Shown piece by piece: positions 1 to 64,000 of a DNA stretch of 64,000 nucleotides. How positions within the stretch are numbered: position 1 is the stretch's first letter; the number at the start of each line of letters is the position of its first letter. The position numbers and the translations under genes were made by a program. The notes below the pieces were generated by a model, which searched no databases, was not told where the DNA came from, and worked only from the letters and a program-made list of their open reading frames with translations. Origin of the DNA: Candidatus Dormibacteria bacterium (GTDB lineage: Bacteria; Chloroflexota; Dormibacteria; Aeolococcales; Aeolococcaceae); the NCBI GenBank assembly GCA_051002895.1, contig JBPCLW010000029.1, positions 1,234 to 65,233 on the forward strand, in the 5' to 3' direction.

Positions 1-1342
<1,342 letters not shown>

Positions 1343-1396
1343 TGCCGTACTGCCAGAACGATCCGATGGCGGCGCGGCTCGGGTACGCTGCGCGCC

Positions 1397-3049
1397 ATGG
1401 CTGACGCTAATAAGCGCCCGGCTCCGCGCGGCCGGGGCACTGATGGCGCACCGCTGGCTCCTCCAGCAGCAGCCGGAGGCAATGGCCAAGCCGCGGGGAG
1501 CAGCGAGACGGAGCGGCAGATCAATGTCCTTCGCAAGCGCCGCTACGACGCCGTCCACCGGGGCGGCGCCGCTGAGCACTCGCAGCATGCCAAGGGCAAG
1601 CTCACCGCCCGCGAGCGCTTGCAGCGGCTCCTCGACCCGGGCTCCTTCAGGGAGATGGACCTCTTTGCCGTCCATCGAACCACGGGGTTTGGGATGGAGG
1701 AGAAGCGGGTGCGCGGCGACGGCGTTGTTACCGGCTGGGGCACGATCGACGCCCGCCAGGTTTTCGTCTTCAGCCACGACGCGTCGGTGTTTGGCGGCTC
1801 CCTCGGCGAGGTCTTCGCCGAGAAGGTCTGCAAGATCATGGATCTCGCTACCAGCACCGGCTGCCCTTGCATCGGCATCAACGACAGCGGGGGCGCGCGC
1901 ATCCAGGAGGGCGTCGTCTCCCTCGCCGGATATGCGGCGATCTTTGCCCGTAACGTCGAATCCAGTGGCGTGATCCCGCAGATCTCGCTCGTCGTCGGTC
2001 CCTGCACCGGCGGTGCCGTGTACTCCCCGGCGATGACGGATTTCGTGGTCATGGTGCGCAAGGTGGGCTACATGTTCATCACCGGGCCCGATGTCATCAA
2101 GGTGACCACGGGGGAGAAGGTGACATTCGAGGATCTCGGCGGAGCTGACGTGCATAGTCAGAAGAGCGGGGTGGCGCACTTCAGCGCGGATTCAGAGGAC
2201 GAGGCCTTCGCGCAGATCCGCCATCTACTTGCCTTCTTGCCCTCGAACAACCGCGAGACGCCGCCACACAAGCCCACCCTCGACGATCCCCTTCGAGCTG
2301 ATCCCGAACTGCAGACGATCATTCCCGGCAATGCCAACCAGCCCTATGACATGGGTGAGGTGGTGACGCGCATCGTTGACGATGGTGACTTTCTCGAGGT
2401 CATGCCGCTGCATGCCCAAAATATTCTCTGCGGGTTTGGGCGGCTCGATGGACGCACCGTGGGCATTGTCGGCAACCAGCCCCGTTTTCTTGCCGGTGCG
2501 CTCGACATCGACGCCAGCGTGAAGGCGGCACGCTTCGTGCGCTCTTGCGACGCATTCAATATTCCGCTGATCACCTTCGTCGACGTTCCCGGTTTCCTGC
2601 CTGGAACCGACCAAGAGTACGGCGGCATCATCCGCCATGGCGCCAAGTTGCTCTACGCGTACTGCGAGGCCACCGTGCCCAAGCTCACCGTCATCACTCG
2701 CAAGGCCTACGGCGGCGCCTACGACGTCATGTGCAGCAAGCACATTCGCGCCGACTTCAACGTTGCCTGGCCGAGTGCTGAGATTGCTGTCATGGGCCCT
2801 CAGGGAGCGGTCAACGTCATATTCAAGCGAGAGATCGCCGCCGCGGAGAACCCCACAAAGCGCTCGGCGGAGCTCATTGCGTCGTATCGGGACCAGTTCG
2901 CCAATCCCTACTACGCGGCCGAGCGCGGCTACGTGGACGACGTCATCGAACCGAAGCAGACCAGGGCCGTGCTCATCGGTGCTCTGGCGATGTGCGCTCG
3001 CAAACAGGTGACCCGCCCGCCGCGCAAGCACGGCAACATTCCGCTGTAG
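1397..3049 (+). CDS. pccB: Acyl-CoA carboxylase carboxyltransferase (beta) subunit, propionyl-CoA carboxylase-like
   Basis: 550 aa with full carboxyltransferase N and C subdomains (GKLTARERL..., [31 protein letters not shown]). Sits immediately downstream of the mutase subunit. Confidence 0.85.
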
Positions 3050-3062
3050 CTCTCAGCGCCGC

Positions 3063-4196
3063 CTACGCTGGCGGCGGGGAGGTGCGACGTCCGCCCAGGT
3101 GCTGCTGTGACAGCCCCAGGGTGATGGCCAGCGGTGTCACTCGAAGGAGCGCGGCAAGGGCGAGGGTGGCGGCGGTCGTCACCCCGATGAGAACGAGATC
3201 CACGGCGGCAGAGGTGGGGAGCCCGGGAAGCAGGAAACCGTTGCTGAGCGGGCCCAAGACGGTGTCAAGGAGGGCGGGATGAAGGATGTAAATGGCCAGC
3301 GACCAGCCACTGATGATGATCGTCCCGCGCGCCAGCCGTGGGTGCGCTGGTAGCCAGCGCGTCCCCGCGCAGGCGAGAAGCACGATGACACTGACCACGA
3401 AAGGTGCCAGCAGAGGGTTGAGGAACCCCCCCGTGCCCTGGTCGAAGTCCGGGTGGGCAGCGAATGACCACCGCAGGGAGAGCAGCACCTCGCCGCTCAT
3501 CGCCGTCGCCACCGTCGCGCCGCCGATCCACGCGAGCGAGCGCGGCGGGGAGCGGAGCCAGCCGGCCATGGCGATGCCGAGAGCGAAGTAGCCGAGCCAG
3601 TATGGAAAGAGGAGGTAGCCGCGCCAGAGAGAGAGTTGGGCGAGTGGAGAGTCGAGGGAGAGGGGGACGAGCAACCGCTGGGCCCCGAGGGTGAGTTGCA
3701 CCACGAGCGCGACGGTCGCCCAGAGCCAGAGGCGCCGACGCGGCCACACCGCGAAAGCCACATACAGCTGAGGGATGACGAGGAGGAACCAGAGATGGCC
3801 CGCACCGTTCGCCCACCAGGCAGCGTAACCACGGCTCTGCGCAATGTCCGAGGTGAGTGTCGAGCCGATGACACAGAACACCACTGACCAGACGATCCAG
3901 GGCAGCAGGCTGCGGAGCAGGCGGCGGCGAAGGAATGCCGATCCCCGTGGCTTCACCGCGTAGCCGTGCTGGAGGAGCGCGCCGCTGATCACCACGAAGG
4001 CTGGCACGGCGAAGCGGCTGACCCGGTCGGCCCCATCCCAGAACGAGGCATCCGGTTGGATCAGAGCCCATGTATTTCCGACGAGACGTCCCGTGGGAGG
4101 CCAGTGGACCCCATGGATGGCAACGACGCCGAGGGCGGCGACGGCTCGAACGGCGTCAGCACCGAGCAGGCGACTGGGCGAGGATGTCGTTGCCAT
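3063..4196 (-). CDS. Acyltransferase family 3 (OatA-like) integral membrane protein
   Basis: Polytopic hydrophobic C-terminal 378 aa (AVAALGVVAIHGVHW..., FAVPAFVVISGALL) typical of acyltransferase_3. The upstream 177 codons of ORF 3063..4727 are Arg/Pro-rich GC-artefact sequence. Start placed at the internal ATG (MATTSSPSRLL) at 4196; the exact start is uncertain. Confidence 0.55.
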   Translation of the reverse strand: MATTSSPSRLLGADAVRAVAALGVVAIHGVHWPPTGRLVGNTWALIQPDASFWDGADRVSRFAVPAFVVISGALLQHGYAVKPRGSAFLRRRLLRSLLPWIVWSVVFCVIGSTLTSDIAQSRGYAAWWANGAGHLWFLLVIPQLYVAFAVWPRRRLWLWATVALVVQLTLGAQRLLVPLSLDSPLAQLSLWRGYLLFPYWLGYFALGIAMAGWLRSPPRSLAWIGGATVATAMSGEVLLSLRWSFAAHPDFDQGTGGFLNPLLAPFVVSVIVLLACAGTRWLPAHPRLARGTIIISGWSLAIYILHPALLDTVLGPLSNGFLLPGLPTSAAVDLVLIGVTTAATLALAALLRVTPLAITLGLSQQHLGGRRTSPPPA

Positions 4197-4258
4197 GATG
4201 GTCAACCCTATCGGTCCACGGCCGGACCCGTCCCGTTCGCCGAGAGTGGGTGCCGACC

Positions 4259-5485
4259 CTACCGGGGTTCGGAGCGCCGACCGCCTCCCGTGGGCGCGTG
4301 GTCGAGGAGTGCCGGGGACACCGGGCGGTAGGCGGCGGCATAGGCGGTGTCGGTCCGGCCCTCGGCGTTGTGGATGAGCGGCACCAGGACGCGCAACACA
4401 ATGACCTGCAGAGCCGAGGCCACCGGCACGGCGAGCAGGGCGCCGACCATGCCGGCAACGGCGCCGCCGATGAGGAGGCCAAGGATGACAGCGAGGGCAG
4501 GGAGCGCGACCACCGCGTTCATGACCCGGGGGATGACGATGTTGGCGTCGGCAAGCTGGACGAGGAGGAGGATGACGAGGACGACGAGCGGATAGGTTGG
4601 ACCGATGGTGAATCCGAGCAGCACTGGGGGCACGACGCCAAGGAAGGGGCCGACGAGCGGGACCGCCGCGGTGACTCCGGCAAAGACACCGAGCAGGATG
4701 GGACTGGGAAGTCCCAGCAGGGCACAAGCGATTCCCGTGACAACACCGACGGCAACCATGTTGATCGCCACCGCGCGCAGGTATCCACCCATGCGGTAGC
4801 CCACCTCGTGGATGATGCTGCTCGCCAGGGATTGCAGGCGCAGCGGAAAGAGGTCGACAAAGAACGGCTTCAGCCGTGCGCTCGTCGTCAGCCAGAGAAA
4901 GCCCAGCACGAGAACGAGGATGAGGTTGATGAGGATGCTAACGATGTATCCGCTGATGGTGAGCAGGACCCCGCTCGACTGCGAAACGAAATTGGTGATG
5001 TAGTTCTGTACGGTGTCGTTGGTGATATTGAATCGCTTCTCGTTCTGAGTGATGACGTCCTTCACCTGGTCCTGGTGGTCTTGCAGGTTCTTTGCCAGGC
5101 TCGTCGCCTGCTCCACCAGCGGTTGCACGAGAATCGCCACGGTGAAGGAGAGGACGGCGAGAAGTCCGACATAGACGATCACGATGGAGAGCAACTGGTG
5201 AATGCCGCGGCGGCGCAGCAGCTCGACCATCGGCCGGATACCCTCGGCAAAGACGATGGCGATGAGAAAGAGCAGCACCAGGCTGAAGATCTGGGCGAGG
5301 ACCGCGATGGTGCCAAGCAGGGCCAGGACGATGACCGCGGCGACCACGAGGGTCCGCACGCTGACCGGCTGACGCCCGTGTTCCTCCGGCGTCTCCGGGA
5401 CGCCCTGCCGTCGCTGCGCAGGGCTCGGAGTGTGATCAGGCCTGGGAGCCGGGCCGCTCTCCTCCGGCGTGGTGTCCTTCGCCAT
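4259..5485 (-). CDS. AI-2E family transporter (PerM/UPF0118)
   Basis: 408 aa with multiple TM segments and the glycine-rich C-terminal half typical of AI-2E/UPF0118 proteins, plus an N-terminal cytoplasmic Pro/Glu-rich tail. Confidence 0.7.
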   Translation of the reverse strand: MAKDTTPEESGPAPRPDHTPSPAQRRQGVPETPEEHGRQPVSVRTLVVAAVIVLALLGTIAVLAQIFSLVLLFLIAIVFAEGIRPMVELLRRRGIHQLLSIVIVYVGLLAVLSFTVAILVQPLVEQATSLAKNLQDHQDQVKDVITQNEKRFNITNDTVQNYITNFVSQSSGVLLTISGYIVSILINLILVLVLGFLWLTTSARLKPFFVDLFPLRLQSLASSIIHEVGYRMGGYLRAVAINMVAVGVVTGIACALLGLPSPILLGVFAGVTAAVPLVGPFLGVVPPVLLGFTIGPTYPLVVLVILLLVQLADANIVIPRVMNAVVALPALAVILGLLIGGAVAGMVGALLAVPVASALQVIVLRVLVPLIHNAEGRTDTAYAAAYRPVSPALLDHAPTGGGRRSEPR

Positions 5486-5507
5486 GGAGGCCGAGGGTAT
5501 CAGGGGG

Positions 5508-6191
5508 TCAGGGTGCCGCTGGCGCGGTCAGGTTGGTCAGGCGGATGCCCACCGAGCGCTTGATGTGGCGGTTGACGGTGAGCAGGATGACGGTGAGGTG
5601 CTCACAGTGGGCGGAGTTGGCGAGCCGTCCGGCATCGATGGCGCGGAGCCCGGCGATGCTCTCGATGAGCCTGATGACGGTTGCCTTGGCGTCGCCGTCA
5701 TCGCCGGTGACGAGGACATCCTCGTCGAGGTGGCGCTGAAGCCTGGCGAGATGGACGTTGCTCACCGTGTGCAGGGCCCCGACGACCCGACTCCCGGGCA
5801 GCAGCGATGCCACCTGCTCAGAGGCGGAACCCTCCTCGACCGCAATGGCGACCGGACCGAGATGGGGGTCAAAGCTGACGGGGATGGCTGTGCTCACCAC
5901 GATGCGGCCCCGCAGTGCCGGCTCGAGTTCGCGGAGCACCGCGGCCTGTGCCTCGAAGGGGACGGTGACGACGGCCATGCCGCAACGGGTCACCGCCGTG
6001 GCATTGTCGACACCGCTGATGGGGGCGCCACCGCCATGCTCGGCGAGGCGTCCGGTGAGTTCTACCGCGGTGGTTGCGGCTCGGTCGGCGTCACGGGAGC
6101 CGATGACGACAGCGGTGCCTGCCAGGCTGAGGCGCTGGGCCAAAGCCGGACCAGATCGGCCGGTTCCGCCGATGAGAGCCACCGCAGACAT
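5508..6191 (-). CDS. npdG: NADPH-dependent F420 reductase (Fno/NpdG family)
   Basis: 227 aa. N-terminal Rossmann motif ALIGGTGRSGPALAQRL and overall similarity to F420-dependent NADP oxidoreductases. Confidence 0.7.
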   Translation of the reverse strand: MSAVALIGGTGRSGPALAQRLSLAGTAVVIGSRDADRAATTAVELTGRLAEHGGGAPISGVDNATAVTRCGMAVVTVPFEAQAAVLRELEPALRGRIVVSTAIPVSFDPHLGPVAIAVEEGSASEQVASLLPGSRVVGALHTVSNVHLARLQRHLDEDVLVTGDDGDAKATVIRLIESIAGLRAIDAGRLANSAHCEHLTVILLTVNRHIKRSVGIRLTNLTAPAAP

Positions 6192-6232
6192 GGCTCGCCA
6201 GTCTACGCAAGCGCGTCGGGATGCCCGAGGAA

Positions 6233-6445
6233 TCAGGCCGCGTGACGGCGGGTGTCGATGGTGTCAAGGGCCAGCTCCAGCCGCATGACCGCCTCGGCGC
6301 GGCGGACCGCGTCGGTGAGGTCGGACGCGAAGCGGCGGTGGCGGAGGTAGCGCTCGACGTTGTCGTCCTCGTCGTGGTTGGCCTGAGTGAGGGTGGGGCG
6401 GGCGGTGGTGTCCATGAGCTCAGTCTTCCCACGTCGAACGGACAC
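6233..6445 (-). CDS. Small hypothetical protein (70 aa), upstream of and co-directional with npdG
   Basis: ORF only, no recognisable domain. Lies in the otherwise non-coding gap between npdG and the divergent sucC. Confidence 0.2.
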   Translation of the reverse strand: MSVRRGKTELMDTTARPTLTQANHDEDDNVERYLRHRRFASDLTDAVRRAEAVMRLELALDTIDTRRHAA

Positions 6446-6524
6446 GTTGCGGACATTCGCCGCTCACGAACGGACAACGGCCGGACAGTGGCCGCAAGGG
6501 GTCGGCGGGATAGACTGCGCGGCC

Positions 6525-7712
6525 GTGAAACTCCTCGAGTACCAGGCCAAGCAACTGTTCCAGCGCTCCGGTATCGCCATTCCCAGCGGGAAGGTGGCCC
6601 GCACTCCTGAGGAGGCTGCCGCGGCTGCCCGAGAGTTGGGCCGGGTGGCGGTCAAGGCCCAGGTCCCCATCGGTGGCCGGGGCAAGGCCGGTGGCATCGC
6701 CGTGGTCGACACTCCTGAGGATGCGCGACGCGAGGCCGACCGCATCCTCGCCATGGAGATCAAGGGCTACCCGGTGCGCTCGGTCTGGTGTGAGACAGGC
6801 CTGGAGATTGCCCAGGAGTTCTATCTCGGCATCACCCTGGACCGGGAGCGCCGCCGGCTCGCCGTCATTCTCAGCGCCGCCGGTGGTATGGAAATCGAGC
6901 AGGTCGCCGACGATGCTCCCGAGAAGATCGTCAAGCTCTGGCCGGACCCGTTTATGGGGCCGCGGCCCTTCGAGATTCGCCAGGTTGCCTTTGCTGCACT
7001 GGCCCATGCACCGCAACTGGCCGCGCAGCGCGGCAAGCTCGCCACCGCGCTGGTGCCGCTGACGCTGGCGCTCTACGACCTCGCCGTCAACCTCGACGCA
7101 GTGACCTGTGAGATCAATCCGCTCGTCCTCACCCACGATGGCGCGCTCATCGCCGGGGATGGCAAGCTGGAGATCGACGAGAACGCCGAGTATCGCCACT
7201 GTGAACTCGCCGCTGAGCTCGAGAAGGACATGTCCGGTGACGACGGGCGTACTGGGGAGGATCCCTTCGAGGCCGAGGCCAAGCGGCGCGGACTGACCTA
7301 CGTCCATCTTCCGGGAGGTACCGTCGGTTGCATCGCCAACGGCGCCGGCCTGGCCATGAACACGCTCGATCTGGTGAAACAGATGGGCGGTGAGCCCAAC
7401 AACTTCCTCGACATCGGCGGCGGCGCCAACGCCGAGAAGGTGCGGGCCTCTCTGGAGATGATCCTCACTGATCCCGATGTCACCGGCATCTTCATCAACA
7501 TCTTTGGCGGCATTACTCGTGGTGACGAAGTCGCACGGGGCATCGTGCAGGCGCGCGACGAGTTGGGAATGACGGTGCCGCTGGTGGTGCGCATGACCGG
7601 CACCAACGAGGAAGAAGGGCGGAGCATCCTCACCGCCAATGGGATCACCCCGGGCACAAGCGCCATCGACGCCGCGCGCAAGATCGTCGAATTGGCCCGA
7701 GGCGCCAGGTAA
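6525..7712 (+). CDS. sucC: Succinyl-CoA synthetase beta subunit
   Basis: Translation from GTG at 6525 begins [12 protein letters not shown], the canonical SucC N-terminus. ATP-grasp and CoA-ligase domains are present. The upstream 46 codons of ORF 6387 are non-homologous. Stop overlaps the sucD start (TAATGG). Confidence 0.9.
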
Positions 7713-8599
7713 TGGCCGTTCTTGTCTCGAAGTCGACAAAAGTCATCGTTCAGGGCATCACCGGCCGGGAGGGGAGGTTCCACACCCAGCAGATGCAGGC
7801 GTATGGCACCCAGGTCTTGGGGGGAGTGGTGCCCGGCAAGGGCGGTGGTGAGGCTCTCGGTGTCCCCATCTTTGACACCGTGGCTGATGCCGCGGCTGCA
7901 ACGGGAGCAGACGCCAGCTTCATCATCGTGCCGCCTCCGTTCGCTGGGGACGCGATCATGGAGGCGGCGGCCGCCGGGGTTCCGCTGGTCGTGGCGGTGA
8001 CCGAGGGCATTCCCATCCAGGACATGATCCGAGCCAAGGCGGCAGCGGATGCCACCGCCACCCAACTCATCGGGCCCAACTGCCCAGGACTTCTCACTCC
8101 TGGTGAATGCAAGATCGGCTTCATTCCCAATCACGTGGGGCGGTCTGGGCCGGTGGGGATCGTGGCTCGTAGCGGCACTCTCACCTACGAGGTCATTCAG
8201 GGTTTGTCGCAGGCCGGCCTGGGGCAGACGACCGCCGTCGGGATCGGCGGTGACCCCATTCTTGGCAGCAGCTTCACCGACATCCTGCCGCTGTTTGCCG
8301 CCGACCCCGCGACCGAGGCCGTGGTCCTCGTTGGAGAGATCGGGGGCAGTGATGAGGAGAACGCTGCCGAATGGATTCAGCGGAGCGGTTTCGACAAGCC
8401 TGTCGTCGCCTTCATCAGCGGTCGTAGTGCCCCGCCGGGCAAGCGCATGGGCCATGCTGGGGCAATCATCAGCGGCAACAAGGGTTCGGCGCAGAGCAAG
8501 ATCGACGCTCTCTCAGCTGTCGGTTCCGCCATCGCCGACACCATCGAGGATGTCGTCCTTCTCACTGGTGGGAGATTGGGAGCGACCTCCGGGAGTTGA
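7712..8599 (+). CDS. sucD: Succinyl-CoA synthetase alpha subunit
   Basis: 295 aa with CoA-binding motif VQGITGREG and catalytic-His region GHAGAII. Translationally coupled to sucC. Confidence 0.9.
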
Positions 8600-8993
8600 C
8601 CTTGGCCGCGGACGAATCCCGTCCCTGCTGAGCGATGAGCCATGCGGCCCAGATGAGCGGAGCCTGCAGGGGTAGCCGCAGCCATACACCGAGAGCCGAG
8701 TTCAGCGGGAAGGGAGCGCCACGCACGCCACCGTCGAGGGCCATCTGCACGTTGGCGGGAAAGACGGCGACGAGCAGGGCAAGGGTGAGGAATCCGCCAG
8801 CCCGGCGAGTCCGAGGGACGGCCATCAGCGCCGCACAGAGCAACTCCGCGCCGCCGCTCAGAGCCACCAGTTCGTTCGGATGGCCGATGACCCGAGGAAC
8901 GATGCGCCGATAGCCCTCGGGGGCCACGAAGTGGAGCACACCAGAGCCGCCAATCAGCCCGATCATGGCGAAGAGACGGAGGTGGCGGAGCAT
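8562..8993 (-). CDS. DoxX-like family membrane protein
   Basis: 143 aa, four predicted TM helices, motif ...[40 protein letters not shown] typical of DoxX-like proteins. 3' end overlaps the sucD 3' end by 38 nt (convergent). Confidence 0.5.
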
Positions 8994-9137
8994 CGCTGGA
9001 CTGTACCCGACGCCGTTGCTATCGAGGGGCGGTGACCTGTGAGATCAGCCGCCGGGTGCTGACGCTGGCCCGTGCGGTGGATACACCGGATCCGGGGCCG
9101 GAGCGCTGGCCGTCGGCGCCGGAGAACTGGTGGAGGA

Positions 9138-9779
9138 TCAGCGGACGCGCAGGGCCAGGAGCACGCCGTCGCGCAGAGGCAGGATCGTGCTCAAGAAGCG
9201 AGCGTCTGCAGCGACCAGCTGGTTGTGCTCGCGAATCGCTGCGGTGTCCTCATCAGTCGGGCCCGCTTCGGCGACCCGGCCGCTCCAGAGCACGTTGTCG
9301 CAGATGTAGAGGCCACCGATGCGGATGCGTTGTGAGGCATTCCGCCAGTGTTCCGGATAGCGCCGCTTGTCGGCGTCGAGAAGAATGATGTCGAAGGAGC
9401 CCTCCTCCTCGGCGAGGCTCTCGGACGCCTCACCGATCCGGTAGCGGACTCGCTCCGCCAGGCCGAGGCGGCGCATGAAGTCCATGCCGGCGTCGGCGAG
9501 TTCCTGTGATTGCTCAGTGCAGACCACCTTGCCGCCCTCACCGACCGCGCGGGCGAACCATGCTGCTGAGTAGCCGAAGCCACTCCCCAGTTCGATCACC
9601 CGGCGGGCGCCGATGGCCCGCGCCGCGATCTCCAGGACGCGGCCAACCTGGCGCCCGATGGCGGGGAAGGCATCGCGCTGCGCGCGCTCCTCCATCTCCA
9701 CGAGAACGGGATCGACCGGGGTCGCGGAGGCGTGTCGTTCCAGGTAGGCGTCGAGCCCGTCGATGAGAAGGTCGCGCAT
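9138..9779 (-). CDS. Class I SAM-dependent O-methyltransferase (family 3, caffeoyl-CoA OMT-like)
   Basis: 213 aa. SAM motif VIELGSGFGYSAAW, acidic D-A-D-K metal-binding region (ILLDADKRRY), and overall OMT family 3 architecture. Confidence 0.75.
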   Translation of the reverse strand: MRDLLIDGLDAYLERHASATPVDPVLVEMEERAQRDAFPAIGRQVGRVLEIAARAIGARRVIELGSGFGYSAAWFARAVGEGGKVVCTEQSQELADAGMDFMRRLGLAERVRYRIGEASESLAEEEGSFDIILLDADKRRYPEHWRNASQRIRIGGLYICDNVLWSGRVAEAGPTDEDTAAIREHNQLVAADARFLSTILPLRDGVLLALRVR

Positions 9780-9926
9780 GTTCTGTCCCCCTGGCGCAGG
9801 CTTGTCACTGACCGTTCAGGCCATGCCCGCCGCGCCAGCATCATGACGGGTGGCCGCCGCTGTGGGCGATGGAGGCCGATCCGCGATGAGCGCCAGCAGC
9901 AGCGGCCGCGGCGATAGGCTGCGGGC

Positions 9927-11093
9927 ATGGACTTCGATCTCAGCAGCGAGCAACGACAGATCCGCGACACCGTGCGCGACTTCGCTCAGGGGGTCATCGT
10001 CCCCCGGGCGGCCGGGTACGACGAGAGCGGGGACTTCCCCTATGACCTGGTGTCGGGGATGGCCCATCTCGGCCTTTTCGCCCTGCCCTTTCCCGAGGAA
10101 GTGGGCGGCGCCGGCGGTGACTTCGTCTCCTACGCGCTCGCTCTCGAGGAGATCGCTCGCGCCGATGCGGCCTGCGCCATCACCCTGGAGGCGGCGGTCT
10201 CGCTCGGCATCGCCCCCATCGTGGACTTCGGCACCCCCGAACAGCGTGAGCGCTGGCTGCCGCAACTGCTTGCCGGTGAGAGACTCTGGGCGTTCGGGCT
10301 CACCGAGCCGGAGGCGGGCAGTGATGCCGGCGGCACCCAGACCAGCGCCCGCCGGGACGGCGACGCTTGGATCATCAACGGGCGCAAGGTCTTTATCACC
10401 AATGCCGGAACCGACATATCCGCGGGCGTCACCGTCACCGCTGTCACAGCAACCGAGAGCGGGCACAAGAAGATCAGTGCCATCGCTGTGGAGAAGGGCA
10501 CCTCCGGATACACGCAGGCGGCGAAGTACCGCAAGCTCGGCTGGCATGCCTCGGACACCCGAGAACTGCTCTTCGATGATTGCCGGGTTCCCGCCGCCAA
10601 TCTGGTGGGCGGGGAGGGTGCTGGTTTGCGACAGTTTCTGCAGATACTCGAGGGCGGGCGGGTCGCCATTGCTGCCCTCAGTGTGGGCGTCGCCCAAGCG
10701 TGCCTCGATCACTCCCTGCGATTCAGTGCCGAGCGCCGCCAGTTCGGCCGACCCATCTCCCACTTCCAGGCCACCCAGTTCAAGCTCGCGGACATGGCGA
10801 CGCAGATCGAGATGGCCCGGCTCATGACTCACAAGGCGGCGTCGATGATCGATCACGGCAGTGCTCCCAGAATGTACGCGTCGATGGCCAAGCTGCACGC
10901 CTCGGAGGTGGCCACCGCCTGTGCCAATCAAGCTGTGCAGATCCACGGCGGGTACGGCTTCATGGAGGAGTCGCCGGTCGCCCGCTTCTATCGTGACGTC
11001 AAGGTCAATGAGATCGGTGAGGGCACGAGCGAGGTACAGCGCATGCTCATCGCTCGGGCGCTGCTGGGGCCTTTCCAGGTCCTCGAGGAATAG
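9927..11093 (+). CDS. Acyl-CoA dehydrogenase
   Basis: 388 aa. All three ACAD domains are present, with C-terminal signature YRDVKVNEIGEGTSEVQRMLIAR. Confidence 0.9.
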   Translation: MDFDLSSEQRQIRDTVRDFAQGVIVPRAAGYDESGDFPYDLVSGMAHLGLFALPFPEEVGGAGGDFVSYALALEEIARADAACAITLEAAVSLGIAPIVDFGTPEQRERWLPQLLAGERLWAFGLTEPEAGSDAGGTQTSARRDGDAWIINGRKVFITNAGTDISAGVTVTAVTATESGHKKISAIAVEKGTSGYTQAAKYRKLGWHASDTRELLFDDCRVPAANLVGGEGAGLRQFLQILEGGRVAIAALSVGVAQACLDHSLRFSAERRQFGRPISHFQATQFKLADMATQIEMARLMTHKAASMIDHGSAPRMYASMAKLHASEVATACANQAVQIHGGYGFMEESPVARFYRDVKVNEIGEGTSEVQRMLIARALLGPFQVLEE

Positions 11094-11102
11094 GATCCAA
11101 CC

Positions 11103-12281
11103 ATGGCCGATGACGTCGTCATGGTGGCCGCCGCCCGCACCCCCTTTGGCAAGCTCGGCGGCGGACTCAGTCAGGTCAGCGCCGTTGACCTGGGGGCCAC
11201 GGTGATTCGCGAGGTCCTCACCCGCACCGGCACGGCAGCCGGCGATGTCGGGCATCTCATCATGGGGACGGTGCTCGCCGCCGGGCAGGGCCAGGTGCCG
11301 TCGCGGCAGGCGGGACTCCGGGCCGGTCTGCCGGCGGAGATTCCAAGTTTCACCGTGAACAAGGTCTGCGCCTCGGCGCTGAAGGCGGTCAACCTCGGCG
11401 CCCTTCTGATCCGCGCCGGCGAGACCGACGTCGTCGTTGCCGGCGGGATGGAGTCGATGTCGCGCGCTCCCTACCTGCTCCACGATCAGCGTTTCGGAGC
11501 GCGACTCGGGGACCGCACCGCCGTCGACAGCATTCTTCGAGACGGGCTCTGTTGTCCCGTCGACGGCCTCCAGATGGGCGTTCACGGCGACGAGGTTGCC
11601 CGCGAGCTGGGCGTCAGCCGCAAGGAGCAGGACTCCTGGGCTCTGCGATCCCAGGAGCGCTACGCGGCGGCGCTCGCCAATGGATTCTTCGCCGAAGAGC
11701 TCATCACCGTCACCACCCCCCGCGGCGATGTCTCCGCAGACGAGCAGCCGCGTGCCGGCAGCACCGCGGTGGGGCTGGCTGGGCTCCCGCCAGTTTTTGC
11801 CGATGATGGCACGATCACGGTGGGCAACGCACCGGGGATCAACGATGGAGCCACCGCGATCCTGATCATGTCCGGGGAGCGGGCGCGATCTGCGGGGCTG
11901 ACCCCGCTGGGCAGGTGGGTGACGAGTGCCGACTCCGCTGCCGACCATCGCTGGCTGGCCACGGTGCCGGCGATAGCCGTCCAACGAGCCCTGCAACGCA
12001 GCGGCGGTGAGGTCAGCGTCGACCGCCTCAGCCGCGTGGAGATCAACGAGGCTTTCGCCGCTGTGGCGATCACCAGCACGCGCATGCTCGAGGTCGATCC
12101 CCAACGCGTCAATGTCAACGGTGGCGCCGTCGCCATTGGCCATCCCATTGGCGCCAGCGGGGCCCGCATCCTCATGACCCTGCTCTACGAATTGCGCCGT
12201 GCCGGCGGAGGCTACGGCGCCGCGGGAATCTGCAGCGGCCTCGCCCAGGGCGAGGCGACGCTCGTCCACGTTGAGCCGTGA
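11103..12281 (+). CDS. Acetyl-CoA C-acyltransferase (thiolase)
   Basis: 392 aa. Thiolase motifs VNKVCASAL (active Cys), NEAFAAV, and C-terminal [11 protein letters not shown]...GICSGLAQG. Confidence 0.9.
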   Translation: MADDVVMVAAARTPFGKLGGGLSQVSAVDLGATVIREVLTRTGTAAGDVGHLIMGTVLAAGQGQVPSRQAGLRAGLPAEIPSFTVNKVCASALKAVNLGALLIRAGETDVVVAGGMESMSRAPYLLHDQRFGARLGDRTAVDSILRDGLCCPVDGLQMGVHGDEVARELGVSRKEQDSWALRSQERYAAALANGFFAEELITVTTPRGDVSADEQPRAGSTAVGLAGLPPVFADDGTITVGNAPGINDGATAILIMSGERARSAGLTPLGRWVTSADSAADHRWLATVPAIAVQRALQRSGGEVSVDRLSRVEINEAFAAVAITSTRMLEVDPQRVNVNGGAVAIGHPIGASGARILMTLLYELRRAGGGYGAAGICSGLAQGEATLVHVEP

Positions 12282-13381
12282 TCACCGAGGCGGCCCGGAC
12301 CGACCTCGACGATGCCATCGCGGCCTTCGCCCACGACGTGGTGCGGCCGCGGTCGGCGGCGATGGCGCGAGACGAGGGTGATGCCCACGAATTGCTGCGG
12401 GCCGCCGCCGCGCCGGGCCTCGCCGGTCTCCTCATCCCCGAGCGCTACGGGGGCGCAGGTGCCGGACATGGCGCCTTCGCACGCTTCATCGAGGCCGTGG
12501 CGCGGGAATGTTCGAGCAGTGCGGTGGTGCTGGACGTGCACGGCTCCGTGGGCTCGGAACCGATCGTCGTCTTCGGCAGCGATGACCAATGTCAGGAGTT
12601 GCTTCCGGAGCTGGGGTCGGGTCGTCGACTCGCGGCGTTCGCCCTCACCGAGCCGGCGAGCGGCAGCGATGCCGCCGCTCTAGAGACGCGCGCGACGCGC
12701 GAGGGTGATGACTACATCCTCAACGGAACCAAGGCGTTCATCACCAACGGCGGCGCCGCCGACCTATACACGGTGATGGCGCGGACGGGGCCCGGTGCCG
12801 ATGGCATCAGCGCCTTCATCGTCGACGGGCCCAGCCCGGGACTCCGTGGGGGCGAGCCGCTGTGCAAGATGGGTCTGCGGGGATCGCGGACGGCGGAACT
12901 CATCCTGGACAACGTCCGGGTCCCCGCGTCACGCCTGCTCGGTGACGAGGGCATCGGTTTCCGCGTCGCCATGGCGGCACTCGACTCCGGGCGCATCGGC
13001 ATCTCGGCACAGGCTGTTGGCGTTGCCCAGGGCGCACTCGATGCGGCAGTCGCCCACGCGCGTCGCGCTGGGCGATCCAGCGATGACACGGCTCTTGCCG
13101 ACATGGGGGCGCACGTCGCCGTGGCCCGAGCTCTCACCGCTCACGCCGCTGCCACCATTGACGCGGGCGAGCCGGTCACCCACATCGCCGCCTGCGCCAA
13201 GCTCGTAGCCACCGACACCTGCGTGGCCGTCGCCGACACTGCCGTCGGCCTCTGCGCCCCGGACTCCGGTGCTGAGGATCACCCTGCCGCGATCCGCTTC
13301 CGCGACGCCAAGGCGTGCCAGATCTACGAAGGCACCAACCAAATCCAACGCATCGTCATTGCCCGTGGTCTGCTCCGCTGA
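12278..13381 (+). CDS. Acyl-CoA dehydrogenase
   Basis: 367 aa ACAD fold (FALTEPASGSDAA, YEGTNQIQRIVIARGLL). GTGA overlap with the thiolase stop. Confidence 0.85.
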   Translation: MITEAARTDLDDAIAAFAHDVVRPRSAAMARDEGDAHELLRAAAAPGLAGLLIPERYGGAGAGHGAFARFIEAVARECSSSAVVLDVHGSVGSEPIVVFGSDDQCQELLPELGSGRRLAAFALTEPASGSDAAALETRATREGDDYILNGTKAFITNGGAADLYTVMARTGPGADGISAFIVDGPSPGLRGGEPLCKMGLRGSRTAELILDNVRVPASRLLGDEGIGFRVAMAALDSGRIGISAQAVGVAQGALDAAVAHARRAGRSSDDTALADMGAHVAVARALTAHAAATIDAGEPVTHIAACAKLVATDTCVAVADTAVGLCAPDSGAEDHPAAIRFRDAKACQIYEGTNQIQRIVIARGLLR

Positions 13382-13424
13382 CCTGATGCATCCGGCGCGC
13401 GGGCACCCTGGCGATAATGGCGCC

Positions 13425-14573
13425 ATGGATGTGCGCCTCAACGATGAGCAGCAGATGATCCGGCAGACCGTGCGCGACCTCGTGCGCGACAAAATCGCAC
13501 CGCGCGCGGGTGAGGTCGACGAGACCGGGGAGTTCCCCTGGGATTATGTGGAGCTCTTCCGTAAGCACGATCTCTTCGCTCTCCCATTCCCCCCCGAGCA
13601 CGGTGGGCTCACCGGCAGCGCACTCACCCTCAACCTCGCCATTGAGGAGATTGCCAAGGCGGACGCCAGTGGGGCGCTGATTCTCGCGGTGCAGGCACTT
13701 GGCGGCTACCCGATCATGCTGGCCGGGAGCGAGGAGCAGAAGGCGCGCCTCCTGCCGGAACTCGCCAGCGGTGCCAAGCTCGCCGCCTATGCGCTGACAG
13801 AGCCCGGTGCGGGCAGCGATCCCGGCGGCATGGAGACGGCAGCAACATGCCAGGGCGATGAGTATGTGCTGACCGGTAGCAAGATTTGGATCACCGATGG
13901 GGGAGTGGCCGACACCATCGTGGTGTTTGCCAAGACCGATCCCAGCGCAGGGTCTCGGGGCATCTCGGCGTTCGTTCTGGAGAACTGCCGGGAACTCAAG
14001 GGCTTCACCCCCACCACTATCCATGGCAAGTTGGGGATCCGCGGCAGCAACACTGCGGAGTTGCACCTCGACGAGGTCGTTGTTCCCGCTGCCAACCGCC
14101 TCGGTGCGGAGGGTGACGGCTTCCGGATCGCCATGCAAGTTCTCGACCGCTCTCGTCCCGGCGTCGCCGCCCAGGCGCTCGGCATCGCCCAGGGTGCTCT
14201 CGACTACGCCACGGGCTACGCCAGGGAGCGCCGCCAGTTCGGCAAGGCAATTGGAGAATTCCAGGCCATCCAATTCATGCTCGCGGACATGGAAGCGCAG
14301 ACCCAGGCCGCGCGGGCCATCGTGTATCAGGCGTCGCAGATGATCGATGACAGGAGCGATGAGGTCACCCACTTCGCTGCCATCGCCAAGCTCTTCGCCA
14401 GCGACACAGCAATGCGGGTCACCACCGATGCCGTGCAGGTTCTCGGCGGCTATGGTTACGTGCGCGAGTACCCGGTGGAGCGGATGATGCGGGACGCCAA
14501 GATCACCCAGATCTACGAGGGCACGAATCAGATCCAGCGGCTCGTCATCGCCCGCGATCTGGTGAAAACCTAG
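13425..14573 (+). CDS. Acyl-CoA dehydrogenase
   Basis: Translation from ATG 13425 begins MDVRLNDEQQMIRQTVRDL, a typical ACAD N-terminus. 382 aa. The upstream 52 codons of ORF 13269 overlap the previous ACAD and are non-homologous. Confidence 0.85.
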   Translation: MDVRLNDEQQMIRQTVRDLVRDKIAPRAGEVDETGEFPWDYVELFRKHDLFALPFPPEHGGLTGSALTLNLAIEEIAKADASGALILAVQALGGYPIMLAGSEEQKARLLPELASGAKLAAYALTEPGAGSDPGGMETAATCQGDEYVLTGSKIWITDGGVADTIVVFAKTDPSAGSRGISAFVLENCRELKGFTPTTIHGKLGIRGSNTAELHLDEVVVPAANRLGAEGDGFRIAMQVLDRSRPGVAAQALGIAQGALDYATGYARERRQFGKAIGEFQAIQFMLADMEAQTQAARAIVYQASQMIDDRSDEVTHFAAIAKLFASDTAMRVTTDAVQVLGGYGYVREYPVERMMRDAKITQIYEGTNQIQRLVIARDLVKT

Positions 14574-14748
14574 AACGCGGTCAGTGCCAGGCGCCCACGA
14601 AGTCGGCGGCATGTACGCCACAGTCGGCCGGCCTGCGGTACCCTGGCGCGGCTCGGAAACCCTTTCGTCCTCTCCACGTTCCACACAGGGAGCCGGTGCC
14701 GATGATCGCGCCGCGCGATCAGGCGGACGTCTGTTCGCCCCACCGTAC

Positions 14749-16215
14749 ATGGATTTCATGGCAACAAGAACACGCAGGCGCCGCTCGCGATATTCCTTTC
14801 GCCCGCGTTGGCTCACACTGAAGCGCACCGTTGCCCTGGCGATCACTGCGGTGCTCTTCATCGTCGGGCTGTACGGCGTGCGCACGGCCGTGGCGCTTGG
14901 CAAAGTGTTCCATACCGACCCGGTGAGTGCCGTCGTCAACCTCGTCCATGGCGGCGGTGGGTCCAAAATCCAGGGCGACGTCGCCAACCTCAAGCGCATC
15001 AACATCGCGCTGTATGGCTATGGGGGCCCGGGTCACGATGGTCCCTACCTCACCGATTCCATCATGGTCGTCTCCCTCCAGCCGGAGGCAGACAGAACCG
15101 TTCGCGTTGCTGAGATCTCGGTTCCCCGGGATTGGTACGTCCCCATCGAGCTGGGTAATGGCAAACGCGGTTTCGATCGCGTCAATCAGGCGTATTCCAG
15201 CGGCATGGACGGCAGCGGTCCAGTGCCGTCGGATCAGCCTGGGGCCGGTGCGTCGGTCGCCAATCCGACGCTGAGCCGGATGCTCGGCCTGCAGATCGAT
15301 TACTTCGTGGGAATCGACTTCTCGGCCTTCAAGTCCGCGGTTGATGCGGTCGGTGGCGTCGACGTCAACGTGCCCACGTCCTTCACTGACAGCGAGTACC
15401 CCGCTGGCGAGTGTGTCAACGGCGGTGACTGTAGCTACCGCCGGGTCCACTTTGACTCCGGGATCCAGCATATGGACGGCGCCACCGCGTTGGTCTTCTC
15501 GCGCTCCCGTCACGGCAGCGATGGCGAAGGGAGCGACTTCGCCCGCAGCAAGCGCCAGCAACTCATCACCGCTGCGGTCAAGCAGAAGCTTCTCTCGGTC
15601 GGCGGCATCGGTCAACTCCCCGACCTTCTCAACGCCCTTGGGGACCATGTCAAGACAGACCTCACAATCAACGACGCTGAGGCGGTCTACGCCCTGGTGA
15701 AGAACATCGACCCGGCGAGCGTCGTCCACATCAGTCTCGACGATCAGAATTTCCTCTACGAATGCGGATACCCGGGCAACTGCGATTCCGCAGTCATCTA
15801 CGCGCACGACTCCACGTACCAGGAATTGAAGCACTTCGATGAGTCGATCTTTGTGGATTCGTCGCTGACCGGAAATGGTGTGCACATTGCGATCAAGGAC
15901 GGCAGCGGAACCGGTAACGGCGCTTCGACCCGCTGGACCGCCATCTTTGGCCAGCTAGGCTGGCACCTCGATGACCAGGGACCGGTCCGTCGCACGACAA
16001 CCACGAAGGTTATCGATGGCAGCGCTGGTGCGGCGCCCGGCGTGGCGAAGTGGTTTGCTGACTACTTCGGAGTCCCCGTTACTGCCCCAAGCGCAGCACC
16101 GGCATCCGCGTCTGGGAAAGCGACTCCCGGATCCGGGATCTCACCAACGGTGACCATCATTCTCGGCGCGGACGAGGAGCATGCCTTCAACAATGCCCCC
16201 GGATGGGGCCACTGA
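14749..16215 (+). CDS. LytR-CpsA-Psr (LCP) family cell-envelope glycopolymer transferase
   Basis: N-terminal basic cytoplasmic tail plus TM (RTRRRRSRY...ALAITAVLFIVGLYG). LCP core motifs INIALYGYGG, DSIMVVSL, SVPRD. Start placed at ATG 14749 (alternative ATG at 14758). The ORF-track start 14584 would give a 55-aa non-homologous extension. Confidence 0.8.
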   Translation: MDFMATRTRRRRSRYSFRPRWLTLKRTVALAITAVLFIVGLYGVRTAVALGKVFHTDPVSAVVNLVHGGGGSKIQGDVANLKRINIALYGYGGPGHDGPYLTDSIMVVSLQPEADRTVRVAEISVPRDWYVPIELGNGKRGFDRVNQAYSSGMDGSGPVPSDQPGAGASVANPTLSRMLGLQIDYFVGIDFSAFKSAVDAVGGVDVNVPTSFTDSEYPAGECVNGGDCSYRRVHFDSGIQHMDGATALVFSRSRHGSDGEGSDFARSKRQQLITAAVKQKLLSVGGIGQLPDLLNALGDHVKTDLTINDAEAVYALVKNIDPASVVHISLDDQNFLYECGYPGNCDSAVIYAHDSTYQELKHFDESIFVDSSLTGNGVHIAIKDGSGTGNGASTRWTAIFGQLGWHLDDQGPVRRTTTTKVIDGSAGAAPGVAKWFADYFGVPVTAPSAAPASASGKATPGSGISPTVTIILGADEEHAFNNAPGWGH

Positions 16216-16229
16216 GCGACAATCCCGCG

Positions 16230-17264
16230 ATGCGCATCGGTCTCCTCACCGGTGGCGGGGATGCCCCCGGCCTCAACGCAGCCATCCGCGCTGTTGGCCG
16301 TCGAGCCCTCGCCGCCTCGCACACAGTGGTTGGCATCCAGAACGGCTGGGCCGGCCTGATCGGCAATGGCGACTACCGCGACCTCGACCGTCGCATGTTC
16401 AGCGGCATCCTCCAACTAGGAGGCACCATCCTGGGAAGTTCGCGAACCAACCCGATCAAGCGCGAGGGCGGGCTCGAGGAGGTGCGCAACAACCTCGAAA
16501 GAGCGAAGCTCGACGCGCTCGTCGCCATCGGTGGTGACGACACTCTCTCGGTTGCGGCGTGGCTCGCGGACCACGGAGCTCCCGTCGTTGGTGTGCCCAA
16601 GACCATGGACAACGACCTCTCGGTCACCGAGTACTGCATCGGTTTCGACACCGCGGTCGGGCGAGTCGCCGAGGCGCTCGACCGTCTCCACACCACCGCG
16701 GCGGCGCATCACCGCGTCATGGTCGTGGAGGTGATGGGACGCGATACCGGATGGGTAGCGCTGCTGGGTGGGCTCGCCGGGGGAGCCGACATGATCCTCA
16801 TCCCCGAGGTTCCCGTCTCGCTCGACGATATCGTCGAGCATGTCGACCGCCGCCGGCGCGGGGGCAGTGATTTCAGCATCATCGTCGTGGCCGAGGGCTT
16901 CGAGACAGAGAACAGCTCCGAGCAGGACAACGGGGCCGGCAAACGCGACGCCTTCGGTCACGTGCAACTGAGCCAGCGTGGCGTCGCCGACACCCTCGCC
17001 GAAAGCATCGAGGAGCGTACTGGACACGAGACGCGCACCACCGTGCTTGGACACACCCAGCGCGGCGGCACCCCGTCGGCCTTCGACCGAATCTGGGCCA
17101 CGCGGGTGGGGCTTGCTGCGTACGACCTCGTGTGCGCCGGCTCGTGGGGCCTCATGCCCGTGGTGCGCAATGGCACCGTGGAGACGGCTCCGATCGCCGC
17201 TGTCGTCGCCGAGCAGCGCCGGGTTCCAACGGATCTGTACGAGTTGGCCAGGGTCTTCTACTGA
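16230..17264 (+). CDS. pfkA: 6-phosphofructokinase (PFK-A family)
   Basis: From ATG 16230: MRIGLLTGGGDAPGLNAAIRAV (canonical PFK N-terminus), plus GGDDTL, MGRDTGW and PKTMDNDL motifs. 345 aa. Confidence 0.85.
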   Translation: MRIGLLTGGGDAPGLNAAIRAVGRRALAASHTVVGIQNGWAGLIGNGDYRDLDRRMFSGILQLGGTILGSSRTNPIKREGGLEEVRNNLERAKLDALVAIGGDDTLSVAAWLADHGAPVVGVPKTMDNDLSVTEYCIGFDTAVGRVAEALDRLHTTAAAHHRVMVVEVMGRDTGWVALLGGLAGGADMILIPEVPVSLDDIVEHVDRRRRGGSDFSIIVVAEGFETENSSEQDNGAGKRDAFGHVQLSQRGVADTLAESIEERTGHETRTTVLGHTQRGGTPSAFDRIWATRVGLAAYDLVCAGSWGLMPVVRNGTVETAPIAAVVAEQRRVPTDLYELARVFY

Positions 17265-17294
17265 GGTAGAGCCAGACGGCCATGGGGCGCCGCC

Positions 17295-18773
17295 ATGTCC
17301 GAAAACCGCCAGCGCCAGACCGTGTGCGGGGCGCAGGATAGCGGCATGGACGAGGAGTTCGAACGCCGCTACCAGGCGGTGCTCAGCCGGGACGCGCGCT
17401 TCGATGGATCGTTCGTCACCGCGGTGACGTCGACGGGGGTATTCTGCCGCCCAGTCTGCCCATCGCGGACACCGCGACGGGAGAACGTCCGCTTCTATGC
17501 CACGGCGCAGGCCGCGCGGAGCGCGGGTTTCCGCGCCTGCAAGCGGTGCGTCCCCGAGCCTGCCGTCGCAATCGGGGGTGCCGGTGGTGAGCCCGCCCTG
17601 GCGCTCATCGCAGATGGGTCCGCCGATGGCGGCGTCGGAGCAGTTGCGCGGAGACTCCATATCGGCGAGCGCCAGTTGCATCGCCGCGTCGCCAGGGCTG
17701 TCGGTGTGTCGCCGTTGCGACTGGCACAGAGTCGCCGGGTGCAGACAGCCCGCGCCCTGTTGGAGACGACGGTCCTGCCGATCACCGAGGTCGCATTCTC
17801 GTCGGGCTTCCGCTCGGTTCGGCAGTTCAATGACACCCTCCGCTCCGAGTTTCACTGTGCGCCGTCAGCAATCCGAAGCGCCGGTACCGCGCCCGGACCA
17901 GGCGGGTGGTTCCATGTACGACTGCGCGTGCGTCCGCCGCACGATACCGCCCGGCTGCTCTCCTTCCTGGGCACTCGCGCCATCGTTGGCATCGAGACCT
18001 GGGACGGCAGCATCTACCGCCGCGTACTGCGGACGCGCGGCGGCAGCGCCGTCATCGAACTTCAAGGGGGCGGTGAAGCCGTCCAACTTCGGGCCCGCGT
18101 CGACAATGTCGGCGACCTCGGGGAGGTCGTGCAGCGCAGCCGTCATATCATCGACGCTGATGCCGATCCCGGCGTCATCGCCGAGCGCCTGGGTGTCGAT
18201 CCTCTGCTGGGGCCATCGGTCGCGGCGGCGCCAGGTCTGCGGCTTCCCGGCGCTGCGGACGCCTTCGAGATCATGGTGCGCGCGGTACTCGGTCAGCAGG
18301 TGACCGTCGCGGGAGCGCGGACGCTCGCCGGCCGCATCGTCGCCCGCCACGGAACTGCGCTGGCCGAGCCGCACGGGGGAATTACGCACGTCTTCCCCGA
18401 TGCCCAAACCCTCGATGGCGCCGAGCTCTCCGGTCTCGGACTCACCGGTCGCCGTATCGATTCCCTCCATGCGCTGGCGGCTGCGGTGACCGAGGGAAAG
18501 CTCGACGTCGGCGGTCCTGCCGCGGTCATCGACGCCGGGTTGCAGCGCCTGCCCGGGTTCGGCCCCTGGACCCGCAGCTACATCGCCATGCGGGCGCTCG
18601 GAGATCCCGACGCGTTTCCTGCCGGCGACCTCGGGCTACGCCGCGCCTTGGAGCGCGCCGGCGTCCACGCATCTGTGCGCGCTCTCGAGGAGCGCAGCCA
18701 GGCCTGGCGGCCTTGGCGTGCTTACGCCGCCCTGCATCTCTGGAACTCCCTGACCCTGGAGGCGAACCCATGA
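17295..18773 (+). CDS. alkA: Ada-AlkA fusion protein: methylphosphotriester-DNA methyltransferase with AraC-type regulator, fused to DNA-3-methyladenine glycosylase II
   Basis: N-terminus has the Ada Zn-binding Cys cluster (FVTAVTSTGVFCRPVCPSR...CKRC) followed by an AraC HTH. C-terminal half is an HhH-GPD glycosylase domain (AlkA-like). Same architecture as mycobacterial Rv1317c. Confidence 0.8.
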   Translation: MSENRQRQTVCGAQDSGMDEEFERRYQAVLSRDARFDGSFVTAVTSTGVFCRPVCPSRTPRRENVRFYATAQAARSAGFRACKRCVPEPAVAIGGAGGEPALALIADGSADGGVGAVARRLHIGERQLHRRVARAVGVSPLRLAQSRRVQTARALLETTVLPITEVAFSSGFRSVRQFNDTLRSEFHCAPSAIRSAGTAPGPGGWFHVRLRVRPPHDTARLLSFLGTRAIVGIETWDGSIYRRVLRTRGGSAVIELQGGGEAVQLRARVDNVGDLGEVVQRSRHIIDADADPGVIAERLGVDPLLGPSVAAAPGLRLPGAADAFEIMVRAVLGQQVTVAGARTLAGRIVARHGTALAEPHGGITHVFPDAQTLDGAELSGLGLTGRRIDSLHALAAAVTEGKLDVGGPAAVIDAGLQRLPGFGPWTRSYIAMRALGDPDAFPAGDLGLRRALERAGVHASVRALEERSQAWRPWRAYAALHLWNSLTLEANP

Positions 18774-19294
18774 TTGGATCCACAATTCTTCGCAGCACTG
18801 TCATCGAGGCCCCGTTTGGACCTATGACCCTCATCGCGGAGGGAGATACCGTTGTCGCCAGTGGCTTTGGTCACGGCATCGACAGGCTGCGCCGCCATCT
18901 GGACGATCCCGGCGCGGCCATCGACGTTACCGCCGAACTTGGCGAGATCTCGGACCGCATCGCCGGCTACCTGAATGGAGACGCGACCGCCATCGACGCC
19001 ATCGCTGTCCGCGGTCGCGGAAGCGCCATCATGCAAAATCTGTGGGCACGCCTCCGCCGCGTGCCGGCAGGAACGACAGTCAGTTACTCCGGGTTCGGTG
19101 AGTCACCGCGGATGGCCCGGGTGGCCGCGACCGCGTGTGCTCGCAATCCCATCGCGCTCATCGTCCCGTGCCATCGGGTGATTCGCTCGGATGGCGGCCT
19201 GGGTGGGTTTGGTGGCGGACTCCCCGCCAAGCGCTGGCTGCTCGATCATGAGGCCACTGCGGCGGGCACAGCGGCGCTCCTCGCGGTGGGCTGA
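18770..19294 (+). CDS. ogt: Methylated-DNA--protein-cysteine methyltransferase
   Basis: From ATG 18770 (ATGA overlap with the alkA stop): 174 aa with active-site PCHRV motif and C-terminal HTH. Confidence 0.85.
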   Translation: MIGSTILRSTVIEAPFGPMTLIAEGDTVVASGFGHGIDRLRRHLDDPGAAIDVTAELGEISDRIAGYLNGDATAIDAIAVRGRGSAIMQNLWARLRRVPAGTTVSYSGFGESPRMARVAATACARNPIALIVPCHRVIRSDGGLGGFGGGLPAKRWLLDHEATAAGTAALLAVG

Positions 19295-19326
19295 GGCGAG
19301 GGGAGGGGCCAGTACACTCGCCTCCA

Positions 19327-20268
19327 ATGGCTGAGGAGACGCTGGCAAACCGGCTGCGCAGCGGCGAGGTGCGTGCCCTGGCGCGGGCGATCCGCATGGT
19401 TGAGGATCGTGATCCTGCGGTCCCGCGGCTGCTCCGTGAGGTGCGCGGCGGCGCCGAGACGGCGATGATCACCGGTCTCACGGGGGCGCCGGGCAGTGGT
19501 AAGTCCACGCTCTGCGATCAACTCATCGGCCACTGGCGTGCCGCAGGCCACCGTGTGGGAGTTATCGCCGTCGATCCCTCCAGTCCCTTTACCGGCGGAG
19601 CCATTCTCGGCGACCGGGTGCGCATGCAACGGCACACTGGAGACGATGGGGTGTACATCCGCAGCATGGCGGCACGCGGGCACCTCGGCGGCCTTGCTTC
19701 CGCGGCTCGCGAGGCGATTCGCCTCGTCGCCGCCAGCGGTCGGGACCACTGCTTGCTGGAAACCGTCGGCGTGGGTCAGTCCGAACTGGAGGTGATGCAG
19801 ACCGCCGACACCACCATCGTGGTCACAACTCCATCGTCGGGCGACGCGGTGCAGATCATCAAGGCCGGGATCCTGGAGATTGCTGACATCTTTGTCGTCA
19901 ACAAGGCCGATCTGCCCGGCGCGGCCAGGGTCTACCGCGAACTGCGCGATCTCGTGCGCCAGACCAAGGCTCATGATGACTGGCAGCCGCCGGTGATCCA
20001 GACCGAGGCGTCGACGGGGAAGGCTGTTGAGGAACTCATCGAGGCAATCGACGCCCATCAGCGGACGATCGCGGCGACAGGGGAACTGCAGCGGCGGCGA
20101 GTGAGGCGCCTGCGCGCTGAGGTTGAGGCGATCGTGGTGGAGCGCGCGGCGCAGCGCGCGCGCCGGGCCCTGGGAAGCGGCGAACTGGGGGTCGATGACG
20201 ACACCGACCTCGCCAAGGCTGACCCCTACCTGCTTGCCGAGCGCATCCTCAGTGAGGCATCGGCATAG
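19327..20268 (+). CDS. meaB: Methylmalonyl-CoA mutase-associated G-protein chaperone MeaB (ArgK family)
   Basis: 313 aa. P-loop GLTGAPGSGKST, switch regions, and NKAD specificity motif (VVNKADL). Confidence 0.9.
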   Translation: MAEETLANRLRSGEVRALARAIRMVEDRDPAVPRLLREVRGGAETAMITGLTGAPGSGKSTLCDQLIGHWRAAGHRVGVIAVDPSSPFTGGAILGDRVRMQRHTGDDGVYIRSMAARGHLGGLASAAREAIRLVAASGRDHCLLETVGVGQSELEVMQTADTTIVVTTPSSGDAVQIIKAGILEIADIFVVNKADLPGAARVYRELRDLVRQTKAHDDWQPPVIQTEASTGKAVEELIEAIDAHQRTIAATGELQRRRVRRLRAEVEAIVVERAAQRARRALGSGELGVDDDTDLAKADPYLLAERILSEASA

Positions 20269-20283
20269 ATTCCGTTGCGTGAC

Positions 20284-20730
20284 TCAGCCACCGCGCTCCA
20301 CTGTCTGGAGCGGATGACGCCACCTCAGGCCCGGGAACCGGCTGTAGTCGTGGTCGGTCGTCATCCACTCGCTACCGGACTCGATGGCGAGCGCCGCCAG
20401 GTAGGCATCGGGCACGAGATTCCCTTTCGTGCCGACCGTTCGACATAGCCGGGTGAAGATGTCCCAGTGGCGGGAACCCGGGCTGACGGGCACGGCGTTG
20501 GGCTGGGCGCGAATGGCCTCCACGAATCCGAGGGCATGGTCCAAAGGGCTCGGCGGATCAAACACGCGGGGATGGGTGACGACTCTGAGGAAGCCACTGA
20601 GAACGAGATCTGCGAGCCCGTAGGCCGTCTCGGAGCCCAGCATTGACTGGAGCCAGCGATGGTAGCGAGCGTGCTCATGGGCGTCCTCGCGGTATGCGTA
20701 GACCAGGACATTGACGTCAACGAGTTGCAC
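20284..20730 (-). CDS. vapC: PIN-domain ribonuclease toxin VapC
   Basis: 148 aa. N-terminal MQLVDVNVLVYA with a conserved acidic residue, and the C-terminal acidic residues of the PIN fold. Confidence 0.8.
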   Translation of the reverse strand: MQLVDVNVLVYAYREDAHEHARYHRWLQSMLGSETAYGLADLVLSGFLRVVTHPRVFDPPSPLDHALGFVEAIRAQPNAVPVSPGSRHWDIFTRLCRTVGTKGNLVPDAYLAALAIESGSEWMTTDHDYSRFPGLRWRHPLQTVERGG

Positions 20731-20968
20731 GTTCGTTCATCAATTCCAGCAGGGAAGCCGTATTGTCGAGATCGACCCCCGGCTGCAAGCCCGAACCGGC
20801 GAACGTTGGAATGTCGGCCTCACTCAGCGGGTTGCGGGGTTCATTGCGGCGGCCCAATGACTCGCGCAGCGCATCTTCCATGACCTGCGTGAGCGTTCGG
20901 CCAGTCCTACCGGCTGTAGCCTTGGCCTCGGCAAGGAGCGCGTCATCAAGCCGAACGGTTGTCCTCAC
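20717..20968 (-). CDS. vapB: Antitoxin VapB (ribbon-helix-helix/CopG-like)
   Basis: 83 aa. N-terminus MRTTVRLDDALLAEAKATAGRTGRTLTQVMEDAL is a typical RHH antitoxin. 14-nt overlap with the vapC start. Confidence 0.7.
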   Translation of the reverse strand: MRTTVRLDDALLAEAKATAGRTGRTLTQVMEDALRESLGRRNEPRNPLSEADIPTFAGSGLQPGVDLDNTASLLELMNERATR

Positions 20969-21052
20969 GCATCAAAGCATCATGCCTGGACATCGATATG
21001 TCAAGGATCCCTCCCCTCGCCCCAGCCGTCGCTGGGGGGACAATGGCTTCCG

Positions 21053-22678
21053 ATGTCCCAGACCGCACCCCGACCCACCAAGCGGAGCGCTCCGCGAATC
21101 CCCGAGGACACGCTTGGTGGCCTTCCACTGAAGCCCACCTATGGCCCCGAGGACAGCGCCCAGCGGGAACCCGCCAGGGTCGGAGCTCCCGGCGAGTACC
21201 CGTACACCCGCGGCATCCACGAGACCATGTACCGCGACAAGGTGTGGACGATGCGCCAGTTCGCCGGTTTCGGCAGCGCCGAGGACACGAATCAGCGCTA
21301 CCGATTCCTCCTTGCTCAGGGTCAGACCGGCCTCTCCGTCGCGTTCGACATGCCCACCCTGATGGGTCATGACTCCGACGCGCCCCACTCGCTCGGCGAA
21401 GTTGGTCGCTGCGGCGTCGCCATCGACACCGTCGAGGACATGAGCACGCTTTTCGCGGGTATCGATCTCGGCGTGGTCACCACCTCGATGACCATCAACT
21501 CTCCGGCTGCCATCGTGTTTGCCCAATACCTCGCAGTCGCGGAGGAGCAGGGGGTCGATTTCTCCCGTCTCGGTGGCACTCTCCAGAACGACATCCTCAA
21601 GGAATACGTCGCTCAGAAGGAGTTCATCTTTCCCATCGAACCATCGATGCGTCTGGTCAGCGATGTCGTCGTCTTCTGCGCGCAACACGTGCCCCGCTGG
21701 CATCCTATCTCGGTCAGCGGATATCACATCCGCGAGGCGGGCTCAACCGCGGCGCAGGAGCTGGCCTTCACCCTCGCCGACGGATTCGCCTACGTCGAGG
21801 CCGGAATTCGTGCCGGGCTCGACGTTGATGACTTCGCACCGCGGCTCTCGTTCTTCTTCAATAGCCACATCGACTTCTTTGAGGAGATCGCCAAGTACCG
21901 TGCCGCCCGCCGCATCTGGGCGCGACGGATGCGCGAGAAGTACGGGGCCACGAGCGAACGGTCTCTCAAGCTCAAGTTTCACACCCAGACCGCGGGCTGC
22001 TCACTCACCGCCCACCAGATCGAAAACAACATCGCTCGCACCGCGTTCGAGGCGATGGCGGCGGTGCTTGGCGGTACCCAGTCGTTGCATACGAACTCCA
22101 TGGACGAGGTGCTCGCGCTGCCCACCGAGAAGGCGGCACAGATCGCGCTACGGACCCAGCAGATTCTCGCCTACGAAACGGGCACGCCGAGCGTCGTCGA
22201 CCCCCTGGCGGGCAGCTACTTCGTCGAAGACCTCACCGATCGCATGGAGCAGGCCGCCGAGGACTACTTCACCGAGATCGAGCAGAGGGGCGGGATGCTC
22301 GCCGCCATCGCCGACGGCTTTCCTCAGCGTGAGATCGCCGACGCCGCCTTCCGCTACCAGACGCAGCTCGACTCCGGTGAGCGCGTCATCGTTGGTATCA
22401 ATGCCTTCTCCGAGATTGCCGAGGGAGCGGCTCCGGAGATTCTCGTCATCGATCCGCAGGTGGAGCACCAGCAAGCCCTACGCCTCAAGGATGTGCGTGA
22501 GCGCCGCGACAACGGTTCGGTGGCAACGCGCCTCGACGAGTTGCGCGTTGTGGCCGCCGGCAGCGACAACATCATCCCTGCCATCCTCGACGGTGTCCGG
22601 GCGCGGGCCACCGAGGGTGAGATCATCGGTGCTCTGCGCGACGTATTTGGTGTTCACCGGGAGACGCCAGCCTTTTGA
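21053..22678 (+). CDS. Methylmalonyl-CoA mutase family large-subunit catalytic domain protein (no B12-binding domain; IcmA/McmA-like)
   Basis: 541 aa, complete substrate-binding TIM-barrel domain (YPYTRGIH, RQFAGFGSAEDTN, TTSMTIN, SGYHIREAG). Ends ...RDVFGVHRETPAF with no C-terminal cobalamin domain. Roughly 55-60% identical by eye to the partial paralog at 1..1342. Confidence 0.9.
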   Translation: MSQTAPRPTKRSAPRIPEDTLGGLPLKPTYGPEDSAQREPARVGAPGEYPYTRGIHETMYRDKVWTMRQFAGFGSAEDTNQRYRFLLAQGQTGLSVAFDMPTLMGHDSDAPHSLGEVGRCGVAIDTVEDMSTLFAGIDLGVVTTSMTINSPAAIVFAQYLAVAEEQGVDFSRLGGTLQNDILKEYVAQKEFIFPIEPSMRLVSDVVVFCAQHVPRWHPISVSGYHIREAGSTAAQELAFTLADGFAYVEAGIRAGLDVDDFAPRLSFFFNSHIDFFEEIAKYRAARRIWARRMREKYGATSERSLKLKFHTQTAGCSLTAHQIENNIARTAFEAMAAVLGGTQSLHTNSMDEVLALPTEKAAQIALRTQQILAYETGTPSVVDPLAGSYFVEDLTDRMEQAAEDYFTEIEQRGGMLAAIADGFPQREIADAAFRYQTQLDSGERVIVGINAFSEIAEGAAPEILVIDPQVEHQQALRLKDVRERRDNGSVATRLDELRVVAAGSDNIIPAILDGVRARATEGEIIGALRDVFGVHRETPAF

Positions 22679-22984
22679 CTCCTGTGGCGCGGGCGGCGTG
22701 GATTCTCAACCGCCGTGGGAAGGAATCACCGTGTTGACCCCTTGGCGGCGTTGGGCCGTGGGCCAGGCCCCAGATCATGCTGCGGTACCGGACGCCAATG
22801 GTCCACCGACCCAGCAAGTCATTCCTCGACGGACAGCCACCCGGACAATGGCGCGCGGAGACGACTGCCTCGTCCACGCTGGTAGAGTTGGGCCTCGAAG
22901 GATCCACTTCAAGCAGGTTCTGTGAGGCCGCAAGGGGATCGCGCATCCGCGTGGCCCCTGACGGCTGGGAACCGAAGGAGGTGC

Positions 22985-23914
22985 ATGGCGGCGCTGACGG
23001 GCCATCGGCCGATGGAGCATGTCCTCTCCAGCGAGCAGTTCGACCGCGATGCCCTGGACGGCATCCTGCGTCGGGCCGCCGAACTCGCCGATGTTCGCGA
23101 CACACGCTTGGCCGGTCGGATCATGGCGGCGCTCTTCTACGAACCCTCGACGCGGACGCGCCTTTCCTTCGAAAGCGCCATGCTCCGCTTGGGGGGCGCC
23201 GTCATGGGTACGGAGGCCGCACACGAGTTCTCCAGTGCCATCAAAGGCGAAACCCTTGAAGACACCATTCGTATGGTTTCCTCGTACGCCGACGTCATCG
23301 TGCTCCGCCACGACCAGGCCGGAGCAGCGGCGCGGGCCGCCGCAGTGTCCTCTGTTCCGGTGCTGAATGGCGGAGACGGCCCTGGTGAGCATCCCACCCA
23401 GGCGCTGCTCGACCTCTACACGCTGCAAGCAGAGCTGGGCCGCATTGACGGGCTCCATGTTGCCCTCTGCGGCGATCTGCGATTCGGCCGCACCGCACGC
23501 TCCTTGGCTATTCTGCTCACTCGCTACCACGACGTGCGGGTAACGTTCGTCGCGCCGCAGGTGGCGCAGATAGGCACTGACATCCGCGAGCGTCTCGATC
23601 GGGCCGGCATTCCTCACATGCTCACCGACCGGCTCGACGATGTCGTGGCGGGTGTCGATGTCGTGTACCAGACGCGTATCCAGAAAGAGCGCTTCACCGA
23701 CACAGCGGAGTTTGAGGCAGCCCGTCACAGCACCCGCATCGACCCGGCGATGATGCAACTCCTTCCCGCGCACGCCATCGTCATGCATCCCTTGCCCCGC
23801 GTTGACGAGATCTCCCCGGAGGTCGACGCCGATCGACGTGCGGCGTACTTCCGCCAGGCCGCCAACGGCGTCGCGGTCCGCATGGCCCTGCTCGATATGG
23901 TGGTTCCCCGATGA
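22985..23914 (+). CDS. pyrB: Aspartate carbamoyltransferase catalytic subunit
   Basis: ATCase motifs STRTR, HPTQALLDL, HPLP. GAAGGAGG lies just upstream. Start ATG 22985 is 3 nt from the SD; alternative ATG at 23012. Confidence 0.85.
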   Translation: MAALTGHRPMEHVLSSEQFDRDALDGILRRAAELADVRDTRLAGRIMAALFYEPSTRTRLSFESAMLRLGGAVMGTEAAHEFSSAIKGETLEDTIRMVSSYADVIVLRHDQAGAAARAAAVSSVPVLNGGDGPGEHPTQALLDLYTLQAELGRIDGLHVALCGDLRFGRTARSLAILLTRYHDVRVTFVAPQVAQIGTDIRERLDRAGIPHMLTDRLDDVVAGVDVVYQTRIQKERFTDTAEFEAARHSTRIDPAMMQLLPAHAIVMHPLPRVDEISPEVDADRRAAYFRQAANGVAVRMALLDMVVPR

Positions 23915-24489
23915 CAGTGCAGGGTGGTGTCCCCACCACCCTGGTGATGGACGGTGAGACCGCGGCTCGGACGCTTCGTCGTCTCGCCCACGAGATCGTG
24001 GAGCGCCATCCCCAGACGGATGACCTCGTTCTGGTGGCAGTGCGTGGTGGCGGCGTGCCCATCGCCCGCGCTCTAGCCGACGCACTCGCGCGGCTCGGGC
24101 ATCCGGCGCTCCGTTGCGCGCTGCTCGATGTGCGCGACTACCGCGATGACATTCCCCGTCCGACCCAGCCTGACGGCAACGCCCTCACCGGGCTCGACGG
24201 TGACGGTGCAGCGGCACCCCTCATTGGCGGCGCCGCTGTCATCCTCGTCGATGACGTCGTTCAGACCGGGCGAACCCTGCGCGCCGCACTCGACTGCCTC
24301 TCCGCATGGGGACGTCCGGCGACAGTGGAGCCGTGCGTCCTCATCGACCGCGGGCAGCGCGAACTCCCCATCCGGCCGAGCTTCGTCGGCAAGAATATTC
24401 CCGCGGCTGCAGACGACTGGGTGCAGGTGATGCTCGATGTCGGCACCGCGGCCGAGGCCCCCGGCGTCTTCCTGGTGAAGCGGACATGA
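23911..24489 (+). CDS. pyrR: Bifunctional pyrimidine operon regulatory protein / uracil phosphoribosyltransferase PyrR
   Basis: 192 aa. PRTase motif VILVDDVVQTGRTLRAALD and PyrR N-terminal region LVAVRGGGVPIARALAD. ATGA-type overlap with pyrB and pyrC. Confidence 0.8.
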   Translation: MTVQGGVPTTLVMDGETAARTLRRLAHEIVERHPQTDDLVLVAVRGGGVPIARALADALARLGHPALRCALLDVRDYRDDIPRPTQPDGNALTGLDGDGAAAPLIGGAAVILVDDVVQTGRTLRAALDCLSAWGRPATVEPCVLIDRGQRELPIRPSFVGKNIPAAADDWVQVMLDVGTAAEAPGVFLVKRT

Positions 24490-25841
24490 ACTGCATCCTC
24501 CGCGGGGTACGCGTCATCGACCCGTTGGCGGGGCGCGATGACATCAACCAGGACGTGTGGCTGACCGAGGGCCGGATCATCGCCATCTTCAAGTACATGG
24601 GTGACAGCACCGTGCCGGTGATCGATCTCACGCCGCCGCCCGGGGGCACGCCAACCATCCTGTGCCCCGGCTTCATCGACCTGCACACACATCTGCGAGA
24701 ACCCGGCGACGAGGGAGCAGAGACCCTCGCCAGTGGATCGCGCGCCGCTGCCGCCGGCGGTTTCGCCCAGGTGGTGGCGATGGCCAACACGGATCCCCCG
24801 ATCGACGATGTCGATGGGGTGACGAAGGCGTGCGTTCGCTCGGTGGCGGCGAGCATCCGGGTGCGGGTGGCGGCGGCACTCACGCGTGGCCTCGAGGGCG
24901 ACGAACTCGTCGACCTCGAGGCCTGCGCCGAGGCCGGCGCGGTCGCCTTCACCGACGATGGCCGCAACGCGGTGTCGCAACGGTTGCTCAGCGAGGCGAT
25001 TCGCCGCGCCGCGCGATTGCACAGACCCATCCTCGTCCATCCCGAGGATGAGGAGTACATCGGCCGCATCAACGGCGCTCATGGCCTCACCGCGCGGTGT
25101 CCCGTGCGGCCCGTGGAGGCGGAGACCAGAGCAGTGGCGCTCGCCCTGCGCGCCCTGCATGATGCGGGCACGGGTCGACTCCATCTCCAGCACATCAGCT
25201 CCGCGCCCAGTATCGACCTCATCCGCGAGGCGCGCGCCGACGGAGTCGAGGTCACCGCGGAAGTGACTCCACACCACCTGGCGATGTGGCTGCCGGTGGC
25301 GGAGGAGCCGGAGTCGGCGGCGTTGCTGAAGGTGAATCCCCCGCTCCGCGGCCAGCGGGACCGTGCCGCGCTCATTCAGGCCCTTCGCGACGGCGTCGTC
25401 GACGCCGTTGCCACCGACCATGCGCCGCATCGCGCCGAGGAGAAGGCATTGCCGTACGCTGAGGCGGCGCCGGGGATGCTTGGCCTCGAGCTTGCGCTGG
25501 CCGTCTGTCTCACCATGGGTGGCATGGGTGGAGACTGGATCCCCACCCTGGTGGAGCGGCTCACTGCGGGTCCGTACCGCGTGCTCGGCGGAGCGACCTC
25601 CCTGCTCAGCGAGCCGCGCCTGGTCATCGGCGAGGCGGCGACGTGCGTCCTCTTCGACCCCGGCGCAGAGTGGACGGTGGGGAGCGAGGACCTGCGCAGC
25701 AACTCGCACAACACACCGCTGCTGGGCATCACCCTGCGGGGGAGGGTGCTCATGACCCTCGTCGAGGGTGCTCTCGTGCATCACGACCGGCGACGCTTGC
25801 CCTGGCCGCTGCCAACCCCCACGGAGCCCATGCGTGCCTGA
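24486..25841 (+). CDS. pyrC: Dihydroorotase
   Basis: From ATG 24486 (overlaps the pyrR stop): [13 protein letters not shown]..., metal-binding HTHLR and DHAPH motifs. 451 aa. Confidence 0.85.
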
Positions 25842-28800
25842 GCGGGGGCGCCTCGCCCTGGAGTCCGGTGCCATCTTCGAGGGCATCCTCTTTGGCGCGC
25901 CGCTTCTCGAATCGCGAAGCGGCGAGGTCGTCTTCAACACCTGCATGACGGGATATCAGGAGGTCTGCAGCGATCCCTCGTACGCCGGGCAGATGGTGGT
26001 GATGACCCATCCGCTGATGGGGAACTACGGCATTCGCGACGCTTTCGCAGAGTCACCGCGACTGCACGCGAGGGCGCTGGTCATCCGCGAGCTCTCGCCG
26101 TGTGTCGGCCACGGCCGCGCCGATCGCAGCCTCGATGAGGAACTGAGCCGCCATAACGTGCCGGGGATCAGCGGCGTCGACACTCGCGCTCTCACCCGGC
26201 ATCTCCGAGACCGGGGAACCCTGCGGGGAATCCTTTCCCCGGCAACGCGCTTGGGGGTGGCCGAACAGGTCGAGGCCGCCCGATCCGCGCCCTGGGTTCC
26301 CGATCTCGATCTGGTGGCCGAGACCTCCCAGACTGAGGCGTCCCTGGAGTGGACCGAGCGACTGCCCGAGGAACTCGAGGTTGGAGTTCGGGCGGCCGGC
26401 GGTCTCGACCGTTTTGCCGGCATTCGTGTCGTTGCGGTTGATCTCGGCATCAAGCGCAACCAGCTGCGCGCGCTCCGCAGTCGAGGAGCCGACATCACTG
26501 TGGTCCGCCACGACGCGTCTCTCGAGGATGTTTTGCGCCACCGGCCCCAGGGCGTCCTCCTCAGTAACGGTCCCGGAGACCCCGCCAACCTCATCTGCCA
26601 GGTTGAGCTCTGCCGGAAACTGCTGGAGAAACGGGTCCCGCTGCTCGGTATCTGTCTCGGCCATCAGGTGCTCGGTCGGTCCGCCGAGGCATCGACCTCG
26701 CGGCTGCCCTTTGGACATCACGGTGGCAACCATCCGGTGCGTGACGAGACCAGCGGCGCTGTCTATGTGACCTCGCAGAATCACGAGTTCCAGGTGATCG
26801 CCGATACACTTGGCCAGGGGTGGCGGGTGAGCGAGCGCAATCTCAACGACGGGAGTGTCGAGGGGTTGGCCCACGATGAGTTGCCCGCTTTCAGTGTGCA
26901 GTACCATCCCGAGGGCGCTCCCGGACCACAGGATCGTGCCGGCGTCTTCGACCGCTTCCTGGAGATGGCCGGGGAACACCGCCCCGGCGCCGTGCATCTG
27001 CGATCGCCAATCGGCGACGCCATGCCCCACCGCGGGCTGGTGGCGCCGCCCACGGCAGTGGGGGAGAAGCCGCACTGCGTACTCGTCATCGGCTCCGGGC
27101 CGGTGGTCATCGGCCAGGCTGCGGAATTCGATTACGCCGGTACCCAGGCCTGCCGAGCGCTCCGCGAGGAGGGCGTCCGAGTGGTCCTCGTCAACAGCAA
27201 CCCGGCCACGATCATGACCGACGACGATTCGGCCGATGCAGTCTACGTCGAGCCGCTCACGGTTGCGGTGGTGGAGCGCATCATCGAGATGGAGAAACCC
27301 GACGGTCTTCTCGCCACTCTCGGTGGCCAGACCGGGCTCAATCTTGCGGTGGCGCTCGACGACGCCGGAGCGTTGCGCCGTCATGGCGTTCGCGTTCTCG
27401 GGAGCTCACTGGAGGCGATTCGCACTGCCGAGGATCGCGAGAAGTTCAAGAAGCTGCTGCGCTCCATCGGTGAGCCCGTGCCCGATTCGCGGACCGTCAG
27501 TTCGCCGGCTGAGGCTCGCATCTTTCTCGCCGAGATTGGCCTGCCGCTCGTGGTCCGCCCCGCCTTCACTTTGGGAGGCACCGGCGGAGGTCTCTGCGAC
27601 ACCGAGGAGCAGTTCGTCGACACCGTGGCGGCGGGGTTGGCGGCGTCGCCGATCAGCCAGGTACTCGTCGAGCGTTCTCTGACGGGGTGGCGCGAACTCG
27701 AGTACGAGGTAATGCGTGACGCGTCTGGGACGTGCATCACCGTCTGCAACATGGAGAACCTCGACCCCATGGGCGTGCACACGGGGGATTCCATCGTGGT
27801 GGCGCCGGCCCAGACACTGACCGACCGCGAGCATCAGCAGTTGCGCAGCGCCGCTCTGCGCATCATCAGTGCCCTGGAGATCGCCGGTGGCTGCAATGTG
27901 CAGTTCGCCATGGCTCCAGACTCGCACGAGTACCACGTCATCGAGGTCAACCCGCGGGTATCACGAAGTTCAGCGCTGGCGAGCAAGGCAACGGGATACC
28001 CCATTGCCCGGGCCGCCGCGAAGATCGCCTGTGGCAAGCGTCTCGATGAGATCAGCAACGCGGTGACCGGCAAGACGTGCCTCGCCTTCGAGCCGGCGCT
28101 TGACTACTGCGTGGTGAAGATTCCCCGCTGGCCATTCGACAAGTTCCCCGACGCCGATCGTCGGCTGGGCACGCAGATGAAGTCGACCGGAGAGGTCATG
28201 GCCATCGAGCGGAGTTTCCCAGCAGCCCTCAGCAAGGCTCTCCGCTCCCTGGAACAGGCGCCGCCCACTGCGGCGGAGGTCCAGGACCCCGTGCTCGTCC
28301 AGAACCCCAATGACCGCCGCATCTTTGCGGTCATGGAAGGGTTGCGCTCGGGCCGGACGCCCGAGGACGTCAGCCGCGCCAGTGGGATCGGTGTCTGGTT
28401 CACTGAGCACATCGCCCGCCTTGTCGCCATTGAGGAGCGGCTCCGCCGGCATGGTGTCGATGACGCGACGCTGCGGACTGCAAAGCGTGCCGGTCTCGCT
28501 GATCGCCGCATTGCTCGGCTCGCCGACACGCCGGCCGCTGCGATTACCGAGCAACGTCAGCGCATCGGTCTGTCGCCCACCTTCAAGTGTGTCGATACGT
28601 GTGCCGCAGAATTCGTCGCCGCCACTCCGTACTATTACTCCACCTTCGAGACCGAGGACGAGCGTGTCGGCGCTGGGGATGACACTGTCGTTGTCCTCGG
28701 CAGCGGACCCATTCGCATCGGCCAGGGGATCGAGTTCGATTACTGCTCAGTGCAGGCGGCCCAGTCGCTGCGCCAGCAGGGCGTGGCTGCGGTCATGGTG

Positions 28801-30375
28801 AACAGCAATCCTGAGACCGTCTCCACTGACTTCGACTGCAGCACCCGCCTCTACTTCGAACCGCTTGACGCTGAGTCCGTTCTCGCCGTTATCGAGGCCG
28901 AGAGAGCGACCGGTGCTGTCGTCCAATTCGGCGGCCAGACCGCCATCAACCTGGCCCGACCCCTTGCCGATGCCGGTGTGAACATTCTCGGCAGCAGCGT
29001 TGCAACCATCGAGGCGGCGGAGGACCGCCGGCTGTTCGAGGCTCAGATGCGTGCTCTCCAGATCCCCCAGCCGCGGGGCGCGGCAACGCTCGACCTCGAC
29101 GAGGCCACCGAAATCGCTGATCGCATCGGATATCCGGTGCTGGTGCGGCCGTCGTTCGTGCTCGGCGGTCGCGCCATGGAAGTGGTGAACAGCCGCGGCC
29201 AACTGCGCCGTTTTCTCGAGCTGGCCATGGCGGCGCTGCCCGAGGACGGTGATGGTCGCCGCGGCAACGTGCTCATTGATCAGTACCTCCTGGGCACCGA
29301 GGTTGACGTCGATTGCATCAGCGATGCCGACACCGTTGTCATTCCTGGCCTCATGGAGCATGTCGAGCGCGCCGGAGTGCATAGCGGCGATTCCATGGCA
29401 GCATACCCGGCGCCTAACCTCAGTGGCGGACTGCGCGCCGAGATCGTTGATGCGACGGTGAGCATTGCTCGGGCCATGAAGATTCGCGGGCTTTGCAACA
29501 TCCAGTTCGTGGTCTGGCGCGGCCGTGCCCATGTCATCGAAGTGAATCCCCGCGCTTCTCGGACGGTGCCCTTCCTCAGCAAGGTGACGGGGGTGCCCAT
29601 GGTGGGTTTGGCGACGCAGGTCATGCGTGGCGCGATGCTCGCCGATCTCGGCTGGGAAACGGGACTGGTCCCCGACCGTCCCCTTGTCGCCGTCAAAGCC
29701 CCTGTGTTCTCCACGGGGAAGCTCACCCTGGTGGACAGCGTGCTGGGCCCCGAGATGAAGTCCACCGGCGAGGTGATGGGGATCGACACCGACCTTGGCG
29801 CTGCCATTGAGAAGGCGTTCCTCGCGGCTCTCGGGGTCATGCCGACGAGTGGCGCCGTGCTCTGTAGCGTTGCCGACCCTGACAAAGCGGACGCCCTGCC
29901 GGTCCTCGCTCAACTCGCCGAACTCGGCTTCGACATCTACGCCACGGCGGGAACCGCCCAGGCGCTGGGCGTGGCCGGCATCAGTGCGATCCCGGTTGGT
30001 CGCATCGGGCACGGCCGCCCCAACGTCATCGACATCATCGAGGAGGGCCGGGTCTCGATCGTCGTCAACACAGTGTCGCATTTCGAAACTGATGAGTTGC
30101 ACTTCGACGAGCATGGTGGCCTCATCGCTGCAGCCGGGCGCACGGTGAAGGATGGCTACCGTATTCGCCTCGCCGCCGAGCGCCGTCGCATTCCCTGCTG
30201 CACATCGATGGACACCGCGAGAGCGCTCGTCGATGCCATGGTGCGACAGCACCGACAGATGGCGCGTCAGCACGGAGCGGTTGAGGTGAGTGTCGCTCCG
30301 GTGAAGGCGTACCGGGAGGGCGCGGTTCCGGTCAGTCGAGCACACCCAGCCAGTCGCCGAGTAGAGCGCGGTTGA
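25834..30375 (+). CDS. carAB: Carbamoyl-phosphate synthase, small (glutamine amidotransferase) and large (synthetase) subunits encoded as one continuous reading frame (apparent CarA-CarB fusion)
   Basis: A single 1535-codon ORF. Residues 1-400 or so are CarA ([23 protein letters not shown]). Then, with no intervening stop, CarB follows (MPHRGL...[21 protein letters not shown], two ATP-grasp repeats, MGS-like C-terminus). Start placed at in-frame GTG 25834 overlapping the pyrC stop (GTGCCTGA). ATG 25768 is an alternative. Confidence 0.75.
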
Positions 30376-31387
30376 GGTGTCGCACCACGGCGGGACCTTC
30401 GTAGATGAAGGCGGTGTAGAGCTGCATTAGGTCGGCACCGGCGGCCAGGGTCCGGCGCGCGTCCTCGGGCGTGGCGATCCCGCCGACGCCGATGAGCGGT
30501 AACCGTCCCCGCAGTGCCGCTGAAACTACTTCGATGGTCCGCAACGAGCGGAATTGCAATGCGCTGCCGCTGACCCCGCCGCGCCCGAGGATGTCGTCAC
30601 CAAGCAGCTCCCGGCGGGCGACGCTCGTGTTGGTTGCGATGATCCCCGCGGCTCCTGCGTCGACGCAGGCGTCGACCAGTTCGCTGACGCGCCCGGCGTC
30701 CGGGGAGAGCTTGACGAGAAGCGGGGTGGTGTGGGTGGTGCTGTCGAGGTGGCGCAGCGTTTCGCGCATGCCGCGCACCAGGAAGCTGAGCTCCCGGGCC
30801 TGCTCGAGCGAGCGTAGACCCGGCGTGTTCGGGGAGCTGACGTTGACGGCGACGTAGTCGGCGTGGGGATGGATGACGCGCAGTGATGCTCTGCAGTCGG
30901 CGAGCGTGTCCGCCAACGGCGTCACCCTGGACTTGGAGATGTTCCAGCCCACGGGCACGTTAGCGGCCGGTGACGCCGCGGCGTGGGCGGCAGCAGCGCT
31001 GGCACCCCGGTTGGGAAAGCCCATGGCGTTGACGATGGACCGCTGCGGGGGGAATCGCCAAATCCGGGGACGCGGATGGCCCGGCTGAGAATGCCAGGTG
31101 ACGGTTCCCGCTTCGATGAATCCAAAGCCGAAGGCGGCCAATGCACCGGTGGCGAGACCGTTCTTGTCGAACCCCGCGGCAAGCCCCACCGGGCTGCGGA
31201 ACTTGAGCCCCCAAAACTCGCGGTGGCCGTGCAGGTCAGAGGCCCCGCTCCAACGCTCGATGAAGCGCAGGAGAATCGGGCGTCCCGATGCTCGCACGAG
31301 CTGAGCCACGACCAGCTCGTGGGCGATCTCGGGGTCACGACGCGAGAGCGCGAAGAGAACCGGCCGCATGAGCCGCGGATAGAGCAT
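30332..31387 (-). CDS. pyrD: Dihydroorotate dehydrogenase (quinone), class 2
   Basis: 351 aa. Class 2 DHODH membrane-associated N-terminal extension and conserved motifs (GFDKNG, VNVSSPNTPGLR, IGVGGI). 3' end overlaps the carAB 3' end by 44 nt (convergent). Confidence 0.85.
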   Translation of the reverse strand: MLYPRLMRPVLFALSRRDPEIAHELVVAQLVRASGRPILLRFIERWSGASDLHGHREFWGLKFRSPVGLAAGFDKNGLATGALAAFGFGFIEAGTVTWHSQPGHPRPRIWRFPPQRSIVNAMGFPNRGASAAAAHAAASPAANVPVGWNISKSRVTPLADTLADCRASLRVIHPHADYVAVNVSSPNTPGLRSLEQARELSFLVRGMRETLRHLDSTTHTTPLLVKLSPDAGRVSELVDACVDAGAAGIIATNTSVARRELLGDDILGRGGVSGSALQFRSLRTIEVVSAALRGRLPLIGVGGIATPEDARRTLAAGADLMQLYTAFIYEGPAVVRHLNRALLGDWLGVLD

Positions 31388-31485
31388 GGAGAGCCATGCT
31401 AGCGGCCGGTAGGTTCTTGTTCGACCGTGGGGACGTCAGGACGACGGGCTGGGCAGCGGCTTGGACCGCATGCGAGAATCGGCTG

Positions 31486-31722
31486 ATGCTGCTCTGGGCC
31501 ATTGGACTTGTCGTGCTGCTTGCGCTGCTCGCAGGTGCGGAGCGGTATTCGTCCACCACCTGGAGGGCCGGGGATCATCGGGCGCTTGTCGACTGCTCCC
31601 GCTGTGAGGTGCGCTATCCGCGGACGATGATCGTTGGATCGATCCCGCGCTGTCCGGAGGGCCATGTTCTGCGAGTACCTCGGCCGCACTCCTCCGAACC
31701 CGAACCGCCGACGCCCCTGTAG
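31486..31722 (+). CDS. Hypothetical small membrane protein with C-terminal CxxC...CPxxH cluster (dubious)
   Basis: ORF only (internal Met MLLWAIGLVVLLALLAG). Its stop codon TAG falls inside the predicted tRNA-Lys (positions 8-10 of the tRNA), which argues against it being real. Confidence 0.15.
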   Translation: MLLWAIGLVVLLALLAGAERYSSTTWRAGDHRALVDCSRCEVRYPRTMIVGSIPRCPEGHVLRVPRPHSSEPEPPTPL

Positions 31723-31786
31723 CTCAACGGCAGAGCAGCCGGCTTTTAACCGGTTGATGCGGGTTCGATTCCTGCCAGGGGCACAC
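31713..31786 (+). tRNA. tRNA-Lys (anticodon UUU)
   Basis: Hand-folded. Acceptor stem GCCCCTG/CAGGGGC (7 bp, perfect); D-arm GCTC-AACGGCA-GAGC; anticodon stem GCCGG/CCGGT with loop CTTTTAA (U33, anticodon TTT, A37); 4-nt variable region; T-arm GCGGG-TTCGATT-CCTGC; discriminator A. CCA is not encoded. Confidence 0.75.
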
Positions 31787-31828
31787 GGGCGATGACACAG
31801 CGTCGCCTGATCGCCCACCATTCCGCTG

Positions 31829-32521
31829 ATGGCTGAGACGATTCCCGGGTTTCCCGAGCATTTCCCGGTCCGCGCCGACGGGCGACGATCGCGCCGCTAC
31901 CGGCTGGTCTCCGCCCTCTGTCGCCTCGTTCTCGGCGCCCTCTTCGGGCCCCGTCTGCGATTCCGCGGAGCCGGGAACATACCCAGTGCGGGGCCCCTGC
32001 TGGTGGCCTCGAACCATCTGGCGAACTGGGACCCACTGATCTTCGGCGGCTACTTTCCGGGAACACTCCACGCCATGGCGAAGCGGGAGATCTACGGTTC
32101 GCGGGTCACGGCATGGATCCTTGCCGGATGCAACTGCTTCCCGGTGGAGCGTAATGGAAAGGACCGACGTGCGCTCCGTATCGCCCTCGATCTCATGAAA
32201 TCGAAGCGCCGGCTGCTGCTCTTCGTGGAGGGCACTCGCTCTCATCAACCGGGCATGCGGCGAGCCGAACCCGGCGCAGGCTTTCTGGTGCGTCGCGGCC
32301 AGGCCCGCGTCCTCCCCGTCGCCATCTCCGGCACCGAGGCGGCGTTGCGGCTCAGGCCATTTCCACGGCGGGGTTGGATCACGGTGCGCTACGGCGAGCC
32401 GTTCAGGCCACAGGGAAAGAGCGATGTAGAGATCGCTGACGAGATTGGTGCCGCCATCGCCACCATGCTGCCCGACGAATATCGCGGCTTCTACGCGGCC
32501 GCGGTGAGCGGCTCCCAATAG
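31829..32521 (+). CDS. plsC: 1-acyl-sn-glycerol-3-phosphate acyltransferase (PlsC family)
   Basis: 230 aa with HxxxxD acyltransferase motif (ASNHLANWD) and FVEGTRS box. Confidence 0.8.
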   Translation: MAETIPGFPEHFPVRADGRRSRRYRLVSALCRLVLGALFGPRLRFRGAGNIPSAGPLLVASNHLANWDPLIFGGYFPGTLHAMAKREIYGSRVTAWILAGCNCFPVERNGKDRRALRIALDLMKSKRRLLLFVEGTRSHQPGMRRAEPGAGFLVRRGQARVLPVAISGTEAALRLRPFPRRGWITVRYGEPFRPQGKSDVEIADEIGAAIATMLPDEYRGFYAAAVSGSQ

Positions 32522-32544
32522 CGTCTGGAGGCCATTCGACGCGC

Positions 32545-33093
32545 TCAGCCCGACGTCTGCTTGGCCGCCTCCGCCTCCGCCTCAGCTTCCTTGGCCGCCC
32601 TGTCGCGCTCTTTCGCTGCCTTCTCGCGGGCTTTCTCGCGTTCAGGCTCAGCGCTCTTCAGGCAGGTGAAGGCGACCACCTCCTTGGTCTCTGGCGCACT
32701 ATCAAAGCGGACGATGGCGGTCTGGCTGAGCACGGTCTCGACCCGCCCAGTGGCACCGATCGGGTAAGGACCGATGGGGGTGCCGGTGCGCGGCCGCGTG
32801 TGCTGCGTGAGGATGATCTTCTCGCCGATGTCGAACGGCGGCGGGGGCTCGTCCTTGGCGCTTGGTGGCCGTCCCGGCTGGGGTCGTACCGGGGGCCGTG
32901 GTGCCACGGGGGGGGCGGCAACGATCGTCGCTTCCTCCTTGTCCTCCTCGTCCTCGTCATCGTCCTCATCGGTGACCAATTCGGGGTCGACGACAGCATC
33001 GATCTCCTCCGCAGGGTCATCCGTCTCGGCGGGGGCGGCCGGAACTGCCCCGTTGTCGTTGTCGGCGGGCGTGTCAGGTGTGGTCTTGGCCAT
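32545..33093 (-). CDS. Hypothetical protein with acidic low-complexity tract, Pro-rich linker, a globular C-terminal domain and a KAREKAAKE...AEAEAEAAK tail
   Basis: Start placed at the internal ATG (MAKTTPDTP) at 33093. The longer ORF (to 33384) would overlap the divergent GT2 gene start at 33194. No recognised domain. Confidence 0.4.
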   Translation of the reverse strand: MAKTTPDTPADNDNGAVPAAPAETDDPAEEIDAVVDPELVTDEDDDEDEEDKEEATIVAAPPVAPRPPVRPQPGRPPSAKDEPPPPFDIGEKIILTQHTRPRTGTPIGPYPIGATGRVETVLSQTAIVRFDSAPETKEVVAFTCLKSAEPEREKAREKAAKERDRAAKEAEAEAEAAKQTSG

Positions 33094-33193
33094 GGTTCCC
33101 CGGGCGAGCGTGGTGGGTGAGCGAAGCTGGAGGATATCGTCTCTTCCCCCGATGGCGAGGCGGTGATCATCGAGGCGGACCGAGTTCATCGCC

Positions 33194-34741
33194 ATGGCCC
33201 TCTTAGAATGCCCGGTAATGGCCGCTCGTAGCTGGACCGCTCTCAGCCCCCGTGCCCAGCAGCGGGCCCTGGAAATCCTTCCCGGTGCGCTCACCTGGAT
33301 AGTGCTCCTCACCCCGCTTGTCCTCGCCTTTGCGGTGCGCCTGAACAACCCCGCTGACCTCTGGATGCTCGGCGTTGCCGCCATCGGCCTCGATCTCTAC
33401 TGGTTGTTCCGGACCACGGTCACGGTGCGCGCGGTGGGCCGCTCCCTGGTTCAGATCCAGGCGACCGAGGCCGTTGACTGGTGGGCCCGTTGCCAGGCGG
33501 TGGAGGTTCCCGATGGTGGGGCCGCCCCCGGGGAGATCGTCCACTGCGCGCTCATCCCCACATACACGGAGAAGTATGAGGTCTTGCGCGGGACGCTCGA
33601 AGCGCTCGTCGAGCAGAACTACCCGGATCACCTGAGGGTGTGCGCCATCATCACTCGGGTCACCGACACCGGTGGCTGGGAAAACGTTGCCCGCCTGCAG
33701 GAGGAGTTCGGCCATCGCTTTCGTGCCTTCCTCCACATCAAGGATCCGCTGCTGCCGGGGATCGTCGTCGGCAAGTCGGCGGCCATGGCCTACGGGGGGC
33801 CCGAGCTACGGCGACACTGTGACGAGATGGGGCTCGATCCCACCCGTACCCTGGTCACTGATCTCGACTCCGACTTTCGACTGCATCCTCAGTACTGGGC
33901 GTATGTCACCGCCCAGTTCTGCGCTGTCGATGACCAACTGACCTCGATCTGGCAGCCGGTCCCGGTGTTCCTCAACAATCTTTGGCGCGTCCCCGCTGCG
34001 GTCCGGGTCATGGCCACAGCGTCGACCCAGTGGCAGATGTTCTTGCACCAGAACCCCCACCGACTGGTGATGTTCTCCTCGTACACCATGCCGATGCCGT
34101 TGCTCACCGCGGTGGGATACTGGGATGACGACGTCATCCCCGAGGACTCCCGATTCTTCTGGAAGAGCTTCTTTCGCTACGGTGAGAAACTCCATGTGCG
34201 CCCTGCGTTTCTGCCGGTTTTCGGCGACGCGCCTCGAGCCCGCGACTACGCGTCTACTCATGTGTCTCAATACAACCAAATCAAGCGCTGGGCGTGGGGC
34301 GCCACCGACATTCCCTATGTGTGCGTGCGGATGCTTCGCCACCGGGAGATTCCCTGGCGGCTCCGTGCCCGCCGCTTCATGCACCTCATCTTCAACCATC
34401 TCACCTGGGCAACCCTCCCGCTGCTGCTCTTCTTTGGGGGCGCCCTGCCGGCGATGATCGACCTCGACTACAGTCTGAGTACCGCTTCCACGTACATCGG
34501 CTGGGCCACCGCCGGAATTCTCACGGTGACGCTGCTCAACACCCTCGCCCTCATCCGGATCGACCGGCGGATGTGCCCAAAGCCCACGGAATGGAAATGG
34601 TGGCGCCGCCGATGGGCAGACTCACAACTCTTTCTCTACCCCATCGCCGGTCTGGCTCTCTCGGTCATTCCCGCACTGGAGGCACAGACGCGTCTCATGT
34701 TCGGGGCGTACCTCGAGTACAAGGTCACTGAGAAGGAGTAG
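33194..34741 (+). CDS. Family 2 processive beta-glycosyltransferase, integral membrane (cellulose/chitin/hyaluronan-synthase-like)
   Basis: 515 aa. N-terminal and C-terminal TM helices flank a GT-A domain with DxD-like motifs (TDLDSD) and the QxxRW processivity motif (QIKRWAWG). Confidence 0.7.
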   Translation: MALLECPVMAARSWTALSPRAQQRALEILPGALTWIVLLTPLVLAFAVRLNNPADLWMLGVAAIGLDLYWLFRTTVTVRAVGRSLVQIQATEAVDWWARCQAVEVPDGGAAPGEIVHCALIPTYTEKYEVLRGTLEALVEQNYPDHLRVCAIITRVTDTGGWENVARLQEEFGHRFRAFLHIKDPLLPGIVVGKSAAMAYGGPELRRHCDEMGLDPTRTLVTDLDSDFRLHPQYWAYVTAQFCAVDDQLTSIWQPVPVFLNNLWRVPAAVRVMATASTQWQMFLHQNPHRLVMFSSYTMPMPLLTAVGYWDDDVIPEDSRFFWKSFFRYGEKLHVRPAFLPVFGDAPRARDYASTHVSQYNQIKRWAWGATDIPYVCVRMLRHREIPWRLRARRFMHLIFNHLTWATLPLLLFFGGALPAMIDLDYSLSTASTYIGWATAGILTVTLLNTLALIRIDRRMCPKPTEWKWWRRRWADSQLFLYPIAGLALSVIPALEAQTRLMFGAYLEYKVTEKE

Positions 34742-34748
34742 AGCACCC

Positions 34749-35741
34749 ATGTCCCGGCCCCGCGTCCTCAGCGGTATCCAACCCAGCGGCGAGCTGCACA
34801 TCGGCAACTACCTTGGCGCGCTGCGCAACTGGGTCGCGGATCAGGACACCTACGAAAACTACTTCTGCATCGTCGACCTTCATGCGCTCACCGTGCTGCC
34901 CGACGCTGGAGATTTGCGTCGGCGCACCCTCGACCTGGCCGCTCTCTATGTGGCCTGCGGCCTCGACCCCGAGCGCTGCGAGATCTTTGTGCAGTCGCAC
35001 GTTCCCGCACATGCTGAACTTGGGTGGATCATGGAGTGCTTCTCTCCGATGGGCTGGCTGGAACGTATGACCCAGTTCAAGCAGAAGAGCAAGGGCGCGG
35101 GTCGCGAGCGGGTTGGTGTCGGTCTCTTCACCTATCCATCACTGATGGCCGCCGACATCGTCCTCTACGACGCCGACTTCGTTCCCGTCGGCGACGACCA
35201 ACGTCAGCATGTCGAGTACTGCCGCGATGTGGCGCAGCGCATCAACACCATGCGCGGCGACGTTCTCAAGATCCCCCAGCCGCTCATCCGCCGGGAGGGC
35301 GCACGGGTGATGGGCCTCGACGATCCCACCGTGAAGATGAGCAAGTCCGCGGGTGGCGAGCGGCCGGCGCACGCCGTCTTCCTTCTCGACTCACCGGACC
35401 GGGCGCGGAAGAAGATCATGCGTGCCGCGACCGACTCGAATCCCGCCGTTGCCGAGCCGCTCGGCCCCGGTGTCGCCAATCTCCTCGACATCTACGCTGC
35501 GGTGCACCGTGTTCCCGCGGCGGATGCGCTCCGCGAGTTTTCTGGCACGACGTACGGCAACCTCAAGGGAGCCGTCGCGGATGCGGTTGTGGACACGCTT
35601 GGTCCGATCCAGTCGCGCTTCCACCAGTTGCGCGACGATCCCGGAGAACTGGACCGTCTCCTCACTCGCTCGGCGGAGCGGGTCAACGCTGTCGCTGAGG
35701 CCACGCTGCAACGGGTGTATCGGGCCGTCGGCCTGCGCTGA
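34749..35741 (+). CDS. trpS: Tryptophan--tRNA ligase
   Basis: 330 aa. Class I HIGH motif (GELHIGNY) and KMSKS motif (VKMSKSAG). Starts 8 nt after the GT2 stop. Confidence 0.9.
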   Translation: MSRPRVLSGIQPSGELHIGNYLGALRNWVADQDTYENYFCIVDLHALTVLPDAGDLRRRTLDLAALYVACGLDPERCEIFVQSHVPAHAELGWIMECFSPMGWLERMTQFKQKSKGAGRERVGVGLFTYPSLMAADIVLYDADFVPVGDDQRQHVEYCRDVAQRINTMRGDVLKIPQPLIRREGARVMGLDDPTVKMSKSAGGERPAHAVFLLDSPDRARKKIMRAATDSNPAVAEPLGPGVANLLDIYAAVHRVPAADALREFSGTTYGNLKGAVADAVVDTLGPIQSRFHQLRDDPGELDRLLTRSAERVNAVAEATLQRVYRAVGLR

Positions 35742-35743
35742 CC

Positions 35744-36871
35744 TCACGGGCGTAGATCGCCGATCAGTTCGCGGTAGACGGCCACCGTCTCCGTGGCCGC
35801 GCAGGCCCAGGTGAAGGGGGCCGCGCGCTCGATGCCGAGGGCCGCGCGGTCGCGGCAAACGTGGGGATCCGCGAGGAGAGCGCTGAGCAAGGAGGCGAGA
35901 GCGGCGGCATCGCCGTCCGGTGCGATCAGGGCCGCCTCACCGCCCACCTCGGGAATCGAGCTGTTGGCGAAGGCCGCCACCGGGGCACCGCAGGCCATGG
36001 CCTCGAGCACGGGTAGGCCGAAGCCCTCGTACGCACTCGTCACCACCACGGCGGCGGCCCCGCTCATGAGAGCGACGAGGTCGCTGCGGGAGACGTGTCC
36101 AAGGATGCGGACATGGCCCTGCAACTCCGGGCGATCGAGGGCATCCTCGAGTCGCCTCTGAAAGATGCCCTGGTCGCCGGTGATCACGATGTCGATGTCG
36201 TGTTCGGCGCGGACGCGTGCGACCACTTCACTCAGCAGCCCAGGCCGCTTATGGGGCTCGAACGTGCCTGCGGCCAGGAGGTAGGGGCGCTCCAGCCCGA
36301 GACGGAGGCGTGTCGCCTCGATCTCGGCCGCTCCCGCGGGGTGGAAGTGGGGCGCCACCCCATGGGCGACGACGCGGATGCGCTGGAGATCGCAGTGCGC
36401 CACCCGCACGCAGTCGTCCCGCGTCGATCGACTGGGGACGATGAGCCGATCGGCGCGGCGCAGCTGGTGAACCGCAAGGCGCAGACGCTCTCGACTCTTC
36501 CAGGGATATCCCGGCAGAACGAAGGGGATGAGGTCGTGGACCGTGACGACGACGGGAATACTCGCTGCGGCCGGCTGTCCATATTCGGTGGCGTGATACA
36601 GCCGGGGACGGTGACGCCGCAGGGCACCGGCGACCAGCAGGGAATCGGCGAGCGGCTGGATGCGCCGGTTCAGGCAGGGAAGCCGGGGGCCCACGCCGGC
36701 TCCGGAGGTGGCCAGATACGACGGCAGAGCGTCGCGGCTGAGGAGCAGGGAGAGTCGTGACGTCATCCCCAGGCTCGCCAGTCCGTCCAGCAAGCCGGCA
36801 ACGTAGGTCCCGATTCCTCGCGGCGCGGAGCCGCCCTGGAGTGGACGTCCGTCCATCAGCAGCGGCCTCAT
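35744..36871 (-). CDS. Glycosyltransferase family 4 (GT-B, retaining)
   Basis: From ATG 36871 (ATGA overlap with the upstream GT4 stop): MRPLLMDGRP... C-terminal GT4 signature EGFGLPVLEAMACGAPV. The upstream 77 codons of ORF 35744..37102 are an Arg-rich artefact. Confidence 0.8.
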   Translation of the reverse strand: MRPLLMDGRPLQGGSAPRGIGTYVAGLLDGLASLGMTSRLSLLLSRDALPSYLATSGAGVGPRLPCLNRRIQPLADSLLVAGALRRHRPRLYHATEYGQPAAASIPVVVTVHDLIPFVLPGYPWKSRERLRLAVHQLRRADRLIVPSRSTRDDCVRVAHCDLQRIRVVAHGVAPHFHPAGAAEIEATRLRLGLERPYLLAAGTFEPHKRPGLLSEVVARVRAEHDIDIVITGDQGIFQRRLEDALDRPELQGHVRILGHVSRSDLVALMSGAAAVVVTSAYEGFGLPVLEAMACGAPVAAFANSSIPEVGGEAALIAPDGDAAALASLLSALLADPHVCRDRAALGIERAAPFTWACAATETVAVYRELIGDLRP

Positions 36872-38043
36872 CGAGAGATTGCCGCCCGCAGCAGGCTCTC
36901 CAGTCGCTCGACAACGTCGTCCCAGCGGTAACGCTCGGCGACGAATCGACGGCCGCGCTCGCCCATGGCATCCGCAGCAGATGGCGACGTCAGGAGCTGC
37001 TCCGCAGCGTCGGCGAATTCTCCGCTCGTCTGGTAGACGATGGCAGCAGCGGAACGGGCGGCCTGTCCCCGGAGCACCGCTCCGGCGCCGTTGACGATGC
37101 ACGGCCGTCCCGTGGCCCAGGCCTCCAGGGTGATCAGGGAGAGCGACTCCATGCTGCTGGGTACGACGACCGCGCGCGCCCCGGCAACCGCTGCCCAGCG
37201 CTCGGCATCCGGCACCCGGCCGATCCGCAGGACTCCGGGTGGGACCGCTTGGCCGGTGGAGTCGTCACCCATGAGGACGAGGCGGGCCCGGGGTCGCCGT
37301 GTACGTAGTTCCGCGAAACCGGTGAGCAGGTCGGTCACTCCCTTGCCGCTGGTCACTCGACCGCCGTACAGCAGATAGTCGTCAAGCTGCCGCCGACGCC
37401 GGAATCCGTCGACATCGATGTCGTTCGGCGCATCGACACCAACGGTCCCGATAGCGTGAGGGACGCGGGCGGATTGCGGATGGCAGCGAAGCAGGAGTTC
37501 CCGTTCCTCTTCGGTGTTGAACCACAGGCCGTCGCTCGACGTGATCATGCGGCCGACGCGGCGCAACCGCAGTGCGGGCTCGTCGTGGGCCGCGGGAAGC
37601 AGCACTCGGGGATGGGGCGCCGCGGGAAGCCCAGACACGGTGGGGTGATAGAGATACGGAGTGAAGAGCGTCGGATGACCCGCTGTCTCGCTCAGCGCCC
37701 GCACCAGGCTCGGCGCATAGGGACCCTGGGCGCGGAGCCAGAACCTCTCGGGACGCAGCCTCGGGGGAAGACGGAAGACGGCTCGCGAGAGTTGATGGAA
37801 GGCGGCGGGATGGCGGCCGCTCCGGACCGGATAGCGATGCACCCGCACTCCCTCATCGACGCTGACGCCCGGCGCGAAACCCTCCGCCCAGGTGGCCTCG
37901 TCGATTGCTGTGGTGGTGAACACCTCGATACTCCAATGACGCTGGTGCAGTGCCAGGGCAAGGCGCCGGACCAGTGCCTCGCTGCCGCCACTGACGTTGG
38001 CCCCGTACCGGGGAACGACGATACGCAGACACCTCGTGCTCAC
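36868..38043 (-). CDS. Glycosyltransferase family 4
   Basis: 391 aa. GT-B fold with ESLSLITLEAWATGRPCIV (EX7E-like region). Translationally coupled at both ends. Confidence 0.8.
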   Translation of the reverse strand: MSTRCLRIVVPRYGANVSGGSEALVRRLALALHQRHWSIEVFTTTAIDEATWAEGFAPGVSVDEGVRVHRYPVRSGRHPAAFHQLSRAVFRLPPRLRPERFWLRAQGPYAPSLVRALSETAGHPTLFTPYLYHPTVSGLPAAPHPRVLLPAAHDEPALRLRRVGRMITSSDGLWFNTEEERELLLRCHPQSARVPHAIGTVGVDAPNDIDVDGFRRRRQLDDYLLYGGRVTSGKGVTDLLTGFAELRTRRPRARLVLMGDDSTGQAVPPGVLRIGRVPDAERWAAVAGARAVVVPSSMESLSLITLEAWATGRPCIVNGAGAVLRGQAARSAAAIVYQTSGEFADAAEQLLTSPSAADAMGERGRRFVAERYRWDDVVERLESLLRAAISR

Positions 38044-39098
38044 TCCGGCATGCCCAGGAGGCTCACCGCCTCGCCGAGCCTCTTGTCGACGCGATCATCA
38101 GAAAACTCAGCCAGGCGACGACGCCCGCGACCGATGAGCTCACGACGCAGGTTCTGGTCACGGATGACACGATCGATGACCTCTGCCCACACCAGGGGAT
38201 CGCGGTGACCGAGGACGATCCCCGCGCCCCCAACGGTCTCGGCAACGGCCCCGGCGTCCTGAGCGACCACGGGGACCGAGAAGGCCATGGCTTCGACCAG
38301 GGGCATGCCGAAGCCTTCGTGCTCACTCATGCAGACGACCACGCTTGCCGTTGCGTAGAGATCTCCGATCTCCCGGTCGCAGAGACGCCGGGCAGGCATC
38401 TCCACCACCCCGGCGACACCGAGGCGTGTCGCTAGCTCGCGCAGGGCAGCAACGTACGGGATGGTGTCGTCGCTCCCTCCGGGGATGACGAGGCGTGCCT
38501 GCGGTTGGGGTCCGGCGCGTAGGGCGGCGAGGACGCGGAGGAGGTCGTCGTGTCGCTTGTTGGGCGCCAGCCTGGAAACGAAGAGGAGCCGGGGCGGCGT
38601 CGCCGGGACCGCCGGACGCGGCCGCAGGCGTTGCAGGTCAACGGGAGGCGGCACGACCATGGTCTTCCGGCAGCCGGCGCTTCGCAGTTCATTCTCGTTG
38701 AACTGCGAAGCGGCAAGCCCGAGCTCGGCAAGCGGTGCCAGACGGGCAAGGTCGTCGCGGCCACGCTCCACCCAGTAGGCCACCCGGGGATTGACGTCCT
38801 CATAGAACCGACGCGGCGTGATGTTGTGGTACAGGAGAGCGTGGCGCGGGAGTAGCGCCACGAGGTCGGCGCAGCGCGCACCGATGGACAGGTGGTAGAG
38901 GACGACATCGCCGTCGTCCATGTCCCCGAGCAGTAGGTTCGCGGGCTGGGCCAGGTGCTGCAGACTCTCATCCACCAGTTCAGCGTAGATACCGCCTCCA
39001 ACCCGCAGGCGATGCAGCCCTTCCTGGATGCGGAGCACGCTCTGCCCCACTGCGTCACCGGGTGAGAGCACGGGTAGGAGTTGATGGATCCGACTCAT
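38040..39098 (-). CDS. Glycosyltransferase family 4
   Basis: From ATG 39098 (ATGA overlap): MSRIHQLLPVLSPGDAVGQ... with EGFGMPLVEAMAFSVPVV. The first 19 codons of ORF 38040..39155 overlap the upstream gene. Confidence 0.8.
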   Translation of the reverse strand: MSRIHQLLPVLSPGDAVGQSVLRIQEGLHRLRVGGGIYAELVDESLQHLAQPANLLLGDMDDGDVVLYHLSIGARCADLVALLPRHALLYHNITPRRFYEDVNPRVAYWVERGRDDLARLAPLAELGLAASQFNENELRSAGCRKTMVVPPPVDLQRLRPRPAVPATPPRLLFVSRLAPNKRHDDLLRVLAALRAGPQPQARLVIPGGSDDTIPYVAALRELATRLGVAGVVEMPARRLCDREIGDLYATASVVVCMSEHEGFGMPLVEAMAFSVPVVAQDAGAVAETVGGAGIVLGHRDPLVWAEVIDRVIRDQNLRRELIGRGRRRLAEFSDDRVDKRLGEAVSLLGMPE

Positions 39099-40279
39099 GC
39101 CGTGGCGGGCAAATCCCGCAGTGCCTCCTCGAGCCGTTTGATGACTGCGCTCCACGAGTAACGCTCGGCGACGAAGCGGCGACCCGCCTGGCCCATGCGA
39201 TCACGCAGGTCACGATCCGCTCGCAAGCGATCGAGTGCGCCGGCGAATTCCTCGACTGAGCGGATCCAGAGCCCTCCCCCGGACTCCTCGCAGGCGCGTC
39301 GGGTAACCGCGCAATCAGCGTGGACAATGACCGGAACCCCGACGCTCCAGGCCTCCATGATCACAAAGCTGAGGCTCTCGAATCGCGATAGGTTGGCGAC
39401 GACCAGCGAGGAGGCAAGCGCAGCGAGCTTCTCCTCCTGGGATAGGAAGCCGAGGTCGACGACGTGCTCGCGGGCGCGACGTGGCAGATCGATGTTGCCG
39501 CCGCCCAGCGCAAGCAGGGTGACCCGACCATCGGCGGAGAGAGCCAGGTTGTAGGCGGTGACGGATTCGGCGACCAGCGGAAAGTTCTTGGCCATCTCGC
39601 GGCGTCCTGCATAGGCGACGAGTTCACCCTGCAGCCGATGGCGGCGACGGAAGGCAGCAACATTGGGGGGAGGTGGGATGTCAAACCCTGCACCGACCAC
39701 TCGATTGGGCGGCAGCGGTCCCCAGAGGCGAGCGGCGAGGTCGCGTTCAGCAGCGGTGTTGAAGACCAGGCCAGCGACACTCGAGAGGACCTCCCCGACG
39801 CAGGCGAAACGGGCGGTGGGCTCATCGTGCAGGAGCGGCATGACCAGACTGCGCCCGGGATGGAGCAGCGCACCAAATACTGTTGGGCCGTACAGATACT
39901 GGGTGAAGAGGAATACATCGACGGAGTCGGCGATCTCATCGATGCGCGCCAGAAGTGCTTGGCTGTATCCGCCATTTCTGACCCATTCGCGCTGGAGATG
40001 ATCGGGCAGCGTCAGCCCCGCATCAATGGCTGGTTGAAGTCGGCGCATAATTGCGTGATCGCGCGGAGAGACAAGGAAGCGTTCCACCCTGACGCCACGC
40101 TCCACCGTGACGCCGGGCGGATACGCGTTCTCCCAGCTGAAGTGGTCACGAACACATGTGGTCAGAACCGACACTTGATGGCCGGCCTCGGCCAGACGTT
40201 GAGCGAACTCCCGAACGTGGGACTCGGCACCGCCGACGATTTCCCCGCCGTAGCGGGCGATAACCAGGACAGCGCGCAT
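39095..40279 (-). CDS. Glycosyltransferase family 4
   Basis: 394 aa. N-terminus MRAVLVIARYGGEIVGGAESHV (typical GT4 donor-binding start). C-terminus FESLSFVIMEAWSVGVPVIV. Confidence 0.8.
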   Translation of the reverse strand: MRAVLVIARYGGEIVGGAESHVREFAQRLAEAGHQVSVLTTCVRDHFSWENAYPPGVTVERGVRVERFLVSPRDHAIMRRLQPAIDAGLTLPDHLQREWVRNGGYSQALLARIDEIADSVDVFLFTQYLYGPTVFGALLHPGRSLVMPLLHDEPTARFACVGEVLSSVAGLVFNTAAERDLAARLWGPLPPNRVVGAGFDIPPPPNVAAFRRRHRLQGELVAYAGRREMAKNFPLVAESVTAYNLALSADGRVTLLALGGGNIDLPRRAREHVVDLGFLSQEEKLAALASSLVVANLSRFESLSFVIMEAWSVGVPVIVHADCAVTRRACEESGGGLWIRSVEEFAGALDRLRADRDLRDRMGQAGRRFVAERYSWSAVIKRLEEALRDLPATA

Positions 40280-41190
40280 CAGTTCGCGGCGACGCCCCGG
40301 ATCTGGTACCAGGGGCCGATCTCGCCACTACCGGAACCACCTCCGATCGGCGCGATAGTCACGTCGGTTAGACCGGCAGCCTCCCAGATCAGCTGGGCGG
40401 TCTCCCGACCCACGTGGCGGACCATATCGACGTCGAGGTCGGCAGGGTTGGACGGTGTGGCCGGATAGCCTGGGTCCGGGGCATCGGCGATGAGCAGGCC
40501 GCCGTCTTGCAGTGCGGATGTGGCCAGGGTGCCGATGCGCAGGAGTTCCGCAGCGCTGAATCGGGGGAGAAGCCCGAGAAGTGCGACGGCGGCTAGGGAG
40601 TCTCCGGCGGTATGTTCCAGGTCAGGAATGACACGCGCGGTTGCCGTCGCTACCGGGCGCTGGCGGGTGATGGCTGCCGCCACCGCCGGCGAGCCGGCCA
40701 CGAGCACCCGTCCGCTGGGCGCATCCCGGAGGGCGCGGAGAGCAGCCGTGGTCCGGCCCTCGCCGAGGCCGGTCACGCGGGCGTCAGCGCCTGCGTCGAT
40801 GGGAGGCACTCCGAGTCCGCGCGTTTCTGGCGTTTCTACGCGTGCCAGACGGCGTTCGATCCCACGCAACTCGCGGACCATGGCGGTGTTGAATCGGGTC
40901 TGATCAACAGCGACCGGCTGTACGTACCAGGCGATGAGCCGGCGCACGACGCGTTTGGTGAAGACGATTGCCGGACCCAGAGCGTGATTGGAGTGGAGGG
41001 GTCGCCAGAAGTCGACGACGGCGAGCACCTCGGGGGGATCATCATCCGGACGGACTCGGAACTCCTCGTGGAGCTGTGCCAGGAGCGCGGCCGGATACTC
41101 CCCGGCATCCTGGCGCCGTCGCACGTCCGCCTCGATCTCAGCGACAAGCGCCGCCGTGTCGACGCCGCTGGGCTCCTCGGTGCTGGACAT
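40279..41190 (-). CDS. Hypothetical protein (303 aa); first gene downstream of the WXG100-fusion gene, translationally coupled to the GT4 genes
   Basis: ORF with good length and its stop overlapping the next start. No confidently recognisable motif: there is no GxGxG SAM motif, so a methyltransferase assignment is not supported. Confidence 0.45.
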   Translation of the reverse strand: MSSTEEPSGVDTAALVAEIEADVRRRQDAGEYPAALLAQLHEEFRVRPDDDPPEVLAVVDFWRPLHSNHALGPAIVFTKRVVRRLIAWYVQPVAVDQTRFNTAMVRELRGIERRLARVETPETRGLGVPPIDAGADARVTGLGEGRTTAALRALRDAPSGRVLVAGSPAVAAAITRQRPVATATARVIPDLEHTAGDSLAAVALLGLLPRFSAAELLRIGTLATSALQDGGLLIADAPDPGYPATPSNPADLDVDMVRHVGRETAQLIWEAAGLTDVTIAPIGGGSGSGEIGPWYQIRGVAAN

Positions 41191-41238
41191 GCGGCGAGAC
41201 TAGCTCAGTCTCTCGCCCGGTCGCCCTCGCCGGTGGGG

Positions 41239-42198
41239 CTACCCGTGTTTCCCGATGTGGCTCTGAGCGACCCAGCCCCAGGTGTGGGTGGTCTTGTCGA
41301 GTCCGAGGACCCAGCCGTGTCGAGGTGCGGTGTGGGCAGCCTCGAAAACATCGCCGGGATTGACTGTGCCGATGGCGAAGGCCTTGGGATAGTCGCGCAA
41401 AGTTCCCGCGGAGGTGATGTGCACCCGGTGGAGCGCTTCAGCTTTCGCATGGGCCGCTTGCATCGGTACGAACTTGACATTTCCATCGCCACCCACAGCG
41501 TGCTGCGTTTGCGTCACCACGTTCCCGTTGGAATCGTGCACGACGCCGCCGTCGGCAAGGGCGTGGGTGGGGACGAATCCCCAGTGCAAACGCTGATGGC
41601 TGTTCGGGTTGTCGAGCACCATTGCCCAATCACCCTGACCCCGAACGTGAACGACGTACCGGACGCTGACGTGGTGAAGGCCCGATTTTCCGGGTTGAAC
41701 TTCCCCGAGCCATTTGCGCAGGTAGTGGGCACGCCCATGGCCAGGGAGGTTCTGAAGGACCACGGTGCCGGGAGCCAGAGTGGTGGTGGTGAAGTAGTGA
41801 TGTGACTTCTTGCCATTGGTCGCTGCAGGCGCGGGCCTGTGGCCAGCTCGTCCCTGAGCAGCGCTCCCCGTTCCTGTCATTCTGGCCGCGCCGGTCAGGT
41901 GGTCGAGCCTCACTGCCGCGTGCCTGTACGCCTGCTCACGAAGTACCGGGTCCTGGCCTGCGACCTGCAAATCGTCGGCCAGCATGTGGAGTATGGAGGA
42001 TGCTTGCAGCAGCCCCGCAGAGTGCGCTGAGACATCGGCGTGGAGCTTGTGGAGGTGAGCCAGGAACTGCTGGGTGGCCTGACCGTCCCAGGAGCCGACC
42101 TGGTTACGCAGAGCCTTCAGACTCGTGGCCTTGGTTCGAAGTTCAGCTTCGATAGCGGCGATCCGCGTCGCGCCTTGGTGAATGTGGGGGGCGCTCAT
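41239..42198 (-). CDS. WXG100-like N-terminal domain protein fused to an uncharacterised C-terminal domain of about 200 aa (candidate secreted effector)
   Basis: N-terminal 95 aa is a helix-turn-helix hairpin with a central W-x-G (…LRNQVGSWDGQATQQFLAHLHKLHADVSAHSAGLLQASSILHML…), as in ESAT-6/EsxA-like proteins. Then a Gly/Ala/Pro linker. The C-terminal domain is rich in His, Gly, Val and Thr, contains no Cys, and has no motif I can assign. Confidence 0.55.
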   Translation of the reverse strand: MSAPHIHQGATRIAAIEAELRTKATSLKALRNQVGSWDGQATQQFLAHLHKLHADVSAHSAGLLQASSILHMLADDLQVAGQDPVLREQAYRHAAVRLDHLTGAARMTGTGSAAQGRAGHRPAPAATNGKKSHHYFTTTTLAPGTVVLQNLPGHGRAHYLRKWLGEVQPGKSGLHHVSVRYVVHVRGQGDWAMVLDNPNSHQRLHWGFVPTHALADGGVVHDSNGNVVTQTQHAVGGDGNVKFVPMQAAHAKAEALHRVHITSAGTLRDYPKAFAIGTVNPGDVFEAAHTAPRHGWVLGLDKTTHTWGWVAQSHIGKHG

Positions 42199-42494
42199 GA
42201 CGCTTCGCCCTGAACGGTGCTTGTGGCGTCGCCCTCGGCCTGCTGATAGCTCGTCGCCGCTTCGGCCAGAGACTCGCTCAGTTGCTGGGTCCGCGAGACC
42301 AGCTCGGCAAGGTTATCGCGGTATCGCTGGCGAAAGTTGTCCAAGGCTTCGGCCGCCTTGGGATCGGTCAGCACAGCTATCGTTTGGGCGATCTCGGCGT
42401 CCAGACTCCCCACGAGACTCAGAATGTCAGAGGCGGACGTCGCAGCTGCCGTCGCCGTCTCGGCCAGGTGTTGAGGCTGCACCTGGATTGTCAT
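42195..42494 (-). CDS. Small helical protein (99 aa), possible WXG100-superfamily partner (EsxB/CFP-10-like, lacks W-x-G)
   Basis: Predicted two-helix composition (…SLDAEIAQTIAVLTD…LDNFRQRYRDNLAELVSRTQQLSESLAEAATSYQQAEGD…). ATGA overlap with the downstream WXG-fusion gene. Confidence 0.45.
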   Translation of the reverse strand: MTIQVQPQHLAETATAAATSASDILSLVGSLDAEIAQTIAVLTDPKAAEALDNFRQRYRDNLAELVSRTQQLSESLAEAATSYQQAEGDATSTVQGEAS

Positions 42495-42561
42495 GGTCGC
42501 CCAATAATACGGGCGGCCACCCAGCCTCTATCCTCCGAGTCCAGCTTGTGACAGTCGGCGC

Positions 42562-43830
42562 TTACGGAGCCGGCGTTGCGCGCTCGCGTTGAGGTTGGGC
42601 TGCGTGCTTGTCCACCGACCAAATGCCACTGAGATCGAGAAGGCCGTCTCGAGAGAGTTCATCGATAACCGTGACGTTGATGACACGCTCGAGGTGGTCG
42701 TAGGCATTTGAGCCGCGGCGCTCCGACAGATCGACACTAATCGTGTAGGCGGCGGCGAGGAGAGGCAGGCTCTCGATGGCATAGCGAATGGTGCCACGAG
42801 CGCCGCGCTGCCCCAGTCCCGGCGCAGCGTACTGACTCAGCGCCGTGGACGGCTGAGCCAGGGTCATGCCGTCGCTCCGTGAGAGTTGCAGGGTGCAGGT
42901 GAAGTCGGTGACGGCCTCGTGGTTGATGATGTAGTCGACCTCGATGGCGATGGCGTCGCCGCTCTTCACCACTGTGTGTTCCTTGCCGGCCGCGTCGAGG
43001 AGACGAACGGTGGTCACGGAAACCTCGGCAGAGCCCCAGCGTTCGACGTCCGCCAGAGCCTCCCCGGTGATGTCCAGGGTGGCAGCACCCACGCGGCGCT
43101 GGTAGAGAGCAGTGACCTCGCCGGCGGGCCCGTCGGCGATGAGAGAACCATGATCGAGGAGCAGAGCGCGGTCGCAGTAGAGATTCACCGACCCAAGTTC
43201 ATGGGTAACGAGGATGACGGTACGCCCTTCGCGCTTGTAGGCGGCAAAGGTGTCAAAACACTCCTGTTGAAATGCGGCGTCGCCGACGGCGAGCACCTCG
43301 TCCATGAGGAGGATGGGCGCGTCGGCCTGGATGGCTACGGCAAAGGCAACACGCACCTGCTGCCCCGATGAGAGGTTCTTCAACCGCTGCTCGGGCGCGA
43401 TCGGTTCGATCCCTTTCGAGGCAAAGTCCATGATGGCCTTCATGCGTCGCTGGATCTCCCGCCGGCTGATGCCGAGGATGGCCCCGTTGAGACCGATGTT
43501 CTCGCGCACGGTTAGGTCGGGGTTGAACCCGACCCCAAGTTCCAGGAAAGGAGAGATGTCGCCGTTGATCTGTACCCGGCCACCGCGGTCGGGCTCATAG
43601 ATACGCGATAGGACCTTCAGCAGCGTGCTTTTCCCCGATCCGTTGTGACCGATAATTCCGAGGAACTGGCCGGCAGGAACGTTGAACGAGACGTCGCGCA
43701 GCGCTTCTAGGGCGCGGTACCGGGACGTGCTTCGCGGGTGTGTCAGCCGGTACTTCAGCGAACTGCTCCGGTCGAGGGGGATGCGGAACCGCTTGCTGAG
43801 ATTGGTGACCTCGATGGCGTTTCCGGTCAT
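42562..43830 (-). CDS. wzt: ABC transporter ATP-binding protein, Wzt/TagH-type (polysaccharide export) with C-terminal substrate-binding-like domain
   Basis: From ATG 43830 (overlaps the wzm stop): MTGNAIEVTNLSKRF..., Walker A GHNGSGKST, signature LSSGQQVRV, Walker B LLMDEVLA, plus a 170-aa C-terminal extension as in Wzt. Confidence 0.85.
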   Translation of the reverse strand: MTGNAIEVTNLSKRFRIPLDRSSSLKYRLTHPRSTSRYRALEALRDVSFNVPAGQFLGIIGHNGSGKSTLLKVLSRIYEPDRGGRVQINGDISPFLELGVGFNPDLTVRENIGLNGAILGISRREIQRRMKAIMDFASKGIEPIAPEQRLKNLSSGQQVRVAFAVAIQADAPILLMDEVLAVGDAAFQQECFDTFAAYKREGRTVILVTHELGSVNLYCDRALLLDHGSLIADGPAGEVTALYQRRVGAATLDITGEALADVERWGSAEVSVTTVRLLDAAGKEHTVVKSGDAIAIEVDYIINHEAVTDFTCTLQLSRSDGMTLAQPSTALSQYAAPGLGQRGARGTIRYAIESLPLLAAAYTISVDLSERRGSNAYDHLERVINVTVIDELSRDGLLDLSGIWSVDKHAAQPQRERATPAP

Positions 43831-44762
43831 AGCTTCTCGGCGAATCCTGGCGAGAGGCGTCGAAATGTGAGGGCACCTCCCACGAAGATGAAGCCGACAA
43901 TGAGGAATGGCACCAGCCCGAACGGCATCCCAACGATGTCGTGATGCCAGCCCACGGACTTGGTGACGATCGCGTGGCGCATGTCTTCGATGATCTGCGC
44001 CACCGGGTTGCACTCAGCAACTCCGGTGAGCCAATGGTGGTTGAGTAGGAACGTGAAGGGATACTGCACCGCAGAGCCGAAGAAGAGGGCCTGACTGCTC
44101 ACCTCCCACAGGTGACCCACGTCGCGGTAGGACACGAAGAGGGCGGAGAGGAACAGAGCCACGCCGAGGACGAGGAGATAGAGCTCGATCAGGAGCGGGA
44201 ACGCTGCCACGATGCGCGGCCCCAGGGAGATCTGGTGCAGGGCGGCGGCGATGACGAGGACGAGGACGAGGTTGATGGCCAGCGTTAGCAACGAGGTGAA
44301 GGATGCGGCAATGACCATGATCGCCCGAGGAAAATATGCCTTGCGAATGAGATGGCCGGTCCCGGCCACCGACTGCATGGCCGCCGCCGTGCACTCGGCG
44401 AAGAATGTCCAGATGACGATGCCGAGGAGAAGTTGAATGGCGAAGAACTCCGTATGGTCGCCGACGTGGAAGAGGTCGACGAAGACGAAGTACATGAGCG
44501 CGAAGAGCATGGCCGGCTTGAAGAGCGACCAGAGGTAGCCCAACGCCGATCCCGTGTAACGGAGCTTGAACTGCGAAATCGCGAGTTCGCGCGTCAAGTT
44601 GGTGTACCGACGCGCCAGACCACGGTTCAGGCGAGGGGATTCGGTCAGCGGAGTCGGGGCCGCCTCGACGCTCGCTGTCATCCGAGGCAGCGGTGCCGAC
44701 AGACTGGCGTCGCGACGCCGCGCTTGGGCTGCGTCATGAGGCGAGTTTACCAGCCGCCCCAC
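43827..44762 (-). CDS. wzm: ABC-2 type polysaccharide export permease (Wzm-like)
   Basis: Six predicted TM helices with the ABC-2 family pattern. Alternative start at ATG 44681 (MTASVEAAP…) would give 284 aa. Confidence 0.8.
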   Translation of the reverse strand: MGRLVNSPHDAAQARRRDASLSAPLPRMTASVEAAPTPLTESPRLNRGLARRYTNLTRELAISQFKLRYTGSALGYLWSLFKPAMLFALMYFVFVDLFHVGDHTEFFAIQLLLGIVIWTFFAECTAAAMQSVAGTGHLIRKAYFPRAIMVIAASFTSLLTLAINLVLVLVIAAALHQISLGPRIVAAFPLLIELYLLVLGVALFLSALFVSYRDVGHLWEVSSQALFFGSAVQYPFTFLLNHHWLTGVAECNPVAQIIEDMRHAIVTKSVGWHHDIVGMPFGLVPFLIVGFIFVGGALTFRRLSPGFAEKL

Positions 44763-44828
44763 TGCTGGCCGCCGTAGGCGCCGGTCCTGGGCTCAGCCAG
44801 CCTGATGGCTTCGCTAGGATCGGGGGCG

Positions 44829-45440
44829 ATGACTGAGATGTGGGGCATGGAGCCGGGTGCACCTCTCGCCGAGACTGGCAGCACGGGCCCCGCCGCGGAC
44901 GCCTCGGACCCCGATCGCGCCGCTGCCGCGGGCCTGCGCGAGCTGATCCGCGATGTCCCCAACTTCCCCCGCGAGGGGATCGTCTTCAAGGACATCACGG
45001 CCCTTCTCAGCAACGCGGCGGCTTTTCGTGCCGCTATTGACATCCTTGTGGCCGCCCACGCCGATGCCGGGGTGGACGTCGTCGTTGGCGTCGAGGCGCG
45101 CGGATTCGTTCTCGGCGGCGCGCTGGCGCATCAACTCGGCGCCGGTTTCGTGCCGGTGCGCAAGCGAGGTCGGCTCCCGCGGAGCACCCTTTCTGCTGCC
45201 TATGCCCTGGAGTACGGCGAGGCGGTCCTGGAGATCCACGAGGATGCCCTGCTCCCTGGCCAGAGGGTGCTGGTGGTCGACGATCTCCTCGCCACCGGTG
45301 GCACCGCCCGGGCCACTGTCGACCTCGTCGAGAGGCTGGGCGGCGTCGTCGTCAGTGTTGCCTTTCTCGTCGAACTCGCCGCTCTCGAGGGTGCCCGCGC
45401 TCTCGGCGACCGAGCCCACGTCTCGCTCATCCGTTTCTAG
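44829..45440 (+). CDS. apt: Adenine phosphoribosyltransferase
   Basis: Type I PRTase: …LIRDVPNFPREGIVFKDITALL… and PRPP motif VLVVDDLLATGGTA. Start ambiguous among ATGs at 44829, 44838 and 44847; the ORF-track start 44805 is upstream of the G-rich SD-like tract. Confidence 0.85.
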   Translation: MTEMWGMEPGAPLAETGSTGPAADASDPDRAAAAGLRELIRDVPNFPREGIVFKDITALLSNAAAFRAAIDILVAAHADAGVDVVVGVEARGFVLGGALAHQLGAGFVPVRKRGRLPRSTLSAAYALEYGEAVLEIHEDALLPGQRVLVVDDLLATGGTARATVDLVERLGGVVVSVAFLVELAALEGARALGDRAHVSLIRF

Positions 45441-45452
45441 GGGAACCAATCC

Positions 45453-46730
45453 GTGACCACTGCCACGACCACCCAGAACGACGTTGCCGATCTCGCACTC
45501 GCCAGCGAGGGTGAGCGCCTCATCACGTGGGCGGAGAAGGAGATGCCGGTCTTGCGGCTCATCCGTGAGCGCTTCGAGAAGGAGCAGCCGCTGCGTGGAC
45601 TGCGCCTCGGGGCCTGTCTTCACGTCACCAGCGAGACCGCTAACCTGGCCATCACGCTGGCCGCTGGTGGGGCTGAGGTCGCGCTTTGTGCGAGCAACCC
45701 GCTCTCTACCAACGATGCCGTCGCCGCTGCGTTGGTGGCTCGCCATGGCATTGCCACGTACGCCGTGAAGGGTGAGGATTCTGCGCGTTACTTCGGCCAT
45801 ATCAACACGGTTCTTGACACCAGGCCAAACCTCACAATGGACGACGGTGCCGATCTCGTGGCCGTGCTCCACAAGACCCGCACCGAGCTGCTCGGCGATG
45901 TCCTCGCGGGCACTGAAGAGACCACCACCGGGGTCATCCGCCTGCGCGCCATGGCCAAGGACGGTGCACTGAAGTTCCCCATCGTTGCCGTCAATGAGGC
46001 GATGACCAAGCACATGTTCGACAACCGCTACGGTACCGGGCAGAGCACGCTCGATGGCATCATCCGCGCCACCAACGTTCTCCTTGCCGGCAAGACGTTT
46101 GTCGTCTGCGGGTACGGCTGGTGTGGTCGGGGGTTGGCATCGCGCGCCCATGGCATGGGCGCGCACGTCGTCGTCACCGAGATCGACCCGGTGCGCGCGC
46201 TCGAGGCGGTCATGGACGGCTACCGGGTCAGCACCCTCGAGGAGGTGGCACCGCTCGCCGACTTCATCGTCACCGTCACCGGCGACCTCAATGTTGTCGA
46301 TCGCAGGCATTTTGCCGCGATGAAGGATGGTGTCATCGTCGCCAACAGCGGCCATTTCAACGACGAGATCAATCTTGCCGCTCTGGATGAGCTGAGCACG
46401 GGTGTCAGCCAGCCGCGGCAGTCCGTCGATGCCTACCGGATGGCCGACGGTCGCACCATCAACGTGCTCGCCGAAGGTCGACTGGTGAACCTCGCCGCCG
46501 CAGAGGGCCACCCGGCGGCGGTGATGGACATGAGCTTCGCCAATCAGGCCCTCTGTGCCGAGCACGTCGCCGCCAACCACACCCGGCTGGATGCGCTCGT
46601 CTACGACGTCCCCGAGGACATCGATCGCGAGATCGCTCGCCTCAAGCTGGCGAGCATGGGCGTGACCATCGACGTTCTCACCGAGGAGCAGAGAACCTAC
46701 CTTGCCTCATGGGAGAGCGGCACCAGCTGA
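45453..46730 (+). CDS. ahcY: Adenosylhomocysteinase
   Basis: 425 aa. NAD-binding [15 protein letters not shown] and the conserved catalytic and C-terminal regions of SAH hydrolase. Confidence 0.9.
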
Positions 46731-46748
46731 GGCTGGAGCGTCACCCGG

Positions 46749-47429
46749 TCAGGGCGAGTGGAACCTCCCCGGGCGTGCTCCGCCACTCAACACCAGGGTG
46801 CGGGTGATCCGGGCGCTGAAGCCCGGCCAGGACGCAACAATGGAGTACTGACCCGCAGTGCCGGCGAACGAGACGGTGTCGGTGATCGTCTGGTTATGAG
46901 TCCACACCTGGGCAGAGGTCGCGCCCGTTCGGGTCGCGGGATGGGGTCCGGAGACCGTGAGCGTGGCCATGGCTGGAGCGCCCGGGCAGGCGGCCCCAGT
47001 GTTGGTGATGGTGGCAGTGATGAACACGGTGTCGCCGGGGCTCTGGCGGTCGCTGGAAACCTCCAGTGTCTGGATGGTTGACGTCAGGCCAGGGCAGGCT
47101 TTCGCCAAGGCGGCCGGGTGAGCGCTGCTGCTGCTCCTGCTCGGGGCGGGTGTTGACGATCCCGGGGCGGGGACGGGGAGCGCGCTCACCGGGGCGGGGG
47201 GCTGAAATATCGGTGGCTGGCCACCTGAGGGCGAAGGCGAGGGCGTGGCGGCGGCGCTGATGCCGAGGACGCCGCCCACGGGCTGGGCGGTTTGCTGGTG
47301 GCCGCTTGCCAGGGCAAGCGTGACGGCACCCGCACCGAGGATGAGAGTGGCTGCCGCGATGGCCGCGGTGGTCCGATTCGTCCGCGCGTGTCCGCGGCCC
47401 CAACTGATGATGCGAGTAGCTGTTTTCAT
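46749..47429 (-). CDS. Hypothetical secreted or membrane-anchored Ser/Pro-rich protein
   Basis: From ATG 47429: MKTATRIISWGRGHARTNRTTAAIAAATLILGAGAVTLA (signal/anchor), an S/P-rich linker, then a 120-aa Cys-containing domain. No identifiable family. Confidence 0.4.
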   Translation of the reverse strand: MKTATRIISWGRGHARTNRTTAAIAAATLILGAGAVTLALASGHQQTAQPVGGVLGISAAATPSPSPSGGQPPIFQPPAPVSALPVPAPGSSTPAPSRSSSSAHPAALAKACPGLTSTIQTLEVSSDRQSPGDTVFITATITNTGAACPGAPAMATLTVSGPHPATRTGATSAQVWTHNQTITDTVSFAGTAGQYSIVASWPGFSARITRTLVLSGGARPGRFHSP

Positions 47430-47542
47430 GCCGCCATGATCGCGCACGAGGGCGGACACTGAACGGACAAAGCGCCAAACGCATCACAGTGACCCGGCGG
47501 GTCACCGCGTCGAGGCACCCGGCGGAGTAGGCTTCGACCTCG

Positions 47543-48871
47543 ATGTCGAATTCCCCCGCCACACCTGCACTGCGCCCCTACCCGCCGACACTGGCCTCGC
47601 TCCGCAATGGGGTGACGCTACTCAACGCGCCCTCGGCTAGCCGCAACGTCGGGGTCTTCCTCATCGTGCGCGCCGGTTCGCGGGATGAGACCCAGCAGAC
47701 GAGCGGCCTGGCCCATTACCTCGAGCACATGTTCTTCAAGGGCACGGAACGGCGTCCGACGACCAAGCAGATCACCCGCGAGATCGACCGGCTGGGCGCC
47801 TCGACGAACGCCTACACCGACACTGAGGAGGTCGCCTACTTCACCGAGGGGCCGGCCACGGCGATGCACCAGCTCGCCGACATCATCACCGACATGCTGA
47901 GCCGGCCTCTGTTCAATTCTGAGGAGATAGACCGGGAACGCAATGTCGTTCTCCAGGAGCTGTCTGCCCGGCTCGCCGACCCCGACGGCTGGATCTGGGA
48001 TCGCCTTGGCACTGTCGCGTTTGGTGGGAGCCAACCGATGAGCTGGTCGGCTGCGGGTTTCCCCGCGGTCATCGAGAAGGCGACCCGTGGGCAGCTTCTC
48101 GACTATCACAAGTCGTTTTATTCACCGGAATCGATGTGCCTCGTTATCGCCGGCGGGGCCACGCTTGAGCCCGAGCAGGCTGAGGAACTTCTCGCGGACA
48201 TTCCCCACGGCAAGCCGAAACCACGTGTTGCCGCGAAGTGGGGCCAGGGTGAGCTGTACACCGCAAATGTCCGCCCCTTCACTGCGGACGAGGAACCTCA
48301 GGTGAAGATGGCCCTCGCCATGCCCGGGGTCAGGGCGCTCGACGAGGACCGTGCACCCCTCTCGGTTATGACCTTCATCCTCGGTGGAGGGATGTCATCG
48401 CGGCTGTTCCACACCGTCCGGGAGCGCAACGGTCTCTGCTACTCGATCTTTGCTCACCATGAGGGCTACGACGACAGCGGTCTCTTCGCCATTTCCACGG
48501 GCACCCGGCCGAAGGACGCCAAGAAGGCGGTACAACTCTCCTTCCGCGAGCTTCGCCGGATGGCCGAGAAGCGAGTTCCCAGCGACGAGCTGGACGCCGC
48601 CAAGTCGGCGATGATTGGTCGTCTCCTGCGGAGCACTGAGACGGCTATGGCGAGCGCCCGCTTCTTCGGCGGACGCTGGCGGGCCAACCTCCCCATGGAG
48701 ACACCCGACGACCGCGCCGAGGCCATCCGCAAGGTCACCGCTGCTGAGGTGCAGGCGGTCGCCGAACGCATTGCCGGCGGAATCGACGACGTGCGCATCG
48801 CCTTGGTCGGCCCCAGCGACCAGGGTGTGGAGCTGCTAGAGGCCACCCGCGACAAGCGGAAGAAGGCCTGA
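47543..48871 (+). CDS. M16 family zinc metallopeptidase (insulinase/pitrilysin-like)
   Basis: 442 aa with inverted zinc motif HxxEH (HYLEH) and downstream Glu region. Confidence 0.8.
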   Translation: MSNSPATPALRPYPPTLASLRNGVTLLNAPSASRNVGVFLIVRAGSRDETQQTSGLAHYLEHMFFKGTERRPTTKQITREIDRLGASTNAYTDTEEVAYFTEGPATAMHQLADIITDMLSRPLFNSEEIDRERNVVLQELSARLADPDGWIWDRLGTVAFGGSQPMSWSAAGFPAVIEKATRGQLLDYHKSFYSPESMCLVIAGGATLEPEQAEELLADIPHGKPKPRVAAKWGQGELYTANVRPFTADEEPQVKMALAMPGVRALDEDRAPLSVMTFILGGGMSSRLFHTVRERNGLCYSIFAHHEGYDDSGLFAISTGTRPKDAKKAVQLSFRELRRMAEKRVPSDELDAAKSAMIGRLLRSTETAMASARFFGGRWRANLPMETPDDRAEAIRKVTAAEVQAVAERIAGGIDDVRIALVGPSDQGVELLEATRDKRKKA

Positions 48872-48890
48872 GCCTGGGGACAGGCAGCGC

Positions 48891-50216
48891 TCACCGGACC
48901 GAGTCAGCGATCTCGGGGAGCACGATTGCCACGACCTCGTCGATCGAGCCGATCGGTTGCATTGCGGGAAGAGCCCGTAGCAAGCGGACGCCGAGGATGA
49001 CCGCGGGCCCAGTTGCGCCGGCGACGAGCCCGAGTTCGACGCGTAGGAAGAGATCGCTGCCCAGCGCGGTGACCACTCCGAAGCCCAGCGCACCAGCGAC
49101 CCAACCGAGCGCGACGCTGGAGTAGCGACCGAGCGAGACCAGTGCCTGGCCAAGGGCGGTGGCGAGCATGAACCCCGCGCACGAGAGCGACAGCAGGGCC
49201 AGGTCGCCGCCCCCCAATGTGCTGTCGGCACCGAAGAGAATGCGCACCGCCAGCGGTCCCAGCACGAAGGCGCCAGCGATGGTGACGATGCCCAGCGCGG
49301 CAGTGGCCACCAGCAGCCGGGAGAGGACCTGCCGGAAATCGCCGATGCTGCCGCTGGCCGCCAGCGCCGCCAGCTTGGGCAGCAAGGCTGCTTGTACGGC
49401 TTGAAAGAGGAAGAAGGGTATGTATGCGACGACCCGGGCATTGAGGAACTGCCCGGCGGCGGCGGTCTGATCGGAGCGTTCCAGGAGCGGGATCACCACC
49501 GGGCCGGCGGAGAGCAGGAAGTATGTCGCCACCGACGCCAGCAAGAGGAAGCCCAGTGCGTTACCGAGGACTCGCCATGATGCCACCGGTCCGGGGCGCA
49601 GCAGTCCATGCTCTCGGCTCAGAGCCAGCGGGATTGCTACGAAACTGGCCAGAACCAGAGCGAAGCCAAAGAGGCCGGCGACTCTGCTGCCGATGACCGC
49701 GCAAAGACCGCATCCGGCACAGCGGAGGATGCCCTCGCTGCCCAGGAGGAGTCCGTAACTCGAGAAGCGGCCGTTGCCGGAGAGAGTGCCCCGGGTGGTG
49801 TGGACACAGGTGTAGGCGACCAGTCCGGTGCCCAGGGCGGCCACGAAAAGGGCCTCGCCGTGAAAGAAGTGGTTGGCAAGGATGCCCGAGAGTGCCGCCA
49901 TGATCACCAGGAGGCCGGCGCAGAGGAGACCTCCCGCAGCGAGGGCACGGCGCACCACCGGGCCGCCCCCCTGGTCGCGTGTCCGCCGCTCCGCAAGTGC
50001 CCGGCCCACCTCTTGCTCGAGGGGGAGGAAGAAGCCCGGACCGAGAATGAAGAGCATCGACCAGAAGGTCGCCAGGGCCGCATAGGCGTCCCTGCCGAGA
50101 GCGCGATACCCGATGGCCAGAAACGCGTACTGAGCAAGCCCGGCCACGCCCAGTCCGATGGCGATGGCGGGTGTGCCCTCCGGTAAGGGATTGCGGGCGC
50201 GCAGTCCACTCAGCAT
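48891..50216 (-). CDS. Polysaccharide biosynthesis protein / oligosaccharide flippase (MOP superfamily, Wzx-like)
   Basis: From ATG 50216 (1-nt gap after the upstream kinase-like stop). About 12-14 TM helices with composition typical of Wzx/MATE-like flippases. The ORF-track start 50312 overlaps the upstream gene. Confidence 0.65.
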   Translation of the reverse strand: MLSGLRARNPLPEGTPAIAIGLGVAGLAQYAFLAIGYRALGRDAYAALATFWSMLFILGPGFFLPLEQEVGRALAERRTRDQGGGPVVRRALAAGGLLCAGLLVIMAALSGILANHFFHGEALFVAALGTGLVAYTCVHTTRGTLSGNGRFSSYGLLLGSEGILRCAGCGLCAVIGSRVAGLFGFALVLASFVAIPLALSREHGLLRPGPVASWRVLGNALGFLLLASVATYFLLSAGPVVIPLLERSDQTAAAGQFLNARVVAYIPFFLFQAVQAALLPKLAALAASGSIGDFRQVLSRLLVATAALGIVTIAGAFVLGPLAVRILFGADSTLGGGDLALLSLSCAGFMLATALGQALVSLGRYSSVALGWVAGALGFGVVTALGSDLFLRVELGLVAGATGPAVILGVRLLRALPAMQPIGSIDEVVAIVLPEIADSVR

Positions 50217-51574
50217 GCGTACGTGAACGACTGACTGAGTTTGCGTTCGGTCGGCTGAAGGAGGTGGAAGACCATGGTTCCGGAGACTTTCTGGCTGCCC
50301 TGGATCCGCCAACTCTGGGTGAGGTCGAACGATGCGATGTCCGAACCGATCTGCAGACTGGTGTCCGGTCCGTTGACCCCGTCACTGCGCTCCCAGCGGT
50401 ACACGAGCGTTCCCGTCCCCGAGATCCCGGCCTTGGCGGAGAAGGAGAACGTGGTGTCGCAGCCCCCGCTGCTGGGGCTGACGCTGAGCCTGGCGTCAGG
50501 TGCCACCACCAGTGGCCCGGTGTTGGCCGGGGCCCCTCGGAACGGATTGAGGGTGATCACGGCTGCGGCGGCGCCAGCGACGAGCGCTAGGAGGACCAGC
50601 ACCGCGACCAGACGTCCTCCCCGCCGTGGCCGGGCCGCGGTGGGCTTGGCTCGGGTGCGCCGCGGAATCGACAGCGGTCGGGCAGCGTCGGCGGATGCCA
50701 CCGTCGGGCTGACGCTGCGGCGCACGGCTCGCCCGCGTCTCGGTGCCGGGGCGGTGAGCGGCCGGCCCATGCGCGTGGCGAGGTCGGCGTCCGCTCGCCA
50801 GGTAGGACCCAGGGCGGTCTCGCCGGCCACCGCCAGGCTTCCGCGGAGTGAACTCGCCGAGGCAATCCGCCGCGAGGGTTCCTCATCGAGGGCGCGCGCG
50901 AGCACCTCGTCGATCGCACCCACCGCCTTGGGGGTGGCTTCGGCGGCGACATGCGAGAAGCCGGTGAGGAGCAGACGGGCCAGCGCTGCGGTGGCATAGA
51001 CGTCCGCTGCGGGCGTCGGCCCGTCGCTCAGTCCCTCGGGCGGCATGACCTGGGGCCAGCCTACCGTGCGGGGATCGGCGGCGAGCGCCCAAGCGAGCGC
51101 AAACTCGTCGAGCTTCACCTCGCCGCCACTGGTGATGACGACGTTCTCGGCGCAGACATCACCGTGGTCGATCTGCACCGCGTGCGCCCCCTCCAGGGCG
51201 GCGAGTACGGAGTCGATGATGACGAGCGCAGTCGCCGGCGGCAGCAGTTCCCCGGCTCGGAACGCTTCCAGACTTCGTCCCCGGACAAGCTCGGTGACGA
51301 GGTACATGCGGTCATCGCCGCGGACCAGGTCATATACCGCGACGCAGTTGGGGTGATCGAGCGCGGTCACGTGTTCCCCGGCCTCGGCGAGCAGGGCGAC
51401 GAAGTCAGGCCGGTTGACGAGCTCGCTGGGCATCTCCTCGAGGGCGACGGGATGACCGGTCTTACGGTACCGACCGGCGAAACGCGGTCCCACCAGGCCG
51501 TCGGCCATCACCGCCCCGATCACGTACTCCGCGAGGCCACTCTGAGGGCCGGTCCGCGGCGGTGGGCTCGTCAT
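50210..51574 (-). CDS. Ser/Thr protein kinase-like protein (probable pseudokinase) with TM segment and extracytoplasmic domain
   Basis: N-terminal kinase fold is recognisable (…YLVTELVRGRSL…, HGDVCAENVV in place of HRDLKPxN, DEF in place of DFG, no VAIK lysine). It is followed by an Arg/Pro-rich linker, one TM helix (LVAVLVLLALVAGAAAAVI) and a 120-aa extracellular domain. Confidence 0.55.
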   Translation of the reverse strand: MTSPPPRTGPQSGLAEYVIGAVMADGLVGPRFAGRYRKTGHPVALEEMPSELVNRPDFVALLAEAGEHVTALDHPNCVAVYDLVRGDDRMYLVTELVRGRSLEAFRAGELLPPATALVIIDSVLAALEGAHAVQIDHGDVCAENVVITSGGEVKLDEFALAWALAADPRTVGWPQVMPPEGLSDGPTPAADVYATAALARLLLTGFSHVAAEATPKAVGAIDEVLARALDEEPSRRIASASSLRGSLAVAGETALGPTWRADADLATRMGRPLTAPAPRRGRAVRRSVSPTVASADAARPLSIPRRTRAKPTAARPRRGGRLVAVLVLLALVAGAAAAVITLNPFRGAPANTGPLVVAPDARLSVSPSSGGCDTTFSFSAKAGISGTGTLVYRWERSDGVNGPDTSLQIGSDIASFDLTQSWRIQGSQKVSGTMVFHLLQPTERKLSQSFTYAC

Positions 51575-51586
51575 CGACCGTTCACG

Positions 51587-52903
51587 TCAGGGGTAGATGC
51601 CGCGCACGGCGGTGGCATCGGCAACCCGCTTCACCGCGACGAGGTAGGCACCGAGGCGTAGGGAGACCCGTCGCTCGTCGGCGTGGTCGCACATCTGAGC
51701 GAAGGCGCGTTGCATGATCCGTTCCAGCTTGAGATTGATCTCGCCCTCCTCCCAGAAGAAGGACTGGAGATCCTGCACCCATTCAAAGTACGACACGGTG
51801 ACACCGCCGGCGTTGGCAAGAATGTCGGGCACCAGCACCACGCCGCGTGCGTCAAGGATGTCGTCGGCGTCGGGTGTGGTTGGGCCATTGGCGCCCTCGA
51901 TGACGACCTTGGCCCGAATGCTCGCGGCGTTCCGCGAGGTGATCTGGTTCTCCATCGCCGCGGGCACGAGGATATCCACGGGCAACTCGAGGAGTTCCGC
52001 GTTGGTCACCGCCCGCGTCCCGCTCACCCCGGCAAGTTCTCCGGCCCCCTTTCGGTGGGCGATAATCGCCGGGATATCCAGACCTGTCGGATCGTAGATT
52101 CCGCCACGGACGTCAGAAACCGCAACGACGCGGAATTCCCGCTCGGCGAGGATCTGGGCGGTCACTGAGCCGACGTTGCCGAAGCCCTGCACCCCGACTG
52201 TGGTCTGCGCTGGGTCCAGGTTGAGCCGGCGGCACGCCTCCACTGCGGTGATCGCCACGCCGCGGCCGGTGGCGCTCAGGCGGCCCTCGCTGCCGCCAAT
52301 GTCAATCGGCTTTCCGGTCACCACCGCGGGAATGGAGTAGCCGTGTTCCATGGAGATGGTGTCCATGATCCAGGCCATTACCTGGCCGGAGGTGTTGACG
52401 TCGGGCGCTGGGATGTCGGAGTCAGGGCCGATGAGAATCGCGATCTCGCTGGCGAATCGCCGGCTCAGACGTTCCAACTCGCGGCGCGAGAGTGCGCTGG
52501 GATCCACGGCGACACCTCCCTTGGCTCCGCCGTAAGGAATGTTGACGAGGGCGCATTTCCACGTCATCCACATGGCGAGGGCCTTGACCTCCTCGAGGTT
52601 GGTCTCGGGATGGAAACGGATGCCGCCCTTGGCAGGCCCTCGCGTGAGGTTGTGCTGCACCCGGTAGCCCTCGAACATCCGGAGGCCGCCGTCATCCATC
52701 TTCACGGGGAAGCGGACGAGCAACTCGCGGCGCACCTCGCGAAGTACCCCACGTAGGGACTGCGGCAAGTCGAGGATGGTGGCGGCGCGGTCGAACTGCC
52801 GCTGTGCGTTGACCCAGGGCGACTCGACGTTGGCGGACGTTTCGGCCACGCTCACGGCGGCGAGCCTAGCACCCTGTTGAGATGCCCCGGCAGTGGTTCG
52901 CAA
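51587..52903 (-). CDS. gdhA: Glutamate dehydrogenase (Glu/Leu/Phe/Val dehydrogenase family)
   Basis: 438 aa. Active-site region KCALVNIPYGGAKGG and NAD(P) Rossmann GFGNVGS. Confidence 0.9.
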   Translation of the reverse strand: MRTTAGASQQGARLAAVSVAETSANVESPWVNAQRQFDRAATILDLPQSLRGVLREVRRELLVRFPVKMDDGGLRMFEGYRVQHNLTRGPAKGGIRFHPETNLEEVKALAMWMTWKCALVNIPYGGAKGGVAVDPSALSRRELERLSRRFASEIAILIGPDSDIPAPDVNTSGQVMAWIMDTISMEHGYSIPAVVTGKPIDIGGSEGRLSATGRGVAITAVEACRRLNLDPAQTTVGVQGFGNVGSVTAQILAEREFRVVAVSDVRGGIYDPTGLDIPAIIAHRKGAGELAGVSGTRAVTNAELLELPVDILVPAAMENQITSRNAASIRAKVVIEGANGPTTPDADDILDARGVVLVPDILANAGGVTVSYFEWVQDLQSFFWEEGEINLKLERIMQRAFAQMCDHADERRVSLRLGAYLVAVKRVADATAVRGIYP

Positions 52904-52912
52904 ATACTCCGT

Positions 52913-53227
52913 TCAGGACGTCGGGAGGCCGGCGTCCTGCCAGGCCTCGATGCCGCCGAGGACATTGATGGTGCGCGGTCGGCCCTGTTCTCGGAGGTAC
53001 TCCACGGCGCGGCCACTGCGACCGCCGAGACGGCAGTGCACATAGACGTCCTGGTCGGATGGCACCTCCGTAAGCCGGTCGGGGATCTCGGCGAGGGGAA
53101 TGAGCACGGCCCCGGGGATGTGCACTTGCTCGTACTCCCAGGGCTCGCGGACGTCAAGGAGAACTCCGTCGCCCTTGCTCACGGCGGCAAAGGCATCCTG
53201 CGGCGTGGCCTCGGCCGGGGTGCTCAT
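52913..53227 (-). CDS. Single-domain rhodanese-like sulfurtransferase
   Basis: 104 aa with active-site loop VHCRLGGRSGRA. Confidence 0.8.
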   Translation of the reverse strand: MSTPAEATPQDAFAAVSKGDGVLLDVREPWEYEQVHIPGAVLIPLAEIPDRLTEVPSDQDVYVHCRLGGRSGRAVEYLREQGRPRTINVLGGIEAWQDAGLPTS

Positions 53228-53293
53228 AGCGGGCGAGTATAGGGGGGGTGTCCTCGATGCGCCGTCCCTTCTTGTGCGGGAGACATGCCCCCC

Positions 53294-53581
53294 TCAATGG
53301 CGGGTGACGAGGAGGAACACGACAATCGCGATCAGTGCGAGCCCCACAACCAGGCTGATGGCGAGTCCGGCCCACGAGGTGGAGTCGGAGAGGTCCGCTG
53401 GTGGGGGTGTGACCGCAACCTGCTGCAGGCGGTGGGCGCTCGGCGGCGCCGGTGGGGGCGCCAGCGGGGCCACCGGTTCCATCGCCGCCTCGGGACTCCA
53501 GGGCCGACCAGCCGGGGGGGGCGAAGTGGTGACCGTCAACTCATCCTGCGGGCTCAGCGGGCGATTGCGTTTCTCCGCCAT
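53294..53581 (-). CDS. Small Pro-rich protein with C-terminal TM anchor (95 aa)
   Basis: From ATG 53581: MAEKRNRPLSPQDEL…PPPAPP…WAGLAISLVVGLALIAIVVFLLVTRH. The remainder of ORF 53294..54271 is antisense to the +strand membrane-protein gene. Confidence 0.3.
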   Translation of the reverse strand: MAEKRNRPLSPQDELTVTTSPPPAGRPWSPEAAMEPVAPLAPPPAPPSAHRLQQVAVTPPPADLSDSTSWAGLAISLVVGLALIAIVVFLLVTRH

Positions 53582-53639
53582 GGGCCGGTCACGGTAGCGT
53601 AGGGAGCGTCGATGCGGTTCCTCATTACCATCGCTCTCC

Positions 53640-54476
53640 GTGCGTAGCGCGGCCCAACTCCCTGAACTGGCCCCGCTGGTCGGACAGGTGGTTCTGCTCG
53701 AACTGGCGGTGGGTACGGCGGCGGTGAGCCATGGCGTTGATGTCGCCGGGCGGGTAGGACGCGGCTTCGTTGGCACCACGGCGCTCATCTGCGCTCTGCT
53801 CATGGGAATCGACCTCCTCCTCACTGCAGCGCTGCCCGATCCCGCGCTCTTGCTGGGCGCTCCCGTCGACGGCGGTGCACGCGCCGCCGCCGCGCACTGG
53901 GCGGTGGCCTTCACGCTCCTGCTGATCGGTGCTGCTCTCTTCTGCGCTGTCGGCACCGACATCGCCCGCCGGGTGGTCGGGGCCGTGACCTGCCTGGCTG
54001 GCATGGTCGGCCTGGTCGAGTTGGCGATGGCCATCGGACCCGCCCTCGGTGGCGCCGGGGCCGCGTCCCTGGCATTCCTCACCGGGGCGCTCCTCTTTGG
54101 CAGCGCTCTCTCCGGGATGCTGCTCGGCCACTGGTACCTCGTCGCGCCAACGCTGTCGTTCAAGCCGCTGCGCCAGTCGGTGGGCCTCGTCTTCATCGCC
54201 GTGGCGGTGGAGCTCGCCACCGTCCTCGGCGTTATTGTCACCAGCGACAATAACACGCGGAACACGCTCACCGGCCACTACGGTGCGCCTTTCTGGCTGC
54301 TCGTTGTCGGTTCCGGGGTTGTCTTCACTGCTCTCGTCAATGGTCTGACCTATCACTTCGCGCGCATCCGCGCCAACCAGCCGGCGACGGCAATGCTCTA
54401 CGTCCTCATCATCAGCGTTGCCATGGGGGTCATCCCCGCCCATCTGCTCTTCTTCCTGACGGGCGCGCCGCTCTGA
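53640..54476 (+). CDS. Polytopic membrane protein, hypothetical
   Basis: 278 aa, 7-8 hydrophobic helices, no motif recognised. Divergent from the small Pro-rich gene. Confidence 0.4.
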   Translation: MRSAAQLPELAPLVGQVVLLELAVGTAAVSHGVDVAGRVGRGFVGTTALICALLMGIDLLLTAALPDPALLLGAPVDGGARAAAAHWAVAFTLLLIGAALFCAVGTDIARRVVGAVTCLAGMVGLVELAMAIGPALGGAGAASLAFLTGALLFGSALSGMLLGHWYLVAPTLSFKPLRQSVGLVFIAVAVELATVLGVIVTSDNNTRNTLTGHYGAPFWLLVVGSGVVFTALVNGLTYHFARIRANQPATAMLYVLIISVAMGVIPAHLLFFLTGAPL

Positions 54477-54508
54477 CGCAGTGGGTCTGTACTGAGTAGG
54501 ATCTCGGC

Positions 54509-55198
54509 ATGTCGACGCGATCAGTGCTTCTCGTCCTCGTGGTCGCGCTCGTCGCCATCGTCGTCCTCCGTGTGGTGGCGCCATTCCTGCGTTCGGTCGT
54601 CCGCCGCGCCCGGCTCCACGGTCCGGCGCCGTATTCGGCGGGTGGGGCGGGCACCACCGGGGGGTGGGCCATCTCCCTACTCTGGGCGATGCGTGAGAAG
54701 GCCCATGAGGAGCACTACGAGTACATGCGCGAGACCGCGCGGCCACTCGATGAGGATGAAAGCGATGCTCCTGGTGACGGTGATGATCCGCTGCCCCAAG
54801 TCGCCTCAGGGCCTCTCGTGGCTGCGCCTCTCCCGCCAGCCGCACCCTGGTTGACGCCTGTGCTCGGGGCCAATGGGAGGAGCTGGTGGAGCGGGCGCGA
54901 GTGGGTCTCCACCCAGACGTTTGCCCCCGCCGGGGCCGAGCGCAGCGCGGACGGCAGTCAGTGGTGGGACGGCAACGAGTGGCAGTGGACACCTGGGGAA
55001 TTCGCTGCTGAGAGCTGGCAGCCTCGTCGCGTCAACTGGGTTCGGGGCCGAGTCGACATCCAAGCGGGTTCGAGCCCGTCATGGCTCAATGCCCGCCGCA
55101 GGCATCTCCTTGACCGCTCAGTGTCGCCGCCTTGGTGGCGCGCCGACCGCTCCGATCCGCCGCCCGAGAATCTGCCGCCATCCGCACATTCGAGTTGA
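54509..55198 (+). CDS. Membrane-anchored hypothetical protein with Trp-rich repeats
   Basis: N-terminal TM helix (VLLVLVVALVAIVVL), acidic linker, then repeated W-rich units (GRSWWSGREWVS / GSQWWDGNEWQWT / NWVRG…WW). Confidence 0.35.
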   Translation: MSTRSVLLVLVVALVAIVVLRVVAPFLRSVVRRARLHGPAPYSAGGAGTTGGWAISLLWAMREKAHEEHYEYMRETARPLDEDESDAPGDGDDPLPQVASGPLVAAPLPPAAPWLTPVLGANGRSWWSGREWVSTQTFAPAGAERSADGSQWWDGNEWQWTPGEFAAESWQPRRVNWVRGRVDIQAGSSPSWLNARRRHLLDRSVSPPWWRADRSDPPPENLPPSAHSS

Positions 55199-55228
55199 GG
55201 CGTGCCAGGCGGCTCGATGCCTCCCCGC

Positions 55229-55813
55229 TCACGCTCCTTCGATGAGCCGGATGTCGGGGAGGTTGCGGTACGCCTCGGCGAGATCGAGGCCGTACCCCAC
55301 CACGAAACGATCGGGAATGTCGAAGCCGGAGAAATCGATGCGTACCTCGCGCTGTCGTGACGTGTGCTTGTTCAGCAGCGCCACCAGTCGCAGCGATCGC
55401 GGCTGGTGGCGCTGCAAGTGCTCGTAGAGAAAGTGCGTGGTCAATCCGGTGTCGATGATGTCCTCGACCATGAGCACGTCGCGGTCACGAAGCGACATGC
55501 CGACGTCCTTGACCATCTCCACCTGCCCAGATGAACGCACCTCATCGCCATAACTGCGCACGGCGATGAACTCGTACTCGACGGGCACGGAGAGCCTGCG
55601 GGAGAGGTCGGCGGTGAAGAGCACCGAGCCCTTGAGCACGCACAAGAGCACCAGTGGTTGGGCGGCGTCACGATAGACCGCGTCGATCTCGCCGGCGAGC
55701 TCCGCGATCCGGCGCTGGATGTCGGGCCCCTCGAGAAGCGTTCCCGCGAGGCGGAGTCGCCCTCCTGCCGTGGGCGCGCTGGCGATGGCGTCGAGCGGCC
55801 GATCGGTGTCCAC
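55229..55813 (-). CDS. hpt: Hypoxanthine(-guanine) phosphoribosyltransferase
   Basis: 194 aa. 6-oxopurine PRTase motif LMVEDIIDTGLT and the flexible loop region. Confidence 0.85.
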   Translation of the reverse strand: MDTDRPLDAIASAPTAGGRLRLAGTLLEGPDIQRRIAELAGEIDAVYRDAAQPLVLLCVLKGSVLFTADLSRRLSVPVEYEFIAVRSYGDEVRSSGQVEMVKDVGMSLRDRDVLMVEDIIDTGLTTHFLYEHLQRHQPRSLRLVALLNKHTSRQREVRIDFSGFDIPDRFVVGYGLDLAEAYRNLPDIRLIEGA

Positions 55814-55851
55814 GTCCGGAGTGTAGGCAGCAGCACTGGCCTGCGTCTCCG

Positions 55852-57648
55852 TCAGGCAGCGCCCTCGTCGGCGCTCGCGACGTCCTCGGCGGGGGCGCGG
55901 AGCGCGCCTTCTCTGGTGAGGATGCGCCGCAGGATCGCCACCGATGATGCATACGTCGAGTCCATGCCGAAATAGCTCAGGCTACGAGCGCCGAGGGTGC
56001 GTGCCTGGGTGAATGGGGTGTCCGAGGCGTAATGGATGACGCCGAAGTCGATGGGGAGCTTGGAGAAGCTCACCGGCTCCCCGCTGGGATGGCGCCCCGG
56101 CTGGGTCATCTCATACACCGCGCTGCAGTAGGGACCGGCCTCCATCTCCACGACGGTGAACGCTTCCCGGTAGTAGAAGTCGAGGTAGCCGCGGTTCTGC
56201 AGGAACGTGCCCTTGACGCTGACCGCTCGTTGGTTGTCGAGCCCCGAGCCGAAGCGCAAATAAGGCGCGATGTCCGACACCGTGAACGCGTTGTCGAGCC
56301 AGTACGTGCAGGCCGAGTGCTCGTCGTGGATGACGCTGGAGATCATCACGTCGCCGACGTCTGCGTTGAGGGTCGCCGCCTTGCCGAGCACGTAGACACC
56401 ACGCAGTTCGGCGGCGGTCTCGGCGACCTCACGGAGGATGTTGTACGCGGCCAGGCCGAGCGGATAGTCGATATTGACGATGACGGCACCACTGCGGTGC
56501 AGGGCGGCGGGGTCGATGCTTCCCAGGCGGGGATCGAAGTTTTCAGCGTCGAGGCGGTCAAGCGGGATCACCTGGGCGGCGACATCGAGCGCGGTGCGGC
56601 TGGCTACCCCGAGAACGCCGCGCTCACGCTCCTCGCGGCGCAATTGACTCCGCTCGTCGGTGGCGATGCTGCCGGTGTACAGGCGGGTGATGTAGTAGAG
56701 GAAGTTGTGCCAGTCCCCCTCGCCGTGACCATCGCGGAAGCGGGTCAATTCCTCGGCGAGATACCCCGGACCGTGACTCTCCACCATGGCCACGAGCGTC
56801 TTCTCGTGGTGGCGCGACATGCCGGTCACCAGGTTGGCGAGCGAGTGTGAGTTGCTGCTGACGAAGTAGACGGGACGGTCGACAAGCGCCTCGCTGCGCA
56901 TCATCCCGGTAACCTGCTGCCACCAGCGACGCGTCGCCCGGGCGTACCCGATCTGGGTGCCGCCGAGCATACGGATGCGCAGCGACATGTGAGAGTCCAC
57001 GATCTCCTGGAGGCGTGAGGCGCTCTGCTCGCCCCACATCTCCTGCAACTGCAACCAATCGTCCTCACTGCCGCCACAGCGCTCGGCGAGAAGAGACGGC
57101 GGTGGCACCGCGGCAGTGGCGAAGGCGGCGGCGCGCAGGGCCTCCCCGAGCTTGTTCCACTCGATCTGAAAGGCGACAAGGGTGGGCACGAGGTCGTCGA
57201 CGTCGGACGGCGACGCGATGAGCACGGCGAGCGTGCCCTGACCGTCGTCATACCAGCGGCGGCGCCGGCCGGGAGCGGACAATTCCGTCCAGGCGGTGAG
57301 GTCAGCGTACCCCGCCCGGGCGAAGACCTCCGCGGACTGGCCCATGACCACCCGCTCGGCATGGCGTATCGAGTCGGGCAGCCGCCGGATGGCGTAGAGG
57401 AAGGCTCCGAGGTCCGGCTGGTGCGACGCGGCGTAGGCGTGGAGGCTGGATCCGGTGGCCTTGTGGGAGGCCTCCAGGACCTTCAGCTTGGTGTCGCCAC
57501 TGGAGCGCAGCAGCGTCGTGTAGGTGCGGTGGTAGACCTCGACGGCCTCGGCCACGGCGGCCTCGCCGCTGGTGAGAGATGGCTGACCCTGGGCAACCTC
57601 GCCGGGCGGTGTCGAACGCAATGTTTGGAGTGGCATTGCCTCCATCAT
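55852..57648 (-). CDS. Phosphorylase-superfamily protein, AMP nucleosidase-like C-terminal catalytic domain with long N-terminal domain
   Basis: C-terminal about 230 aa resembles the PNP/UDP-phosphorylase fold as in AMP nucleosidase (…AVIVNIDYPLGLAAYNIL…VYVLGKAATLNADVGDVMISSVIHDEHS…). N-terminal about 350 aa has no recognisable motif. Start uncertain: the ORF-track start 57699 would overlap the divergent PfkB gene, so an internal Met (57648 or 57636) was used. Confidence 0.45.
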   Translation of the reverse strand: MMEAMPLQTLRSTPPGEVAQGQPSLTSGEAAVAEAVEVYHRTYTTLLRSSGDTKLKVLEASHKATGSSLHAYAASHQPDLGAFLYAIRRLPDSIRHAERVVMGQSAEVFARAGYADLTAWTELSAPGRRRRWYDDGQGTLAVLIASPSDVDDLVPTLVAFQIEWNKLGEALRAAAFATAAVPPPSLLAERCGGSEDDWLQLQEMWGEQSASRLQEIVDSHMSLRIRMLGGTQIGYARATRRWWQQVTGMMRSEALVDRPVYFVSSNSHSLANLVTGMSRHHEKTLVAMVESHGPGYLAEELTRFRDGHGEGDWHNFLYYITRLYTGSIATDERSQLRREERERGVLGVASRTALDVAAQVIPLDRLDAENFDPRLGSIDPAALHRSGAVIVNIDYPLGLAAYNILREVAETAAELRGVYVLGKAATLNADVGDVMISSVIHDEHSACTYWLDNAFTVSDIAPYLRFGSGLDNQRAVSVKGTFLQNRGYLDFYYREAFTVVEMEAGPYCSAVYEMTQPGRHPSGEPVSFSKLPIDFGVIHYASDTPFTQARTLGARSLSYFGMDSTYASSVAILRRILTREGALRAPAEDVASADEGAA

Positions 57649-57688
57649 GCCGCGGTCGGAGGCGCTCCGGCGGCTATGCTCCGCCGCC

Positions 57689-58630
57689 ATGGGACGCATC
57701 GCGGTGACCGGCTCGGTCGCCTACGACACCATCATGGTCTTCCCCGGGCAGTTCAGCGACCACATCCTCGCTGACAAGGCGCACATGCTCAACCTCTCCT
57801 TTCTCGTCACATCCCTGGAGAAGCGGCGTGGCGGCACCGCGGCGAATATCGCCTACACGATGTCCCTGCTCGGCGAGCATCCGCTCCTGTGCGCCGCTGT
57901 TGGCAACGACTTCAGCGAGTACGGAGCCGATCTCGCACGCTCTGGCGTCGACACATCGGCAGCGCTGGGGTGCGATGACGTTGCCACCGCGAGTTGCTTC
58001 ATCACCACCGACCTCGCTAACAATCAGATCACTGCGTTCTTTCCCGGCGCCATGGCGCGAGCCGCTGCCATCGATCTCTGCCCCCTCGGCGATGTCGAGC
58101 ACGTCGTCGTCGCCCCCGACGACCCCACTGCGATGGCTGCGCACATCGGTCAGGCGACAGCGCTAGGAGCCAAGCTCGTCTTCGCCCCGGCCCAACAGAT
58201 TCCCTCACTTCCTGATGAGACGCTCATCGCCGGGCTCGACGCTGCCTGGCTGATCGTCGGCAATGACTACGAGTTGGAACTCATCCGCGATCGCACCGGC
58301 CGCGACCTCGACGCACTGGCGGCTCGGAGCCTGGTTGCGCTGACACGCGGCGGGTCGGGGAGCGAGATTCGTTGCGGCGCTGAGGGCGTCGAGATTCCCG
58401 CCGCCTCCGCGACCCTGGTCGTCGATCCCACCGGGGCCGGCGACGCCTACATTGCCGGTCTGCTCACCGGTCTGCGTCGCGGTCTTGACCCGGCTCAGGC
58501 CGGGCGCATGGGCGCCCTCGCCGCGACCTACGCCGTCGAGGCGCAGGGAACGCAGGCCCATCGCTTCGCTGCCGGCGAGTTCGAGGAGCGCTACGCGCAG
58601 GCCTTCGGAGCCGAGCTCGCCCACGTCTGA
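57689..58630 (+). CDS. PfkB-family carbohydrate/nucleoside kinase (ribokinase-like)
   Basis: From ATG 57689: [13 protein letters not shown]… (ribokinase-type N-terminus) and C-terminal signature DPTGAGDAY. Confidence 0.8.
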
Positions 58631-58650
58631 TCGGACGCTTTCGTAGAGTC

Positions 58651-59829
58651 ATGGATATGGAAGGAGCGCTCATCGTCAGTGCGGTACGCACTCCTGTGGG
58701 GACCATGGGAGGCGCTCTCTCCGAGGCTCCCGCCACCCGCCTGGGGGCCATCGCCGTCCGGGAAGCTCTGCGCCGCAGCGGCGTCGACACCGTCGACGAG
58801 GTGATCATGGGCAATGTCCTCTCCGCGGGCCTGGGCCAGAACCCGGCGCGGCAGGCGTCCATCGGCGCCGGCCTCGCAGACATGGTTCCGGCGACGACGG
58901 TGAACAAGGTCTGCGGCTCGGGCCTGAAGACGGTAGTGCTGGCTGCCCAGGCGATTCGCGCTGGTGACGCACATGTCGTGGCCGCCGGCGGCATGGAGAA
59001 CATGTCGCGGGCGCCCTTCCTCCTGGAGAACGCGCGGTTTGGGTACCGACTCGGCAATGGTGAAGTTGTCGACGAGATGATTCGCGATGGTCTCTGGTGC
59101 GCCTTTGGCGACTGTCACATGGGCACGACAGCGGAGAACGTCGCTACTGAAAACGAGGTCTCCCGCGAGGATCAGGATGCCTTTGCTGCGGAGTCGCAGC
59201 GCAAGGCGGCGGCGGCCATCGAGGACGGTCGCTTCGCCGAGGAGATCGTGCCCGTTGCGGTGCAGCGCAAGAAGGAAACCATCGACATCGATACGGACGA
59301 GCATCCTCGCGCGGGAACCACCGCCCTGAGCCTGGGCAAACTGCGTCCGGCATTCGACCAGTCAGGCAGCGTCACCGCGGGAAACGCCAGTGGCATCAAT
59401 GACGGCGCCGCCTGCGTCGTCGTCATGTCGGCGTCCCGAGCGGCATCCGGCGGTCATGCGCCGCTGGCGCGCATCCGCAGCTACGCGTCAGCCGGCGTTG
59501 CGCCGCGGGTGATGGGGATGGGCCCGGTACCGGCCATTCGAGCGGCCCTGGAGAAGACGGGGCTCTCGGTGCGCGACATCGATCTCTTCGAGGTCAACGA
59601 AGCGTTCGCGGCCCAGTCGGTCGCGGTGGAGCGCGAGTTGGCCATTCCCCACGAGCGCCTCAACGTCAACGGGGGTGCCATCGCTCTCGGTCATCCCATC
59701 GGTGCCAGTGGCACTCGCATCCTCGTCACCCTGCTCCACGAAATGCAGCGTCGCGACGTGCGCCTCGGCATCGCTGCTCTCTGCATCGGCGGCGGTCAGG
59801 GGATCGCCATGGTCCTCGACCGAGCCTGA
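58651..59829 (+). CDS. Acetyl-CoA C-acetyltransferase (thiolase II)
   Basis: 392 aa with [16 protein letters not shown] and [12 protein letters not shown]…CIGGGQG motifs. Confidence 0.9.
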
Positions 59830-59836
59830 CCCCTGG

Positions 59837-61111
59837 GTGACGACGAGGTTGGGCGGCACGCTGGAAGGGGTTCTGCGCGGCAATGACGTGGCCGGCCATC
59901 ACACCGTGCCGGCGGCGGCCCTGTACCCCCACCAGTGGAACTGGGACTCTCCGCTCACCGCCCTCGGTTGGGCGACGTTCGACCGTGATCGCGCCTGGTG
60001 TGAGTTGGAATCGCTGCTCGCTGCGCAGGATCCGGGCGACGGGCTGGTGGCCCACATCGCGTTCGACGAGGCGGCCACGTCGTACAACCCGGGACCTGAG
60101 TGGTGGAGCGGACGGCGCGGTGCCGACGGTCGTTGCATCAGCGACATCACCCAGCCGCCGCTGGCCGCGACGGTGATTCGCATTCTCATATCCGCAGGAG
60201 ACGATGCCGAGCGCGCCCGCCCCCTGTTGGAGCCGTTGCAGCGCTGGCATGAGTTCCTCATCGACCTTCGTGGCGGGGGCGGTGAGCCGGTTCTGATCCA
60301 TCCCTGGGAATCCGGGCGTGACAACGGCGTTGAGTGGGACGCTCCGTTGCAGGCGGTGACACCATCGACGCGGGTGCCTGTGCGCCGCGACCACGCCTTC
60401 GTCGAGGCAGTTCAACGACCTCCGGCACGAGACTACGCGCGCTACTACGGTCTGATCGAGACATATGCCCATTCGGGTTGGGATGCGCGACGGATGGCCG
60501 CGGAATCGCCCTTTCGCGTGCTTGATCCGGCGTTCTCGGCGTTGAGCGCTGCCGCTGCGGCCGACCTCGCGGCCGTCGCCCAGCAGCTCGGTGCCGACGG
60601 TATCGCGGCCCGAGCGTCGGTGCACGCAGCGAGTGTCGAAAGCGCTCTTCGCGCGCGTGCCAACGTGGACGGCATGGCATCTGCGCACGACCTTGTTGCT
60701 GGCACCGACGCCATCGGCATCACCGCCGCTCTGCCGCTGCAGCTTCTCCGTCCGGAACTGCCCGTGGCTGCCGTGGACCGGCTGCAGCAGCTCATTCTGG
60801 GAGGCGAGCTCGCCTCCGAGTACGGCGTTCGCTCGGCGGCGACGAGCGCTCCGGGGTTCGATCCAAGAAACTACTGGCGGGGGCCGGTCTGGTCCAACGT
60901 GACCTGGCTGTGTGCGCTCGGACTCGAGCGTCATGGCCGCGGTGCCGCCGCTGCAGAGCTACGCTCCCGCGTCATCCGTCATGCCGCTGTCCCCGGCTGC
61001 CGGGAGTACGTCCATCCCGATACTGGCGAGGGACTCGGTGCGTCGGGGTTGTCCTGGACCGCGGCCCTGGCATTGGATGCCATGGCCCGGTTGGCTGGCG
61101 TCGGCGACTAG
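59837..61111 (+). CDS. GH63-like glycoside hydrolase, mannosylglycerate/glucosylglycerate hydrolase-like
   Basis: Start at in-frame GTG 59837, 8 nt after the thiolase stop. Motif LYPHQWNWDSP and (alpha/alpha)6-barrel-like composition resemble bacterial GH63 mannosyl- and glucosylglycerate hydrolases. Family call from memory, not searched. Confidence 0.55.
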   Translation: MTTRLGGTLEGVLRGNDVAGHHTVPAAALYPHQWNWDSPLTALGWATFDRDRAWCELESLLAAQDPGDGLVAHIAFDEAATSYNPGPEWWSGRRGADGRCISDITQPPLAATVIRILISAGDDAERARPLLEPLQRWHEFLIDLRGGGGEPVLIHPWESGRDNGVEWDAPLQAVTPSTRVPVRRDHAFVEAVQRPPARDYARYYGLIETYAHSGWDARRMAAESPFRVLDPAFSALSAAAAADLAAVAQQLGADGIAARASVHAASVESALRARANVDGMASAHDLVAGTDAIGITAALPLQLLRPELPVAAVDRLQQLILGGELASEYGVRSAATSAPGFDPRNYWRGPVWSNVTWLCALGLERHGRGAAAAELRSRVIRHAAVPGCREYVHPDTGEGLGASGLSWTAALALDAMARLAGVGD

Positions 61112-61134
61112 GTCGGTGAGCTTGGCTCCCTTGC

Positions 61135-61560
61135 TCATAGACCCCCCTCCTTGGCGCCCCGCACTCGTGCCGACGTCTCGGGCAGAACGGCGAGCTGCTG
61201 AAGGAATCCAGCCGGTCCCACAGCAGCCAACCTTCCGTGATACGACCGCCCTTGATATGAGCCACGTAGGTGGCATGCACTCGGATCTCAGCTCCGTCGG
61301 GAGCCAGGCCGAGGAACTCTCCTCGATGGGTCCTCGTCCATAGCAAGCGTGCGCAAGCTGAACTTCCTGGCGCGACCATTTCGTCGACGGTCCAGTGGGA
61401 GGTCAGGGAACGCAGCGGTCCAGAGCGCAACGTCCTCCTGGACATAGGCGGCACCTGTCTCGTCTCCCGTTTCGACTGTGTTCGGCTGGAGCATGTGTGT
61501 CTTGTATTCGGGGGTGACCGGTTCACTAGCCGCGCCTCGTTGGTTCCACCCCATCTCAAC
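61135..61560 (-). pseudogene. SnoaL-like ester cyclase family gene disrupted by at least two homopolymer frameshifts
   Basis: Three consecutive frames carry successive parts of a SnoaL-like protein: (1) …LASRRSVEMGWNQRG…AAFPDL; (2) HWTVDEMVAPG…TRTHRGEFLGLAPDGAEIRVHATYVAHIKGGRITEGWLLWDRL; (3) GFLQQLAVLPE…*. Removing one C from the run CTCCC and adding one G to the run CTGG restores a single frame. Confidence 0.5.
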
Positions 61561-61965
61561 AGAACGGCGGCTGGCGAGATCGCAGCCGAGGCGTTGGGCC
61601 TCGAATTCAAGGAGGCTCGGAAGGCCGGAGAACTGGGCTACACATGGCTCGGGTATTCGCCCAAGTCACCCTCCCCCACTCGCGCGTGGCTGGTCCCGAG
61701 TACGTCCGACACAACGGCCTGCTAACGCTTTCGGTGTTGGCCCCCTCAGCCGTAGGAATTCCTTACGGCTCCATCCCCCGGCTCCTGCTTGCCTGGGTAA
61801 CGACCGAGGCGGTCCGGTCCAAGGAGCAGCAATATGTACGAGCCTCTTCGGCGGCTACGGGAGAGCGGAAAAGCACTTACCGGTCGTCGGCGCATAACGA
61901 GATCTCACTGCGCGCCATCGAGATGCCAATGGCGGGTTAGAGTCGGGTAACCGCGTGCAATGCGG

Positions 61966-62022
61966 ACGCAGGGCGATGGGGCCCGCCCAATCCGCCGAGA
62001 GGCTGATGGCTCCTACTCATTG
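61966..62022 (+). ncRNA. Fluoride riboswitch (crcB RNA motif)
   Basis: GGGCGATGGGGCCCGCCCAATCCGCC-GAGAG-GCTGATGGCTCCTACTC matches the crcB motif consensus (GGCGAUGG…CCGCC…CUGAUG.…CCUAC) and closely resembles the Thermotoga petrophila reference aptamer as I remember it. It lies 10 nt upstream of the crcB start. Confidence 0.8.
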
Positions 62023-62032
62023 GAGTAGTCGT

Positions 62033-62404
62033 ATGCCCATCCTTCTCGGGGTCACCATTGCTGGCGCCGCCGGCGCGGCGGTTCGCTATCAAATCGATGG
62101 ATTCATCAGTGCCCGCGGGGGAATCTTTCCGTGGGGCACGTTCGTCATCAACATCTCGGGAGCCTTCCTGCTGGGCCTACTGTTCACGGTGTTTAGCGAG
62201 CGCCTCAATGTCGAGCCGTGGGTGCGGTCATCGGTGACGACGGGATTCCTCGGCGCCTACACCACGTTTTCCACATTGACGCTAGAAACCAGCCGACTGA
62301 TCGAGCAGGGATCGTATGTGGCGGCACTGGCGAATTCGCTCGGCAGTCTCGCGTGCGGCATGGTCGCCGTCTTCGGTGGAATCGCTCTAGGGAGGTTGAT
62401 CTGA
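62033..62404 (+). CDS. crcB: Fluoride ion channel CrcB/Fluc
   Basis: From ATG 62033: MPILLGVTIAGAAGAAVRY…GTFVINISGAFLLGLL…TGFLGAYTTFSTL (Fluc signature). 123 aa. Confidence 0.85.
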   Translation: MPILLGVTIAGAAGAAVRYQIDGFISARGGIFPWGTFVINISGAFLLGLLFTVFSERLNVEPWVRSSVTTGFLGAYTTFSTLTLETSRLIEQGSYVAALANSLGSLACGMVAVFGGIALGRLI

Positions 62405-62745
62405 TGAGGCTCGAGGGCGAGGGAAAGCTGCTGCGCATCTTCATCGGCGAGAGTGACCGCTGGCATGGCAAGCCGCTCTACGAGGAGATCGTCGCCCTCG
62501 TGCGTCGAGAGGGCCTCGCGGGAGCTACGGTGCTCCGAGGTCTTGAGGGCTTTGGGGCGAAATCACACCTCCACACCGCCCGCATCTTGCGGCTGAGCGA
62601 AGACCTTCCGATTGTGGTGGAAATGGTCGATACGGTGGAGAACATCGACCGTGTGCTGCCGCAGCTTGACGAGATGATCGAGGAGGGAATGGTGACCACC
62701 GAGCGGGTCCAAGTCATCACCTATCGGCGGTCGAAGGAGCAGTAG
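62404..62745 (+). CDS. DUF190 domain protein (PII-like), crcB-associated
   Basis: From ATG 62404 (TGATG overlap with crcB): MRLEGEGKLLRIFIGESDRWHGKPLYEEIV… typical DUF190. 113 aa. Confidence 0.75.
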   Translation: MRLEGEGKLLRIFIGESDRWHGKPLYEEIVALVRREGLAGATVLRGLEGFGAKSHLHTARILRLSEDLPIVVEMVDTVENIDRVLPQLDEMIEEGMVTTERVQVITYRRSKEQ

Positions 62746-63009
62746 CCGACTTCCGACGACCCCATATTTCTTCGCCAGTTGGTTGAGCAGGGGAGACGAT
62801 GCCATGGCAGTTTATACACAAAACGGTGGATTCGTATCGGACTGATCTCCCGGCAACACCGACCGAGCATAGGTAGGCTCTCGCCGGGCCCGAAGATTCG
62901 CGACGTGATAGCCGTCCTGTGCTTTCTACCGCCCACCTGAGAACCAGACGGCCTGAACACGAGCAAGTAGTCGCATCTCTCCCGCCGCGAAGTTGGCGCC
63001 TCGCCACAC

Positions 63010-63888
63010 TCAGGCATCGGCGACGGCCGTGTCCTTGAGACCAGCGAACACGTCGCTCTCCGGCAGGGTGGTGGGCACGCGACTGATCACCAACTGGTAG
63101 TGCTCCTGAGCGAAGTTCTCCTTGATCACGTCGGTGGGGATCTTCAGGAGAGGGAAGTCCTCGGTAAGTTGGCTGCGGTGAGCCCGCAAGGCGTTCTGCT
63201 TGCGCTCGACCTGATCACGGTAGTTCACCGTGGTGGTCACCCAGGCGTCGGGGGTGAGGAAGGGGAGTGTGGCCGGGTCGCCCTCGCCAAAGGGCGGGTC
63301 CATGCCCGCGTTCTTCGCCATCTCGGTGGCGTGCTGCGCCGCCGACACGGGGAAAGCGGTGTAGTAGAGCTTGTCGACCCGCCACGGTTCGCCGAGCTCC
63401 GGATAGATGTTGGTGTACGCGGCCTCGACGGCGAGCAGCGTCACCCGGTGAGCCTGGATGTGGTCGGGATGACCGTAGGCACCATTGCCGTCATAGGTGA
63501 CTACAACCTGGGGGCGGAAGCGGCGGATGTGGGTCACCAGCCGCGCAACGACCTCATCGAGGTTGGCAGTCCAGAAGGCGTCGGGGAGATGATTGGTCTC
63601 GGCGCCGGCCATGCCGGAGTCCCCGTACTCCAGGAAGTGGACCTCGTCGACGCCGAGAACCCGGCAGGCTTGGGTGAGCTCCTCGACGCGGATCGCCTTC
63701 AGCTGCGGCCTCGTCTCCACCTCGTTGGCGGCCATCTCGGGATCAAAGATGGTCGCCACTTTGCCGTCCGTGCAGCAGATCACCGACGTGGCGATCCCGC
63801 GGTCGGCGCAGAGTGCGAGGAGCCCACCCATGGTGATCGTCTCATCGTCGGGGTGAGCGTGAATGGTGAGGAGGCGGAGATCAGACAC
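63010..63888 (-). CDS. PIG-L family deacetylase: GlcNAc-Ins deacetylase MshB or mycothiol S-conjugate amidase Mca
   Basis: 292 aa. N-terminal HAHPDDE zinc motif and the conserved His/Asp of the LmbE-like fold. MshB cannot be distinguished from Mca without alignment. Confidence 0.75.
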   Translation of the reverse strand: MSDLRLLTIHAHPDDETITMGGLLALCADRGIATSVICCTDGKVATIFDPEMAANEVETRPQLKAIRVEELTQACRVLGVDEVHFLEYGDSGMAGAETNHLPDAFWTANLDEVVARLVTHIRRFRPQVVVTYDGNGAYGHPDHIQAHRVTLLAVEAAYTNIYPELGEPWRVDKLYYTAFPVSAAQHATEMAKNAGMDPPFGEGDPATLPFLTPDAWVTTTVNYRDQVERKQNALRAHRSQLTEDFPLLKIPTDVIKENFAQEHYQLVISRVPTTLPESDVFAGLKDTAVADA

Positions 63889-63891
63889 CGG

Positions 63892-64000
63892 CTACTCCTC
63901 GGCGATGGACACCGATCGCATCCCGTCACCCACGCGGATCTGGTTGACGACGTCGAGACCCTTGGTGACCTGGCCGAAGAGGTTGTACGACTTGGCGAGA
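63892..64000 (-). CDS. Cyclophilin-type peptidyl-prolyl cis-trans isomerase, 3' end only (N-terminus beyond window)
   Basis: Minus-strand frame ends …LAKSYNLFGQVTKGLDVVNQIRVGDGMRSVSIAEE*. This matches the cyclophilin C-terminal FG.V..G.DVV..I motif. Stop is 3 nt from the mshB/mca start. Confidence 0.4.
   Translation of the reverse strand, partial: LAKSYNLFGQVTKGLDVVNQIRVGDGMRSVSIAEE

Follow-up and report, generated by a model that had tools for sequence, protein, structure and literature searches.

A fused carA-carB gene in Candidatus Dormibacteria predicted to encode a single-chain carbamoyl-phosphate synthase

In a 64,000-nucleotide stretch of DNA from a soil bacterium of the Candidatus Dormibacteria (the window; coordinates are counted from its first letter), carA runs into carB in one reading frame. 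Is this a genuine gene fusion, or has a carA stop codon been lost, and what kind of carbamoyl-phosphate synthase (CPS) would result? According to an unreferenced statement in a review, bacterial CPS II occurs either as a heterodimer or as a single fused peptide (PMC6022934). Literature searches for carbamoyl in Dormibacter returned nothing, and phrases for a CarA-CarB fusion matched eukaryotic CAD only. The comparisons and structure predictions presented here make it very probable that the locus encodes a genuine single-chain, glutamine-dependent CPS, which would have arisen by fusion of an ancestral carA-carB pair early in the Dormibacteria lineage and been inherited since.

Reading frame, operon and domain content

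The ORF listing of the window contains a stop-free frame over 25768..30375 (+). The fused gene occupies 25834..30375 (+) of it, and its architecture is common to 119 homologue clusters. The start taken in the original prediction, GTG 25834, yields a product of 1513 aa (1513 codons plus stop) and has three lines of support: it shares 8 nt with the end of pyrC, stop included (GTGCCTGA), in an arrangement identical to that of the relatives L081-L084, a Shine-Dalgarno-like GGAG can be read from the sequence 7 nt upstream (25823..25826, +), and the resulting N-terminus agrees with those of the homologues. The original prediction of carA and carB in a single uninterrupted frame of this length is thus borne out by a continuous ORF holding two complete domain sets.

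The gene is the final one of a pyrB-pyrR-pyrC-carAB operon, of which it would be the last, translationally coupled cistron. It is preceded by pyrB, encoding aspartate carbamoyltransferase (22922..23914, +, start approximate; PF02729, PF00185), by a pyrR-like phosphoribosyltransferase gene that overlaps the pyrB stop (ATGA) and has the same position in L081-L084 (ORF at 23911..24489, +; PF00156), and by the dihydroorotase gene pyrC (24486..25841, +; PF01979), whose product comprises 451 aa from ATG 24486 versus 447-451 aa in these relatives. Gene order and start/stop overlaps are conserved in L081-L084 as well. Downstream, the dihydroorotate dehydrogenase gene pyrD (30332..31387, -; PF01180, ORF coordinates) is convergent with carAB, with a tail-to-tail overlap of 44 nt.

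The CarA half (aa 1-382; 25834..26979, +) consists of the small-chain N-domain (PF00988, aa 7-134, 1.9e-44) and a class-I glutamine amidotransferase domain (PF00117, aa 201-377, 1.2e-45). Pfam and NCBIfam profiles place a complete CarA at aa 5-382, above the curated equivalog cut-offs (TIGR01368: 403 bits, cut-off 307; NF009475: 379 bits, cut-off 221), and E. coli CarA aligns to aa 5-384. The codon of the catalytic Cys274 in the GICLGHQ motif lies at 26653..26655 (+), and those of His358-Pro359-Glu360, which supply the remainder of the glutaminase triad, at 26905..26913 (+); the triad C274/H358/E360 is invariant in the 38 fused sequences of alignment A1. We take Cys274 to be the equivalent of E. 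coli CarA Cys269.

The CarB half (aa 412-1473; 27067..30252, +) has the complete architecture of two pre-ATP-grasp/ATP-grasp units, an oligomerisation domain and an MGS-like allosteric domain (PF25596 and PF02786, twice each, PF02787 and PF02142). It scores 1370 bits with TIGR01369 (cut-off 1027) and 1396 bits with NF003671 (cut-off 599), and E. coli CarB aligns to aa 415-1416 of the fused protein. A comparison of C-termini, together with the ORF coordinates, delimits a C-terminal tail (aa 1474-1513; 30253..30372, +) that is ~9-12 aa longer than in the relatives; the stop and the 41 nt before it lie within the overlap with pyrD.

Distribution and descent of the fusion

Of the 120 top-ranked database clusters, which are 69-79% identical and stem for the most part from MAGs of Candidatus Dormibacteria, 119 carry the fusion, a count that leaves room for unfused close relatives, since the whole-protein ranking adds the scores of both halves and thus favours fused proteins; neither this ranking nor the CarA-only list, which is without full-length fusions, gives an unbiased ratio of fused to unfused genes. 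The 120 clusters were drawn from independent assemblies in NCBI, JGI, ENA and Logan, with contigs of up to 1.5 Mb, and all 119 fused clusters carry both anchor motifs within one chain. Fused as well are three more divergent species genomes and a further 32 fragments, and the junction is in frame in all 11 independent complete Illumina-type metagenome contigs that span it. In 60 other taxa, the carA stop lies 24-48 aa past the HPE motif.

These data bear directly on the possibility that the carA stop was lost through a sequencing or assembly error or through a private mutation and that the organism really has two genes. Indel errors do occur in this gene in some related assemblies (L112, L030), and the single alternative frame that was read across the junction is likewise free of stops; stops are rare in every frame of high-GC DNA, so that a frame can stay open by chance. 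Against this stand the in-frame fusion in the 119 clusters, the three species genomes and the 11 metagenome contigs, the monophyly of the fused clade (see below) and a conserved linker motif, E-[KR]-P-[KR], whose reading frame is preserved. An artefact or private mutation is therefore extremely improbable.

Searches with CarA alone did recover gene calls that contain no more than CarA (65-72% identity), the majority of which are accounted for by frame breaks in the linker (as in L109 and L111), by a contig end or by an indel-rich assembly. One 1.7-kb contig, L113, shows a clean, ATGA-coupled two-gene carA/carB junction. Its CarA is 75-85% identical to members of the fused clade, and the contig falls inside or near that clade; the identity is uniform along the length of CarA, while the CarB fragment, of 59 aa, is so conserved that it cannot tell a chimera from a true junction. 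Because of this junction, the fusion appears to be neither strictly universal nor irreversible. The relatives thus share the fusion, separate genes being confined to sister and outgroup lineages and to this one short contig. With intact catalytic residues and a monophyletic fused clade, the choice that the original prediction had left between a genuine fusion and a lost stop falls to the former: on the sequence evidence, the fusion is genuine and lineage-wide in Dormibacteria, is not a sequencing error, and belongs to a common type of gene fusion, with a known architecture.

In a CarB tree constructed by neighbour-joining only, the fused sequences form a monophyletic group (98/100) that is placed within the unfused bacterial CarBs, with the unfused Chloroflexota CarB L046 as its sister (100/100); eukaryote-type long fusions (1400-2244 aa) form a separate clade. 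This nesting and the distance from the CPS/CAD fusions point to an independent origin, and on this tree the Dormibacteria fusion has a bacterial ancestry separate from that of the eukaryotic fusion. An unrelated small gene sits between carA and carB in L046, the nearest unfused sister, which puts the ancestral junction, and with it a simple point loss of the stop, beyond reconstruction. That fused CPS is typical of eukaryotes, as had been pointed out for this locus, is correct yet incomplete, given the independent bacterial fusion described here and the separate fusions of a few other bacterial lineages.

The tether between the two halves

The halves are joined by a tether (aa 383-411; 26980..27066, +) that is predicted to be disordered, as indicated by low pLDDT and by the lack of profile coverage. 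The linker had been put at 15 aa; it measures ~19 aa (388-406) when counted as the residues without counterpart in the alignment ranges of the E. coli subunits, and 26-29 aa when its limits are set by AlphaFold confidence or by the ends of the profile matches. The AlphaFold model, covering aa 1-1200 of 1513, has a pLDDT of 78.5 and a pTM of 0.76; residues 383-408 fall below a pLDDT of 50 and are without secondary structure. Superposition of the model as one body on single-chain human CPS1 (5DOU) gives a TM of 0.83 (1222 columns), and that on E. coli CarA a TM of 0.91. The predicted docking of the two halves thus follows that of solved CPS structures, and the linker between them is predicted to be disordered.

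At the DNA level, the tether has a coding-type codon pattern (GC1/2/3 = 0.86/0.62/0.86), and it ends in the conserved motif E-K-P-H/K. Beyond this motif, the linkers of the fused relatives are A/G/P/S/R-rich and highly variable (109 of 119 sequences are distinct). The spacing between the anchor motifs ranges from 49 to 149 aa, as compared to 40-44 aa in unfused pairs; the shortest natural tethers (47-49 aa) therefore exceed the normal termini by a mere ~3-9 residues and the longest by ~105-109.

The MAG's public annotation lets carB begin at an in-frame ATG within the tether (Met397; 27022..27024, +): the deposited CarB (P0002) equals window aa 397-1513 exactly, and the CarA half is absent from that gene call. 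CarB might accordingly be made also, or mainly, by internal initiation at this codon, beside a CarA-containing product. MPKR is a common CarB start, which the MPHR at Met397 superficially resembles, and the original prediction had regarded MPHRGL as the canonical N-terminus of the large subunit. Alignment contradicts this view: residue 9 of E. coli CarB aligns to residue 415 of the fused protein, so that residue 1 would fall at ~407, ten residues past Met397. Moreover, Met397 is not conserved; any Met occurs in only 31 of the 118 other linkers, at scattered positions, and MPxR in none of the 118. The 25 nt upstream of ATG 27022 hold no Shine-Dalgarno-like motif, whereas the start at 25834 has its GGAG, and internal initiation would leave the CarA part without a stop. 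Separate production of CarB is thus improbable.

Alternatively, the fused chain could be a precursor whose tether is removed or severed proteolytically once the chain has folded, giving rise to a two-chain heterodimer. A tether that is predicted to be disordered and exposed, and that tolerates any sequence and length, would suit such processing; the linkers, however, share no conserved cleavage motif, the shortest tethers with their few surplus residues would be poor protease substrates, and the single-chain CPS1 of the solved structure (5DOU) stays intact. We judge cleavage to be slightly less probable still than internal initiation, and retain the intact single chain as the preferred reading.

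Some linkers contain palindromes or repeats. In one fused subclade, a 136-nt palindromic element lies inside the linker and is translated in frame; elsewhere, a second palindrome and tandem 15-aa repeats are present. When metagenome contigs were scanned with 20-mers, 22 matches were obtained: the full 136-nt element is confined to carAB linkers (15 contigs), and the remaining 7 matches share only 20-29 nt with it. The idea of a dispersed mobile repeat is accordingly unsupported, full copies being present in carAB linkers only. A second recurring linker peptide, compared with the palindromic element read in another frame or strand, showed no significant DNA similarity. A bolder interpretation, which we put forward tentatively and would hesitate to prefer, is that the tether acts as a freely evolving 'scratch pad' in a single-chain CPS invented independently of eukaryotes, and that the gene occasionally breaks or re-splits there (L109, L111, L113).

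Relation to known synthases and implications

The E. coli enzyme (CarA/CarB; 1BXR, 1JDB) has the same domain set and order and the same triad as the fused protein, and is the closest in sequence (949 bits for CarB plus 312 bits for CarA, versus 966 bits for human CPS1). It consists of two chains, whereas the fused protein has neither a carA stop nor a carB start and instead has a variable, disordered tether; having no stop between its halves, the fused protein is set apart from an alpha-beta heterodimer by subunit organisation, not by enzyme family. Human CPS1, CPS III and CAD/URA2 likewise carry glutaminase followed by synthetase in one chain; dependence on N-acetylglutamate is a trait of CPS I and CPS III. 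The alignment with human CPS1 crosses the junction (197-1414 of the fused protein versus 207-1428 of CPS1), which indicates a similar linker length. Common descent with the eukaryotic fused clade is nevertheless contradicted by the separate clade and the greater closeness to the E. coli subunits. In contrast to CAD, which carries DHOase and ATCase domains in its chain, the fused protein has neither, pyrB and pyrC being separate upstream genes. Ammonia-dependent CPS I has lost the catalytic Cys; the fused protein retains it, and, unlike eukaryotic CPS, is encoded in a bacterial pyr operon. Other bacterial CarA-CarB fusions (the P0122/P0272/P0274 group, P0277 and P0279/P0282) share the architecture and lie in compact, prokaryote-style neighbourhoods; they are 43-49% identical to the fused protein, branch at separate points among unfused CarBs and form small clades of few clusters, whereas the fusion in Dormibacteria is lineage-wide.

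The single-chain CPS could function in the following manner: The active species would be one chain of ~160 kDa (by length), whose CarA and CarB halves are predicted to adopt the folds and the docking of the classical heterodimer, with a short, disordered and evolutionarily unconstrained tether that spans from the final helix of CarA to the first strand of CarB. Given classical docking, glutamine-derived ammonia would still reach the first ATP-grasp site via the internal tunnel. The fusion likely fixes a 1:1 stoichiometry and guarantees assembly, from which a selective benefit may follow; in other respects, the enzyme would be expected to share the chemistry and the allosteric regulation (UMP, IMP, ornithine) of bacterial CPS II.

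The locus represents a clean and well-sampled convergent fusion with the same glutaminase-synthetase order as eukaryotic CPS I/III and CAD, and its relatives provide linkers of naturally graded length in an enzyme whose function relies on an ammonia tunnel between the subunits. While its scientific value is modest, its practical value for annotation is more immediate: product names for the fused proteins in JGI and NCBI read "large subunit" only, and with such names and truncated gene calls, carA, the gene of the glutaminase subunit, could be wrongly scored as missing in metabolic reconstructions of Dormibacteria MAGs. Should the scratch-pad interpretation hold, the family would constitute a natural, well-sampled system in which to study how a channelling enzyme undergoes fusion and fission and which linkers it tolerates.

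A single CarA-CarB frame at the end of the pyrimidine operon

An open reading frame without a stop codon extends from 25768 to 30375 on the forward strand of the window, and the GTG at 25834 is well supported as the carAB start by its sequence surroundings: an 8-nt overlap (GTGCCTGA) joins it to the stop of the dihydroorotase gene upstream, as also found in the loci of four relatives, a GGAG motif lies 7 nt upstream, and the resulting N-terminus agrees with those of homologues. Pfam and NCBIfam models place a complete CarA (small-chain domain and class-I amidotransferase) at residues 5-382 and a complete CarB at residues 412-1473, the latter comprising two pre-ATP-grasp/ATP-grasp units, an oligomerisation domain and an MGS-like allosteric domain. 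Both halves exceed the curated equivalog cut-offs (CarA, 403 bits against TIGR01368, cut-off 307; CarB, 1370 bits against TIGR01369, cut-off 1027). The original prediction, which had carA and carB in one uninterrupted frame of 1513 aa beginning at GTG 25834, is thus borne out in both its extent and its start.

The gene is the last of a translationally coupled operon of pyrB (22922-23914), a pyrR-like gene (23911-24489), pyrC (24486-25841) and carAB, all on the forward strand and joined by overlaps of ATGA, ATGA and GTGCCTGA. This order recurs in relatives, where either pyrK-pyrD or pyrD alone comes next. In the window, pyrD (30332-31387) lies on the reverse strand, shares 44 nt with the 3' end of carAB and has just 45% identity with the pyrD that follows carAB on the same strand in the closest relative (locus L084); strand and low identity together point to a local rearrangement or replacement. 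The C-terminal tail of CarAB is ~9-12 aa longer than those of relatives.

Several other features surround the operon. Just upstream, on the forward strand, are genes for a MeaB-type GTPase (19327-20268) and methylmalonyl-CoA mutase (21053-22678), preceded by an open reading frame (17295-18773, +) with Ada Zn-binding, AraC-type HTH, AlkA N-terminal and HhH-GPD glycosylase domains. The product is an Ada/AlkA-type repair fusion, and its architecture recurs in the relative L083. A tRNA-Lys (anticodon TTT; 31713-31784, +) lies between pyrD and an acyltransferase gene, and a fluoride riboswitch (crcB motif, RF01734; 45.5 bits, gathering score 34) is found at 61963-62022 (+).

In the deposited gene call of this genome the CarA half is left out. 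The NCBI protein of this MAG (P0002; 1117 aa, window 27022-30375), annotated as 'carbamoyl-phosphate synthase large subunit', is identical to residues 397-1513 of the window protein; the annotator therefore began "carB" at an internal Met. Such an internal start is not a feature of the family, because Met397 is not conserved (any Met occurs in only 31 of 118 other linkers, at scattered distances, and the MPxR motif in none of them), no Shine-Dalgarno-like motif is seen upstream of ATG 27022, and Met1 of E. coli CarB aligns ~10 residues downstream of Met397.

Distribution and descent of the fusion

The whole product was searched against a collection of 5.8 billion proteins. Among the best 120 clusters (69-79% identity), P0002 alone lacks the CarA half; the other 119 are 1485-1589 aa long with both small-chain and large-chain domains, and all carry QYHPE (CarA) and GSGPxxIGQ (CarB) motifs on one chain. 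They derive from NCBI, JGI, ENA and Logan assemblies, with contigs of up to 1.5 Mb, and those with names are Candidatus Dormibacteria/Dormiibacterota MAGs. A scan with one genome for each GTDB species showed true fusion in just three of the 80 best loci (L001-L003, Dormibacterota-type MAGs, 62-65% identical in the junction region). In 60 of the 80, including Chloroflexia and Chloroflexota, carA stops 24-48 aa past the HPE motif, and another 16 did not show both motifs together. L030 (~4214-4380), a Solirubrobacterales MAG from long reads, reads through the junction with neither stop nor Met and meets a stop ~120 aa into carB; this looks like an indel error, the alternative reading being a nascent fusion. 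Dormibacteria-type relatives thus share the fusion, and an assembly error private to the window, or a carA stop lost there, as the original prediction had allowed, is excluded by its recurrence in the 119 clusters from separate assemblies and in L001-L003.

A whole-product search ranks fused proteins at the top, as the scores of the two halves add up. A search with the CarA half alone, the list of which excludes full-length fused proteins, was therefore added; it gave 32 fused fragments and CarA-only gene calls of 407-485 aa (65-72% identity). Inspection shows that most of the latter are not ancestral two-gene arrangements but breaks within the linker, with tails that read as fused-type linker in a shifted frame. 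The contig of L110 ends 63 nt past the stop of its 'carA' call, and L112 belongs to an indel-rich long-read assembly in which pyrB is also split and carB truncated. In L109 (6150-6420) and L111 (6240-6560) the frame shifts within or beside a palindromic insert, the carB frame being open back into the linker with the conserved linker peptide still encoded; the break in L109 is a 5-nt difference and not a homopolymer slip, so that a recent real frameshift is possible. From the assemblies alone, the splits in L109-L112 may be either real re-splitting or assembly error. L113 (354-1690), a 1.7-kb metagenome contig, differs in having a clean ATGA overlap of carA stop and carB start, with CarB beginning MKVMVIGSGP and a CarA that shares 75-85% identity with members of the fused clade throughout its length; it may represent a lineage, within the fused clade or adjacent to it, that is unfused or has split again. 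The fused state is therefore dominant in the clade and not strictly universal.

A neighbour-joining tree of the CarB region (80 sequences, 1032 columns, 100 bootstraps) groups every Dormibacteria-type fusion in a single clade (98/100) within the radiation of unfused bacterial CarBs, with the unfused Chloroflexota sequence L046 as sister (100/100). Proteins of 1400-2244 aa whose length and domain content are of the eukaryotic type make up a clade of their own on the other side of the root. Against the sequences of solved structures, the window protein scores 949 bits with E. coli CarB plus 312 bits with E. coli CarA, and 966 bits with the fused human CPS1. By tree placement and these scores the fusion has a bacterial origin, independent of the eukaryotic fusion. 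The Dormibacteria CarA-CarB protein is a real, lineage-wide, independently evolved fusion. In L046 a small gene (~3575-3934) lies between carA and carB, encoding a 23S rRNA-intervening-sequence protein (PF05635, E = 3e-39).

Other bacteria too have single-chain CarA-CarB proteins. With 50% clustering, a single full-length representative (P0121) stands for the Dormibacteria clade, and scores then drop by a wide margin; small bacterial-type fused clades unrelated to it (P0122/P0272/P0274; P0277; P0279/P0282) branch separately and independently of it in the tree, and the neighbourhoods of these other fusions are compact and prokaryote-style. One of them (they include loci L107 and L108) is labelled Deltaproteobacteria, and L108 adjoins priA. 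How easily such fusions can arise is seen in a Baekduia MAG (L031), where the carB ATG directly follows the carA stop in the same frame.

A variable tether

In the 119 clusters the two anchor motifs (QYHPE in CarA and GSGPxxIGQ in CarB) lie 49-149 residues apart, the spacing being 64 in the window and 47 in L002, against a summed ~40-44 in unfused carA/carB pairs; the extra segment can therefore be as short as a few residues or as long as ~105-109. In the composition of the linkers A/G/P/S/R predominate and V/I/F/Y/W are scarce, and the 119 include 109 distinct sequences; their sole common feature is an E-[KR]-P-[KR] motif immediately ahead of the CarB core. The longest tether seen (149 aa between the anchor motifs) is that of P0035, and at residues ~400-460 of this protein a 15-aa unit (GGGYPQGAAPHHRGS) occurs in four tandem copies.

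A subclade made up of 39 of the 119 clusters has a conserved linker peptide (…LAQTALRGSPSRNELASRSVEPLRELA…; …LRGSPSRN…SVEPLREL…), the DNA of which is a palindrome of 136 nt; its outer arms, 26 nt each, are 92% complementary, and an inverted repeat is nested in it. The element is translated in frame within the linker, as in L082 (11150-11285), and is also present in L086, L087, L090-L094, L096, L098, L099 and L101-L105. In a metagenome scan the whole element was found only within carAB linkers (15 contigs, 84-100% identity), all 11 of the 11 junction-spanning contigs being in frame; the scan thus gave no evidence of a dispersed mobile repeat. A second, unrelated palindromic, hairpin-forming insert (L083, 11129-11347; peptide ...GAGGSRNAAEPRAPIASQGDRTP...) occurs in the linkers of the P0013/P0020/P0031/P0036 group. 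The window linker has neither insert, nor the 15-aa tandem repeats.

Predicted architecture and working

An AlphaFold2 model of residues 1-1200 of the 1513, built from a 38-sequence alignment, has a mean pLDDT of 78.5 and a pTM of 0.76. Residues 383-408, which follow the final CarA helix (370-381) and precede the first strand of CarB (415-419), have pLDDT values below 50 and no secondary structure. Taken as one body, the model fits onto single-chain human CPS1 (TM 0.82-0.83, ~1220 columns), and its CarA part matches E. coli CarA with a TM of 0.91. The simplest reading of the model would be a classical CPS II with two tethered subunits and unchanged docking. The glutaminase triad C274, H358 and E360 is invariant in the alignment of 38 fused sequences from two clades, and the enzyme should accordingly be read, on sequence grounds, as glutamine-dependent; every defining feature of such a synthase that can be read from the sequence is present except the usual two-chain organisation. 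With eukaryotic single-chain CPS it has architecture and predicted quaternary geometry in common; its descent is different, and the extra domains are missing. That CPS II of bacteria may also occur as one fused peptide is mentioned, with no reference given, in a review (PMC6022934); our literature search found no paper describing the Dormibacteria fusion.

Given the predicted docking, the ammonia tunnel would be unchanged, and the fusion would fix the 1:1 stoichiometry of the subunits and guarantee their assembly. In evolutionary terms the fusion is of modest interest; for annotation it matters in practice to some degree, since the deposited call omits the CarA half.

Follow-up and report, generated by a model that had tools for sequence, protein, structure and literature searches.

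Gene order of the operon and its exporter

The window analysed here is a 64-kb stretch from the metagenome-assembled genome (MAG) of an uncultured soil bacterium, Candidatus Dormibacteria, in which positions 35744-44762 carry genes that follow one another without interruption, all on the minus strand, as the first-pass annotation had described. Nine genes make up this run, in the order wzm, wzt, three genes for proteins of 99, 319 and 303 aa (the last called hyp303) and four GT4 glycosyltransferases; eleven had been announced, although the list given with that figure also sums to nine. Six of the eight junctions, rather than the seven previously counted, are stop-start overlaps spanning 1-4 nt (ATGA at four, GTGA at one and TGATG at one), and at the other two the genes stand 67 and 48 nt apart, so that the earlier upper limit of 67 nt stands. 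Terminator-like sites show no excess over the chance rate (three found, 3.2 expected), and the operon is real and tightly packed. By comparison among genomes its arrangement is far beyond chance, with identical order in at least 15 species-level genomes: the core wzm-wzt-Ndom-GT4A/B-...-GT4C-GT4D is syntenic in MAGs of species labelled Dormibacteria or Chloroflexi, where the loci share an M16 peptidase, a SAH hydrolase and a PRTase as flanks.

The first gene, wzm (43827..44681), encodes an ABC-2 type permease of 284 aa with six predicted TM segments, which matches Pfam ABC2_membrane at 52.6 bits (E 5.7e-14). Its longest ORF begins at 44762, and an independent gene call on an identical metagenome contig (L004) places the start at 44681, giving the 284 aa. 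An ATGA overlap joins it to wzt (42562..43830; 422 aa by the independent call), which encodes an ABC ATPase (Pfam ABC_tran, 82 bits, residues ~45-250) with a C-terminal Wzt_C domain (residues 263-400, 68.4 bits against a cut-off of 30.4), so that the extra domain claimed for this protein is present and is carbohydrate-binding-type by profile. The two proteins are encoded side by side and are homologous to WzmWzt in the PDB. The best PDB sequence match of Wzt is 8dku/7k2t (E 1.4e-50), aligned over residues 38-309, from the NBD into the CBD; the database label is 'ABC transporter', and we take these chains to be the full-length Aquifex aeolicus O-antigen Wzt with its CBD. TarH/TagH and Mtb RfbE rank behind it (E 1e-35 to 1e-39). 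Compared with its orthologues, Wzt is 65-73% identical in the NBD and 41-48% in the CBD. A CBM has been found on Wzt in every terminated O-polysaccharide system examined, and the only polymers for which CBD-bearing Wzt is known to date are polyprenol-linked (PMC11231755). Retention of the CBD here, although no active methyltransferase is encoded in the operon, is an observation that runs against the reading favoured below. Judged by the domains and the PDB comparison of Wzt, the first-pass reading of a glycan that GT4 enzymes build and an ABC transporter exports stands in outline. PADLOC defence models, run because of Pfam GT4-conflict matches, gave nothing beyond generic ABC-ATPase matches to Wzt; the GT4s, hyp303 and the WXG pair went unmatched.

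Glycosyltransferases and the two-domain protein hyp303

Four soluble GT4 enzymes, each with an intact E-x7-E motif, close the operon, in agreement with the number first reported. GT4-A (39095..40279, 394 aa; Pfam Glycos_transf_1, Glyco_trans_1_4 and Glyco_transf_4; motif at residue 301) meets hyp303 in a TGATG overlap, and is followed by GT4-B (38040..39098, 352 aa; Glycos_transf_1, 100 bits; motif at residue 261; ATGA overlap). GT4-C (36868..38043, 391 aa, GTG start; Glyco_trans_1_4 and Glycos_transf_1; motif at residue 299) overlaps GT4-B by GTGA, and the last gene, GT4-D (35744..36871, 375 aa; Glycos_transf_1, 96 bits, and Glyco_transf_4, 62 bits; motif at residue 282; ATGA overlap), stops 3 nt from the stop of a convergent TrpRS gene (34749-35741). 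The enzymes form two paralogous pairs, A/C (35% identity in pairwise comparison) and B/D. Orthologues of GT4-C are 51-61% identical, with 46% in a rearranged locus (L024); a match of 36% in locus L002 is of doubtful orthology. The best PDB matches are PimA for GT4-A (weak, E 7e-8), the MshA-type 7qsg for GT4-B (E 8e-12) and 6kih for GT4-D (E 8.5e-19), and this weak likeness to solved enzymes also weighs against the favoured reading. The best NCBIfam scores are MshA 46-83 bits (cut-off 462.5; GT4-B scores 77 against 462), GlgA_Coryne 86 (302), MSMEG_0565 89 (260) and TreT 17 (775). As the GT4s fall below the MshA, GlgA-Coryne, MSMEG_0565 and trehalose synthase cut-offs, the membership in mycothiol MshA or trehalose-type pathways that the first-pass annotation had named as the finding that would overturn it was not seen. 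An alpha-linked chain is only an expectation, at the family level, for retaining GT4 enzymes.

These similarities, with PimA as the best solved match of GT4-A, PimB' among the matches of A, B and D, and weak NCBIfam matches to GlcN-PG synthase and MGlcDAG synthase, raise the alternative of a lipid-anchored lipoglycan or glycolipid (PIM/lipomannan-like), in which the GT4s would glycosylate a membrane glycerolipid directly, no polyprenol primer being needed, and Wzm/Wzt would serve to flip the product or to export it. In keeping with this alternative, no WecA/WbaP/TagO-type primer was detected among the window ORFs scanned with Pfam. Neither Wzz nor Wzy was detected among them, which bears out the earlier remark that no priming enzyme or Wzz is visible. 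Orthologous cassettes also hold, between GT4B and GT4C, a strongly conserved CFA-synthase-like methyltransferase (329 bits to CfaB), which hints at lipid rather than sugar chemistry; its homologue, however, was not found in this 64-kb window. Against a lipoglycan, the Pim-type similarities are weak (E 1e-7 to 1e-8) and far under any equivalog cut-off in what is a very broad family, and the CBD of Wzt has its precedents with polyprenol-linked polymers (PMC11231755). This reading is unlikely. Moreover, priming enzymes are commonly encoded away from the cluster, as with E. coli wecA.

Upstream of GT4-A, hyp303 (40279..41190, 303 aa) matches no family in Pfam or NCBIfam, and its two domains were delimited by AF2, Foldseek and alignment of homologues. 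Residues ~6-119 form a conserved, unannotated helical N-domain with a short heptad-patterned helix at its end, in which R83-R84-x3-W88-Y89-V90-x-P92-x3-D96-Q97-x2-F100-N101 are invariant among 18 homologues (alignment A1) and which matched no chain among PDB sequences. The AF2 model (mean pLDDT 80, with most 10-residue C-domain blocks from ~141 at 82-97) places a helix at residues 72-118 (~47 residues), far shorter than the WbdD or WbbB rulers, and over the final ~15 residues of this helix the sequence places hydrophobic positions (104/108/111/115/118) three to four residues apart. The shortness of this helix beside known molecular rulers is a further observation that counts against the favoured reading. 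Residues ~130-303 adopt the fold of a class-I methyltransferase, in which the SAM site is degenerate, and the top Foldseek matches in the PDB are all SAM methyltransferases (3dli, E 1.9e-9).

The first-pass annotation had offered the 303-aa protein as a possible primer or chain terminator; spelled out, the product would then be a methyl- or otherwise-capped O-antigen-like polymer with hyp303 as its active, WbdD-like terminator or as its primer. The position between wzt and the GT4s is indeed that of wbdD in E. coli O8/O9a, and the methyltransferase fold, one homologue named SAM methyltransferase by JGI and another with a Pfam Methyltransf_23 match point the same way, as do Gaiellales relatives in which a canonical methyltransferase is fused to the same N-domain. 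Where those canonical fusions have VLDxGxGxG, however, hyp303 has VLVAGSPAV, and besides this loss of GxGxG a deletion of ~21 residues has removed helix A and the strand-2 acidic residue. No SAM-site residue is conserved across the Dormibacteria family in the alignment, and most relatives have dropped the methyltransferase domain and keep only the ~150-aa N-domain. GTDB genomes hold 327 relatives of the protein. The SAH hydrolase gene that divergently adjoins the operon could be taken to favour methylation, but it belongs to conserved housekeeping synteny. Nor are membrane segments or polyprenol-phosphate transferase features found in hyp303 (Pfam, TM scan). With the Gly-rich loop for SAM and the acidic residue of strand 2 both gone, the protein is not credible as an active terminator, nor is it a primer, and the capped-polymer alternative is quite improbable. 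As a WbdD-type terminator, hyp303 was rejected with the fold present but the SAM motifs and kinase absent.

The methyltransferase fold without a SAM-binding loop argues instead for a scaffold rather than an enzyme, and on the model and alignments hyp303 is probably a scaffold. The N-domain recurs in GT4-rich glycan clusters of two lineages, and its genes in Gaiellales have no Wzt within 10 kb, so it is not tied to the exporter itself, which also counts against the favoured reading. No methyltransferase family match was seen among the window ORFs scanned; termination may fall to a GT4 or to an enzyme whose gene lies outside the window.

The WXG pair between wzt and hyp303

Two genes absent from all 80 related genome loci occupy the wzt-hyp303 spacer, flanked by the operon's only two gaps, the 67-nt spacer at the 5' edge (42495..42561), which contains a weak 5-bp hairpin, and the 48-nt spacer at the 3' edge (41191..41238). 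The first encodes a 99-aa WXG100/EspC-like helical protein (42195..42494) that scores above the cut-offs of Pfam WXG100 (29.3 bits against 27.3) and T7SS_ESX_EspC (26.4 against 23.5), and that has no literal W-x-G, with a YQQAE (YxxxE) at residues 83-87. A search of 5.8 billion proteins retrieved only the protein itself, which NCBI names 'WXG100 family type VII secretion target'. The second, the 319-aa protein (41239..42198), has no close homologue in the protein database search, and its N-terminus stays below the WXG100 threshold (19.2 bits against 27.3, E 0.0015). Its medium-confidence AF2 model (mean pLDDT 67) comprises an N-terminal WXG-type hairpin whose predicted loop contains W37-D-G, then a disordered linker at ~104-133 and a beta-rich C-terminal module at ~137-311. 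Foldseek relates it to tandem-SH3b NlpC/P60 proteins, lysostaphin and phage endolysins, with weak E-values (best 2.3e-5), and the C-terminal half has seven remote homologues, of which four are full-length (212-235 aa; P0021-P0024) and carry Sec-type signal peptides. The 'WXG-like pair' first named here does not consist of two proteins of ~100 aa: the 99-aa protein passes both thresholds, and the 319-aa protein is sub-threshold, its C-terminal half being a different, beta-rich module.

On the profile and model evidence, the products are most likely a secreted pair of WXG100 type, the larger protein binding the cell wall through an SH3b-like module. The arrangement is that of WXG100/ESX-type substrate pairs and of the effectors of LXG-type T7SS, with a small helical protein encoded ahead of a larger one that has an N-terminal WXG-type hairpin and a C-terminal functional module; W-x-G stands in one partner, Y-x-x-x-E in the other. 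In contrast to these systems, the pair has an SH3b-like binder instead of a toxin, no immunity gene and a 319-aa member below the Pfam threshold, and the 64-kb window shows no T7SS ATPase (EssC/EccC FtsK-SpoIIIE) or membrane component. No paper linking Dormibacter with type VII secretion was found in the literature. The absence from relatives means that the pair, first listed as part of the system, is by these genome comparisons a strain-specific insertion outside the conserved system, which its position suggests is co-transcribed with the operon. Protein glycosylation in S-layer-glycan style, with a lipid-linked glycan moved to a secreted or surface protein, possibly the 319-aa protein (TTTT at residues 136-139, in the linker), is very improbable: monoderm ABC-dependent S-layer glycan clusters such as that of Geobacillus exist and a secreted-type protein is encoded within the operon, but no oligosaccharyltransferase or O-antigen-ligase-like gene is present among the window ORFs scanned, and a conserved acceptor cannot be encoded by the 319-aa gene, which none of the orthologous cassettes has.

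A predicted surface glycan pathway in a monoderm host

A close parallel is the polymannose cluster of E. coli O8/O9a (= Klebsiella O5/O3), wzm-wzt-wbdD-wbdA-wbdB-wbdC. Common to both are ABC-transporter-dependent polymerase-terminator logic, here as a prediction, a C-terminal module of glycan-binding type on Wzt, transferases that are all GT4, and between wzt and the GTs a methyltransferase-fold protein with a coiled coil, putative in hyp303. Unlike WbdD, hyp303 has no kinase domain (Pfam), no intact SAM site, a helix of only ~47 residues and an N-domain without a PDB sequence relative; four single-module GT4s stand here in contrast to the multi-module WbdA, manB/manC are absent, the WXG pair is extra, and the host is monoderm and so has no lipid A-core acceptor. 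The principles of polymerase-terminator systems of the O8/O9a type have been described (PMC11231755, PMC3482155), all characterised Klebsiella systems with a chain-length-controlling terminator have a coiled-coil protein (PMC11231755), and Dormibacteraeota have been placed in a monoderm clade (bioRxiv 10.1101/2021.05.31.446380). The Aquifex aeolicus WzmWzt (7k2t, 8dku), the closest solved relative of Wzt, differs in that its CBD aligns only partly and in that it belongs to a diderm system feeding LPS assembly.

Among hosts with monoderm or mycolate-type walls, TarGH/TagGH and the mycobacterial galactan Wzm/Wzt (Rv3781/Rv3783) are ABC exporters with a homologous NBD, and they export polyprenol-linked wall glycopolymers that are then ligated by LCP proteins. 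In the PDB, however, the matched chains of TarH/TagH and RfbE are 260-280 aa long and stop at the NBD, whereas Wzt here has a Wzt_C-type module, and the teichoic-acid and galactan exporter equivalogs of NCBIfam are missed widely (Wzt 139 bits against 400 and 538; Wzm 60.9 against 380), so Wzm and Wzt are not equivalogs of Rv3781/Rv3783. The slg cluster of Geobacillus stearothermophilus is a monoderm, ABC-dependent S-layer glycan system with a capped terminus and Wzm/Wzt. Unlike it, the present locus has no rml genes, WsaE-type multifunctional methyl-rhamnosyltransferase or WsaB-type oligosaccharyltransferase.

Our favoured explanation, to which we give a probability of about 0.6, is that the operon encodes an ABC-transporter-dependent surface glycan pathway of the polymerase-terminator type in monoderm Candidatus Dormibacteria, with hyp303 as an organiser and the WXG pair as an insertion. 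What we observe directly is which genes are present, what domains they encode, the state of their motifs and the synteny. The operon itself lacks a priming transferase and a nucleotide-sugar gene, as well as an active terminator and a ligase; this counts against the reading, and the lipid carrier, the sugar and the acceptor are therefore inferred, as are the chemistry of the terminator and the scaffold role. A primer enzyme encoded elsewhere would place the first sugar on polyprenyl phosphate, and the four cytoplasmic retaining GT4 enzymes (pairs A/C and B/D) would extend it with adaptor and repeat sugars on the inside of the membrane. Through its N-domain and short putative coiled-coil, hyp303 may organise the GT4 complex without catalysis of its own; the half with the methyltransferase fold would be a relic no longer able to bind SAM. 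The C-terminal domain of Wzt would recognise the finished chain end while Wzm/Wzt thread the chain out, and outside, an LCP ligase, for example that encoded at 14584-16215, where an LCP gene had been noted at a distance (~20 kb from the operon), would probably move the chain to peptidoglycan. Two other neighbours proposed earlier find less support, since the 'GT2 processive synthase' at 33194-34741 has only sub-threshold GT2 matches and the 'Wzx-like flippase' has no family match, its sole polytopic candidate being at 48891-50312.

Because the core order and the neighbourhood are kept in at least 15 MAG species, the operon core is, by synteny, a lineage-core envelope locus and not a variable island. 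The pathway, which most likely assembles a sugar chain within the cell and exports it to the surface, is of a kind already known; in this organism it comes with a helper protein that has no name yet and with a pair of secretion-type genes inserted in this strain alone.

Organisation of the operon and its conservation in relatives

Between positions 35744 and 44762 of the window, which has a G+C content of about 66%, all long ORFs with a coding-type GC pattern lie on the minus strand. Start codons were set by overlap logic and from metagenome contigs of 100% identity (L004-L006, 2.6-4.5 kb), on which genes had been called independently. Read along the minus strand, the genes are wzm (43827-44681, 284 aa), wzt (42562-43830, 422 aa), a pair encoding a WXG100-like protein (42195-42494, 99 aa) and a 319-aa protein (41239-42198), hyp303 (40279-41190, 303 aa), GT4-A (39095-40279, 394 aa), GT4-B (38040-39098, 352 aa), GT4-C (36868-38043, 391 aa) and GT4-D (35744-36871, 375 aa). 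This makes nine genes, where the first-pass annotation had claimed eleven ORFs in a list that likewise adds up to nine. Six of the eight junctions, and not seven as had been stated, are start/stop overlaps of 1-4 nt (four ATGA, one GTGA and one TGATG), while gaps of 67 nt and 48 nt separate the genes at the remaining two, in agreement with the maximum of 67 nt given earlier. The stop codon of GT4-D lies 3 nt from the end of a tryptophanyl-tRNA synthetase gene (34749-35741) of convergent orientation, and on the other side the operon is bordered by divergent phosphoribosyltransferase (PRTase) and S-adenosylhomocysteine (SAH) hydrolase genes (44805-46730). Terminator-like hairpins are about as frequent as chance would give (3 against an expected 3.2), a search for a sigma-70-like promoter was negative, and no riboswitch or Rfam RNA family was found in or upstream of the operon.

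The hyp303 alignment was scanned against one genome per GTDB species, giving 327 relatives, and the nine window proteins were compared by tblastn with the 80 loci that were kept. The order wzm-wzt-(hyp303 homologue)-GT4A-GT4B-[one extra gene]-GT4C-GT4D recurs in at least 15 species-level MAGs (L009, L013-L016, L018-L023, L025-L028), which are labelled Dormibacteria, Chloroflexi or 'Actinomycetes'. GT4A is missing from some related loci, and a permuted order, GT4C-GT4D-hyp-GT4A-GT4B, is seen in L008 and L010-L012. Relatives also keep the divergent upstream flank (M16 peptidase, SAH hydrolase and PRTase, 72-81% identity) and, downstream, a 515-aa membrane protein (74-82% identity). Conservation of both the cassette order and its flanks shows a vertically inherited core locus and not a hypervariable O-antigen-type island. 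The neighbouring SAH hydrolase gene is a matter of housekeeping synteny and gives no evidence for methylation.

In 14 loci (L009, L013-L016, L018, L020-L023, L025-L028; for example L022 11663-12979), a methyltransferase of about 435 aa lies between GT4B and GT4C, and it is 70-94% identical between species, as compared with 50-60% for the GT4s. By NCBIfam this protein is cyclopropane-fatty-acid-synthase-like (CFA-synthase-like), matching CfaB over its full length with 329 bits, under the equivalog cut-off. Its substrate may therefore be a lipid and not the end of the glycan, and on this ground the embedded gene (about 1.5 kb) was dropped as evidence of a methyl-capped glycan. In the related locus L002 this place between GT4B and GT4C is taken by a putative glycosyltransferase of the LA_3751 family, which is polytopic. 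The CFA-synthase-like gene is absent from the entire window, in which GT4-B and GT4-C overlap directly.

Other genes of the window can be described briefly. The 515-aa protein (33194-34741, plus strand) has four TM segments, lies within a few kb of the cassette in all Dormibacteria MAGs compared, and has GT2 matches that are sub-threshold only (Glyco_trans_2_3 E 0.0016; PgaC 19 bits); it is the nearby "GT2 processive synthase" of the first-pass annotation and a possible conserved membrane synthase. A further ORF, of 279 aa (32545-33384, minus strand), is without a family match, and its middle is very acidic and Pro-rich and its tail Lys/Glu/Ala-rich; in L026 a homologous fragment adjoins the GT2-like gene. 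The sole candidate for the nearby "Wzx-like flippase" is a 473-aa protein (48891-50312, minus strand) that has about 10 TM segments and matches neither Pfam nor NCBIfam; its gene adjoins and overlaps a Ser/Thr protein kinase gene (50210-51574, minus strand), an arrangement that recalls the actinobacterial MviN/MurJ and kinase genes. A single 1535-aa ORF (25768-30375, plus strand) with CarA (CPSase small chain and GATase) and CarB domains is a fused carbamoyl-phosphate synthase, and around it lies a pyrimidine cluster of ATCase (22922-23914), a dihydroorotase-like amidohydrolase (24306-25841) and DHODH (30332-31387). A 615-aa protein (55852-57699, minus strand) matches DUF6909 over its full length at 705 bits.

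The exporter, the glycosyltransferases and the proposed pathway

Wzm has an ABC2_membrane match and six hydrophobic segments, and Wzt combines ABC_tran with Wzt_C, the latter at 68.4 bits against a cut-off of 30.4 (residues 263-400). The best solved relative of Wzt is 8dku/7k2t (E 1.4e-50), which we take to be the full-length Aquifex aeolicus O-antigen Wzt, and which ranks ahead of TarH/TagH and mycobacterial RfbE; Wzt and Wzm both fall far under the NCBIfam equivalog cut-offs for galactan and teichoic-acid exporters. The four transferases all belong to GT4 (GT-B fold) and keep the E-x7-E motif intact. GT4-A and GT4-C are paralogues (35% identity, full-length), and GT4-B and GT4-D form a more distant pair (28%). 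Their best solved matches, which are weak (E 1e-7 to 1e-19), are PimA, MshA, PimB' and a sucrose-phosphate-synthase-like protein. None of the four approaches the NCBIfam equivalog cut-offs for MshA, GlgA, MSMEG_0565 or TreT, so that the orthology to unrelated pathways, such as MshA or trehalose, which the first-pass annotation had named as counting against its reading, was not found. Membership of a defence system was rejected, as PADLOC finds none for the operon.

In all terminated O-polysaccharide systems examined, Wzt carries a carbohydrate-binding module (CBM) that admits only terminated chains (PMC11231755; PMC3482155), and a coiled-coil protein is the marker of the polymerase-terminator strategy (PMC11231755; WbdD structure, PMC3482155). 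The window operon has an exporter, a CBM on its Wzt and a set of cytoplasmic GT4s. In the polymerase-terminator system of Escherichia coli O9a the gene order is wzm-wzt-wbdD-wbdA-wbdB-wbdC; in comparison, the window operon has hyp303, a protein with a methyltransferase fold and a predicted short coiled coil, in the wbdD position. Together these features favour an ABC-transporter-dependent surface glycan, with GT4 assembly, organisation by the hyp303 N-terminal domain, export gated by the Wzt C-terminal glycan-binding domain and probable LCP attachment, a reading to which we assign a probability of about 0.6. In this pathway, the four GT4s would assemble the glycan on a lipid carrier and the N-domain protein would organise the assembly, after which the C-terminal domain of Wzt would gate export through Wzm/Wzt and an LCP enzyme, for which the window has an LCP-family gene at 14584-16215, would probably attach the chain to the peptidoglycan of a monoderm cell. 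One study (bioRxiv 10.1101/2021.05.31.446380) puts Dormibacteraeota in a monoderm clade that also includes Chloroflexi and CPR. In its working the system clearly resembles the terminated subclass; its membership of that subclass is incomplete, since neither an active terminator nor a primer was found among the operon and window ORFs scanned.

The absence of a primer from the window ORFs scanned would also fit a route to a PIM/lipomannan-like glycolipid, as would the weak PimA-type matches of the GT4s and the CFA-synthase-like gene in relatives, and this route is considered unlikely.

The hyp303 protein and its N-terminal domain

Hyp303 has no Pfam or NCBIfam match. Alignment of 18 homologues places most of its conservation in residues ~6-119, with D11, Y32-P33, R63, S67, R83-R84, W88-Y89, P92, D96-Q97, F100-N101 and R117 invariant. 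The AlphaFold2 model (mean pLDDT 80) has helices at residues 12-28, 34-43 and 72-118, then a disordered linker and, from residue ~141 on, an alpha/beta domain with a pLDDT of 82-97 in most 10-residue blocks. In Foldseek this domain has hundreds of matches among class-I SAM methyltransferases (best 3dli, E 1.9e-9), while a profile of the N-domain gave zero matches to PDB sequences even at E 10. Hydrophobic residues at 104, 108, 111, 115 and 118, at the end of the long helix, have a spacing of 3-4 that, as read from the sequence, is consistent with a short coiled coil.

After wzt, most Dormibacteria carry a gene for the N-domain alone (~150 aa). Gaiellales have two forms of the N-domain, one that stands alone (~131 aa) and one in which a longer helix connects it to a canonical methyltransferase with the motifs VLDVGCGRG and GIDAD; the fused form matches Pfam Methyltransf_23, _25 and _11. 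Compared with these fusions, hyp303 reads VLVAGSPAV where the Gly-rich loop should be, its strand 1 does not end in an acidic residue, and a deletion of ~21 residues has taken out helix A together with the acidic residue of strand 2. Other long forms in Dormibacteria degenerate differently (LWWADDA, IGFDDAG). From these comparisons we conclude that the C-terminal half of hyp303 appears to be a decaying pseudo-methyltransferase, the N-domain being the part under selection. Because of this loss of SAM motifs, hyp303 was rejected as an active WbdD-like terminator, and such a role is quite improbable.

The neighbours of the Gaiellales N-domain are GT4, GDP-mannose-dehydratase/epimerase and methyltransferase genes and PMT_2-type GT-C proteins, with no Wzt within 10 kb, which indicates that the constant partner of the N-domain is the GT4 cluster and not the exporter. 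It may be that the N-domain (RRxxxWYVxPxxxDQxxFN and a short coiled coil, ~115 residues) is an undescribed organiser or chain-length module for GT4 glycan assembly in monoderm Terrabacteria, namely Dormibacteria, Chloroflexi-labelled MAGs and Gaiellales. Its ancestral state would be a fusion to the terminating methyltransferase, of which Dormibacteria would be losing the enzyme half and keeping the N-domain by itself.

Across the Gaiellales/Thermoleophilia MAGs (L029-L086; for example L064 9941-10339 and L031 9968-11098), the N-domain lies in a highly syntenic cluster that contains Methyltransf_24 and large PMT_2 (GT-C) proteins. A 1241-aa ORF of this cluster has GT4 and PMT_2 matches, possibly as a fusion, and overlaps a separately called 361-aa GT4 ORF.

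The inserted gene pair and the significance of the locus

In relatives the hyp303 homologue directly follows wzt, whereas here the WXG pair lies between them, flanked by the operon's only two gaps. The pair was found in none of the related loci by tblastn, and this absence, together with its position between the gaps, identifies it as a strain-level insertion into the wzt-hyp spacer. It is identical in three independent samples. Its GC of 0.63 and GC3 of 0.73 are the same as in the rest of the operon and thus give no compositional sign of recent foreign origin, and no direct repeats flank it. An imperfect 24-nt inverted repeat (41123-41146, at the 5' end of hyp303, and 42624-42647, at the 3' end of wzt; 79% complementary) brackets the pair, probably by chance. 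The 99-aa and 421-aa genes beside the cassette in the related locus L001 were rejected as a second such pair, being unrelated.

The 99-aa protein scores above the Pfam WXG100 and EspC thresholds; it lacks W-x-G and has YQQAE near its C-terminus. The 319-aa protein has a sub-threshold WXG100 match only, and its AlphaFold2 model (mean pLDDT 67) shows a helical hairpin whose loop is exactly where W37-D-G lies, then a disordered linker (104-133) and a beta-rich C-terminal half (pLDDT 70-87). Both genes are orphans in a collection of 5.8 billion proteins; the two proteins of the pair, like hyp303, are each identical to a protein of an NCBI MAG named 'Candidatus Dormibacteria bacterium'. Searched exhaustively with HMMER against 1.84 billion representatives, the 319-aa protein gave 7 remote homologues only, all to the C-terminal half, and the four that are full-length (P0021-P0024, 212-235 aa) have Sec-type signal peptides, suggesting that this module works outside the cell. 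Foldseek relates the protein, with weak scores (best E 1.3e-3 in the PDB and 2.3e-5 in BFVD), to tandem-SH3b NlpC/P60 enzymes, lysostaphin, the wall-binding domain of Listeria phage CBDP35 and many phage endolysins. No T7SS machinery was found within the 64-kb window, and a literature search for Dormibacter and type VII secretion found nothing.

The 319-aa protein is also the candidate acceptor in a protein-glycosylation route, which deserves very little credence, as this protein is not conserved and no oligosaccharyltransferase was found among the window ORFs scanned. In this strain the operon may also have captured a WXG100-type secreted protein whose putative SH3b-like module could bind the wall glycan made by the operon; if so, this would tie type-VII-style secretion to wall-glycopolymer display. 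The combined proposal, in which the N-domain is an organiser or chain-length module with an ancestral methyltransferase fusion and the captured WXG100/SH3b protein is able to bind the operon glycan, is tentative and rather doubtful as a whole.

The main features of the operon are explained by known biology, and the WXG pair, which stands out most in it, is an insertion of one strain only. The pathway logic is that of the textbook, and the gain lies in taxonomic breadth and one unannotated domain family, not in a new principle. What is new is the presence of a textbook pathway type at a core locus of an uncultured phylum whose envelope is uncharacterised, an unannotated and widely distributed N-domain family with three states of methyltransferase fusion, and a WXG100-type/SH3b-type gene pair inside a glycan-export operon. 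The active fusion of Gaiellales, the degenerate fusion described here and the N-domain alone of most Dormibacteria form a natural series for the indispensable part of a terminator or ruler protein. Dormibacteria are a globally abundant uncultured soil lineage, and we know of no experimental work on their cell envelope. As its order and chromosomal position are conserved class-wide, the cassette is the best current candidate for the locus of the main exported wall glycopolymer of Dormibacteria.

Follow-up and report, generated by a model that had tools for sequence, protein, structure and literature searches.

A WXG100-type gene pair with a predicted SH3b-like cargo domain inserted in a glycan export operon of a Dormibacteria soil bacterium

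In a Dormibacteria soil bacterium, a sugar-polymer (glycan) export operon contains an inserted pair of genes, the first encoding a 99-aa protein whose sequence places it in the WXG100 superfamily and the second encoding a 319-aa protein in which a WXG100-like helical hairpin is joined through a flexible linker to a predicted tandem SH3b-like domain. The interpretation that we favor, with moderate confidence, is that the two products make up an exported WXG100-type heterodimer carrying the SH3b-like domain as a binding module. The pair is a rare, fairly ordinary form of a known secretion-substrate design, and its broader impact is limited by the singleton status of the fusion, a known architecture, and a common cargo fold.

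The pair lies between wzt and a 303-aa methyltransferase-like gene in the window, which is the whole 64-kb stretch of DNA that was analyzed (Table 1). The two reading frames share 4 nt (ATGA), an overlap typical of co-translated partner genes, and are separated by a 67-nt spacer from the wzt stop (position 42562) on one side and by a 48-nt spacer from the 303-aa ORF on the other; the 303-aa ORF in turn has a 1-nt overlap with the first member of a group of four GT4 genes. The flanking gene product Wzm was confirmed by Pfam (ABC2_membrane), and an LCP-family wall-glycopolymer ligase is encoded within the same window. An initial annotation of this DNA had described two translationally coupled genes 67 nt downstream of wzt, followed on the same strand by the 303-aa gene and the four GT4 genes, and the ORF coordinates, the 4-nt overlap, and the Pfam matches agree with that description. 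Three independent assemblies (JGI 3300009400, SRR33880236, and SRR33880237) contain the 99-aa/319-aa pair with one and the same 319-aa sequence, and NCBI has annotated the pair in a Candidatus Dormibacteria metagenome-assembled genome with the locus tags ACR2GX_03840 and ACR2GX_03845, on a contig of ~110 kb, so it is not an assembly artifact. The pair is presumably co-transcribed with the glycan operon. A scan of the locus for promoters and terminators returned nothing above chance. The 67-nt spacer contains a weak hairpin followed by a T-rich tail, a type of site of which 3 were observed and 3.1 were expected. On the opposite strand, an antisense ORF of 397 aa (40612-41805, +) spans the gap between the 319-aa and 303-aa genes; it is absent from both public gene calls covering the stretch and was taken to be a spurious frame in this high-GC genome.

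Table 1. Features of the inserted gene pair and its flanking genes (positions within the window)
Feature	Positions	Strand	Description and basis
99-aa ORF	42195-42494	-	Upstream gene of the pair; WXG100/EspC-like small helical partner
319-aa ORF	41239-42198	-	Fusion of WXG100-like hairpin, Gly/Ala/Pro linker, and tandem SH3b-like domain
Y83-Q-Q-A-E87 of the 99-aa protein	42234-42248	-	YxxxD/E type VII export motif; alignment with PE25
WXG100-like helical hairpin, ~residues 1-95 of the 319-aa protein	41914-42198	-	Sub-threshold Pfam WXG100 match; AF2 helices
W37-D38-G39 of the 319-aa protein	42082-42090	-	At the predicted hairpin turn
Gly/Ala/Pro-rich linker, ~residues 96-129 of the 319-aa protein	41812-41913	-	pLDDT 29-49; without homologs
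Tandem SH3b-like beta domain, residues 130-319 of the 319-aa protein	41242-41811	-	Cys-free, His-rich; AlphaFold model
Insertion, 1371 nt	41191-42561	-	67-nt spacer, two genes, and 48-nt spacer, between wzt and the 303-aa gene
wzt (flanking, outside the insert)	42562-43830	-	Pfam ABC_tran and Wzt_C; 422 aa as called in L001
303-aa methyltransferase-like gene (flanking, outside the insert)	40279-41190	-	17 homologs; family profile against 3dli
Four GT4 genes	35744-40279		Pfam-confirmed

Comparison with related loci identifies the pair as a lineage-specific insertion of 1.37 kb, since in seven related contigs (L006 to L011 and a contig from JGI 3300067032 whose called genes are all syntenic) a homolog of the 303-aa gene directly follows wzt and the WXG pair is absent. 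At this junction the two genes overlap by 4 nt or are separated by 20 to 70 nt. For both inserted genes, tblastn searches of six of these seven loci and of four other related loci found no relatives. A Wzt-based scan recovered three further loci in which Wzt is ~59% identical, none of which contains the pair; two of these (L012 and L013) have another arrangement downstream of wzt, and the contig of the third (L014) stops ~270 nt past wzt. Genome and metagenome contig scans using the 303-aa and 99-aa proteins as queries returned no related loci. The initial annotation had posed the choice between a conserved part of Wzm/Wzt loci and an insertion, and the seven contigs decide it for an insertion. 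No convincing direct or inverted repeats flank the insert, and no compositional anomaly was found in it; its GC content and GC3 resemble the host gene values, which argues against recent foreign DNA.

The 99-aa protein passes the Pfam thresholds for both WXG100 (PF06013, EsxAB clan; 29.3 bits against a cutoff of 27.3, with residues 3 to 87 aligned to positions 2 to 85 of the 86-position model) and T7SS_ESX_EspC (26.4 bits against a cutoff of 23.5, nearly full length), which substantiates the earlier reading of the locus as a WXG100-type bicistron. The TIGR03930 model matched with an E value of 9.4e-7 and 28.9 bits, below its cutoff of 44.85, and matches to PDB sequences were full length but weak (PE25, E value of 0.24; ESAT-6, E value of 0.47). 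The protein contains no tryptophan and hence no W-x-G turn motif, which is also missing from some CFP-10, PE, and EspC-type partners; its turn probably lies near T43-D-P-K46. In the HMMER alignment with PE25, the YQQAE of the type VII export motif lies opposite YATAE. The extended stretch YQQAEGDATSTV matches HxxxD/ExxhxxxH, the longer form of the YxxxD/E motif as defined in PMC3935865. The Pfam PE model (PF00934) was not reached by the pair (11 bits, cutoff of 22). BLASTP between the 99-aa protein and the N terminus of the 319-aa protein was not significant (E value of 0.12), indicating that the two are not recent paralogs.

Assignment of the N terminus of the 319-aa protein rests on matches under the family threshold. 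The Pfam WXG100 model scored 19.2 bits against the whole protein and 22.3 bits (E value of 1.6e-4, model positions 6 to 82 of 86) against residues 1 to 109 alone, both under the 27.3-bit cutoff, and the Pfam PPE model (PF00823) scored 14.4 bits (E value of 0.04), below its cutoff of 26. In a single-sequence AF2 prediction, helices at residues 3 to 33 and 39 to 79 flank W37-D38-G39 with low confidence (pLDDT of 53 to 69); the model of the full protein is poor (pLDDT of 43), and a Foldseek search with it returned only generic helical bundles (E value of 0.18 or worse), which are uninformative for a WXG100 fold. The N-terminal 109 aa had no phmmer matches among PDB sequences, and neither word-indexed nor exhaustive HMMER searches found homologs of the N-terminal domain and linker, so there is no profile for this domain; the word-indexed search with the 319-aa protein retrieved only the protein itself. 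A hydrophobic leader is absent (maximum Kyte-Doolittle value of 0.71 over the first 40 aa). The layout proposed earlier, in which a flexible linker joins a predicted WXG-bearing hairpin of helices to a distinct C-terminal domain, was supported.

The C-terminal 190 aa, modeled by AlphaFold with a family alignment, gave a confident all-beta structure (pLDDT of 86.8), for which the best matches were the bacterial SH3b domains of wall hydrolases and the next best were teichoic-acid-binding S-layer domains; catalytic folds were not among the top matches. The model thereby identifies the domain as a tandem SH3b-like module, a fold type used for cell wall binding. At the sequence level, the domain reached no Pfam SH3 model, its family profile had no matches among PDB sequences, and phmmer gave a weak match to the Vav SH3 domain (E value of 0.29); SH3_3 was reached by three of 58 family members, at an E value of 0.025 or worse. 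Residue counts upheld the earlier description of the domain as His rich and Cys free, with 20 His (10.5%, against a homolog median of 5.9%) and 0 Cys. The domain had also been called undescribed, which holds for Pfam, where the family has no model, but not for UniRef, where some members are already labeled "SH3(b) domain-containing."

An exhaustive HMMER search assembled the family of this domain as about 60 actinobacterial proteins of ~210 aa each, with a conserved "THYTH...VGVRYT...WGF" in the N-terminal half. All 56 full-length homologs contain four cysteines and a leader of 25 to 70 aa with a hydrophobic core (maximum Kyte-Doolittle values of 1.6 to 3.1), and most of the leaders end in an AxA-type site. 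The presence of a Sec-type leader in every other full-length member indicates that the homologous domain is extracytoplasmic; the four conserved cysteines probably form disulfides. The 319-aa protein has retained all eight family-invariant columns (in an alignment that itself includes this protein), and its residues in the cysteine columns are T145, A213, P292, and one gap. Its WXG100 domain and linker stand where the homologs have a signal peptide, which shows that the signal peptide has been swapped for a WXG100-like domain on this cargo. No second WXG100 fusion of the C-terminal domain was found among ~15 billion proteins. Small genes upstream of an Amycolatopsis homolog were rejected as WXG100 candidates, as they encode single SH3-like proteins with signal peptides. 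The genes upstream in L005 (99 aa and 421 aa) were likewise rejected as a second WXG pair; these comprise a gene for a secreted protein of CAP-domain repeats and an Arg-rich frame that was taken as spurious.

The initial annotation had read the C-terminal domain as an effector-type toxin or enzyme and the 303-aa gene as a possible immunity or partner gene, as in polymorphic-toxin-type type VII effectors. The layout of the pair does resemble that of WXG- and LXG-fused toxins (Lap1/Lap2-LXG; EsaD with EsxB/C/D), in which an N-terminal helical targeting domain, a linker, and a variable C-terminal cargo are encoded immediately downstream of a small WXG100-like helper gene, and LXG effectors require small helical partners for export (PMC10801868, PMC9600955). 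Here, however, the cargo is modeled as a noncatalytic SH3b-like module, its homologs are small, stand-alone secreted proteins rather than components of toxin cassettes, no immunity gene or toxin cassette accompanies it, and the N-terminal domain matches a WXG100 hairpin in length (~95 aa) and not an LXG domain (~200 aa). The 303-aa protein has 17 homologs with 39 to 50% identity. In the seven contigs where the pair is missing, a homolog comes directly after wzt. The profile of this family matched the methyltransferase PDB 3dli at positions 139 to 285 (E value of 3.7e-7), and PF13489 was detected in 3 of its 18 members; the 303-aa protein itself matched no Pfam methyltransferase model, and the position of "LDIGCGRG" in 3dli is occupied by a degenerate "vlvlGag" in the family. 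These relationships mark the 303-aa gene as a conserved part of the glycan operon, with a methyltransferase-like product, and not as an immunity or partner gene of the pair. The toxin/immunity reading is largely refuted, and we consider it highly improbable.

The closest known systems include the WXG100 heterodimers. As with the ESAT-6/CFP-10 and EsxA/EsxB pairs, the two genes are adjacent and overlapping and encode helical proteins or domains of ~100 aa, with the WXG on one partner and the C-terminal YxxxD/E on the other. In contrast to EsxA/EsxB, the WXG-bearing partner, at 319 aa, includes an additional folded domain, the small partner lacks WXG, no EccC/EssC ATPase is encoded nearby, and the host phylum, Dormibacterota, is one for which such systems were not found to be reported. 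The mycobacterial PE/PPE proteins (PE25/PPE41) share the gene order, with a ~100-aa YxxxE partner first and then a WXG partner with a variable C-terminal extension, but the sequence echoes are weak and far under the family thresholds (PE25, E value of 0.24; PPE model, E value of 0.04), the N-terminal domain is shorter than the ~180-aa PPE domain, and the PE/PPE signature motifs are absent. Unlike the SH3b domains of endolysins and autolysins (Psm, NlpC/P60 enzymes, LytB, AtlE R2ab, SlpA), the C-terminal domain has no catalytic domain attached, reaches no Pfam SH3 model, and belongs to a distinct family of ~210-aa proteins. An N-terminal WXG domain followed by a variable C-terminal cargo is a type VII trafficking design found in Firmicutes, Actinobacteria, and Chloroflexi (PMC3482391).

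Under the favored interpretation of an exported heterodimer, the insert would encode a two-subunit WXG100-type helical-bundle complex, either EsxB/EsxA-like or PE/PPE-like, in which the 99-aa subunit would be the source of the C-terminal YxxxE export signal and the 319-aa subunit would contribute the WXG hairpin, the flexible linker, and the tandem SH3b-like cargo. The pre-folded heterodimer would leave the cell by way of a type VII-like system whose genes would lie in another part of the genome. Once exported, the predicted SH3b-like module may bind a cell envelope polymer, either peptidoglycan or a glycopolymer of the wall, for example the product of the surrounding Wzm/Wzt-GT4 operon. The replacement of the signal peptide by a WXG100 domain, together with the loss of the cysteines, makes type VII-like export the most likely route. 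Family searches of the sizeable ORFs of the 64-kb window found no FtsK/SpoIIIE-type (EccC/EssC) ATPase and no other type VII core families, in agreement with the earlier statement that ESX core genes are absent from the window, and literature searches yielded no account of type VII secretion in Dormibacterota. Dormibacterota are a candidate phylum known mainly through metagenome-assembled genomes.

The absence of type VII genes from the window would also suit a cytoplasmic role, in which the pair is an unsecreted accessory of glycan assembly, the hairpins serve only for dimerization, and the SH3-like module binds, for example, Wzt, the methyltransferase-like protein, or a lipid-linked glycan terminus. 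The same-strand position of the pair between wzt and the methyltransferase-like gene, with short spacers, is consistent with such a role, as is the loss of the four conserved cysteines, which would be suited to a reducing compartment. We regard a cytoplasmic accessory as unlikely, however, since all other full-length proteins of the cargo family carry Sec-type leaders, the 99-aa partner retains the YxxxE export motif, and the seven related contigs have the operon without the pair, which indicates that the pair is dispensable for glycan assembly.

It is also conceivable that this gene fusion is recently acquired, decaying, or nonfunctional and represents an evolutionary accident without a role. 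Such an origin would fit a singleton among ~15 billion proteins that has lost all four family-conserved cysteines and has a codon-adaptation index (0.54 to 0.56) slightly below that of its neighbors (0.58 to 0.72). The two reading frames are nevertheless intact and coupled, the eight family-invariant columns are kept and the family alignment yields a confident model, GC content and GC3 are near those of the host genes, and the same 319-aa product is encoded in all three independent assemblies; an accidental fusion therefore seems distinctly unlikely.

Export of the pair, if it occurs, would point to WXG100/type VII-type secretion in Dormibacterota and would provide a clean natural example of a swap of secretion signals on one cargo, from a Sec leader with disulfides to a WXG100 heterodimer without cysteines, which would be useful for learning the range of type VII cargo. 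A more specific scenario, in which a Sec-type SH3b-like binder has been re-routed to a type VII-like pathway of Dormibacterota and is made together with its polymer inside the Wzm/Wzt operon, is speculative and rather improbable; were it true, a type VII substrate would have a structural or retention role for a surface glycan instead of being a toxin or virulence factor. The analysis delineates a methyltransferase-like family, that of the 303-aa protein, which follows wzt in related glycan loci and has no Pfam model of its own. The actinobacterial secreted tandem SH3b-like proteins are a second family delineated here that lacks a Pfam model.

The two genes encoding the 99-aa and 319-aa proteins (the WXG pair) form a 1371-nt insertion, specific to this lineage, that separates wzt from the methyltransferase-like gene for a 303-aa protein, since related contigs run from wzt into the methyltransferase-like gene without the pair. 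In loci L006, L007, L008, L009, L010, and L011, a homolog of the 303-aa gene stands immediately after wzt (4-nt overlap or 20- to 70-nt gap), with GT4 genes next in line. This order recurs in the JGI 3300067032 contig, which is syntenic with the window across all called genes (kinase, M16 peptidase, AdoHcy hydrolase, APRT, wzm, wzt, methyltransferase-like gene, GT4). By tblastn (E of 1e-5 or better), L005, L006, and L008 to L014 contained nothing related to either gene of the insert; L007 and the JGI contig lay outside that search. The pair had been proposed to be an insertion and not a conserved part of Wzm/Wzt loci, and these arrangements agree with that view. In L005, a contig without wzm and wzt, the methyltransferase-like/GT4 block is preceded by a gene whose secreted product has a CAP domain and five LDGWGGIHxFG...PYWPGWDIAR repeats.

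Positions of the features discussed, in the coordinates of the window or of the locus named
Feature	Sequence	Position	Strand	Remark
99-aa ORF	window	42195-42494	minus	first gene of the WXG pair
319-aa ORF	window	41239-42198	minus	second gene of the WXG pair
303-aa ORF	window	40279-41190	minus	overlaps the first of four GT4 genes by 1 base
Spacer with imperfect hairpin	window	41191-41238	minus	48 nt
Antisense ORF	window	40612-41805	plus	397 aa, probably spurious
LytR-CpsA-Psr (LCP) family gene	window	14566-16215	plus	
carA-carB-like frame	window	25756-30375	plus	1539 aa
Gene without Pfam family	window	46749-47459	minus	near the glycan operon
Gene without Pfam family	window	48891-50312	minus	near the glycan operon
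DUF6909 gene	window	55852-57720	minus	adjoins a phosphoribosyltransferase gene
CAP-domain protein gene	L005	603-1868	minus	
SH3b-like gene and conserved pair	L025	2493-5627		Amycolatopsis
SH3b-like gene and conserved pair	L026	2551-5642		Actinocorallia

Pfam assigns the operon genes around the insert to Wzm (ABC2_membrane), Wzt (ABC_tran and Wzt_C), and four GT4 glycosyltransferases. The two ORFs are as the initial annotation described them, sharing a 4-nt ATGA overlap and starting 67 nt past the wzt stop codon; the pair ends 48 nt ahead of the 303-aa ORF. The 319-aa protein is annotated as hypothetical in a Candidatus Dormibacteria MAG; three metagenome contigs assembled independently of one another encode the identical protein behind the same 99-aa gene, and the sequence is therefore real. 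The GC content of the insert (0.63; GC3, 0.73) is near the values of adjacent genes, and the insert is not set off by flanking repeats, an anomalous composition, a promoter, or a credible terminator. In the spacer downstream, an imperfect hairpin (GGCGAGAGACTGAGCTAGTCTCGCC) stops 2 nt short of the ATG of the 303-aa gene; it is unlike a terminator, as it has no T-tract, and could influence the start of translation of the operon genes that follow. An open frame on the plus strand runs antisense to the 3' portion of the 319-aa gene, across the spacer, and through most of the 303-aa gene. It probably reflects the high GC content of the genome and not a true gene, and where public gene calls cover this stretch they place nothing on that strand.

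The 99-aa protein scored above the curated thresholds of Pfam WXG100 (29.3 bits; threshold, 27.3) and T7SS_ESX_EspC (26.4 bits; threshold, 23.5), both with nearly full-length alignments. Lacking tryptophan altogether, it has no WXG motif. Its C-terminal end carries Y83-QQA-E87, and the extended stretch YQQAEGDATSTV conforms to the HxxxD/ExxhxxxH surface that PMC3935865 describes in type VII substrates. HMMER gave a full-length but weak match to PE25 (E = 0.24), aligning YQQAE on YATAE, and a match to ESAT-6 (E = 0.47). In the 319-aa protein, W37-D38-G39 is located at the turn between two predicted helices, and the N terminus covers positions 6 to 82 of the 86 in the WXG100 model, scoring below threshold both within the whole protein (19.2 bits) and alone (22.3 bits; E = 1.6e-4), with a faint PPE signal (E = 0.04). 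This region had no homologs in any database searched, which left no material for a profile that might sharpen the assignment, and generic helical bundles were the sole structural matches of a low-confidence single-sequence model. Only the small subunit passes the formal WXG100 membership test. A WXG100-type heterodimer is the best reading of the pair, because the translational coupling of the two genes, the WXG/YxxxE split, the length and placement of the hairpin, and the profile matches agree.

The C-terminal 190 aa of the 319-aa protein are His-rich and Cys-free, as first noted (10.5% His, where the family median is 5.9%; zero Cys). When 1.84 billion cluster representatives were scanned exhaustively with HMMER, seven distant relatives emerged, all matching at residues ~106 to 316; profile searching brought the family to 59 proteins with the query counted, almost all of 204 to 258 aa. 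Named sources are almost all Actinomycetes (Nonomuraea, Actinomadura, Frankia, Streptomyces, Amycolatopsis, and Jatrophihabitans). No precomputed Pfam domains were present among the members, a few of which are labeled "SH3(b) domain-containing" in UniRef. With the family alignment as input, AlphaFold2 produced an all-beta model of high confidence (pLDDT, 86.8; pTM, 0.84) whose fold matches include the NlpC/P60 proteins 6bim, 3h41, 3pvq, and 3m1u, LytB, and AtlE R2ab. Foldseek agreed, with a B. subtilis YrvJ-YacD model at the top (E = 5.8e-4), then tandem-SH3b proteins and numerous single SH3 domains (TM-scores, ~0.7). With no catalytic fold among the top structural matches, the domain is a tandem SH3b-like binding module and not a toxin or enzyme of the kind suggested in the initial annotation. 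In actinobacterial loci L025 and L026, a secreted tandem SH3b-like gene is divergent from a conserved pair encoding a ~180-aa helix-turn-helix-like protein and a Ser/Thr protein kinase. The L025 kinase has a weak SH3_3 match of its own. Directly upstream of the SH3b-like gene in L025, and in one case overlapping it, are two more small genes whose SH3-like products (100 and 107 aa) have signal peptides.

All 56 full-length homologs begin with a leader of 25 to 70 aa with a hydrophobic core (maximum Kyte-Doolittle, 1.6 to 3.1), in most cases with basic residues at the start and an AxA-type site at the end, and each has four nearly invariant cysteines. The 319-aa protein has no hydrophobic leader (maximum of 0.71 over the first 40 aa); the leader position is occupied by 129 aa of WXG100-like domain and linker, and the cysteine columns read T145, A213, P292, and a gap. 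Elsewhere in the family, N-terminal extensions are all too short to accommodate a WXG100 domain. The parsimonious interpretation is that an extracytoplasmic domain has been shifted from Sec export to a route for cytoplasm-folded proteins, as WXG100 heterodimers use.

The most likely mechanism, which we favor with moderate confidence, is that the two proteins would pair as a heterodimer, a distally encoded type VII-like system would export it, and the SH3b-like module would bind either peptidoglycan or a glycopolymer of the wall, perhaps the one that the host operon makes. Given that location, the pair might instead be a nonsecreted accessory of glycan assembly, an unlikely alternative for genes that related operons do without. 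The fusion is a singleton, and that it is accidental and functionless is less likely again. For the exported heterodimer, the design is already known: variable cargo behind an N-terminal WXG domain is a documented form of type VII trafficking in Firmicutes, Actinobacteria, and Chloroflexi (PMC3482391), and export of LXG effectors needs small helical partners (PMC10801868, PMC9600955). What is new is the nontoxic cargo and the phylum; we found no published link between Dormibacterota and type VII secretion. The ~55 sizeable ORFs of the 64-kb window gave no match to type VII core families, in keeping with the absence of ESX core genes noted at first.

The 303-aa protein had been suggested as an immunity or partner protein, and a toxin with such an immunity protein is very improbable: the gene is a conserved operon member that follows wzt in contigs without the WXG pair. 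Across the window and L005 to L011 it always stands directly after wzt or heads the GT4 block. The initial annotation thus holds for the WXG100-type bicistron, the fused cargo, and the insertion and fails on the nature of the cargo and the downstream gene. The protein has 17 homologs (39 to 50% identity). The family profile matched methyltransferase 3dli (E = 3.7e-7), with marginal matches to many more class I methyltransferases, and three members reached PF13489. The C-terminal half resembles a degenerate class I methyltransferase, in which the Gly-rich SAM motif appears degenerate. The N-terminal ~120 aa are strongly conserved and without a Pfam model, with D11, Y32-P33, R63, S67, R83-R84, W88-Y89, P92, D96-Q97, F100-N101, and R117 invariant. 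The family could have a WbdD-like role as chain terminator or regulator.

The surroundings are housekeeping genes, including carAB, pyrB, methylmalonyl-CoA mutase, PFK, LCP ligase, a class I (Trp/Tyr-type) aminoacyl-tRNA synthetase, and GDH. The LCP protein suggests covalent attachment of glycopolymers to the wall in this organism. carA and carB are usually separate genes in bacteria; here a single frame, which looks like a fused carA-carB gene, encodes the carbamoyl-phosphate synthase small chain, a GATase domain, and a complete large chain. The large DUF6909 protein is a full-length match (705 bits). Of the two genes without a Pfam family, the one at 46749-47459 encodes a 236-aa Pro/Ser/Ala-rich protein, probably secreted, and the one at 48891-50312 a 473-aa polytopic membrane protein that could be a flippase-like or polymerase-like component; in the JGI contig, a family-less 506-aa gene adjoins the kinase gene at the position matching that of the membrane protein.
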